NCBI GenBank assembly: GCA_049424145.1
Contig: JBMSSC010000018.1
Span: 1-29,039, forward strand
Direction of reading: 5' to 3'
Length of the DNA: 29,039 nucleotides
Source of the DNA: Bdellovibrionia bacterium
Lineage (GTDB): Bacteria > Bdellovibrionota > UBA1018
Notes under the pieces: generated by a model
Databases searched by the model: none
Told to the model about the DNA's origin: nothing
The model's input: only the letters and a program-made list of their open reading frames with translations
Shown here: one piece after another, positions 1-29,039 of the stretch
Position numbering within the stretch: position 1 is the first letter of the stretch
Layout of the letters: each line of letters opens with the position of its first letter
Position numbers and translations under genes: made by a program

Positions 1-102
1 CCTCAGTCGCGCCCTGATACTGCCTCAGCTCCAAGTACCCCATCCTCCAATCCGAGTGCTGACTCTAAAACAGCAGCACCGTCACAAGGAGGAACTCGAT
101 GA
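1..102 (+). CDS. 3' end of an upstream operon gene (Pro/Ser/Ala-rich tail), truncated by the window edge
   Basis: Frame 1 is open from base 1 (PQSRPDTASAPSTPSSNPSADSKTAAPSQGGTR*). Its TGA (100-102) overlaps the next ATG (99-101) as ATGA, with AGGAGGA upstream. Confidence 0.7.
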   Translation, partial: PQSRPDTASAPSTPSSNPSADSKTAAPSQGGTR

Positions 103-1985
103 GGCTTCTCAGGCTTCTCCTCCTCGGCTCGATCTTGGGTTTAACCGCTCTTCCCCCTTGGGGCTCAACCGGGTTCGCATCGACTGATGATTCTTCAGTG
201 GTCGTTCGAGATTTGAACACAGCCTTAGAGTGGCAGAAAGTGAATCTCGAGGATCGTCTTCAAGCGAAGCTGATTAAGGCTATTAACCCAAGTATTCCGG
301 GTCAGTTTTTTATTGTGAATGTCAATTTAGAGCTCAAGCAAAAGCAAGACGACGTGGGAGATAGTACCGATGACTCGTCAGATCAGCTCGATTCTCCTCC
401 ATTGTTAGGTAAACTTGACTTGGAGGCGCCCAAGTTTCGGGAGAATAAAAAAGGCGAAGACGAGGATTCAAATATCTTTAAAAACATTCAAAAAGTAAGA
501 GTTAATGTCATCTTAGATCGGTCTGTGACCGAGGCAAAGAAAGAAGTCATTAAGAAGATCATTACTCCTGTGATTAGCTCTATCGGAGCTGAGTTACCCG
601 CTCTGGTCATTGATCAGGCTGAGTTGATCTCAGCAGAGCCTCAGGATCTCAAAAAGTGGCTCTACGATTTTAAGCAGCCGCTCGTTCTTTTAATTGTCGC
701 TTTGATTTTCGCCTTAGTGGTGATTTTTATATTTAATGGTTACCGGAAAATTGAATCCAGGAGAATCTCCATCCTTGAGTCTCAGAATAATCGAGCTGAA
801 ACCGAGGCCCAAACGCGGATTGAGAGAGAAACGGCGGAGGCGGAGCGAGCTGCAATCGCTTCCTCTGGATTAGGAGATCCACAAAAAGGCACTCTGGAAG
901 AAGGACGCCATCGAGAGGGTTTTGAAAAGTTTAAGATCTTATTGAAGGAATCGCCTGAGAAAGCCGCAGCTTTGGTGAAGCAGTGGGTGAAGGCTCCCGG
1001 TCGAGGCTCCTCTGAAGCGCTTGCGGTTCTGCCTCAAGAGTTAAGCACTGAAGAGATTCTTCTCGTATTCAAGCACATGAGCATGGACGATCGAAAGTCG
1101 TGGAGAAAGCTGCTGAGTCCTAACGTAGATCAAGCGACTCTAGCGGTTGCCTCACGGTTCATCTTCTCTCAAATTGTTGAGAGTCTACTGACGCCGCCTC
1201 CCATGATTAACGATGAGCTCCGTTCAATGATCTCTGAACTCAGTATCCCTGAGTGCATTGAAATTGCTTTACAGGACGCCGAACTGGGCGGTCTTCTAGT
1301 TAACATTCTCCCCTCCATGGAAGTGGGCAGGATGTTCTCTTTGATGAACCCTGAGTTAGCTAATACGGTCACCATTGCGAGTCTAAAGTTTTCTGAAGAA
1401 AGCATCCGTTTACGATCGAATGATCTGAAAGCGGCAATTGAAACCCTTAAGGGTAAAAGAAAACCCTCAACCGCTCCTTTTGTTGATGGAGCTACGGAGT
1501 TATTCAAGCACATCGGACCAGAAAAAGAGAGTCCCATCTTAGGTGCACTCATTGAATCTCAAGAGTTTGATTTACTCAATTCAGCAGTTCACCAATATTT
1601 TCCGGCGGAGTTAGTTTTTAAGTTACCCCCCAGGGTCTTAAAGCTCTGTCTGGATCGTTTGCCGATTCAAAAAAGAGCAGATTTTATACTCTCAACCGAT
1701 GAGGAATCTCAATCAATCCTACTGAACTCAGTCGGAAAGCCCGGGTCTAAGGTTCGTGATGTCATTGATGTGGAGGTTCAGCAGGCTAAGGAAGATGAGA
1801 TCCGAATGAAGAGGTTGGAGCGTAATAAAAGCGTTCTTTTAAAAGAGTTTTTGGATGTGGTGAGGCTTTTGATTCGAACGAATCAAGCCATTGAAGAACA
1901 AGCAGATGCCGTCATTGATGTTTGGCTCTCGGAAAAAACTGGGGGTCAAATTCAAGGGAGTTCTTATGCAAAAACATCGGCTTAA
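99..1985 (+). CDS. Putative FliF(RBM3+TM2+C-helix)-FliG fusion rotor protein
   Basis: Signal peptide (aa 1-27). RBM3-like split fold: LEDRLQAKL..IVNVNLEL, then an acidic insert, then IQKVRVNVILD..IKKII. One TM helix (aa ~195-212). FliF C-terminal-like motif PEKAAALVKQW (aa 286-296). Then FliG N/M/C-like helical segments, including YFPAE at the MFxF position, SKVRDVIDVE at the torque-helix position and FLDVVRLL. Same operon as motAB. Confidence 0.75.
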   Translation: MRLLRLLLLGSILGLTALPPWGSTGFASTDDSSVVVRDLNTALEWQKVNLEDRLQAKLIKAINPSIPGQFFIVNVNLELKQKQDDVGDSTDDSSDQLDSPPLLGKLDLEAPKFRENKKGEDEDSNIFKNIQKVRVNVILDRSVTEAKKEVIKKIITPVISSIGAELPALVIDQAELISAEPQDLKKWLYDFKQPLVLLIVALIFALVVIFIFNGYRKIESRRISILESQNNRAETEAQTRIERETAEAERAAIASSGLGDPQKGTLEEGRHREGFEKFKILLKESPEKAAALVKQWVKAPGRGSSEALAVLPQELSTEEILLVFKHMSMDDRKSWRKLLSPNVDQATLAVASRFIFSQIVESLLTPPPMINDELRSMISELSIPECIEIALQDAELGGLLVNILPSMEVGRMFSLMNPELANTVTIASLKFSEESIRLRSNDLKAAIETLKGKRKPSTAPFVDGATELFKHIGPEKESPILGALIESQEFDLLNSAVHQYFPAELVFKLPPRVLKLCLDRLPIQKRADFILSTDEESQSILLNSVGKPGSKVRDVIDVEVQQAKEDEIRMKRLERNKSVLLKEFLDVVRLLIRTNQAIEEQADAVIDVWLSEKTGGQIQGSSYAKTSA

Positions 1986-2577
1986 GATGCTCTTCACTAG
2001 CCTGTTAATGGCTTTATCAGTTGTACCTGTTGCCCAAGCAGCTCCCTTCTTGGGCTCTCAATTTCATATGAGGTTGGGACTTTTAAGTAGCAGCTTCTAT
2101 GGACCTACAACGGGTTCAAACTGGGTGCCTTATACGTTTGACCTGGAGTATGAGATCTTCTCCTCGAATCGAAGTTCTTACACCATTCGATCCATTCTTT
2201 CTTTTGATATCAGCACTTCTCGCATGGCGTATGCCTTTACAGGATTAGGGCGAAGGTACTACCTGAATTCCAGCGGATTAAGATATGAGCAGGAAAGCGG
2301 CATCAGTGGAGATCGCGTCACGACGATTCCTCGGTTTCGAACTTATGTGGGCGCTAAGCTTGGAGTTTCCCAAGTTCGGGTTAAAGATTTTGGACCGGCT
2401 CTTCAGATTCCAAGCACCCTATTTGACCTAGGCCCTGATTTAGGGGCCATTTATCAGATCACTCCTTCGCTAGGGGTGGAGATGAATGCAGGAGCCTCCT
2501 TGGGCTTAGGCTTTTCATCTGTTTCGGTCACTGGGATCTCTTATTACTTATTTTTGGGGGGGAGTTATTTTTTCTAA
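1966..2577 (+). CDS. Small outer-membrane beta-barrel protein (about 8 strands)
   Basis: Likely start ATG 1966 after AAGGGAG. Signal peptide ends AQA. Alternating amphipathic strands rich in Gly and aromatic residues. C-terminal GGSYFF resembles the BAM beta-signal. Confidence 0.75.
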   Translation: MQKHRLKMLFTSLLMALSVVPVAQAAPFLGSQFHMRLGLLSSSFYGPTTGSNWVPYTFDLEYEIFSSNRSSYTIRSILSFDISTSRMAYAFTGLGRRYYLNSSGLRYEQESGISGDRVTTIPRFRTYVGAKLGVSQVRVKDFGPALQIPSTLFDLGPDLGAIYQITPSLGVEMNAGASLGLGFSSVSVTGISYYLFLGGSYFF

Positions 2578-2604
2578 AACCTGCATTTCGAAACGAGGCT
2601 GGAT

Positions 2605-3405
2605 TTGAATTTCAAATCAATTCTCGCATTTATTTTAGCGGGTGCGGTTCTCTTTTACGGAGTTCTTGAATCCGGGAACACTACGATTTTTCTCAACACT
2701 CATGCCATGTTGATTGTTTTTGGGGGCAGTGTTGCTGCAGGATCGATCTCGTTTCAGATCGATCGAATCTTCATGATGTTTCGAGTGTTCGTCAAAAGAG
2801 TGATTCAGGGTAGAACTCAGGACTATGTCACGCTCATTAGACAGCTCATGTTGCTAAGTGATGCCTATCGAAAAAAGTCAGCCGACCTAGAAGTTCTGAT
2901 CGACTCGAGTGAAGATTTATTTTTAAAAGAATCATTTTTACTCATGATGGATGAAATCCTAGATGAAGAGACTTTAATTCGGGTTTTAAGGACACGGGTC
3001 AATACCTTCTATCAGCGTCAGATGGAAGAGATGATAAAGTTTAAAACGGTCGGGAAGTACCCTCCTGCATTTGGACTGATGGGGACCACCTTGAGTATGA
3101 TTACGCTTTTACAGAAGCTGGGTCAGGCAGGCGGCCAAAAGGTTATTGGTCCTGCAATGGCCTTGGGATTAGTAGCCACCTTCTTTGGACTGGCTCTGTC
3201 TAACCTGGTTTTCAATCCGATTTCCGAAAATCTTCAGGATAGCGCTAGGGAAAATAAGACGAAAAACATGATTATTGTTGAAGGAATTCGTCTGATTCTT
3301 CAAGGTACCAGTCCCGTGATTCTAGCAGAGGAGCTCAACTCATTTCTCTTACCCAGTGAGAGGATTGACTGGAGAAAAGTCGAAGGATTGGGGAAAACCG
3401 CATGA
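2605..3405 (+). CDS. motA: Stator A subunit MotA/PomA
   Basis: TTG start. Motifs IVFGGS, YRKK..DLE (charged rotor-facing helix), PPAFGLMGT and GPAMALGLVATFFG..NLVFNPI. Confidence 0.93.
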   Translation: MNFKSILAFILAGAVLFYGVLESGNTTIFLNTHAMLIVFGGSVAAGSISFQIDRIFMMFRVFVKRVIQGRTQDYVTLIRQLMLLSDAYRKKSADLEVLIDSSEDLFLKESFLLMMDEILDEETLIRVLRTRVNTFYQRQMEEMIKFKTVGKYPPAFGLMGTTLSMITLLQKLGQAGGQKVIGPAMALGLVATFFGLALSNLVFNPISENLQDSARENKTKNMIIVEGIRLILQGTSPVILAEELNSFLLPSERIDWRKVEGLGKTA

Positions 3406-4184
3406 GCGATCCCAATGAACTCAGATTATCCTTGGCACGAAGTGAAGGCCTCTTCAATGAGGCAAGTGAATTGGATTCCTTCCACGAGTCCACCGATTCA
3501 AACGAAGAACCTTGGCTCATCTCTTATGCCGATTTAATGACTCTTCTTTTTGGTTTTTTTGCGATGCTGTTTTCCTATGTGAGCCTGGACGATGATGCGA
3601 GTGTGAAAGTCAACAAGGAGCTGGTGAAGTACTTTGGCGGTGTGTATGTGTCCCCCGCCCAAAAGTTGACTGAAGAAGTGAAAGATCAGTGGTCCAAAGG
3701 GCCCTATAAAAAAGAGATGGATGTGAAGGTTCAAGAGGATGGACTAGAAATTAGCTTTATCACCTCCCTACTCTTTGAACCGGGGAAAGCCAATCTTCTT
3801 CCAGAATCATTAGCTCCTTTAAAAGTCTTGATTCAGCTGATTAAAGATGCAGAAAAAGGCACAGAGGTGAGAGTTGAAGGTCATACCGATGACAATCCCA
3901 TTTCAAGCTCCGTGTTCCCTTCAAATTGGGAGTTAAGCTCAGCTCGTGCAGCTGCAATTGTACGCATGTTTCAGTCCGAGGGATTTCCCGAAGAGAGGCT
4001 CTCACTTGCGGGCTATGGGGCAAGCAGGCCTGCTTATCCCAATCGTGATTCGAGCGGAGAAAAGATTGTTGAAAACCAGTCACTCAATCGACGAGTGGTG
4101 GTGAAGGTGATTCTTCCTAAGGGTCAGAAAAAGAGCGTTCCGCTCCCCGTAAGAGAGATGCCTGGTGGAAAAAATGGAGAATAA
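3402..4184 (+). CDS. motB: Stator B subunit MotB/PomB with OmpA-like peptidoglycan-binding domain
   Basis: WLISYADLMTLL carries the conserved ion-binding Asp. Also GHTD, FPSNWELSSARA and NRRV. ATGA overlap with motA. Confidence 0.95.
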   Translation: MSDPNELRLSLARSEGLFNEASELDSFHESTDSNEEPWLISYADLMTLLFGFFAMLFSYVSLDDDASVKVNKELVKYFGGVYVSPAQKLTEEVKDQWSKGPYKKEMDVKVQEDGLEISFITSLLFEPGKANLLPESLAPLKVLIQLIKDAEKGTEVRVEGHTDDNPISSSVFPSNWELSSARAAAIVRMFQSEGFPEERLSLAGYGASRPAYPNRDSSGEKIVENQSLNRRVVVKVILPKGQKKSVPLPVREMPGGKNGE

Positions 4185-4192
4185 AGATCTGA

Positions 4193-5263
4193 GTGATGTT
4201 GGAAAAAAAGGAAAGTGGCATGTGGAGAACCAATAAAGGATGGATTTTGATCTTCAGTGTTTTTTTTCTTGCCTCAGTAGGTCTCTTGCTTCCAATTTTA
4301 AAGACCAATCCAGTGGATTTAGAAAAACAGCGGCTTGAGAATCTCTTTGAACAAGACCGCAAGATACTGAAAAAAAAAGACGCCACTGAGTCTCAAGTTT
4401 ATGCAGCTCTGGTGCGCCTTGCAAAAGTCCATGACCCACTTGCGCTTGAGTATGCAATGGAGAGAAAGGCAACGGCATCTTCTTTTTTAAAAAAAGCATT
4501 GGCTGAGGTATTTGGATTTTTTGACACTCCTGAGACGCATCAGGGACTTTTGGATCTGAGTCGGGATTCGAATCTCGATGTGAGACTCGCCGTGGTTTCA
4601 TCCCTGACCCACTCACAGCTTCCTAAGAGGGAGGAGCTCTTAGGTCGTCTCTTGGAAAATGAGTCCGCACAGCCCGTTGAGCGAATTACCATCCTTGCAA
4701 CGCTCATCCAGGTGACTTCTTCTGCGGAGTTGAGAAAAAAAACAATTGAGCAGCTCCTCTCGGTGATGAGCACTCATGGAGAGATTGAGGTTCCCCGTTC
4801 GACTTTGATTTTGGTGGTTAACTCAGCAGCTGTGAGTCCTGAGATTCAGGAGTTTCTGAAAAAGATTTTGGATCAGCGAAAGTTCCCAGCCCTGGGGGGG
4901 CTTGCTGTTCGTCAGCTTGCAGCCTTAAGAAATCCTTGGTTGAAATCAAAAGCTCAGGACTTGTCGAAAAGTCCTGATTCCCAGGTCAGGCTTGCACTGG
5001 TTGAGAGTCTTCATTGGATCTGTCCAAAAGACCTATGGAGACTTATCGGTGACCTGCTTGTGAATGAAAAAGATCGGGATGTGCAATCGGCGCTTTTAGA
5101 TGAGCTTCAGCTCTTGGTCTCAAGATCCAGTATCCCTGAGGTGGAGCGAATCTTAAAGAATGCCAATTTGGAACACTCCGTTCAGCAGAGGCTCAAAGCA
5201 TGGGTCAATCAGGCTCTAAGGAAACAAACCGTTCAGCCCGCGTTCTGCGCTTCTGGGTCTTAA
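4193..5263 (+). CDS. Membrane-anchored HEAT-repeat protein
   Basis: N-terminal hydrophobic helix. HEAT-like units LSRDSNLDVRLAVVSSL, LSKSPDSQVRLALVESL and LVNEKDRDVQSALL. Starts 8 nt after motB. Confidence 0.8.
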   Translation: MMLEKKESGMWRTNKGWILIFSVFFLASVGLLLPILKTNPVDLEKQRLENLFEQDRKILKKKDATESQVYAALVRLAKVHDPLALEYAMERKATASSFLKKALAEVFGFFDTPETHQGLLDLSRDSNLDVRLAVVSSLTHSQLPKREELLGRLLENESAQPVERITILATLIQVTSSAELRKKTIEQLLSVMSTHGEIEVPRSTLILVVNSAAVSPEIQEFLKKILDQRKFPALGGLAVRQLAALRNPWLKSKAQDLSKSPDSQVRLALVESLHWICPKDLWRLIGDLLVNEKDRDVQSALLDELQLLVSRSSIPEVERILKNANLEHSVQQRLKAWVNQALRKQTVQPAFCASGS

Positions 5264-5540
5264 ATTGAGATAGCTAAAATATTTTTTTGGCTCAATCAAA
5301 AAGATCTATTTTTTAGATGAGCTAAGAGTTAATTTTTCATTCAAACCGAAGTGATCTAAAAATTGAAGCAGATTAAGATAGTTCTTTATTTAAAATTAAA
5401 ATAAATTATAGATCAATTCCAATTATAAGTTAGATTTCTCATCATAAAAAAAGATGATAAATTTTTTTTATAATTTAATTGTTTATATCGATTTAAACAG
5501 TTTTAGCTCCTTTGGTCAGGTCTTTTTTTAGGTTGGTTGT
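5264..5540. promoter_or_regulatory. Very AT-rich intergenic or promoter region marking the start of the toxin island
   Basis: Sharp drop in GC with A/T tracts and no ORF. Confidence 0.5.
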
Positions 5541-6218
5541 ATGGACTTAAGAAGTAAGGGTTTTTGTTTTTTACTCCTCTTTTTTGCTTTTCAAAGCTTA
5601 TCGGTTTTAGCCAGTGATGATCGCGTTGGAGATATTCGATACTCGATTTTATCTGAGGGACAGTTTCAAGCGCTTCATGGAAAAGACTGGGAGATTTTGC
5701 GTGGCCAGGAAGTGCCGCTCGACTCTCAGCTTAGAGAGTTTTGGAATGCACCGAACGTTCCTGATTCCCGAGGCGTATTTTTGAGGTGTGCAAATCAGAA
5801 TCGAGCCCGAGAACAAGGAAATCCAGAAGGTGATCTTGAGGTGGGAGCTTACCAAGCAGATCAGTTTAAGGAGCATAATCATGGTGGAGGAAATCACCAT
5901 CATCATACTTTCCTCGAGCTGACTGCTTCAAGAAACTCAGATGGAAATGTTCGTAACACAGTTGCTAACTATCCTCTTTATCAAAGTCCCGTTCAAACTA
6001 CGGACTCAGGAGAGATCATCAAGCCTGAAGGCGATCAGGAGACCCGTCCTCGTTGTGTCACCGTCAACGCCTTCATTAAAATTCAGGAGAGTTCCAGAAA
6101 CTTGGATGCGCGGGCCAACTCTCTGCACGACTTAATTGAGCGTTTGATGTCGTCTTCGGAGTTTCTTGATTTCATCAGAAATTCTATCGTTTCCAATTTA
6201 AAAAACTTTAAGCTCTAG
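5541..6218 (+). CDS. Exported phage tail-collar / tail-fibre-like protein
   Basis: Signal peptide ends SVLA. Collar-type motifs VGDI..W..LRGQ, VPDSRGVFLR, VGAYQADQFKEHNH and ETRPRCVTVNAFIKI. Confidence 0.75.
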   Translation: MDLRSKGFCFLLLFFAFQSLSVLASDDRVGDIRYSILSEGQFQALHGKDWEILRGQEVPLDSQLREFWNAPNVPDSRGVFLRCANQNRAREQGNPEGDLEVGAYQADQFKEHNHGGGNHHHHTFLELTASRNSDGNVRNTVANYPLYQSPVQTTDSGEIIKPEGDQETRPRCVTVNAFIKIQESSRNLDARANSLHDLIERLMSSSEFLDFIRNSIVSNLKNFKL

Positions 6219-6230
6219 GCAGGTCAGTCA

Positions 6231-9200
6231 ATGAGTCATTCGATTTTGGACTTCGTCTTCAAGCGAAAACCCATGAGGGGAATTTATGCCTTTCTCAGGG
6301 TAGGGCTACTGGGTTTCTTCTTCCTCGTCCAAGTTGCGGACGCAGCGGACCCAAGACTGAGGATTCAGTTCCAGGACCCATCGGGTCAGTGGATTCAGAC
6401 TGAATTCATGTGTTCTTTAGGTTCACATTCACGGGAGAAAGTGACTCCTCAGTCCCTTCCTGGAGTTTCTCTGCGTTGGGATTCAAACTGTGCACGGGTT
6501 GCTCTGACATTTCATGGAGAGTCCGAATCTTCGCCTCGTCAAGTGAGTTGGCAAATTCACTCCACTCGGGAGATCGAATTAACGGGCTTGCTTTCAGTTC
6601 CTCTTTCCGTTCTTGCCCCAAGACTCAAGATTGTTCGTGAGTGGTCTTCCCCTGAACTGGGGTTTTCATTTGAATCCAAGGACTCCTTAGCAGGGAGAAA
6701 AGCTCAGGGCCTCATGATCGTTCAGGAGAACAGTGTTCTATCGCTGGGACACCTGAGACTCAAGAATGCTGAGGTGAACAATCAGGGGCGCATTGAAGTC
6801 ATTTCAGGAAAAGCACCTGGTCGTTCTTTAGAGACTCGCGGATTCGTAGTTGGATTAGAAAATTCGACCTTGAGGAATCAAGGAGTGATCGATTTAGGTG
6901 ATTCCGGTTTGTTTGAGTTGGGGAAATCAGGCCCAGGGCAATCGGAGTTCATTCAAGAGGGGCGTGTTCGAGCCTCTTCAATTCAACTCGGGCAGGTCTT
7001 TGCTCCGCTTGACGTTGTACTGAATTCTTCTCAAGGCTGGATTCAGGGGGATCATCTGGTTGGGGGAGTCCGAGAGCTCACCAATCGGGGTCAAATTCAC
7101 GCATCAAAAAGGATTGGGATTTATGGCAAAAAGCTTCAAAACCCATCGGGAAGCCTGAGATCAGAGGGGGAGCTCATCCTCTGGTTTGAGACGATTGAAA
7201 ATCAAAAGGGAAGCCTCCTGGGAGTCCAAGGGACCACCTTGCACATCAGTGGAGAGTTAGAGAATTCGTTAGGGTTCATTGGAAGCGAAACCGGACCCAC
7301 GGAGCTGGACTTTTCTGATTCCGGATCGGCTTCAGCTCTAGGTGGGGTTTTCGGCACAGAAGTTCATTTGAATGTGAGTCGATCCTCCTCCGTTGAGTTG
7401 CGTCAGGGTTTCGTGCAGGCCAAGGAGAGTATTTCCTTATTTTCTCTCGAGAAGGTGAATCTTCCCGAGGTCCAAATTCAAACTCCTCTTCTCAATCTCT
7501 CCGTTCCTGATTTTCAGCTTGAGCCACTTTTGGATTGCACAACTACGGTAATCCACTGCAATCCGAGGCGAGATTTCTGTTTGACTTCGCCCTTCATGAG
7601 TCAGGGAGAGATTCGATTTTTAGAGTCGGATTACTGCAGGGTTCCAAAAAAGACTGACGGAGCTCAGTCCTCTGTGAGTTCAGGGAGCTCTTCCTCTCAA
7701 GCGCTCTGGTCGTTAAAGGCTGAATTCTTAAGACCAGATTGGATTATTGAGGAGAAAACCCAAGCGCTAGTAAAAAAAATGGGAGATCTTGGCGTTTTCT
7801 TTGAAAGGGATCAGGGCTATGCCTCTCAATACACTGTTTCCATCGAGTCCAATTTAACTTCCGCACAAGGTGTTCACTTTTTACTCCCAGAAGGACGCGT
7901 TTTTGTTGGGCACCAAAACAGCAACGGAGAAGCTGGGATCTATGCTGAATCCTTGAGGGTTTCGACGAATTATTTTCTTCTCCACCACGGAACAGTCTCC
8001 ACAGTAGATGCCTATGTGGCAGCTCCAGCGGGTCTTCATCTCGGGGCCTTGGAGAAAGATGCAGATCAAGGAGTTCAAGTTGGGGAGCAGAGCTTTCCCC
8101 TTTTGCGCCGCGGGAACACTTTATGGACGACTGCTAGCGATTGCTACTTGAAGGGGCCATTGAACTGTTCAGGAACCCTAGAAATTGGGCGTCATCTCGT
8201 TTTAGATTCAGAAAAGAGACAATACCTTCAATCACCGGACATTCACGTTCATGGAAATCTCTTGCTAAAAGGTGAAGGACCGTTGAAGGTCATTCGTCAT
8301 CTGGGTGAGCACCGCTATGACCAAACGCTTCCCTTGTCCTCTGAGCTTTACTCTGAGGCGGAAAAGTTTCGGGTTGATGGCGAGATTTTGGGCATGAACG
8401 CGGCCCGAATGGAGCTATTTGGAACGAGCCTGTTTGCTGATCAGAGCAATTCGGGGCTGACCTTTCAGCGGGTTAACACGATTAAGAGTAAACCAATCAC
8501 ATTCCCTGGCGAGGAGCCTCAAAAAGAGTTTCGATCCAACGTGAGTGCTCGTGAATCAGGAATCATGAGGCTTGAAGGGAGCCAGAGTCAGGGCACTCTT
8601 TTCACAGAGGATGTTTTTCTCATTGAAGATGAAGGTCAGTGCTGTCTGTTCGCCAAAAATCCTTACTACTTTCCATCCAAAGACCCCCTTCACTCCCTTG
8701 AAATTCGAGATTTAAAAAACCCCAAGTACTTTCACCATCCTAACTTAAAAGCCGCTCTGGCCGAGAATAATTCGAGTCGTTTTGGGTTTGAGTGGAGAGA
8801 AAGGTCATTTTTTAACCCCAAGCAAAGTAATGATTGGATTCAAAGTATCCAACCCCACCTGGTCATCAATGACGCAAATGGAAACTTCAGCCTATTAGCC
8901 AACGAAGAGGTGGTTTTTGAGCTGAGTCCCAAGATTCTTTTGGCCCAAGTGCAAGCTGCCGCTCAAGAGACCCTCAAACGGAGTTACATTGATCCAAAGC
9001 ACCCGCTGGATCTGGATTACCTTGCTCAACTTCATCGGAATGCCTCTCAGCATTTAGAACAGCAGCAGATTTTCCGGAACTCAAAGGGAAAATCAGATCT
9101 GTCCGCGCCTCTCTTGAATTCGGTGTTTCATCATCCCAAGTCCTCAGATCAAGCCCCAACTGCTCCGCTCATTTTTTACCAAGCCGTTGAATCAGACGAG

Positions 9201-12017
9201 GGCATTCGAGTCTTAAAAGCAAAGCTCATTCTCCCCAAAAGCCTCATCGAAGAAGCTCGAAGCAAACAAGAAGGGAATGTTTTTGCGAAAGTCTTAGGTC
9301 GTTTTGAAGCCGGTATGACCGTGGAGCAGATGCTGGATTCCTTGGATGAGAAGACGGTCATGGGAGCTGCTTTAAGAAAGGTTCTGACCAAAAATCATCA
9401 GATCATTCAGCAGATCAATGACAACGCCGCTCGGTATTGTCAGGAGCTTGCAGAACAACCCGCTCACCTCAGGGTCGCCGATGAAATCCACGTAGATCAT
9501 ACTCTGAAAAGTAAAGACATCGCCATTGTGGCTCGCGATAACCTTCATGTGAATGCCGATCAAAAAGGCAATTCTGCAGGATTTGTTTCGCTTCAGGGTA
9601 AAGTGAAGATTCAATCCAAAAAGGTCCGTAAAAAAACTCGAACCGGATTTCAAGATGTCATCGAGCGGCGAGAGCTGGACTATGGAGATGGACACCTCAC
9701 CGTAAAAGCCGGTGGCGAAATTGAAATCTCAGCTTCGGACTTTAAAGCCGGAACGATGAACTTAGAAGGTCGAGATATTCTCGACTCAGCTGTCCTACTT
9801 GAGTCCGCCTCGGACTACAAATCCGGCTCAACTCAAGGGTCACTGAAGGAAGCTAAAGCCCAAGTTTCCCAGATGAAGGTCAAAGGGAAGCTCAGGATGA
9901 AGGCGCGCAATCATCTGGTTGCTCAAGGCACACAAGCACAAGCGGGCTCCATAGATCTTGAGGCTGGGAAAACTATTGCAATCTTAGGGGTGCAAAATCA
10001 TTCCAATTCCAGCGTGACCACTGAGCAGAAAACTGGGTGGTTCCTCTGGGAAGGGACTGAAACGAAAACCCAAACCTCGGCTCAGACTCAGTTTCAAGCA
10101 GCCTCCCTTCAGGCTACGGGTGATGGTTCACCGGGAAGTGGAGTGATCTCAATTCGGGCCCAAAATGAAACCGTTTTGCAAGCTCCCGAAATTTCCGCAG
10201 ATCAGACTCGCGTTGAGGTGGAAAAACTGAGGATCACTCAGGGAGCGGAATCTGTGTCAGAGTCCTCCACCCAGAGTCATGAAAGTGCCTGGTGGATCAG
10301 CAAAAAGCACAAAGAGGAGGCTCACCAGACTCATACGGCGATGAAGCTCGCGGGAGAAATGCAGCTTCAAGTCAAAAAGCTTGAGATTGAGAAAGTTAAA
10401 GGCCAGGTTTTAGAGTTTTTGGATCAGATCCACTACGATCCCAAGCAGGTCGAGGTGATTGAACAACTTCTCGAGGAGTTTCACCATCGGGATGAGAAGT
10501 CGATTTCAGCTCCTGGTCCGGCGCTAGTTGTTGCAGTGACCATTGCCTCCTCGCTTGCAACGGCCGGTGTGGGAGGGGCGATTGTCGGGAGTTCAGGCAC
10601 GGCTTTAGCGGCAGCTGCTAGTGCGGCGCTCTCCTCAGTCAGTGCTCAAGTGGCAACGCAGCTGACCTTGGGTGTTTTAGCCCAGCAGAGTCCGGGTGAT
10701 ATTTTAGGAAAAATCCTAAGTCTGGATACGCTGAAGAGTGCAGCAACCGCTGCACTCAGTGCAGGAGCTCTGAATCAGTTCGGTGGAACTGCCGATGTGA
10801 GCCAGGGAGTCGATTACGGATTTAAAATCAAAAGCGCAGGGATTCAAGCCGGAGTGGGGTTTGGAGCCAACCTAGGGTTTGAAGGGCAGGATCTCGGCAG
10901 TGCCCTGAAAAAAGCTGGGGTTCAGTTCGTAAGTCAAGCAGCTGGAAGTTGCCTTGCAGGGGAGATCGGTACCCACTTCAAAGACAAGAAGGAAGTTTTG
11001 GATCGTTGTCTGCACAAAGTGGCTCATGGAGCTGCTGCTGCAGGGGTCGCTGCTTTTCATGCTGCTCTTACGGGACAAGATGTTGGACTTGCTGTAGCCG
11101 GGGGAGTCAGTGGTGCAGTGACTTCTGAGATTGTAGCCGATCTTCTTTCGCCCTCCTTTTCTCAGGACTATGTGGAGGAGGTAAAAAGGCAGGAAAAAGA
11201 GAAACACAGGCCCTTAACGGAGGGTGAAAGGCTTCAAATCGGTCAGAGTAAGCTTGCTGATATCGCTCGGATTGCGAAGATTTCCGGGGCGGTCTCAGGA
11301 CTTCTTACTGCCGGTGCACCCGGGATGAGCAGTGCATTTGCTTCTTCCTCTAATTCGATTGAGAATAACTTCCTAGTTGCAGCAGCACCTCTTCTTCTTG
11401 TGGCAGCCGAAGCGGCTTTGCTAGAAGCTGCAACGACAACAGCGGTGGTTGGATCATCTGCCGGTTTAGGGTATGCTATCAGTCATCTGATGGGTGAAGA
11501 CGAGTCCTTGGAGGCTCCCGCTAAGCCAATCCCCCAAGACCCCACTCCGACTTCAACTGGGGATACTCAATACATCCCTGAGGACTTAGGGGATGCCAGT
11601 ACACAGCTGATTCCTGGGCAGGTTGAAGCATCCAGCAGCACCCAAACTCCCGCTCATCAGCCATTGCCATTCGGTCATCACTCCACTATACTTCTCAACC
11701 ACCAGGGAGTGGAGCCTCTGGGGGGTGTCTACTCTGAGGGGGTGCAGGATTCTGCGGGGGGATCTGCCAGTAATTTAGTTGGCCAGAAATTATCCGATGT
11801 CGTCAGAGGATATACCAAGCACGGTCTCAATCAGGCGATTAGTAGGAACAATGGTCAAGGGGTAGACGCTGCTGGGATAATTGATGCGGTAAAAAATCCT
11901 TCGAAAATCCTCGAACAAGCAAATGGGGTAAAAAAATACGTAGGTGAAAAAGCAACTGTTATAGTCAGTAAGGACGGAAAAATTATTACAACCTATGGAA
12001 AACCACGAGCAAAATAG
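6231..12017 (+). CDS. CdiA/FhaB-like polymorphic toxin with a C-terminal putative RNase domain
   Basis: Signal peptide (start possibly 6273). FHA-1-like N.G.I/L.N..G repeats, a CdiA-like PLIFYQAVE..VLKAKLILP segment and FHA-2-like repeats. Ala/Gly-rich pre-toxin region with HKVAH and IENN (11358-11369). C-terminal TKHGLNQAISR..IDAVKNP..YVG..ATV..GKIITT domain. Confidence 0.8.
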   Translation: MSHSILDFVFKRKPMRGIYAFLRVGLLGFFFLVQVADAADPRLRIQFQDPSGQWIQTEFMCSLGSHSREKVTPQSLPGVSLRWDSNCARVALTFHGESESSPRQVSWQIHSTREIELTGLLSVPLSVLAPRLKIVREWSSPELGFSFESKDSLAGRKAQGLMIVQENSVLSLGHLRLKNAEVNNQGRIEVISGKAPGRSLETRGFVVGLENSTLRNQGVIDLGDSGLFELGKSGPGQSEFIQEGRVRASSIQLGQVFAPLDVVLNSSQGWIQGDHLVGGVRELTNRGQIHASKRIGIYGKKLQNPSGSLRSEGELILWFETIENQKGSLLGVQGTTLHISGELENSLGFIGSETGPTELDFSDSGSASALGGVFGTEVHLNVSRSSSVELRQGFVQAKESISLFSLEKVNLPEVQIQTPLLNLSVPDFQLEPLLDCTTTVIHCNPRRDFCLTSPFMSQGEIRFLESDYCRVPKKTDGAQSSVSSGSSSSQALWSLKAEFLRPDWIIEEKTQALVKKMGDLGVFFERDQGYASQYTVSIESNLTSAQGVHFLLPEGRVFVGHQNSNGEAGIYAESLRVSTNYFLLHHGTVSTVDAYVAAPAGLHLGALEKDADQGVQVGEQSFPLLRRGNTLWTTASDCYLKGPLNCSGTLEIGRHLVLDSEKRQYLQSPDIHVHGNLLLKGEGPLKVIRHLGEHRYDQTLPLSSELYSEAEKFRVDGEILGMNAARMELFGTSLFADQSNSGLTFQRVNTIKSKPITFPGEEPQKEFRSNVSARESGIMRLEGSQSQGTLFTEDVFLIEDEGQCCLFAKNPYYFPSKDPLHSLEIRDLKNPKYFHHPNLKAALAENNSSRFGFEWRERSFFNPKQSNDWIQSIQPHLVINDANGNFSLLANEEVVFELSPKILLAQVQAAAQETLKRSYIDPKHPLDLDYLAQLHRNASQHLEQQQIFRNSKGKSDLSAPLLNSVFHHPKSSDQAPTAPLIFYQAVESDEGIRVLKAKLILPKSLIEEARSKQEGNVFAKVLGRFEAGMTVEQMLDSLDEKTVMGAALRKVLTKNHQIIQQINDNAARYCQELAEQPAHLRVADEIHVDHTLKSKDIAIVARDNLHVNADQKGNSAGFVSLQGKVKIQSKKVRKKTRTGFQDVIERRELDYGDGHLTVKAGGEIEISASDFKAGTMNLEGRDILDSAVLLESASDYKSGSTQGSLKEAKAQVSQMKVKGKLRMKARNHLVAQGTQAQAGSIDLEAGKTIAILGVQNHSNSSVTTEQKTGWFLWEGTETKTQTSAQTQFQAASLQATGDGSPGSGVISIRAQNETVLQAPEISADQTRVEVEKLRITQGAESVSESSTQSHESAWWISKKHKEEAHQTHTAMKLAGEMQLQVKKLEIEKVKGQVLEFLDQIHYDPKQVEVIEQLLEEFHHRDEKSISAPGPALVVAVTIASSLATAGVGGAIVGSSGTALAAAASAALSSVSAQVATQLTLGVLAQQSPGDILGKILSLDTLKSAATAALSAGALNQFGGTADVSQGVDYGFKIKSAGIQAGVGFGANLGFEGQDLGSALKKAGVQFVSQAAGSCLAGEIGTHFKDKKEVLDRCLHKVAHGAAAAGVAAFHAALTGQDVGLAVAGGVSGAVTSEIVADLLSPSFSQDYVEEVKRQEKEKHRPLTEGERLQIGQSKLADIARIAKISGAVSGLLTAGAPGMSSAFASSSNSIENNFLVAAAPLLLVAAEAALLEAATTTAVVGSSAGLGYAISHLMGEDESLEAPAKPIPQDPTPTSTGDTQYIPEDLGDASTQLIPGQVEASSSTQTPAHQPLPFGHHSTILLNHQGVEPLGGVYSEGVQDSAGGSASNLVGQKLSDVVRGYTKHGLNQAISRNNGQGVDAAGIIDAVKNPSKILEQANGVKKYVGEKATVIVSKDGKIITTYGKPRAK
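9788..9822 (+). repeat. 35-bp direct repeat, copy 1 (inside the toxin CDS)
   Basis: AGCTGTCCTACTTGAGTCCGCCTCGGACTACAAAT; 34/35 identical to 12416-12450. Confidence 0.95.
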
Positions 12018-12019
12018 CT

Positions 12020-12292
12020 ATGTATATTATTTCAATTAAAAATGAAGATTATAATTTAATTTTAAGTTTAGTGAAGGATTCTGAGTTGCGAAAAAATATC
12101 GAGACGAAGAGGTGCTCTATTGGATTAAAAAACATCGAAGCAGAGTTCAGCAAATCTGAACTTCAACACATTCTGGACATTCTGACTTTTAAGCTAACTG
12201 AACTTGGTCTTGACAAAGACAGTGAGCCAAATTCATTGGGGATAAAAATTGAGGGACTGATAGATTTATTCTCCGCTCACTTATACAAATAA
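12020..12292 (+). CDS. Cognate immunity protein (CdiI-like)
   Basis: Small low-GC ORF starting 2 nt after the toxin stop. The GLDKDSEPNSLGIKIEGLID motif resembles immunity proteins found after such toxins. Confidence 0.75.
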   Translation: MYIISIKNEDYNLILSLVKDSELRKNIETKRCSIGLKNIEAEFSKSELQHILDILTFKLTELGLDKDSEPNSLGIKIEGLIDLFSAHLYK

Positions 12293-12415
12293 AATTCATC
12301 GATCCAATCTGTAGTTGTACTTAGCACAAGTTGACTGGACACGTGGGGCGTCAAAATTAGGCTGATTGCCCACGTTATAATCTTCGTCTTAGTGACAAAA
12401 CCGAGCAATCACGAT

Positions 12416-12450
12416 AGCTGTCCTACTCGAGTCCGCCTCGGACTACAAAT
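12416..12450 (+). repeat. 35-bp direct repeat, copy 2 (intergenic)
   Basis: AGCTGTCCTACTCGAGTCCGCCTCGGACTACAAAT; one mismatch to 9788-9822. Confidence 0.95.
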
Positions 12451-12474
12451 TACAGTAATGAGAGTAGGTGGCAA

Positions 12475-12867
12475 ATGAACGCAGAAAAACAGATCTCGAT
12501 TATTTCCGAGGGAGCAGGGCTATTGAAGCTTGGTCCGAGAAAAGGTGAATACATCGATGTTGGAATCGAGAGGCAGTCGTTGCTGGCAAGCACGAGGGTC
12601 TACCTCTACGACGATAATCGTAGCCTTCTACGACTCTTTGAAGAGTTAGCTGCGAATTGGCGTGGATGGGAGGGTAGTAAAGATTGGAGTTCACTGGAAG
12701 GGGATGTCACTATATCGTGTACCACTGATAATCTTGGACATATCTCTTTCAATGTTGAACTTACAAATAATAATACGGAGCCACCTTGGACAATCCGTAC
12801 GAAATTGACAGTTGACGCTGGAATCTTAGAAAAAATCCTGAAAGAAGCGCGAATTGTTTTGGCGTAG
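12475..12867 (+). CDS. DUF6228-like protein, possible orphan immunity gene
   Basis: The LFEELAANWRGWEGSKDWSSLEGD..C..D.LGHI pattern is recognised as DUF6228-like. It lies downstream of the toxin-immunity pair. Confidence 0.65.
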   Translation: MNAEKQISIISEGAGLLKLGPRKGEYIDVGIERQSLLASTRVYLYDDNRSLLRLFEELAANWRGWEGSKDWSSLEGDVTISCTTDNLGHISFNVELTNNNTEPPWTIRTKLTVDAGILEKILKEARIVLA

Positions 12868-12898
12868 CGACCAATGATATGGGCTGGGCTTTACAATC

Positions 12899-12948
12899 TG
12901 ATTAAGAAGCTTAAAGTGTGCGCACTCCCAAAATGAGCTTCTTAATCA
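12899..12948. repeat. 13-bp perfect inverted repeat (stem-loop) between convergent genes
   Basis: TGATTAAGAAGCT (12899-12911) pairs with AGCTTCTTAATCA (12936-12948). A nested AGTG-TGCG-CACT lies in the loop. Confidence 0.8.
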
Positions 12949-13297
12949 ATTTGGGCCTCTTAATCGCGGATAGCTCAACTTATTGATAGACGCATAAATA
13001 TAGACGTATACAGGCCCGTCCGGATTAATTTCATCTGATTGATGTTTTCTTCGTGCCTCTTCTGGCTAAGGTTTTTGCGTTCAACCTTTGGCAATCACCG
13101 ACTAGCGATGAATGGTCGAGTTTGAGCGGTGCACAATGATCGTAACAATTCCCAGAGAGTACCTTGATATTCTGTAGGATCTTTTTTAACTGAAGGAGGA
13201 GCTGAATCAATACAGCAACTGCCAGCTAAATCTTAACTGCGTTTGCGTCTTTTAGCGTGAGATATCTAGCCGGAAGCGCCTGATAATGATTCTTTTT

Positions 13298-14311
13298 TTA
13301 ATAGTTTTCAGAATTGAGTGGACTGACCTCGCCACTGGAATCGCGAGGGAAAAAAAGCTTGGATCCACTCAGGTTCAAAATCTCTAATTGATCAGAATGC
13401 ACGAGGTAGTTCATCTGAACGGGAGATTCAAGTCTTGTGGCTTGGCCTCGAATCACTCGCTTGGGAGCGCTGCTTCCTGAAACAGTGGAATTAAAAAATA
13501 AAATCTGATTTTTATCCTGATCTAAAATAGCTAGTTCTTGGTGTTCTGGGATGACGAGAATATCTTGAGCGCTGTTGATTTGGGTGAGATCTCCTGAGAG
13601 GGTTTTGAGCAGCGCGGTTTTATTTTTGTCTTTTTTCCCTTCAACGTCAGCCAGTCTTGAGAAAAATAGAATTTGAGATTTTTTTGAGTGGGCAATGATT
13701 AAGTCCTGTGAGTCGGCTGAGACGGCAAGTGTGGTGGCATCGATGAGACGGTGATTTTTGAGTACTCGCTTTGGCGCAACGTTTCCGGGGTAGCGGAGAT
13801 CAAAGGAGAGAACGAGTCCTCGGCGACTGTCGAGGATGAAAACTTCCTGATTTTTTAGGTCCAGGGCTAGAGCTGTTATGGTTTTGAGTTCGGTGTGGTT
13901 TCCTGCGATGAGTTTTCTTGAAGTCACCGCAAGGGCTGTTGGAGCCGTCTCGGCTGGTTGAGTCTGCTTAGTTTCAATCCAGATCATGTTTTTGTAACCC
14001 ACGATTCGAGTTTCTCCATCAGGGGACTTTTTTATGGCATGACCTGACGCTGCCTTGAGGGCTTCCTCGAAGCATTTTTCTGAGACAGCAGTCGGTTCTT
14101 TTTCATCGAGATACGTTTGAGCATTCTCAATGCAGATTTTGAGTCGTGAAGTGTTGAGGGATGGATCTGCTGCAAGAAGAAGAGAGGGAAAAGATCCGAT
14201 TAGTCCAACCCAGAGAAGAGCTGAGGCCAAGCGTTTAAAAGCAGGTCTCTTCATGGGTAATGAACTCAGTTTTAAGCTCTCATATTTCCTTTGTTCTCGG
14301 AGTTGAGGCAT
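13298..14311 (-). CDS. Exported NHL/beta-propeller-like protein
   Basis: Signal-like helix (start possibly 14254). Repeated blades GNVAPKRVL, GSSAPKRVIRGQATRLESP and LSGDLTQINSA with hydrophobic strands. Starts 20 nt after the giant gene. Confidence 0.7.
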   Translation of the reverse strand: MPQLREQRKYESLKLSSLPMKRPAFKRLASALLWVGLIGSFPSLLLAADPSLNTSRLKICIENAQTYLDEKEPTAVSEKCFEEALKAASGHAIKKSPDGETRIVGYKNMIWIETKQTQPAETAPTALAVTSRKLIAGNHTELKTITALALDLKNQEVFILDSRRGLVLSFDLRYPGNVAPKRVLKNHRLIDATTLAVSADSQDLIIAHSKKSQILFFSRLADVEGKKDKNKTALLKTLSGDLTQINSAQDILVIPEHQELAILDQDKNQILFFNSTVSGSSAPKRVIRGQATRLESPVQMNYLVHSDQLEILNLSGSKLFFPRDSSGEVSPLNSENY

Positions 14312-14331
14312 ATGGGTTCTTCCTTTTTCCT

Positions 14332-17300
14332 CTAAGGGCTTTGTCCTGTTAACGATTGAGAGACGCTTCCGCCCGGTGATCCACTGATGCTGAAATTACC
14401 TGAATAGGTTTGGGTGGGTCCGCCTGAGAAAAGAACTTGAACGGTACAGTATCCATTAGGAGCCAAGATTTGGTTGCTGCAGTTATCTGTGGGTAGGCTG
14501 AACTGGGTACCTGTGACCTGAGCGCTTCCCAGAGTTATTGGGACGCTACTGATGTTACGGATGAAGTACTCATGACTGAGGTAGCTGAATAAAGGAACAC
14601 TGCCGAAGGAGTCGGGAGACAGGAGAGGATTTCCAGCGTTGTCAGTGATCCTTAGCCCATTGAAGGGCACAGAGATGGCTGAGACTGAGAGGGTAGGTGC
14701 GGTGAGTTCAATCGTCTTGGTCTCAGGATACGTTGAGTTGAGTGTGCAGGTAGAAACACCGGTTGAGAGAGTGCTGGAACAGCTACTCTGAACGTTGGTG
14801 CTATTGGTATTGGTGGCTGAGAACTGTGGATTGATGCCTGAGATGGCGTTTCCGTAGGCATCGGTAATGAGAACCGAGAGCTGAATTCCTTGGCTGCCGT
14901 CTGCTAGGACTGGGCCGGTGCCGTTTAGGGGGCTTGAAGAAAGAGTACTCAATGAAGCTGCTGCGGGTTGAATCGTTTGAGTCTGCTGTGCGTTAGGGAG
15001 GCTCGAGGAAATGGTGAGAGTGGGGGATCCTGCGCGAGTGTCTTTGAAGTAAAATGAAGTCGAGTTTGCGGAGGTTAAAATCGAAGACTGGGTCACAGGC
15101 GAGCCTGTACAGCCTGATTGAGTAAAGAACTGAGCGGTTCCACTGGAGGAGCTGCTGAAGTTCAGAGTCATAGGTGCACTTAGGTTTGTCACGTTATTGT
15201 ATGCGTCTCGGGTTTGTATCGAGACCATGTTGGAGCATTGGCCGGCAGCCACTGGGCTTGCGGATGTAGTGAAGGCAAGCTGTGCGGGAGTATTGGCAAG
15301 AACATTGAATGCAGAGCTTGTCACGGGTGAGAAACCAAAAGAGGCAGCTTGATAGGTGTATCCAGTTCCTGTTTTATTGATTTTAAGATCACTGAATGTG
15401 GCAATCCCCTGGTCTGCATTGACACTGAGAGTGCCTAGCGCTGAAGCAGATGTGGGGTTGTTGGCTAAAGAGAGCGTAATTCCTTGGGTTGCTGAACTCA
15501 GAGTATTGCCATAGCTATCTTGGATCGCGACTTGAACTGAGGGGGTTATCACATTTCCCGCTAGAACCTGCGAGGGCTGAGTGAGGAAGCCTAACTGAGT
15601 TGCTGCAGCAGGAGTGATCGTGAAAGCAGAGCTGGTGGCGCTTGAGATCCCAGGGACTGAGGCCATGAGAGTATAGTTTGAGCCAATCTTTTGGATTGAA
15701 AGAGAGTTGAACGTAGCTTTACCATCACTGATGGAGGTCGCAACCGGGTTGGTTCCGACTAGCGTCGCCGAAGTAGGGTTGTTGGAGATGCTGAGGGTGA
15801 CATTGACAGGAGACGTGGTTACTGGGTTAGTGTAAGCGTCGTAGACTTGTACAACCGTATTGAAAGGAGTTCCAGCCGTAGCGGAGCTTGGAGGGTGAGT
15901 AATAAAACTCAGGCTACTTGGAGCAGCGGAGTCAATCGTTTCTTGCTGAGAGCCTGAGGAAAGCCCCCCTGTGCTTGCAGTGAGAGTGATTGGGCCTGCA
16001 ACGGTGGATTTGAAGTAAAAGCTGGCTGTACTGGTATTGCTAGGAATGGAAAGGTTACTGATTGCATCGGTGCAAGTGGAGTTTGAATAAAAGGAAACAC
16101 TGCTTCCAGCTAAGTTAATCGTTCGCGTTGAGGCGCTGAGGACTTCATTTGCATAGGCGTCTTGAGTTTGAAGCGTGGTAATACCTGAGCACTCTCCTGC
16201 ACGAATTCGTTGAGCAGAGGTGGTAAAGCCTAGTTGAGCAATCGCTCCGGGTGTGGCTGTTTGAGTGAAGAGAATAAAGGGAGAGGTGCCTGCCACTTGC
16301 GCGGGATAGTTGGGTAATGGAAATCCTGCACCGGCTTTTAGAATTTGGGATCCCGCAATAGTACCTAAAGTATATCTGGTTTTTGCCCGACCCTGTGCAT
16401 CGGTGGGGACGATTGCAGGGTTAACGGACCCTCCGCCCGACTGAACACTAAAAGTAATGGGCGTGTCTGCAACAGGGTTTAACCATCGATCTCGGACCTC
16501 AACTTCAGGGTCAATGGGAACAGCGGTATTGACCTCTGCTGTCTGTGCTCCTCCAGCGATTTGAAGCACATGATCAGGAGATGCTGCCTTAACAGTGATG
16601 CCAGGAGAAGGGATGTTGGTGCCCAGGGGAGTCGCTAACGTAATGACTCGGCCTGTTCCTGCCGTATAGAAAGTGCCTGAGAATTCTTTTCGTCCTTTCA
16701 CGAAAGAAGACGTTGCGGGGTTAACCACATTCGAATGGGCATCTGCGGCTGTTAAATTAATGGAGATGGAGCCATCGTAGGACAATCCTTCGTTCGCATC
16801 GTCTCCTTCGTTATTCCAATCATCAATAGCAGACACTTGAATATTAAACGCGCTTCCTGCCGTTTGAGGACTCGCAGAACCCAGGGTTACAACTCCCGTG
16901 TTGTAACCCTTGTTGAGGGATAGTCCTGGAGGTAGGACCACGGCTTTGGTGATGGTGTTATGTTTGACTCGAATTTCATTTGAGGCGACGCCATCGATCA
17001 GATTTCCTGAAGGTCCAATTGGAGTGAGGGTCCAGCCTGATCCGTGAGTTGAGGATTTTCCGAGCGTAACAGAAATGGTGGTCTGCCCATTGGAGAGGGT
17101 TTGTGCAGCGGGCATGGATGCAGCTGAATCTGAGGAGACAAAAGTCACTTGGGTGGTCTGATCATTGGTAACAATATTAAATTTGGAATCGGTTCGATAA
17201 ACGTTCACATTAAAAGGAACTCCTGCGGTTTGAATTGAGGGAGGTCCCGTTACGGCACCAGCGAAGGTTTTTTTCGCGCCTGAGAAGACTTGTCCTGGTA

Positions 17301-20300
17301 GAACGGCAATCGTTTTTCTATTAAGACCCATGCTCACAGTGAATACCTCAGAAAAAGATGAGGCAAGACCGCTTGATTGCGTTTCGATCTTGAAGTTAGA
17401 ACCTAAGGTGATGGGGGTGAGGGTGAATAGAGCCAGACCGCTTGAGAATTGTGTTGGGGTGGTGGGGTTTGCGTGTTCACTCGAGGGCTCATTATATGTG
17501 ATGCTCACAGAGTTCGAGCTTGAGGTGACTCGGTTATTAAATAGATCGACCGCATAGACGGAAGCGATAAAGTTACTATCGGTGGTGATTGGAAATGGAG
17601 TCCCTGATTTTCCTGTTGGGCTTCCTTGCTCAAAGGTTTCTCCTGGAAGGAGAGTGAGGGTGTGGTCAAGTGTAGCCGGTTGGACAGTATATTGACTGGA
17701 TTGCTGATTGTTATAGGAGCCGCCCGCTGCATTGAGTGTTCGAGTTGTTCCCGCAGTACGCGTTGTGACGGTGAATTGAACTTCCCCTGAGCTGAGAGAA
17801 CCAGAAGATGGATGCGTGTCGTAGGGGTCATTGGTTTCTAGTGAGATCGGAGTGGAGGGGACTGAGGATACCCGGTTGTAGTGATCATCGACTACAATGA
17901 CCTTGACTTGAAAAGACTGTCCCGCTGTTTTGGGATTGAGTCCTGAAGTCGGAAGAGCGCTGGTTAACGAACCAATAGCCCAGCCTTCAGAAAGAGTTTG
18001 TCCTAGGTCGGTTAAGACGGCGACCGTTTGAGTGGGAAGATTCGGGGTCACGGAATAGGTGGTGGATTGATGATTATTGAGACCTGAGGTAGCGGATCCG
18101 GTGGCTCTGAGGTTAGCCGAGCTTGCAATGTAGTTCTGAACGCTAAAAGTGGCGACGCCGGATGAAAACGCCTGAGCCGAAGGGCCAGGAGTGTGCGTGT
18201 CAGGGGCAGTAAGAGAGAGAGTACCTAGACCTGTGTTGAAGCTAGTGACGGTGTTAAAGTAGGGATCCACGGCTTTGACAGTAACAGTGAAATGAACCCC
18301 TGCAGTGACAGACGATGGGGAACCCTCTTTTGCAGACTCAAGGGTGCTTCTTCCTGCGACCAGAGATTCTCCGGGTAAGAGGACAACGGTTTGTGAGGCA
18401 GCGCCTGGATCGATATTAAAGAGGGAACTAGGGTTGTTAGAGGGCAGTGAGGCCGTGTTGGTGCATTGAATCGTATAGTTCGTCTTAGCGAGGCGATAAT
18501 AAACCCCTGAAAATTGGGCTACACCAGAGTTTAAAGTTTGAGTGGATGGGCCGGATGCATTGGGATCAGAGGGGTCATTGGTGAGGGTGACGCTGCCTGA
18601 GACCCCGGATGTGACGACGTTGAAATAGGGATCGGTCGCATAGGCGTTCACTTGAAAGGGATTTGTGGTGGTTAATCCCGTGCTGACAGGGGTGTTTAAG
18701 GCATTCTCCAAACTCGATGCTCCCTGCTTGAGTCCTGGTCCCACAACTGTTGCTAACGGGCCAGCTGATGAATCAGTCATTTCTGTGATGGCTTGTCCTT
18801 GACCGGGAAGAACTAAAACAATCTGTGAAGCTGCAGCCGGATTGACAGTAAACTTCGAGCTCGGCAAATTCACCGTGGAAAGAGAGGTGGCTGCGGAAAG
18901 CGTTTGATTTTTCCAAGCCGTTCTGGGGATAAAGCTCAGATTGATGACGCCTGAGGAGAAGTTCTGAGGAGCTAGAGTGACGTTGGGATCGGAGAGGTTG
19001 AAGGTGGCAGAACCGTTGTAACCCGAAACAGTATTGAATCCTTCATCTACGGCTCGGATCGTCCAGGAGGTGGACGTTCCAGCGGTGAGCGGGCTAATTG
19101 TTCCTGTGACGGCTGCAGAGGCGTTGAGTACTCCGGGTTGATAAGATTGACCAGGGCCGATAACGAGAGTTCTTGCAGGTGTCGTTCCAGCAATGACCTG
19201 GATAGACCTCTCTGATGAGACTGTGTTTGAGGTCAATTCTGTTGCAATAAGTTTAATGGTTTCTACCTTAGGGTATTTGAGATCAGAGAACGTGGCCACT
19301 CCTGCGGATACTACTTGACTCTTGGGTCCATCTAATAGTGAAGCAACTCCAGTTCCTCCGCTTAAAGAGACGGTGATTAACGTTTGATCATTTGTGGTGA
19401 TGACGTTGTTGAATCGATCGCGGATGCGGGCTGAAAATGAACTCATCGGAGTCTGATTGCTTGCGGTGTAAGTGGAGGGAGGATTTGGACTCCAATCAAC
19501 GTTGGCAATCGTGGGTTCAGGTAAAACGGTGACATGATCGATGTCTTGAGGAGATGAAAGAGTAGACCAAGCTCCCGCTTGGACGCTGAGTGTTCCGGTT
19601 TGAGTTGCGGTGATGGATACGCTGCCTAATCCTTGGTTCAGATTTCCGGTCACGCTTAGGTTCGCTGCTCCTGAAGTATCACTCGCGCTGGCCAAAGTGG
19701 TGGAGAGAATGTCTTGTCCACCGAGGTTGGATGAGAATTGAAAGGTAATGGTTTGATTTGCAGTGGCGCCTGAACTCACCGTATTTCCATAAGGGTCAAC
19801 GCCAGTAATGGAATACGTAACGGAGCTACCTGCGATGAGCGTTGGGGGAGTTGTCGTTGCAGGCGTGACCTTCATTCGTAAGTGGCTCAGAGGTCGGTTG
19901 CTGACGCTGAGGGATGCTAGAGTGGCTGTTTTTCCAAGTCCCGTGATCTGAATAGTGGGTGTGGTGGCTGAGTTATAGAGGATGAAATCAGGTGTGTTGA
20001 GGACTCCCCCGGTGAAGGTGTAGTTTCCATCGGCAGGCTTTTGGTCGATATAGGAAGGATAGATCGTTGGAGTTGAGCCTACGATGTTAAACGTGAGATA
20101 GGCTGCAGAGTCAAAAGTAGTGATCCGATTATTCTTAGAGTCTTGCATTTCAAGTCTCAAAGTAAAAGCCGTACCCGCAGTCGTACTCGGTGAGAGTGAA
20201 GCGTTACTCACCTGTGCTTGTGTTTTTAAACTGAAGTGATGAAATTCTCCTACTCCTACGGTGATGGTCCCAGTGGAGGAGCTGAGTCCGGAGCTAAGGA

Positions 20301-23214
20301 GGGCGGTCAATACTCCAGTGCCTGTATTTTGTGGATGAAATTGGATCGCCCCATGGGTTCCGGTTGAGTAAGTGGCCGCCACAGGACCTGTGATGAGAGT
20401 GCTTGAGCTCCAATTAATCCCTGAGAGAACTCCAATGTAGTTGAGTTCGGAGTCGTATCCCGTTGCGTAATAAGTGGGTTCGGAATCCGTTGTGAGGCTG
20501 ATGCTTGATGCTGTAATTATGGGATCAGTCTCTGCAGGCCCACTTCTTAGAGACAGTGTAGTTGGAGAGCCTGGAATGAGAGTGGGGACTAAAAAGTTTT
20601 TAACGGTAGGAGGCGAGAAGGCGGTTCCAGGGTTACAAAAAGGGCCTTGAGTGATGCTCGCTGGAGTACTGCAATGGGTTCCTGAAATATCACTGAGTGT
20701 GAGTCCAATTTGAACTGTATTACTTTGTTTTGGAATTTTTAGTCCGCTAATTGTTGCAACTCCGTTAGTGAAATTATAGGTGCCTGAAGTTGGAACAATA
20801 GGGGAAGTCCCCTGATTTGAAGCAGTATGACCTGTGACAAAAGCGTTCATGTAGTAAGACCCATTTAAAAGAACGAGTTGATTGGATGAATCACGTGCTT
20901 CAATGGTTAGGGTCAAAGGCCGAGTGACATCGATCGTGTTGGTGGGATTTGTGCCGTCTGAGATAGAAATAGCGAAGTGATCAGCGGTACTTGTTTGAGC
21001 GGTATAAAGGGTGTAAGCGCCCTGATTATTATTGGCAGAAGGGGAATACAGAGCCAGTGTTCCCGCACCTGCTGTGATTGGAGTATAAATCGCAGACGAG
21101 CCCGTGATGGGCGACGAGGGGGGCGAAGTCGCGAATTCTCCATCAAAGACCCCCGTGGTGCTCCACTGGGTATCCGAGGGTGAGGAGATCGTATTTCCAG
21201 CTGCATCGGTGAGTACCGCATAAAAAGTTCTTGAAGCCAGAGCAGATGAGCTGGGAGTAGCAGGGAGAGCCACACCAACGGCATCAAGCCAGTAGGGATA
21301 TCCATTGGCAACAGCATATTGGTCTAAAATAAATGACCCGTTGTTCAGTTGGTTGGAGTGAAGCTCGATTCGGGTTCCTGGTCCACGGTTGACTTGAATG
21401 ACTGGGGTCATCCCAGCAGGATTAAATGCGCTTGGAGTTCCTACAGGGGGATTGTTGATTTGCACTGAAATCTGAGGTTGTAGCGTGGGGTAATTGCCGG
21501 GATTTCCATTTCCATCTTGGTTGGCATAGTTTAGTGATGCGCTCAGATCAGCATTGGCGACACCGTTTAGAAAAGTTTGTTGATAGGTTCGACTACCACA
21601 GCCCTTCAGAGCTTCAATTGAAATTGAGGGAGGAAGATTTGCAGGGATCGAGCTTGGAGTATTAAAACTGGCGGGCTGATGAAATGTGTTATCACCTGAG
21701 AGCATGAAGCGGTTACAACCTCGACTCACGGGAGGGTCAGCTGAAGCATTTAAGAAGCTTGCTGTGATCTCAAAAGAGCCGGTAAATCCTTGAGTTCCGT
21801 CGTGATGAGCGATTAATGGGTTTCCCTTTGCATCGACAACGGAGATGTTGATTTTAAAAGGAACTCCTGCGGTTTCAAGTTGATTGTGCTCAGTGGTGAG
21901 GAGCACACCTTTCATTTGTCCAGGATTTACTCGGTAGCTTAAAAATCCGGTGAGTTGACTTGCAGAGGCTTGAATCCGAGCGGATCCAGTGAGATGGGGA
22001 GTGAGAACAATGGCAGGACCGATCAGGCTTGCACTGCCTGAAGGGGTTCCAATGTAGGGTAGAATTCGCGTGCCAGCGCTTCCTGCAGGGGCGCCAGGGA
22101 AGTCAGTTACAAGCCATGCGGCTTGCTGAGCATCGGAGTAGTAATTTCCGATCGAATCAACGATGGCGGCATAAATGGTGGTCTGAGGTTCATCTGTACT
22201 TCGAATGAGTTCTTCAGGATTTTGTATGGCCACTGCATCATCAGAGGTGGAGCCAATGGCATCGGCTCCTTTGGGTCCTCCAGGAGCCCGCGCAAAGACG
22301 ATTTTTGAGGCCGCCGCAGGTAAAACGGTCATGGGCATATTGAAAACAGAAACGTAGCCTCCGGGGCCGTTTCCAACGGAGAGGTAAGTGAGCTGACTGG
22401 AATCTGTGACTTGGTACTGAATTGGGGTGGTGCAAATGCCGCTTACGAAAACACAAGTCATCGTCCCTGAAGGCAAGCTGTAGTCGCTACTGGAGTTTCC
22501 ATTCCAAGCCCATGCGTGTTGGGATACTGAGTTCCAAGTGAGCGTGATTGGACCGGTAAAGTTTTCAATGACTTGGCCAAGGTTATCCTTGAGCGAAACG
22601 ATGAAACCAAATGGAACGCCCGCAGTTTCGATAAAATCATGGGTGGAGGTGAGACCAAACTGATAGGGCACGCCGTTATTGGCCGTTGCGATTTGAAAGG
22701 TGGCTTTACTTTCGCTCCCTCGTACTCGAGCTTCAATTAAAATGTTGAGCTTGTACTGATTGGGAGCTTTCACCTGAGTAGAAGCGTAACCGCTGGTATC
22801 GGTTGTGGCATGTGCTGTGATGAGCGTTGCCTGGGTATTGGTGAGCTCTGTGAAGTCCACTTGGGTGCCAGGAATGGCTGCTCCTGTGGTCGGATCCACA
22901 ACTCGGACTGTCAATGGGGCGTTGAAAAAAGTGTTTGCATAAGTGATCTGTTGATTTCCTGAAACGATCTGAGTTTGAATTCCCAGAGTTCCTGAGACCA
23001 GTGCTTCGTTGCCTAAGTAATTACAGCTGGACAGAATCAGGCTCAGAAGGCTGAGTACTTGAAAACTTAGGATCTGATCGATTAAGTGAGTCTGGAGGCT
23101 TTGCTTGACGCGTGAATGAAACCAAGCCCACTGAGTCAAGATCGATTGACCAAGCGCCCGGATTCCGCTGGGCGGAGACTGGTTTTGTCCGAAGCTGAGT
23201 TTCTTTTTTTTCAT
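14332..23214 (-). CDS. Giant Ig-like repeat surface protein / adhesin (probable lipoprotein)
   Basis: 2960 aa, rich in Ser/Thr/Gly. Lipobox-like LILSSC (Cys64). Many AG..F.V.V.A.D...N beta-sandwich modules and Big_1-like units. C-terminal ASH/choice-of-anchor-D-like domain (DNCSNQILAPNGYCTVQVLF). Confidence 0.85.
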   Translation of the reverse strand: MKKKKLSFGQNQSPPSGIRALGQSILTQWAWFHSRVKQSLQTHLIDQILSFQVLSLLSLILSSCNYLGNEALVSGTLGIQTQIVSGNQQITYANTFFNAPLTVRVVDPTTGAAIPGTQVDFTELTNTQATLITAHATTDTSGYASTQVKAPNQYKLNILIEARVRGSESKATFQIATANNGVPYQFGLTSTHDFIETAGVPFGFIVSLKDNLGQVIENFTGPITLTWNSVSQHAWAWNGNSSSDYSLPSGTMTCVFVSGICTTPIQYQVTDSSQLTYLSVGNGPGGYVSVFNMPMTVLPAAASKIVFARAPGGPKGADAIGSTSDDAVAIQNPEELIRSTDEPQTTIYAAIVDSIGNYYSDAQQAAWLVTDFPGAPAGSAGTRILPYIGTPSGSASLIGPAIVLTPHLTGSARIQASASQLTGFLSYRVNPGQMKGVLLTTEHNQLETAGVPFKINISVVDAKGNPLIAHHDGTQGFTGSFEITASFLNASADPPVSRGCNRFMLSGDNTFHQPASFNTPSSIPANLPPSISIEALKGCGSRTYQQTFLNGVANADLSASLNYANQDGNGNPGNYPTLQPQISVQINNPPVGTPSAFNPAGMTPVIQVNRGPGTRIELHSNQLNNGSFILDQYAVANGYPYWLDAVGVALPATPSSSALASRTFYAVLTDAAGNTISSPSDTQWSTTGVFDGEFATSPPSSPITGSSAIYTPITAGAGTLALYSPSANNNQGAYTLYTAQTSTADHFAISISDGTNPTNTIDVTRPLTLTIEARDSSNQLVLLNGSYYMNAFVTGHTASNQGTSPIVPTSGTYNFTNGVATISGLKIPKQSNTVQIGLTLSDISGTHCSTPASITQGPFCNPGTAFSPPTVKNFLVPTLIPGSPTTLSLRSGPAETDPIITASSISLTTDSEPTYYATGYDSELNYIGVLSGINWSSSTLITGPVAATYSTGTHGAIQFHPQNTGTGVLTALLSSGLSSSTGTITVGVGEFHHFSLKTQAQVSNASLSPSTTAGTAFTLRLEMQDSKNNRITTFDSAAYLTFNIVGSTPTIYPSYIDQKPADGNYTFTGGVLNTPDFILYNSATTPTIQITGLGKTATLASLSVSNRPLSHLRMKVTPATTTPPTLIAGSSVTYSITGVDPYGNTVSSGATANQTITFQFSSNLGGQDILSTTLASASDTSGAANLSVTGNLNQGLGSVSITATQTGTLSVQAGAWSTLSSPQDIDHVTVLPEPTIANVDWSPNPPSTYTASNQTPMSSFSARIRDRFNNVITTNDQTLITVSLSGGTGVASLLDGPKSQVVSAGVATFSDLKYPKVETIKLIATELTSNTVSSERSIQVIAGTTPARTLVIGPGQSYQPGVLNASAAVTGTISPLTAGTSTSWTIRAVDEGFNTVSGYNGSATFNLSDPNVTLAPQNFSSGVINLSFIPRTAWKNQTLSAATSLSTVNLPSSKFTVNPAAASQIVLVLPGQGQAITEMTDSSAGPLATVVGPGLKQGASSLENALNTPVSTGLTTTNPFQVNAYATDPYFNVVTSGVSGSVTLTNDPSDPNASGPSTQTLNSGVAQFSGVYYRLAKTNYTIQCTNTASLPSNNPSSLFNIDPGAASQTVVLLPGESLVAGRSTLESAKEGSPSSVTAGVHFTVTVKAVDPYFNTVTSFNTGLGTLSLTAPDTHTPGPSAQAFSSGVATFSVQNYIASSANLRATGSATSGLNNHQSTTYSVTPNLPTQTVAVLTDLGQTLSEGWAIGSLTSALPTSGLNPKTAGQSFQVKVIVVDDHYNRVSSVPSTPISLETNDPYDTHPSSGSLSSGEVQFTVTTRTAGTTRTLNAAGGSYNNQQSSQYTVQPATLDHTLTLLPGETFEQGSPTGKSGTPFPITTDSNFIASVYAVDLFNNRVTSSSNSVSITYNEPSSEHANPTTPTQFSSGLALFTLTPITLGSNFKIETQSSGLASSFSEVFTVSMGLNRKTIAVLPGQVFSGAKKTFAGAVTGPPSIQTAGVPFNVNVYRTDSKFNIVTNDQTTQVTFVSSDSAASMPAAQTLSNGQTTISVTLGKSSTHGSGWTLTPIGPSGNLIDGVASNEIRVKHNTITKAVVLPPGLSLNKGYNTGVVTLGSASPQTAGSAFNIQVSAIDDWNNEGDDANEGLSYDGSISINLTAADAHSNVVNPATSSFVKGRKEFSGTFYTAGTGRVITLATPLGTNIPSPGITVKAASPDHVLQIAGGAQTAEVNTAVPIDPEVEVRDRWLNPVADTPITFSVQSGGGSVNPAIVPTDAQGRAKTRYTLGTIAGSQILKAGAGFPLPNYPAQVAGTSPFILFTQTATPGAIAQLGFTTSAQRIRAGECSGITTLQTQDAYANEVLSASTRTINLAGSSVSFYSNSTCTDAISNLSIPSNTSTASFYFKSTVAGPITLTASTGGLSSGSQQETIDSAAPSSLSFITHPPSSATAGTPFNTVVQVYDAYTNPVTTSPVNVTLSISNNPTSATLVGTNPVATSISDGKATFNSLSIQKIGSNYTLMASVPGISSATSSAFTITPAAATQLGFLTQPSQVLAGNVITPSVQVAIQDSYGNTLSSATQGITLSLANNPTSASALGTLSVNADQGIATFSDLKINKTGTGYTYQAASFGFSPVTSSAFNVLANTPAQLAFTTSASPVAAGQCSNMVSIQTRDAYNNVTNLSAPMTLNFSSSSSGTAQFFTQSGCTGSPVTQSSILTSANSTSFYFKDTRAGSPTLTISSSLPNAQQTQTIQPAAASLSTLSSSPLNGTGPVLADGSQGIQLSVLITDAYGNAISGINPQFSATNTNSTNVQSSCSSTLSTGVSTCTLNSTYPETKTIELTAPTLSVSAISVPFNGLRITDNAGNPLLSPDSFGSVPLFSYLSHEYFIRNISSVPITLGSAQVTGTQFSLPTDNCSNQILAPNGYCTVQVLFSGGPTQTYSGNFSISGSPGGSVSQSLTGQSP

Positions 23215-23563
23215 AACGATCGTGAAGCGATTGATTTTTCTACTTTCTTCCCTCTGGTATGAATCCTTTCTTCCACTCTCTATATTAATATATCTTGATA
23301 AAAATGATCAAGTTAAATGAAGTTGAGGCGTCCGGGTTCAACAAAGCCCTGGGAGCTAAACTCAATTTTGTTGTGTCGAATAGGACACTCTGGACAAAGC
23401 TGAAATTGGAACCCAATAGGCGATTGTGGTTTGGTTTTAGAATCGGATTTCGAAGGGGTGGGGATCGGAGCTGCATTTTTTTTCGATCCTCTCTTATTCC
23501 CATTTTGGCGCCTGAGGCACGCGACGGAAATGGCATCTGGGCTTCACCAAAGGGCATTCATGG

Positions 23564-24346
23564 CTAGCTCAGAGCCTTCTTCTGATCCTCAGAAGAGGTG
23601 AGAATTTCAAGCTTAATGCTGCTCGATCTATTTTTGATGTAATTTAATATTCTTGCCTCAGTCTCTAGGTCAATTCCCGCGATGATCTTCTCGATGCTTT
23701 CCTCCGAACCTCCGTCTGATGCAAAGCTCTCCTGATCCTCAAGAAGTTCAAGGGACTCCTGATCAAAGAGGCCGTGAAAACGCTGCTTGATCTTCTTAGC
23801 AAATCGCCATGCAGCTTGCTCAAGAGCCTTCTCAGGAATTCTCTCTAGCCTTGAAATATGGAGAATAACTTGTCGTCTGAGATCTGCAGAAAAGCAGCTT
23901 AAGAGCTTGCTCATCTCCTCAGTACTCCAATAGAGGGATATGAATGCAATTTGGGCTGGGTCTTCTTTGCCCAGAATTCCATTGAGCTCTTCGCTGGTGA
24001 GTTCCTTGAGGAATACAAAAGGGTCTTCAGGTTCAGTGGAGTCCCCATGAGTTAGGCTCTCGGATAAGAACGTGATGTAGACCTCCAACATGCTCTTGGC
24101 ATCTGAGGCATGGTTACTTTCACTGATGACCTCTTTATTGATTTCTAAGAGGTATTTCCATTGATGGGCAGGGATGCGGTCAAAGAGCTGTTTGGAGTAA
24201 TCCACGCCAATTTGGTTAAAAAAGACCAGCAGCTTTCTTGCCGATTCAGGCTGAGAAATCATCCTTCTTGCAGCCACTTGGCAGCTTTTGGGATGAGAGA
24301 CGCTCAGAGTTAAGATCTTGTCTGTGAGGTCCAAGACGGATTGCAT
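23564..24346 (-). CDS. Truncated FliG-like protein (FliF-C-like helix + FliG N + M, no torque domain)
   Basis: RKLLVFFNQIG..SKQLF (FliG-N-like). PFVFLKEL..L..ILGKEDPAQIAFI (EHPQ position). RRQVILHISRL and the GG linker DGGSEESIEKII. The protein ends before an MFxF or torque helix. Confidence 0.75.
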   Translation of the reverse strand: MQSVLDLTDKILTLSVSHPKSCQVAARRMISQPESARKLLVFFNQIGVDYSKQLFDRIPAHQWKYLLEINKEVISESNHASDAKSMLEVYITFLSESLTHGDSTEPEDPFVFLKELTSEELNGILGKEDPAQIAFISLYWSTEEMSKLLSCFSADLRRQVILHISRLERIPEKALEQAAWRFAKKIKQRFHGLFDQESLELLEDQESFASDGGSEESIEKIIAGIDLETEARILNYIKNRSSSIKLEILTSSEDQKKALS

Positions 24347-24355
24347 TCACTGGTC

Positions 24356-24382
24356 TGATCGGAAAAATGAAAAAAATATTTA
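24356..24382 (-). promoter_or_regulatory. Putative sigma28 (FliA) promoter of the fliG-like gene
   Basis: The minus strand reads TAAA (24382-24379)-N15-TCCGATCA (24363-24356), the canonical spacing. It lies very close to ATG 24346. Confidence 0.45.
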
Positions 24383-24426
24383 TATTATATTAAACCCGCT
24401 AGGAAAAATTGGTCGAGGCAAATAAT

Positions 24427-24434
24427 GCCGATAA
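24427..24434 (+). promoter_or_regulatory. Perfect sigma28 -10 box upstream of the coiled-coil gene
   Basis: GCCGATAA exact match, but no TAAA at 15-nt spacing. Confidence 0.35.
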
Positions 24435-24565
24435 GTGTTTGAAATCATTTGATTGACACGGATTCATTGAAAAGAGAAAATTGAAGGAGCAAAAGCAAAG
24501 ATTACGCAAGTGTCGTTTTCTCTTCATCTCATTCTGAAAAAGAATGAGGAAAGGATGAACTCAGG

Positions 24566-25720
24566 ATGAGTGGCTACACGAAAGAACCAAAAAGTGATTC
24601 CCCAATTCCTATTGCAAGTGAGAAGCAAGTTCTGGATGCTCCCGTTAAGGTGGATCCAACTGTCTTACCCACAGACTATTCGATTCATGGATCACGAGCC
24701 TCAGGATTTTTGCGCGAGCTGGAAGCTCTTTGTCGTTCAACCCGAGAGATGGAAATTTCCATTGGAAAAGAGAAGAGCAAAAACTACAAACAACAGCAAC
24801 TGCTCAGGGAAGCTCATCAGAGAGTTTTTGAATTAACTGGAAACGTTGAAAAATTAAAGAGTCAGCTTCTAGCTCAGCAGGCGAAGGAAGATAGTTTTTC
24901 TGATCAATTGAGAAAACAAGGTCAGGAGATCTCTCAGTTGAGATCGGACCTGGAGGATGTGCTTCAGAAAAGAGCAGAAGAGAAGAGAAAATATGCACTC
25001 GATTGCGAGAGTCTTAAGATTCTGATTCAGAAGGAGAAACAAAAGTACATCGATCTTCAAAATGAGATCGACTTACTACGGCGAGAGTCAGAACGTCAGA
25101 TTGATTTTAATACCAATTTGCAACAGTTTAATAACTCAATAGTGGAAAAAAAGCTTCAGTCTGAGCTGAACAATCAGGTTGCAATCACTAGAAATCTTGA
25201 GAACACAATTGGGCAGTTGAGAGACGATTTGAAGAGATCTAAAGACGAAGCTGATCGAGAAAAAGAGAAGCTGCTTCAGACTTCTCTTGAGCTGCGGAAG
25301 GCCCTAGCTCAAGCCCGAACGGGGGAAGGTGAGCTTCAGCGCTATAAGCTCGAACTCATGAGGGCAAGAGAGAAGCTGAAGGCATCGGAGGCTTCAATTC
25401 TCAAAGCCAAGCAAGAGGCTCAAGAAGCGCTTGAGAGGGAGCGGAGGAGAGGTCATGCCCAGAATCAGCAGGAGGCCTCTGAAGTCGTATCAGCTGATTT
25501 AAAGTCAGGGAAAAGTTCCTCAGGTTCTCAGAAAAACTCCAGTGAACCTTTAAAGGAGTTTCTTGCCATTAAAGAAAAGCAAATCGACGCAATCCATAAG
25601 CAAGTCGATCAGGGAAGGTTAAAGCAGCCCGAACGAAAAAAAGTCGATGAGCTCCTCAGTATCATGGTCGAACAGAGAGATCAGCTGAAGGAGATTGTGG
25701 GTAGGATTGAAGAGCATTGA
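24566..25720 (+). CDS. Long coiled-coil protein of unknown function
   Basis: E/K/Q/L-rich heptad pattern over about 280 aa; no TM helix or signal peptide. Confidence 0.8.
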   Translation: MSGYTKEPKSDSPIPIASEKQVLDAPVKVDPTVLPTDYSIHGSRASGFLRELEALCRSTREMEISIGKEKSKNYKQQQLLREAHQRVFELTGNVEKLKSQLLAQQAKEDSFSDQLRKQGQEISQLRSDLEDVLQKRAEEKRKYALDCESLKILIQKEKQKYIDLQNEIDLLRRESERQIDFNTNLQQFNNSIVEKKLQSELNNQVAITRNLENTIGQLRDDLKRSKDEADREKEKLLQTSLELRKALAQARTGEGELQRYKLELMRAREKLKASEASILKAKQEAQEALERERRRGHAQNQQEASEVVSADLKSGKSSSGSQKNSSEPLKEFLAIKEKQIDAIHKQVDQGRLKQPERKKVDELLSIMVEQRDQLKEIVGRIEEH

Positions 25721-25822
25721 TCGGAAGCTTGATGATCACAGATTGATTGTGATTTGCTTTAATAAAGAGAATCCAATTTTTTTAGAAAAATTAAGGATTC
25801 CCTCTCAATGAATTAGCTGGAA

Positions 25823-26038
25823 CTACCGATCGCCCGAATTACCTTGAGTCTTGGCTTGAAAACCATAGGGACAGTGCCGACAGCCCGATTGACAGCAGAC
25901 TTTTTGGCGTTTGAGTCGAACTTGGGTTGAAACGAGGTAGCCTGTTTTGGGATCAATGTAGAAATCCTGATTCGCCTGAATCGCCTCCTCATGTAGTTTT
26001 TGACAGAGTTTTTCTATTTCGGATTTTGTCTGGTTCAT
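25823..26038 (-). CDS. DUF5522 family small Cys-rich protein
   Basis: Signature YIDPKTGYLV and CCQSGCRHCPYG. Confidence 0.85.
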   Translation of the reverse strand: MNQTKSEIEKLCQKLHEEAIQANQDFYIDPKTGYLVSTQVRLKRQKVCCQSGCRHCPYGFQAKTQGNSGDR

Positions 26039-26039
26039 T

Positions 26040-26239
26040 CTTGATGCCTCTGGTTCTCTTTCTCTATCTATTCTAAATCGAAGAAAAAATCTTCAAAGAA
26101 TTATTGAAATAAAAGAATTTCGAAATTTAATTTGTTTTTTTATTTTTAAAATAATAAGACAAGAAAAAAATTAATTTTTTATTATTATAAAAAAATCTAA
26201 AATAGCAATAATATAAAAAAAGTTATAAAATTTTTTAGA
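26040..26239. promoter_or_regulatory. Extremely AT-rich divergent promoter region
   Basis: Nearly pure A/T tracts between divergent genes. Confidence 0.5.
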
Positions 26240-28240
26240 ATGAGCGTGAAATTTTATCTTTGGACTTTTTTGACTCTCTTTAGTCTGCAAGCTTTTGGAG
26301 TCCCACAAGATGGAGTAGAAGTTAAATCAGTTTTGAATCTAATTGATTCAATGAATCGAGGGCGTTACGCTCTTTCCGCTGAAGAGAGTTCTTGTTCAGG
26401 GTTTATTCCGAAGAAGAGACTTGATCCCATCGATTTATCTGAAGTAGGTGCACTCAGCAGAGTGTCTCAGCATATTCGTGATCTGATTCAATCTGGTACA
26501 GCTGCTCAGGAAATTTTGGTGATTTTTGACGTAGATGGCGTGCTGACGAATGATTCAGATCCAAAGAAGAAAGCCGATTCAGAAGTGTTTCAGATTCGAA
26601 GTGAAGTGAAGAAAGTTTTAGATGATTTGCTGACTTTCGGAGTCAAGATACAGGCCTCCAGTGCTCATGCTAGTTTTTCTGGGACCCTTTCAAAATTGCG
26701 TTCGATTGGTCTTTCTCGAGAATTTGAGATTGACGATTGTCGTGAGGAGAAGATTAGGACGGGTGAAGTTGAGATCGAAGGTGAGACCCTGCAGTATTCT
26801 CATTGTGGGCGCGTGATTTCAGTCAAAGGGAAATCCGATCGGGGTTATAAAAGGAAAGCGTTTGCCGCACGATTGGGACTTCAAAGCAGCGAGTTTTCGA
26901 AGGTTCGCCGTGTTGCTTTTGTCGATGATCGAGCTGATTTTATTATGCAGTTTAAAAATGATCAGGTCAGCGCTCTAGGGGATAAAATTGTAGATTATTT
27001 TAAAATGACTCCAGTTCAGCGCGGTCTTCCTGTTTTAGATCGGTCTCATTCGATTCAGTTTAGGGATGCGATTCTGGCCCGATTTAAGGAGATTCATCCA
27101 CCCATCGAGATTTCACCTGAGTTTAAGGATGAGTTAGAGAAAAATCCTGAGAAGATTTTGGGATTGTTCCCCGAACAGAAACTTAGGTTGGAACGGTTTT
27201 ATCTCCAAGAGGAACAGCGTCAAAACAGAAAGACAGGAGAAGAGTTAAAGAAGCTGCTGAAGGACAGTGTTCAGGCCAAGAAGGCAATTCTTGAACTGTT
27301 AGGGCAGTCACCTCTTTTATTCGGTCGGGAACGCGAGTTAATAGAACAACTGGTTTTGGCTTTTCCTGGAAGCAGTAGAGAATTTTCGGGGAAGAATCAG
27401 GAGCATCGAATTAACTTTGATGACGCAGATGGAACAATTAATGTTCTCAGTTCTATTGAGCAAGTTTTTCGTAGGTCTTCCGCCGATTTGAAAAAAATAA
27501 TTATAGAAGATTTACAAAAGAAGCTATCGCATTCTAATATTAAAGTCAGAGACCTTGCTCTGCAGCTCTTGAAAAGATACGCGGGAATGCCAGAGCCTTC
27601 CGTTCAAGAACGGCTTCAGTTGATGAATCCTTATTCACCAGCGGAGCTTCAGGCTTGGACTTTCACGGATCCTAAATCCTACCAAAAGGGTGAAGACTTT
27701 ACTTTTTTGATTCATGGCGTTTTTCCAGATCAGTACCGTCCTAACGATAGTACTTTAGGCGCATTTTTTCCCGAAAATGTGTTCAAAAATCCAAAAGCTT
27801 TTATTGGGCGAAAAAGGATTTGTACATCGCTTCTCACCAAGCAGACTAATGAAAAGTTAGAGGTGGTTCAAACCTTTGCTCCAACAGGGGTCATCCTCAA
27901 GGTTCCGAGAGAAAACATCACGTATGCGAGTCATACGAATTTTGCAAGTAATGGAAGGTATGTTAGTCGACGAGCTGAGCTCATGGAGCCCAAAGAGGTG
28001 CTCAAAAACACGGCAAGCGACAAGTATAATGAGATCATTGTTGAAGGCACGAATCGGGTGACGGGTACGAAGTCCGAAATCGCAGGCGTCTTTATTAAAG
28101 AAGGGGTCAAAGATGATCTCGCTAAGGAAGCAATTGAATTTGCGAAGCGAGAAGGTCTGCCGGTGATCACGATTCCGGGAGGCTGGAAGGTGCCTGCAAG
28201 TATCCAGTCTCGGTTGAGCCCGCCTGCTCGATCTCCGTAG
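26240..28240 (+). CDS. Secreted protein: HAD-like hydrolase domain + helical linker + possible ADP-ribosyltransferase-like domain
   Basis: Signal peptide. HAD motifs IFDVDGVLT, ASS, K and FVDD. C-terminal FLIHG..ICTSL..TF..TGVIL..YNEIIV. Confidence 0.6.
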   Translation: MSVKFYLWTFLTLFSLQAFGVPQDGVEVKSVLNLIDSMNRGRYALSAEESSCSGFIPKKRLDPIDLSEVGALSRVSQHIRDLIQSGTAAQEILVIFDVDGVLTNDSDPKKKADSEVFQIRSEVKKVLDDLLTFGVKIQASSAHASFSGTLSKLRSIGLSREFEIDDCREEKIRTGEVEIEGETLQYSHCGRVISVKGKSDRGYKRKAFAARLGLQSSEFSKVRRVAFVDDRADFIMQFKNDQVSALGDKIVDYFKMTPVQRGLPVLDRSHSIQFRDAILARFKEIHPPIEISPEFKDELEKNPEKILGLFPEQKLRLERFYLQEEQRQNRKTGEELKKLLKDSVQAKKAILELLGQSPLLFGRERELIEQLVLAFPGSSREFSGKNQEHRINFDDADGTINVLSSIEQVFRRSSADLKKIIIEDLQKKLSHSNIKVRDLALQLLKRYAGMPEPSVQERLQLMNPYSPAELQAWTFTDPKSYQKGEDFTFLIHGVFPDQYRPNDSTLGAFFPENVFKNPKAFIGRKRICTSLLTKQTNEKLEVVQTFAPTGVILKVPRENITYASHTNFASNGRYVSRRAELMEPKEVLKNTASDKYNEIIVEGTNRVTGTKSEIAGVFIKEGVKDDLAKEAIEFAKREGLPVITIPGGWKVPASIQSRLSPPARSP

Positions 28241-28351
28241 AGTCCGCCAACTTTGGAGTTAAAAAACCTAGGGAGATCCCCCTAATCCGAGGACATGAGA
28301 ATGATCGAATCCAGTTGCACCCTGCTTGTTCATGAACGCTTTTGAGACAAA

Positions 28352-28374
28352 ACCCCCGTGAACCGAGAAGAACC
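28352..28374. mobile_element. ISL3 right-end-like inverted repeat remnant
   Basis: Its reverse complement GGTTCTTCTCGGTTCACGGGGG matches the IS left end at 28429 at 15/22 positions. Confidence 0.55.
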
Positions 28375-28375
28375 A

Positions 28376-28428
28376 GAACCGAAGAACCCAGAACCGAAGA
28401 ACCCAGAACCGAAGAACCCAGAACCGAA
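28376..28428 (+). repeat. 15-bp tandem repeat GAACCGAAGAACCCA, about 3.5 copies
   Basis: Exact copies at 28376, 28391 and 28406, plus a partial copy at 28421. Confidence 0.95.
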
Positions 28429-29039
28429 GGGTCTCCTCACTTGATGGTGGGTACCAGCAAGTAGAATAGTTGACAAATAGAAAGAGCATAGTAGACCTCT
28501 TTGGTCAAACCATTGAACTTATGACCCAGGAGATCCAACTATGCTCGGCCCCCAAACTACCCAGCTTTTGTCGTTTCAGGAAGTGAAAATTGTAGGACAG
28601 CAATTCAAAAAAAAATCGGTTGTTTTCAGAGCTGAGAAGATTTCTAAAATGGAAGTTTGCCCAAAATGTGCCAGTCCGAGTCAAAGCATTTACGATCACC
28701 GGAATGTCTGCATACGAGACGAACCCTTGGGTAAGCGATAGGTTGTAATTGAACTGCGGAAGCGACGGTTTTGGTGTGCTCAGTGTCGAAAACCATTTAC
28801 TGAGCCGGTGGTAGGAATTAAAAAGGGGCACCGGACCTCAGAGCGCTTTAAGAGAGCGGTTCGATGGGCGTGCGACACTTATACCAGCTTGGAAAAAGTT
28901 CAGAGTACTTTCAAGATTTCAACCGGTTACGTTTTCGAGACCTTTTATCAACAATTAGAACTACAAAGACGGATGAATAATCAATATCCATGGCCGTCAA
29001 CGATCGGCCTCGATGAACATTCCTTTCGAAGAACGAAAG
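28429..29039 (+). mobile_element. ISL3-family insertion sequence (left part, runs off the window)
   Basis: Left end GGGTCTCCTCACTTGATGG is ISL3-like. TTGACA at 28470. A transposase ORF follows. Confidence 0.8.
28541..29039 (+). pseudogene. ISL3 transposase interrupted by an in-frame TAG at 28739-28741
   Basis: CPKC..YDHR..IRD, then the stop, then in the same frame VVIELRKRRFWCAQCRKPFTE..IGLDEHSFRR (zinc finger completion and first DDE Asp). Open to the window end. Confidence 0.88.

Follow-up and report, generated by a model that had tools for sequence, protein, structure and literature searches.

The gene at positions 99..1985 of the + strand encodes a 628-aa protein which, judged from sequence profiles and a structure model, is a natural fusion of FliF and FliG. 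The gene lies near the beginning of the window, the whole 29,039-nucleotide stretch of Bdellovibrionia bacterium DNA that was analysed. It starts with ATG, is preceded by AGGAGG, and its start overlaps the stop codon of the upstream gene (ATGA). Profiles, the AF2 model and structure alignment describe the same order of parts: RBM3, a transmembrane helix and the C-terminal tail of FliF, followed by FliG. The protein fits neither FliF nor FliG as they are defined, because it lacks RBM1 and RBM2, the EHPQR motif and the Gly-Gly hinge, and its action is likely to resemble that of a flagellar rotor. We consider it probable that the fusion forms the rotor ring of a non-flagellar, MotAB-driven motor without a switch, which probably acts on a surface adhesin.

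Architecture of the fusion protein

The query sequence alone gave no significant FliF or FliG match in Pfam or NCBIfam (Pfam returned only MgtE_N, E 0.25) and no relevant match among PDB sequences, the fusion was unmatched in a tblastn search against plasmids, and a search for related loci yielded a single locus. Five close relatives of the query were found, one of them named Bdellovibrionia bacterium, and the profile built from these six sequences collected 349 cluster representatives at E<=0.001. The A2 alignment comprises 123 rows, namely the query, four close relatives and 118 mostly full-length sequences among the 150 matches listed; it leaves out fragments and some long forms, and most of its members are 19-43% identical. 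In the comparison of the A2 profile with the PDB, FliG and FliF are ranked at the top (FliG-MC 3ajc, E 2.2e-9; 8umx, E 1.8e-4), and the FliF matches cover TM2, the C-terminal tail and the start of RBM3. As the hhalign reference, 31 canonical FliF and FliG proteins of Bdellovibrionota were aligned. Residues 36-303 of the fusion align with FliF 228-549 (P 86, E 4.8e-6), colinear with its RBM3, TM2 and C-terminal tail, and residues 389-578 align with FliG 125-310 (P 61, E 8.1e-5). No RNA run was among the sequencing runs listed for this DNA, and the contigs from three DNA sequencing runs show neither indels nor joints. None of the pieces listed spans the FliF/FliG junction, and the junction therefore rests on its conservation in the family.

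The AF2 model predicted from the 123-sequence alignment (pLDDT 85.7, pTM 0.56) is made up of a single domain of the type alpha-beta-(insert)-beta-alpha-beta, one helix in the membrane and a cytoplasmic portion that is helical throughout. The top 13 rows of a Foldseek search with this model are all FliG. VIA-align places full-length FliG, residues 3-329, over residues 301-608 of the model, and the FliG C-domain is matched over 89/89 residues at 2.3 Å (1qc7_B, Z 10.3). No MgtE-N or armadillo protein occurs among the structure matches listed, where FliG leads. The A2 profile has a weak sequence match to MgtE in the PDB (2oux, E 0.0017), which is expected because the repeats of MgtE and FliG are alike (PMC13023049, excerpt). 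The earlier note had read the protein as a natural FliF-FliG fusion and had named, as the case that would overturn this reading, a protein matching neither RBM3 nor FliG, or matching only MgtE-N or armadillo folds. The colinear profile matches to both proteins and the superposition on RBM3 and on full-length FliG bear out the fusion.

The N-terminal segment (residues 1-27, 99..179) resembles a signal peptide by hydropathy, and its cleavage was judged by eye only. In the query, no 19-residue window reaches KD>=1.6 and the segment ends in G-F-A; 71/123 members reach KD>=1.6, and the N-termini of 40 members were inspected by eye. The segment might also act as an uncleaved membrane anchor. It is followed by a single periplasmic ring-building motif of the RBM3 or S-ring type (residues 38-177, 210..629), in which the AF2 model has helix 43-62, strand 71-79, the insert 80-129, strand 130-140, helix 145-160 and strand 168-174. 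This motif superposes on FliF RBM3 with Z 11.7 at 2.5-2.6 Å over 90-92 residues (VIA-align). When the periplasmic domain was folded alone, the best three of 48,161 chains were FliF RBM3 (Z 11.5, 11.0 and 10.0), and the type III needle-complex chain 2y9j_Y scored below them (Z 8.6). Foldseek with the ring motif alone gave nothing at E<=0.001 and placed an Ohr protein first by E-value, but the TM score was higher for FliF RBM3 (Salmonella chains, 0.49-0.54 versus 0.37-0.46). RBM3 by itself forms a ring (PMC11739650). Since only 12-55 residues precede the helix of the ring motif in 123/123 members, RBM1 and RBM2 are absent.

The insert (residues 80-129, 336..485) occupies the position of the beta-collar of FliF. 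It has 50 residues in the query, with 14 D/E and 8 K/R, and contains the conserved motif KLG-x-EAP (K105 99%, P111 86%). Monomer models predict no strands in it, at low local confidence (pLDDT 42-64 over most of its length); the beta-collar, which stabilises the FliF ring, is thus not predicted in the fusion. Across the family the inserts measure 39-158 aa (median 69) with a median net charge of -2. A short acidic insert, as the earlier note had described it, is therefore found in the query and is rejected as a trait of the family.

The transmembrane helix, equivalent to FliF TM2, covers residues 194-212 (678..734) according to the PDB profile, hydropathy and hhalign; exactly one internal transmembrane segment is predicted in 100/123 members. 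The PDB profile and hhalign also locate the FliG-binding helices of the FliF C-terminus at residues 273-298 (915..992). Here PEKAAALVKQW (286-296) aligns with PNKAALILKEW of FliF. W296 is kept in 121/123 members, and a spacer of 7 residues precedes the first FliG-like helix in 120/123. The loss of RBM1 and RBM2, the presence of one ring-building motif and one transmembrane helix, and the direct passage of PEKAAALVKQW into the FliG-like part had all been claimed from the sequence beforehand, and all of them hold.

The FliG-like part begins with a shortened FliG-N-like segment (residues 302-364, 1002..1190), whose counterpart in the FliG of the same genome is longer by about 29 residues. This is the least sure of the assignments. 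The hhalign match is weak (E 0.019), the N, M and C repeats of FliG cross-match in hhalign, and the segment is recognised mainly by structure alignment, which puts model residues 301-303 on FliG 3-5. The FliG-M-like domain with helix MC (residues 372-453, 1212..1457) was delimited by hhalign and residue comparison, and the FliG-C-like domain covers residues 460-613 (1476..1937). The M and C domains follow in FliG order, and YFP 500-502 aligns with MFVF of the MFXF-type hinge. The position of the FliM-binding motif EHPQ is occupied by QDAE (residues 392-395, 1272-1283) according to hhalign and residue comparison; EHPQ is found in 0/123 fusion members versus 31/31 canonical FliG proteins. The torque helix was located by residue comparison at residues 551-565 (1749-1793). 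It contains SKVRDVIDVE, in which K551 is basic in 103/123 members, R553 in 109/123, and D554 and E559 are acidic in 120/123 each. K551 and E559 are the equivalents of R281 and D289, the residues of FliG that contact MotA (PMC6445934, excerpt). The equivalent of D288 is acidic in only 6/123 members, and that of R297 is kept in 62/123. The loss of EHPQ and the retention of the torque-helix charges, both noticed earlier in the query alone, thus extend to the family.

Two further changes concern the hinges. Immediately ahead of helix MC, 31/31 canonical FliG proteins require an insertion of 3 residues relative to the family profile; the short spacing is common to 121/123 members. A PAA deletion at the same hinge locks the Salmonella motor clockwise (PMC3091841, PMC11087270, excerpts). 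In addition, the Gly-Gly hinge after helix MC is replaced by Pro-Phe (P460 82%, F461 86%). Together these changes provide indirect, sequence-based support for rotation in one direction. The sister fusions aligned over this hinge also lack EHPQ but do not have the 3-residue shortening. It is therefore not general to all fusions; it is specific to the clade and no more than suggests a fixed direction. The AF2 model lies nearer to FliG chains in the CW state (rmsd 9.9-10.4 Å) than to those in the CCW state (17.5-18.0 Å), which in a monomer model with pTM 0.56 is a lead only.

The gene module and its stator

The neighbourhoods of 39 loci were compared; six of them are loci of the sister subfamily, the overlapping stretch L047 was left out, and the carriers are related and do not count as independent. 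They reveal a conserved Bdellovibrionota module in which a TPR lipoprotein, the fusion, a small barrel of the outer membrane, motA and motB are often joined by a giant surface protein. The TPR lipoprotein lies directly upstream of the fusion in 37/39 loci and the barrel is found in 36/39. The motA and motB genes are present in 27/39 loci and missing from the stretch fetched in 12/39; several loci without adjoining motAB have motA about 8-20 kb away. No flagellar genes (export gate, FliM/FliN, rod, L/P ring) were recognised at the loci, where the neighbours were clustered and some were scanned with Pfam.

In the window, positions 1..102 (+) encode the P/S/T-rich 3' tail of the upstream gene, likely the TPR lipoprotein. 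We infer that this tail joins contig C37, at whose end a homolog of the lipoprotein family (E 1e-61) runs off without a stop and whose upstream ABC genes are those of locus L001; the two contigs have no exact overlap. The fusion is followed by the gene of a small outer-membrane beta-barrel of about 200 aa with a C-terminal Phe (1966..2577, +, start at 1966 or 1987; OMP beta-barrel clusters, 0.97). A barrel of this size is probably too small for the passage of a protein; that it serves to anchor or carry the output is more likely. Then come motA (2605..3405, +), whose PomA/MotP-like product keeps R89 (Pfam, tree, residue comparison), and motB (3402..4184, +), whose product has a plug, the channel Asp and an OmpA domain (Pfam, residue comparison). 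A membrane-anchored HEAT-repeat protein (4193..5263, +), recognised by Pfam and neighbour clustering, is accessory in 6 loci. A toxin/immunity-like block, which is absent from the four closest syntenic loci, separates the operon from the giant gene. On the - strand, an NHL/beta-propeller-like secreted protein (13298..14311), found by clustering together with the HEAT gene and the giant gene in 5 loci and having an NHL, lactonase homolog in L037, lies beside a giant 2960-aa surface protein with Ig-like Big_1 domains and a lipobox-like LSSC (14332..23214; Pfam, clustering). A soluble 260-aa FliG-M-like protein (23564..24346, -; FliG_M 31.5 bits, no FliG_C match) occurs in 3 loci and is a possible accessory.

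The stator of the module is of the flagellar type, with plug, channel Asp and OmpA domain, and the channel Asp is kept in 30/30 module MotB proteins. In the module MotA proteins, Arg is found at position 89 in 24/29, and the equivalent of E98 is Glu in only 7/29. On the basis of its sequence motifs, we equate R89 with R90 of E. coli. In a quick tree, 25/27 module MotA proteins fall into one branch (SH-aLRT 96); one misassigned row in this tree, sep_L149, is a MotB-like frame and was ignored. The genome of the window, G000, has four plug-bearing motB genes, and both this genome and 5/5 other genomes tested possess, at a distance from the module, a further motAB pair with a plug. The MotA of this pair in G000, on contig C60, has a longer insert in its cytoplasmic part and clusters in the tree with stand-alone MotA proteins from three other genomes. 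We infer that the stand-alone C60-type pair is the flagellar stator, on the basis of its E. coli-like motifs and of the TGI4/TGI5 stator scheme (PMC12505986, excerpt). Not all extra motAB pairs belong to modules: 8/8 low-identity pairs (L177-L184) have no fusion within about 7 kb.

An ORF of at least 900 aa rich in S/T/G/N is present in 24/39 loci and absent from the stretch fetched in 15/39, compared with 2% of random 19.5-kb windows of G000, a control that favours long contigs in a genome having 10 other such giant ORFs in 2.69 Mb. The giants, which have Ig, FN3 or NHL domains, sort into several clusters unrelated to one another, and a lipobox-like motif, searched with a loose pattern, is found in 14/19 giants with the start codon in view. 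Judged by its conserved partners, the module is directed towards the outer membrane and a surface protein rather than towards a cargo in the inner-membrane lumen. By analogy with gliding and type IX machines, the giant surface lipoprotein may be regarded as the best candidate for the output of the module, an assignment that we hold with somewhat less than even confidence.

Relation to the flagellum and proposed function

The A2 profile matches 49/301 genomes of the phylum, including G000, and 48/48 of the other matching genomes have FlhA and FliG. In G000, fliF, fliG, fliM and fliP are located on contig C50, flhA on C175 and the flagellins elsewhere. The same genome has a second fusion of 750 aa on C87, apparently with two periplasmic repeats. 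The profile of such sister fusions finds many more members of 550-900 aa, in a tally of 168 that includes canonical FliG. Among 12 sister loci checked, 11 have motAB, 11 have the lipoprotein and 0 have EHPQ. Bdellovibrio sp. KM01 and SKB1291214 are named among the carriers of a sister module, and B. bacteriovorus HD100 probably has a second gene annotated as fliG, Bd3014, near motAB2. FlhA is found in 66/68 sister-fusion carriers, these being picked from the long ORFs listed. Two genomes, G232 (97% complete) and G071 (91%), have no match for FlhA, FliP, FliM, flagellin or the rod motif, yet both keep the sister fusion, with a plug-bearing MotB on the same contig. Independence from the flagellum is thus seen only for sister subfamilies and in two incomplete genomes. 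The suggestion of the earlier note that the ring has no type III export gate gains support from the gene context and from the sister modules of these two genomes without the five flagellar markers. In the ESM Atlas, similar FliG_C-bearing proteins of 500-720 aa occur in Balneolota, Elusimicrobiota, Bacteroidota and Myxococcota.

By comparison with the flagellar motor, we propose that the fusion subunits would polymerise into a ring through RBM3-RBM3 contacts and contacts between FliG M and C domains. The OmpA domain of MotB would bind peptidoglycan, and the ion flow through the conserved Asp would turn MotA, which would act as a cog against helix 551-565. The ring would not switch and would rotate in one fixed direction, because the FliM site is missing, the hinge is three residues short and Gly-Gly has become Pro-Phe. 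In the most speculative step, the giant Ig/FN3 surface lipoprotein would receive the work by way of the insert, the TPR lipoprotein and the barrel, and might be moved, deployed or retracted. Taken as a whole, this route of transmission through periplasmic insert, lipoprotein and barrel is tentative, its chances being a little short of even.

The constant presence of the barrel and the TPR lipoprotein, the absence of recognised rod or bearing genes from the module and the only partial retention of the stator-rotor charge pairs would also suit a transducer that does not rotate or makes short strokes. Here the fusion would be a fixed scaffold which MotAB pulls or twists, opening or loading an outer-membrane complex in the manner of ExbBD-TonB or TolQRA. 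Export or assembly of the giant lipoprotein would be an example of its task. We regard such a device as unlikely, since the stator is of the flagellar type with plug and OmpA anchor, and it is not obvious why a fixed scaffold would require the entire FliG torque domain and charge pattern that are conserved. A load or surface sensor, in which the ring-stator pair reports tension on the adhesin through stalling or the recruitment of stators while performing little mechanical work, is less likely still. In a sister module of the same genome, the fusion is directly followed by a 170-aa gene that, judged by its motifs, presumably belongs to a cyclic-nucleotide-binding-like family, and at L167-L169 and L186 a gene of 135-189 aa separates the fusion from motA. 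Stator mutations alter the lifestyle of B. bacteriovorus (PMC11323537, excerpt), which would fit a sensor too, but no conserved signalling gene adjoins the fusion in the clade of the query.

The motAB pairs of Bdellovibrio, patchily distributed, have all been treated as flagellar stators (PMC11323537, PMC11870529, excerpts), and FlhA is present in every other carrier of the query family and nearly every sister-fusion carrier. Both facts would agree with an accessory or alternative component of the motor of the flagellum, with extra stators and a ring mixing into or surrounding the basal body. We hold this to be very unlikely: no recognised flagellar gene lies beside the module, the stand-alone stator is of a different type in 6/6 genomes checked, G232 and G071 keep a module although no flagellar markers were found in them, and without EHPQ the principal site for FliM is gone. 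Stators of the module and the flagellum may still engage in cross-talk. A decaying flagellar relic or a chance look-alike of MgtE-N or armadillo proteins, which the insignificant Pfam/NCBIfam result for the single sequence might suggest, is scarcely credible. The 349 cluster representatives, the fixed junction spacing, the conserved surface charges and the colinear alignment with two flagellar proteins whose genes natively stand in this order all speak against it, and hhalign colinearity, residue conservation and structure superposition largely refute it. We therefore retain the rotor ring of a switch-less, MotAB-driven motor as the preferred reading of the fusion.

Comparison with known systems

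To our knowledge, FliG has been known only as a rotor protein of flagella. The fusion shares with the flagellar MS-ring and upper C-ring, driven by MotA5B2 or PomA5B2, the order of RBM3, TM2, FliF C-terminal tail and FliG M and C domains, the latter probably preceded by a FliG N segment, as well as the torque-helix charges and a plug-bearing, peptidoglycan-anchored stator. In contrast to flagellar FliF and FliG, it is one polypeptide without TM1, RBM1 and RBM2 and without predicted beta-collar strands; it lacks EHPQR, its N-M link is shortened and Pro-Phe replaces the Gly-Gly hinge. The partners in the module, namely the TPR lipoprotein, the barrel and the giant protein, also differ from those of a flagellar locus. 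SpoIIIAG, SpoIIIAH and PrgK/EscJ have the RBM fold in common with the fusion (Z 7.5-9.4, below FliF RBM3) but have neither a FliG part nor a stator. The gliding machines of Bacteroidota (GldLM-GldKN-SprB) and Myxococcus (Agl-Glt-CglB) combine a 5:2 ion motor with outer-membrane barrel and lipoprotein partners and a large surface adhesin. They are not known to contain a FliF/FliG ring, and their likeness to the module is an analogy only.

A covalent FliF-FliG joint is known from the laboratory fusions FliFGd-f of Salmonella (PMC6445934, excerpt) and FliFG of Vibrio (PMC11481574, PMC10941966), and the deletion fusion of FliF and FliG remains able to rotate, biased towards clockwise (PMC6445934, excerpt). 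The FliG variants dPAA and dPEV (PMC3091841, PMC11087270, excerpts) lack three residues before helix MC, as the natural fusion does. These constructs keep RBM1/RBM2 and the FliM site and act inside the flagellum, whereas the natural fusion is conserved across the phylum outside flagellar operons. In the literature covered, which takes in few subscription papers and supplements, only laboratory fusions and no natural FliF-FliG fusion system were found described. The parts of the module are known, and the module itself appears to be undescribed. It is conceivable, at odds slightly against, that rotary motors based on FliG include, with this module, a second class. This would be a direction-locked ring of a single protein with its own MotAB and without export gate or filament, which drives interchangeable giant lipoproteins via the barrel.

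The module, a natural unit of five genes, keeps rotor and stator and drops the export gate and the switch, so that the sufficiency of a FliF-RBM3/FliG ring with MotAB becomes testable. It also raises the question whether the flagellar motor's core can serve, or in the past did serve, separately from the flagellum. In Bdellovibrio-like predators, it may explain the 1-4 motAB pairs located outside flagellar clusters (PMC11323537, excerpt). If the proposal is true, the module would give the cell a new way of moving on surfaces, attaching to prey or secreting, and would provide a natural minimal model of the rotor-stator core of the flagellum.

Further modules in the source genome and related motAB loci

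The source genome (G000) encodes a second fusion of 750 aa (contig C87, 647–2896, minus strand), which apparently contains two periplasmic repeats and is accompanied by genes for a lipoprotein, a barrel-like protein and a cNMP-binding-like protein. Contig C91 of this genome ends in a cut motAB. Synteny in the sister-fusion loci L167–L169 suggests that the C87 locus continues into this motAB. A third TPR lipoprotein–motA–motB start is found at C160:2967–4572; no fusion gene was seen at this locus, which is cut by the contig end.

One conserved motAB pair, stand-alone and of the short, module-like type, is present in the genomes G058, G273, G101, G088 and G095 (L177–L179, L181, L184), and no fusion is located within about 7 kb of it. 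In L175 (G127:C142) the gene order of the module is reversed, and an adjoining 847-aa ORF contains a MotA-like part.

Other genes of the window

The HEAT and NHL genes adjoin in L001, L037, L059 and L062. In the window, a gene for an exoprotein of 1928 aa (6231–12292, plus strand) lies between them; the protein starts with a signal-like segment, its C-terminal domain is short and basic, and a 90-aa ORF follows the gene. The exoprotein gave no match in the Pfam scan; the two look like an interbacterial polymorphic toxin/immunity pair. The DUF6228 gene (12475–12867, plus strand), whose product weakly matches WapI immunity proteins in the Pfam scan, is a possible orphan immunity gene. A low-GC stretch (0.39) contains the gene of a secreted-looking 225-aa protein (5541–6218, plus strand), also without a Pfam match.

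At the right-hand end, a 666-aa protein (26240–28240, plus strand) combines an N-terminal part, weakly HAD-like in the Pfam scan, with a C-terminal domain to which the scan assigned no family. The open-ended ORF at 28808–29038 (plus strand) carries the motif GLDEHSFRR, which we take to indicate an ISL3-type transposase.

FliG-like proteins other than the fusion

Among the matches listed, many Bdellovibrionota genomes encode extra ORFs of 140–260 aa that match FliG_C only.

Upstream of the giant gene, the window encodes a soluble FliG-M-like protein (23564–24346, minus strand), which lacks a FliG_C match and has EDPAQ at the EHPQ site, the position of the FliM-binding motif. Its homologs are present at L037 and L059. 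This protein could serve as a ring spacer or brake.

Follow-up and report, generated by a model that had tools for sequence, protein, structure and literature searches.

The window, the whole stretch of 29,039 nucleotides analysed, opens with five intact open reading frames on the forward strand (99-1985, 1966-2577, 2605-3405, 3402-4184 and 4193-5263), in agreement with the five-gene cluster described in the first-pass annotation. Both ATGA overlaps reported there, at 99-102 and 3402-3405, are seen in the sequence, and the second gene, with its ATG at 1966, overlaps the first by 20 nt. The cluster encodes a FliF(RBM3)-FliG fusion of 628 aa (99..1985), a predicted small outer-membrane beta-barrel (1966..2577), MotA (2605..3405), MotB (3402..4184) and an N-terminally anchored HEAT-repeat protein of 356 aa (4193..5263). 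As previously stated, fliE, flg, flhAB, fliPQR and fliMN gave no match among the 14 open reading frames scanned in the window. The earlier gene list was incomplete, having left out a second FliG-like gene at 23564-24346. Among contigs from four sequencing runs spanning the window, none joined across the insert at 5264-13297; one X1 contig bridges 4645-10607, and the insert is therefore real in the X1 run.

Positions 1..102 (forward strand) hold an open frame ending in the ATGA at 99-102, encoding the low-complexity C-terminal tail of an upstream PEGA-TPR lipoprotein. The remainder of this gene most likely lies on contig C37, at its open left edge, where a TPR lipoprotein gene (2-937, reverse strand) leaves its contig within an 18-bp tandem repeat. 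The best match of its product is the TPR gene of locus L082, the best match of the window fusion is the L082 fusion, and both TPR genes are flanked by the same divergent ABC genes. We infer the C37-window join from these matches and the common ABC flank, C37 and C18 sharing no overlapping sequence. Assignment of the tail to the motB of C160 was abandoned after the C37 gene turned up. The upstream region is thus not a flagellar cluster but a single PEGA-TPR lipoprotein gene, and canonical fliF/fliG genes, whose presence the first-pass annotation had asked about, lie in a flagellar cluster on contig C50, as does the one fliM of the host genome.

The fusion is laid out as a signal peptide, one ring-building motif, one transmembrane (TM) helix, a FliF C-tail and FliG N, M and C domains. 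Its sequence alone gives no FliF or FliG Pfam match; YscJ_FliF, which detects the C50 FliF, is absent from its Pfam scan, and single-sequence Pfam/NCBIfam searches return only weak TM or MgtE-type matches that neither support nor refute the assignment. A profile of 111 fusion sequences matches FliG (1e-9) and FliF (1.5e-3, 3.4e-3) in the PDB, and the AlphaFold model (pLDDT 85.6) matches FliF RBM3 and FliG, bearing out the fold proposed for the 628-aa protein. The FliF portion comprises RBM3 and the C-tail, RBM1/2 being absent. The periplasmic part is a single RBM (residues 36-177; 204..629), with no space for others in the model, and ranks nearer FliF RBM3 (8z5v; VIA Z 12.3, rmsd 2.8, 97 aligned) than PrgK/EscJ (Z 10.0, 9.6). 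It holds a short, low-confidence insert with a conserved K-L-(G/D)-x-x-x-P motif, which is not a modelled beta-collar, and K105 is kept in 109 of 111 alignment rows. The FliF C-terminal FliG-binding helices (894..992) align by profile with Salmonella FliF 486-559, with W296 invariant (Trp in 111/111 rows). The three FliG domains, N, M and C (residues 302-608; 1002..1922), placed in register by profile, match 8umx_B over 277 residues (VIA Z 10.5), and FliG_C matches 1qc7 (VIA Z 9.5, rmsd 2.7). The torque helix spans residues 551-559, K551 corresponding to R281 (K/R in 91/111 rows) and E559 to D289 (D/E in 108/111). In the family alignment the FliG D288 position is hydrophobic; the EHPQ site is degenerate, reading QDAE in the window fusion and having His in fewer than half of the rows, and the GG hinge is changed to PF.

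MotA and MotB are intact, as first described, both frames being whole with family matches to MotA_ExbB, MotB_plug and OmpA. MotA matches MotA_ExbB at 1e-16 and the PomA/MotP/MotA NCBIfam models at up to 2e-35, every one under cut-off; it scores 122 bits to MotP versus 23 to TolQ and keeps R89 (corresponding to R90). MotB carries the ion-binding Asp44, a plug region and an OmpA-like peptidoglycan-binding domain, and the W..S/T-Y-x-D motif is present in all 48 MotBs collected. With its MotB_plug and OmpA matches, the pair is not of the ExbB/TolQ and ExbD/TolR type, whose B subunit is without the OmpA-like domain. In a quick MotA tree, in which the long-branch rows L090, L167, C160, L105, L172 and L096 are unsure, all 33 window-type module MotAs form a single clade (SH-aLRT 97). 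Outside it fall the 7 stand-alone and 7 E. coli-type MotAs, among them copies from genomes that also carry modules. The MotA R90 equivalent is R/K in 30 of 33 module MotAs, and the E98 equivalent is D/E in 15 of 33 versus 13 of 14 non-module MotAs. Because this E98 equivalent is variable and the FliG D288 position hydrophobic, the classical electrostatic interface is conserved in one half and has diverged in the other.

Forty close loci exhibit the conserved synteny around the fusion that the reading in the first-pass annotation calls for, with TPR lipoprotein genes in 38 (40 with a looser HMM), the barrel in 37, motA in 33, motB in 32 and HEAT in 7; seven are without motA inside the stretch retrieved. 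These counts are descriptive and not statistical tests, because related loci are not independent. No fliM/N, rod, hook, filament, export-gate, translocon or ATPase gene occurs in the 40 loci, which gave no match to the C50 flagellar proteins at E<1e-6. At the level of gene content, the FliF(RBM3)-FliG chain, a dedicated MotAB clade, the PEGA-TPR lipoprotein and the predicted small outer-membrane barrel are shown to travel together. A metagenome scan yielded one short locus with the order TPR lipoprotein, then fusion.

The product of 1966-2577 has a signal peptide and a C-terminal aromatic residue; it has no Pfam match, and its family profile finds no meaningful PDB match. By hhalign that profile aligns (probability 91.9) with a module barrel weakly matching OMP_b-brl, so that the proposed outer-membrane barrel holds as an intact, recurrent gene, and its fold, probably of 8 strands, is predicted from a remote profile match. 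HEAT (HEAT_2, 2e-10), listed earlier as a motor part, is an accessory of one subtype, not core, and the core partner missing from that list is the PEGA-TPR lipoprotein. PEGA is matched in a relative (Pfam 0.0045); fold searches of the TPR lipoprotein return generic TPR matches only, over residues 112-208, with the N-terminal beta domain barely covered, and complex prediction for RBM3, barrel and TPR lipoprotein (score 0.02) speaks neither for nor against an assembly.

The module also takes in three reverse-strand genes of the window, which encode an NHL propeller, an Ig-repeat giant and a soluble fragment of FliG N-M. The exported NHL-type beta-propeller (13298..14311) is 45% identical to the product of a gene in L082 whose end is 2 nt away from HEAT; propellers also occur in L046, where the homolog matches NHL, and L084, and propeller and HEAT genes lie tail-to-tail in relatives. 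The 2960-aa Ig-repeat protein (14332..23214; Big_1, 6e-13) is, from a lipobox read in its sequence, a probable lipoprotein and a candidate cargo or adhesin, with homologs adjoining the module in L046, L049, L061, L066, L067, L077, L084 and others. The FliF-tail and FliG N-M fragment (23564..24346; FliG_M, 2e-7), without ring, TM or torque domain, matches the L101 fusion over its cytoplasmic portion (26% over 236 aa); its homologs adjoin the module in L046, L061 and L084, and it is a candidate ring spacer or clutch. Giant Ig/FN3 proteins are frequent neighbours of the module: frames of at least 900 aa lie within ~8 kb in 33 of 40 module loci, compared with 4 of 13 motAB loci outside modules and 21 of 70 tiles across the genome itself. 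Seven of the 40 are without a giant frame, and the L100/L101 loci are without any. The large frames scanned carry mostly Ig, FN3 or ASH repeats, a few being coiled-coil or unrelated.

A single FlhA (FHIPEP) locus is present in 73 of 74 module genomes, although several carry 2-3 modules, this count covering the 74 module genomes with the window's own genome outside the scan; these 73 are also flagellated. Flagellin, FliM and FlhA were not detected in the incomplete assemblies G315 (94% complete), G139 (99%), G081 (94%) and G236 (97%), nor were rod/hook genes in G315 and G139. Even so, two motAB-bearing modules are retained in G315; G139 has module-type motAB and, where a contig ends, the tail of a fusion; G081 has fusion-motA-motB, and G236 an array of giant, TPR, motA, motB, a 554-aa protein and barrel. 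The 554-aa protein has no profile match and is assigned by layout and an Atlas score of 0.92, so G236 probably keeps a module. Weak FliF-family matches in G315 and G139 were rejected as fliF, covering at most 63 of 179 positions, with a 500-aa frame outside flagellar context. G128, G286 and G350, lacking a FliM match yet possessing flagellin, and G042, with a FHIPEP match, were rejected as aflagellate; G068 gave no MotA-level match. Since relatives without detectable flagellar genes retain it, the module looks like an undescribed motor, lending partial support to the stand-alone motor originally proposed, and it is very probably separate from the flagellum.

Locus L101 carries genes for MotA and MotB, a pair of barrels, a TPR lipoprotein, a helical protein with a TM anchor and a fusion of 577 aa. 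CAE80783.1, CAE80789.1 and CAE80788.1 fall into 90% clusters with proteins of this locus, and the primer published for Bd3021 matches the L101 motA. Sequence thus places B. bacteriovorus motAB2 (Bd3021/Bd3020) and the second annotated FliG (CAE80783.1) in such a module, of a subtype distant from the window (profile E 3e-14; separate MotA subclade). Going by its title, Morehouse et al. 2011 reportedly has all three B. bacteriovorus motAB pairs serving the single flagellum. A description of the module was not found in the literature searched, subscription papers and bioRxiv supplements lying outside that search; in the accessible portions, motAB2 and the second FliG are counted as flagellar genes. 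Bdellovibrio gliding is assigned to Tol-Pal-TonB-like operons in the available text of PMC3539863. The Tn-seq supplements of PMC6561027 contain none of six locus tags tried, possibly owing to different numbering.

The flagellar motor (FliF MS-ring, FliG and MotA5B2/PomA5B2) and the module share RBM3, the FliF C-tail Trp, FliG N/M/C, the torque-helix R281/D289 positions, the MotA R90 position, the MotB Asp, the plug and the peptidoglycan anchor. The FliG portion is of flagellar type, although D288 is not kept, and so is the ion-binding, anchored MotAB, although the E98 equivalent is variable. Flagellar FliF contains RBM1-RBM2-RBM3 and two TMs and houses the export gate, whereas the fusion is a single chain with a signal peptide, one TM, a short insert and no RBM1/2. 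Unlike the flagellar motor, the module lacks the FliM/FliN switch and the EHPQ motif, its loci are without export gate, rod, hook and filament, and its partners are an outer-membrane barrel, a TPR lipoprotein and a giant protein. The natural FliF-FliG fusion of Chlamydia also joins both partners in one chain, but makes the opposite choice of domains, having no RBM3 and only a FliG_M-like part (PMC4768692, available text). Engineered FliF-FliG fusions, said in the parts seen to permit assembly and rotation (PMC4768692) and to form rings (10.1101/2023.02.06.527414), retain the whole FliF, unlike the window fusion. SpoIIIAG, with an RBM3-type split ring-building motif (PMC4768692, same portion), resembles the fusion in being without RBM1/2 but differs in having neither FliG nor stator and in being part of a sporulation complex. 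The injectisome/T3SS, with SctJ/SctD rings and SctV gate, does not fit, the RBM being nearer FliF RBM3 than PrgK/EscJ. GldLM-GldKN-SprB and AglRQS-Glt-CglB are ion-driven 5:2 motors with periplasmic TPR/lipoprotein links, outer-membrane barrels and a large surface adhesin. These gliding-secretion motors are set beside the module by analogy, alike in design logic only; they are not known to have a FliF/FliG ring, and their stators are not flagellar-type, AglRS being placed among non-flagellar stators in the accessible part of PMC12505986. Type IX families (GldL/GldM, GldK/GldN, SprA) do not appear among the Pfam scan matches obtained.

To our knowledge, the FliG-MotAB torque pair has been described only from flagella. 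Our preferred reading, held at slightly less than even confidence, is a one-directional, stator-driven, flagellum-independent envelope motor built from flagellar parts and acting on a giant surface lipoprotein. The signal peptide of the fusion would direct its export, RBM3 and FliG would build it into an inner-membrane ring, and the co-encoded, peptidoglycan-anchored MotA5B2 would turn this ring through the FliG_C torque helix. Because FliM/FliN are lacking, EHPQ is degenerate and the GG hinge has become PF, rotation would proceed in one direction, without CheY control. The conserved periplasmic loop would couple the ring to the TPR lipoprotein and barrel, which would move or hold the giant Ig/FN3 surface lipoprotein, serving surface attachment or surface motility; gliding, secretion and prey attack, suggested in the first-pass annotation, are candidate outputs. 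Stator-driven rotation of the ring is fairly likely, and action on a giant surface protein is possible, with the balance tipping a little against it. The motor reading is weakened by the divergence at the E98 and D288 positions, the flagella of 73 of the 74 module genomes, the incomplete assemblies of the aflagellate cases, the flagellar role given to motAB2 and the gliding role already given to Tol-Pal-TonB-like operons, and there is no P/L-ring equivalent to carry rotation across the peptidoglycan. Tentatively, the module may represent a distinct rotary machine in which a single-chain FliF-FliG ring, self-exported and served by a stator of its own, spins or translocates giant surface adhesins without any axial filament or export gate. 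It would occur widely in Bdellovibrionota, B. bacteriovorus having one copy, and clusters of similar appearance exist in further phyla.

RBM3-only rings of the SpoIIIAG type act as channels, and the module might instead be an energised export or assembly machine, an RBM3 conduit or scaffold in which MotAB energy pulls or seats the giant lipoprotein, as GldLM does for type IX secretion, without cell movement. The enrichment of giant lipoproteins beside the module fits this reading, and the TPR lipoprotein and small barrel may resemble outer-membrane assembly factors. The full FliG with torque charges kept suggests rotation, not a static pore, however, and with no translocon, ATPase or export-gate gene in 40 loci and some modules without a giant neighbour, export is unlikely. 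Stator engagement on a tethered ring could also signal surface or prey contact. A HAMP-SpoIIE phosphatase adjoins 6 of 40 close loci (also L086, L088, L100, L101 and L210), FecR-like genes adjoin 4 of 40, and a cNMP-domain gene, read from sequence, lies inside the C87-type module; stator mutations alter the Bdellovibrio lifestyle, though this is shown for motA3 and fliL (PMC11323537, available part). Unlike the core TPR lipoprotein and barrel, such signalling genes are in the minority and subtype-variable, making a sensor quite unlikely.

Extra stators and an alternative FliG could tune swimming as accessories of a single flagellum, in keeping with the FlhA locus of nearly all module genomes and with the three motAB pairs and two FliG of B. 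bacteriovorus counted as flagellar in the available text of PMC3539863. Against this, modules are kept in genomes that yielded no flagellin, FliM or FlhA, the fusion has no RBM1/2 for housing an export gate, no flagellar gene occurs in 40 loci, and the FliL Bd1076 binds MotB3, not MotA2 or MotB2 (PMC11323537, same part). A purely flagellar role is thus very unlikely, although module stators could moonlight on the flagellum. Equally improbable is a non-rotating scaffold whose FliG part docks MotAB, pulling on periplasmic partners as ExbBD/TolQR does. The unconserved MotA E98 equivalent and FliG D288, the short insert disordered in the model and extremely diverged members such as G236 would suit a scaffold, but MotB keeps its OmpA-like anchor, MotA matches are flagellar-type, MotA retains R89 and FliG the R281 and D289 positions, and no TonB-like partner occurs in the clusters examined.

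If the module persists without export gate, rod and filament, it would show that a rotor-stator is able to work alone, with a direct bearing on the origin of the flagellar motor, whichever way that history ran. Structural studies and reconstitution would also gain a minimal rotor. The genetically tractable B. bacteriovorus carries it at motAB2, making the proposed envelope motor testable now; if true, the multiple motAB pairs and the second FliG gene of these predators would gain a new reading. In the accessible part of PMC11870529, most epibiotic predators examined are without motAB1 and motAB2, an absence that offers a lead towards lifestyle.

The five genes at 99-5263 of the window encode a 628-aa FliF-FliG fusion protein (99-1985, + strand), a small outer-membrane barrel, MotA, MotB and a HEAT protein. 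ORF reading and family scans recovered the same five frames, overlaps and MotA, MotB and HEAT assignments as the first-pass annotation. Together with a PEGA-TPR lipoprotein, and often a giant Ig/FN3 neighbour, these genes belong to a conserved module of established composition and fold, which possesses a dedicated stator and persists in genomes without detectable flagellar genes. Its parts are flagellar homologs, yet four of the features that define a flagellar motor are missing from it.

As a single query, the 628-aa protein gave no FliF or FliG family match in a Pfam scan, and its relatives are labelled Bdellovibrionia or Bdellovibrionales. The fusion family comprises 331 clusters at 50% identity; 105 near full-length members taken from the 150 listed, five closer relatives and the protein of the window itself make up a 111-row alignment. 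The profile of this alignment matched PDB entries of FliG with E-values of 1e-9 and 8e-6, and of FliF with 1.5e-3 and 3.4e-3; the FliF matches cover the beginning of RBM3 and the tail at the C-terminus. In the predicted model (pLDDT 85.6, pTM 0.57), residues 36-177 resemble FliF RBM3 (Z 12.3, rmsd 2.8, 97 aligned) and residues 302-608 resemble full FliG (Z 10.5), with an rmsd of 10.1 because domain orientations differ; FliG_C compared alone with the model gave Z 9.5 and rmsd 2.7. All eight Foldseek matches at E<=0.001 were FliG or FliG-containing C-ring or motor chains. The profile and fold matches therefore define a layout of signal peptide, RBM3, one transmembrane segment, FliF tail and FliG N-M-C. 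The rotor proposed in the first-pass annotation thus retains RBM3, the FliF tail and all of FliG, and lacks RBM1 and RBM2, the domains that surround the export gate in flagella.

The dedicated stator is evident from a quick maximum-likelihood tree of 70 MotA sequences, in which loci were typed by fusion E-value and not by MotA. All 33 window-type MotAs fall in one clade (SH-aLRT 97), and further clades correspond to other module subtypes. Outside the module clades lie the seven E. coli-type MotAs and six of seven stand-alone MotAs, the seventh (locus L172) sitting among module rows on a long branch. MotA copies within one genome separate by type, for example in genomes G123, G275, G283 and G394.

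Classically, MotA R90 and E98 pair with FliG D288-D289 and R281, as outlined in parts of PMC12505986 and PMC7564593. In the register of the profile against PDB FliG, K551 of the fusion occupies the R281 position (K/R in 91 of 111 rows) and E559 the D289 position (D/E in 108 of 111), with the D288 position hydrophobic in the family. R90 is kept in 30 of 33 module MotAs, and an acid at the E98 position occurs in 15 of 33 module versus 13 of 14 non-module MotAs. MotB retains its Asp motif in all 48 sequences collected. Judged from these residues, the rotor-stator interface is conserved in part and drifted in part. W296 in the FliF tail is invariant; the EHPQ motif, which binds FliM in flagellar FliG, is degenerate, and PF stands where the GG hinge is expected.

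With the single fusion protein as query, 4 of 41 close genomes proved to carry the gene, so its distribution is patchy. The alignment profile, with at most three candidates scored per genome, matched 170 of the 401 genomes of the phylum, 59 of them at E<1e-40 across six families; weak matches are a mixture of other module subtypes and canonical FliF/FliG. From 41 strong and 20 weak loci fetched, L085, holding only a FliG half, was left out, giving 40 strong loci. The suggested fusion-barrel-motAB-HEAT synteny holds there for the barrel (37), motA (33) and motB (32), and not for HEAT (7); the TPR lipoprotein is present in 38 loci (40 with a looser HMM). Less frequent accessory genes are HAMP-SpoIIE (6), NHL (5) and free FliG N-M (3). 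G275 and G123 each have another motA at a distance of about 17 kb from the fusion, outside the stretch fetched. Gene order is variable, the rule being TPR directly 5' of the fusion. Among the weak loci, 19 of 20 carry a fusion-like ORF of 570-790 aa, most with the same kinds of partner. Four family members of 370-420 aa (L085:8417-9529; G398:C13:8322-9413; G215:C5:33493-34566; G390:C59:13838-14848) consist of the cytoplasmic FliF-tail/FliG part only, without a periplasmic ring. An exported protein of 450-620 aa, a candidate extra subunit, accompanies the module in 17-18 of the 40 loci (L048, L050, L053, L055-L060, L063, L068-L075), and almost every one of these belongs to family f22; the one member scanned had no Pfam match.

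The fusion would assemble into a ring, as engineered FliF-FliG fusions do (10.1101/2023.02.06.527414). The ring may rotate in one direction, without a switch, and could act on the giant surface lipoprotein by way of its conserved periplasmic loop, with the TPR lipoprotein and the barrel as further links. A non-rotating scaffold is improbable. A load sensor is only slightly less doubtful. Somewhat better placed, and still unlikely, is an energised export machine. A flagellar accessory is as improbable as the scaffold.

One FlhA locus occurs in 73 of 74 module genomes, so co-occurrence with a flagellum is the norm and no module brings a separate export gate. FliM was detected in 356 of the 401 genomes. 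C50 flagellar proteins, from the contig with the canonical cluster of this genome, match none of the 40 strong loci at E<1e-6. In G315 (94% complete) and G139 (99%), flagellin, FliM, the rod/hook C-terminal domain and FlhA were not found; neither G081 (94%, another family) nor G236 (97%, a third family) yielded flagellin, FlhA or FliM, and in these four incomplete assemblies not found does not equal absent. Flagellar genes are, however, spread over many clusters, and several markers are missing together. G315 holds two modules, whose motA genes are its only flagellar-type ones, and G139 has module-type motAB plus a fusion of which a contig end leaves just the C-terminal 44 residues. Both belong to genus g137; such a lack is unusual in the phylum. 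G081 shows FliG_C fusion-motA-motB-phosphatase, and G236 giant-TPR-motA-motB-554 aa-barrel, where the 554-aa protein, though unmatched by Pfam or the profile, shares the layout and scores 0.92 in the Atlas against the same clusters.

The module has a counterpart in B. bacteriovorus. Locus L101, of a distant subtype, combines motA and motB with genes for two barrels, a TPR lipoprotein and a helical protein anchored by a TM segment; its 577-aa fusion exceeds the Pfam cut-off for FliG_C and FliG_M and has a weaker FliG_N match. Its proteins share 90% clusters with HD100 CAE80783.1 ('FliG protein'), CAE80789.1 and CAE80788.1; the published Bd3021 primer, for motAB2, matches its motA with two mismatches, and the Bd0144 primer matches the stand-alone motA of L155. 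By its title, work of Morehouse in 2011 reportedly has all three motAB pairs serving one flagellum, which counts against a separate motor. Two FliG and three MotAB are counted as flagellar in a section of PMC3539863. FliL bound MotB3 and not MotA2 or MotB2 in the results excerpted from PMC11323537, and motAB1 and motAB2 were lost in most epibiotic predators covered by the relevant part of PMC11870529. No described machine matching the module was found in the open-access literature searched; the Chlamydia fusion differs in retaining the opposite domains (PMC4768692). Look-alikes in Elusimicrobiota, Balneolota, Bacteroidota and Myxococcota (Atlas) serve as leads only.

The window makes up all of contig C18 in a 2.69-Mb genome (95% complete), which does contain a canonical flagellar cluster, on C50, including fliF (563 aa) and fliG (337 aa); seven flagellin-family matches lie away from it, and E. 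coli-type motAB is on C60. The gene upstream of the window operon is most likely the PEGA-TPR lipoprotein on C37, which leaves its contig end within an 18-bp repeat and stands beside divergent ABC genes, the same as those found ahead of the operon in L082, the closest relative. By this assignment a single gene precedes the operon; the flagellar cluster that would have spoken against the first-pass annotation is not there. Two further modules are of other subtypes. One (C87:135-4898 with C91:9509-11195) encodes a barrel-domain protein, TPR, 750-aa fusion and cNMP-domain protein; a motA start at the C87 end probably continues on C91, giving the gene order of L166 and L169, where a cNMP-domain gene likewise sits between fusion and motA. 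The other (C160:2967-4572) holds TPR, motA and a cut motB. Separately, C6:23687-26330 carries a HAMP-SpoIIE phosphatase, homologous to those adjoining modules in relatives, followed by a possible FecR-like gene, and C29:10373-10846 (-) a stand-alone FliG_C-only gene (157 aa) without flagellar or module context.

The module extends beyond the genes first named. Homologs of an NHL propeller (13298-14311), a 2960-aa Big_1 protein (14332-23214) and a soluble FliF tail with FliG N-M (23564-24346) adjoin the HEAT gene in L046, L061, L082 and L084; the window therefore comprises two convergent operons separated by an 8-kb insert. The insert is probably an interbacterial polymorphic toxin cassette (5541-12867, +), with 225-aa and 1928-aa genes followed by 90-aa and 130-aa (DUF6228/WapI-like) genes. 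Both C30 and C127 carry paralogs of the first two, and contigs of other sequencing runs diverge near the C-terminal end. ORFs of at least 900 aa occur in 33 of 40 module loci, compared with 4 of 13 for non-module motAB loci and 21 of 70 for own-genome tiles, counts that include non-independent kin loci. Domains of the Ig, FN3, ASH or laminin-G kind were recognised in 12 of the 14 large module-locus proteins scanned; of the other two, one gave no more than a weak GH2 Ig-type match and one no match. Several giant proteins start with a lipobox, and a small number of the large ORFs are coiled-coil proteins or unrelated. A 384-aa coiled-coil protein (24566-25720, +), transcribed divergently from the free FliG fragment, has no homolog in the loci fetched, where unrelated coiled-coil genes flank several modules. 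Further downstream, a 666-aa exported protein (26240-28240, +), whose C-terminal part is unassigned, has a weak HAD-like N-terminal match.
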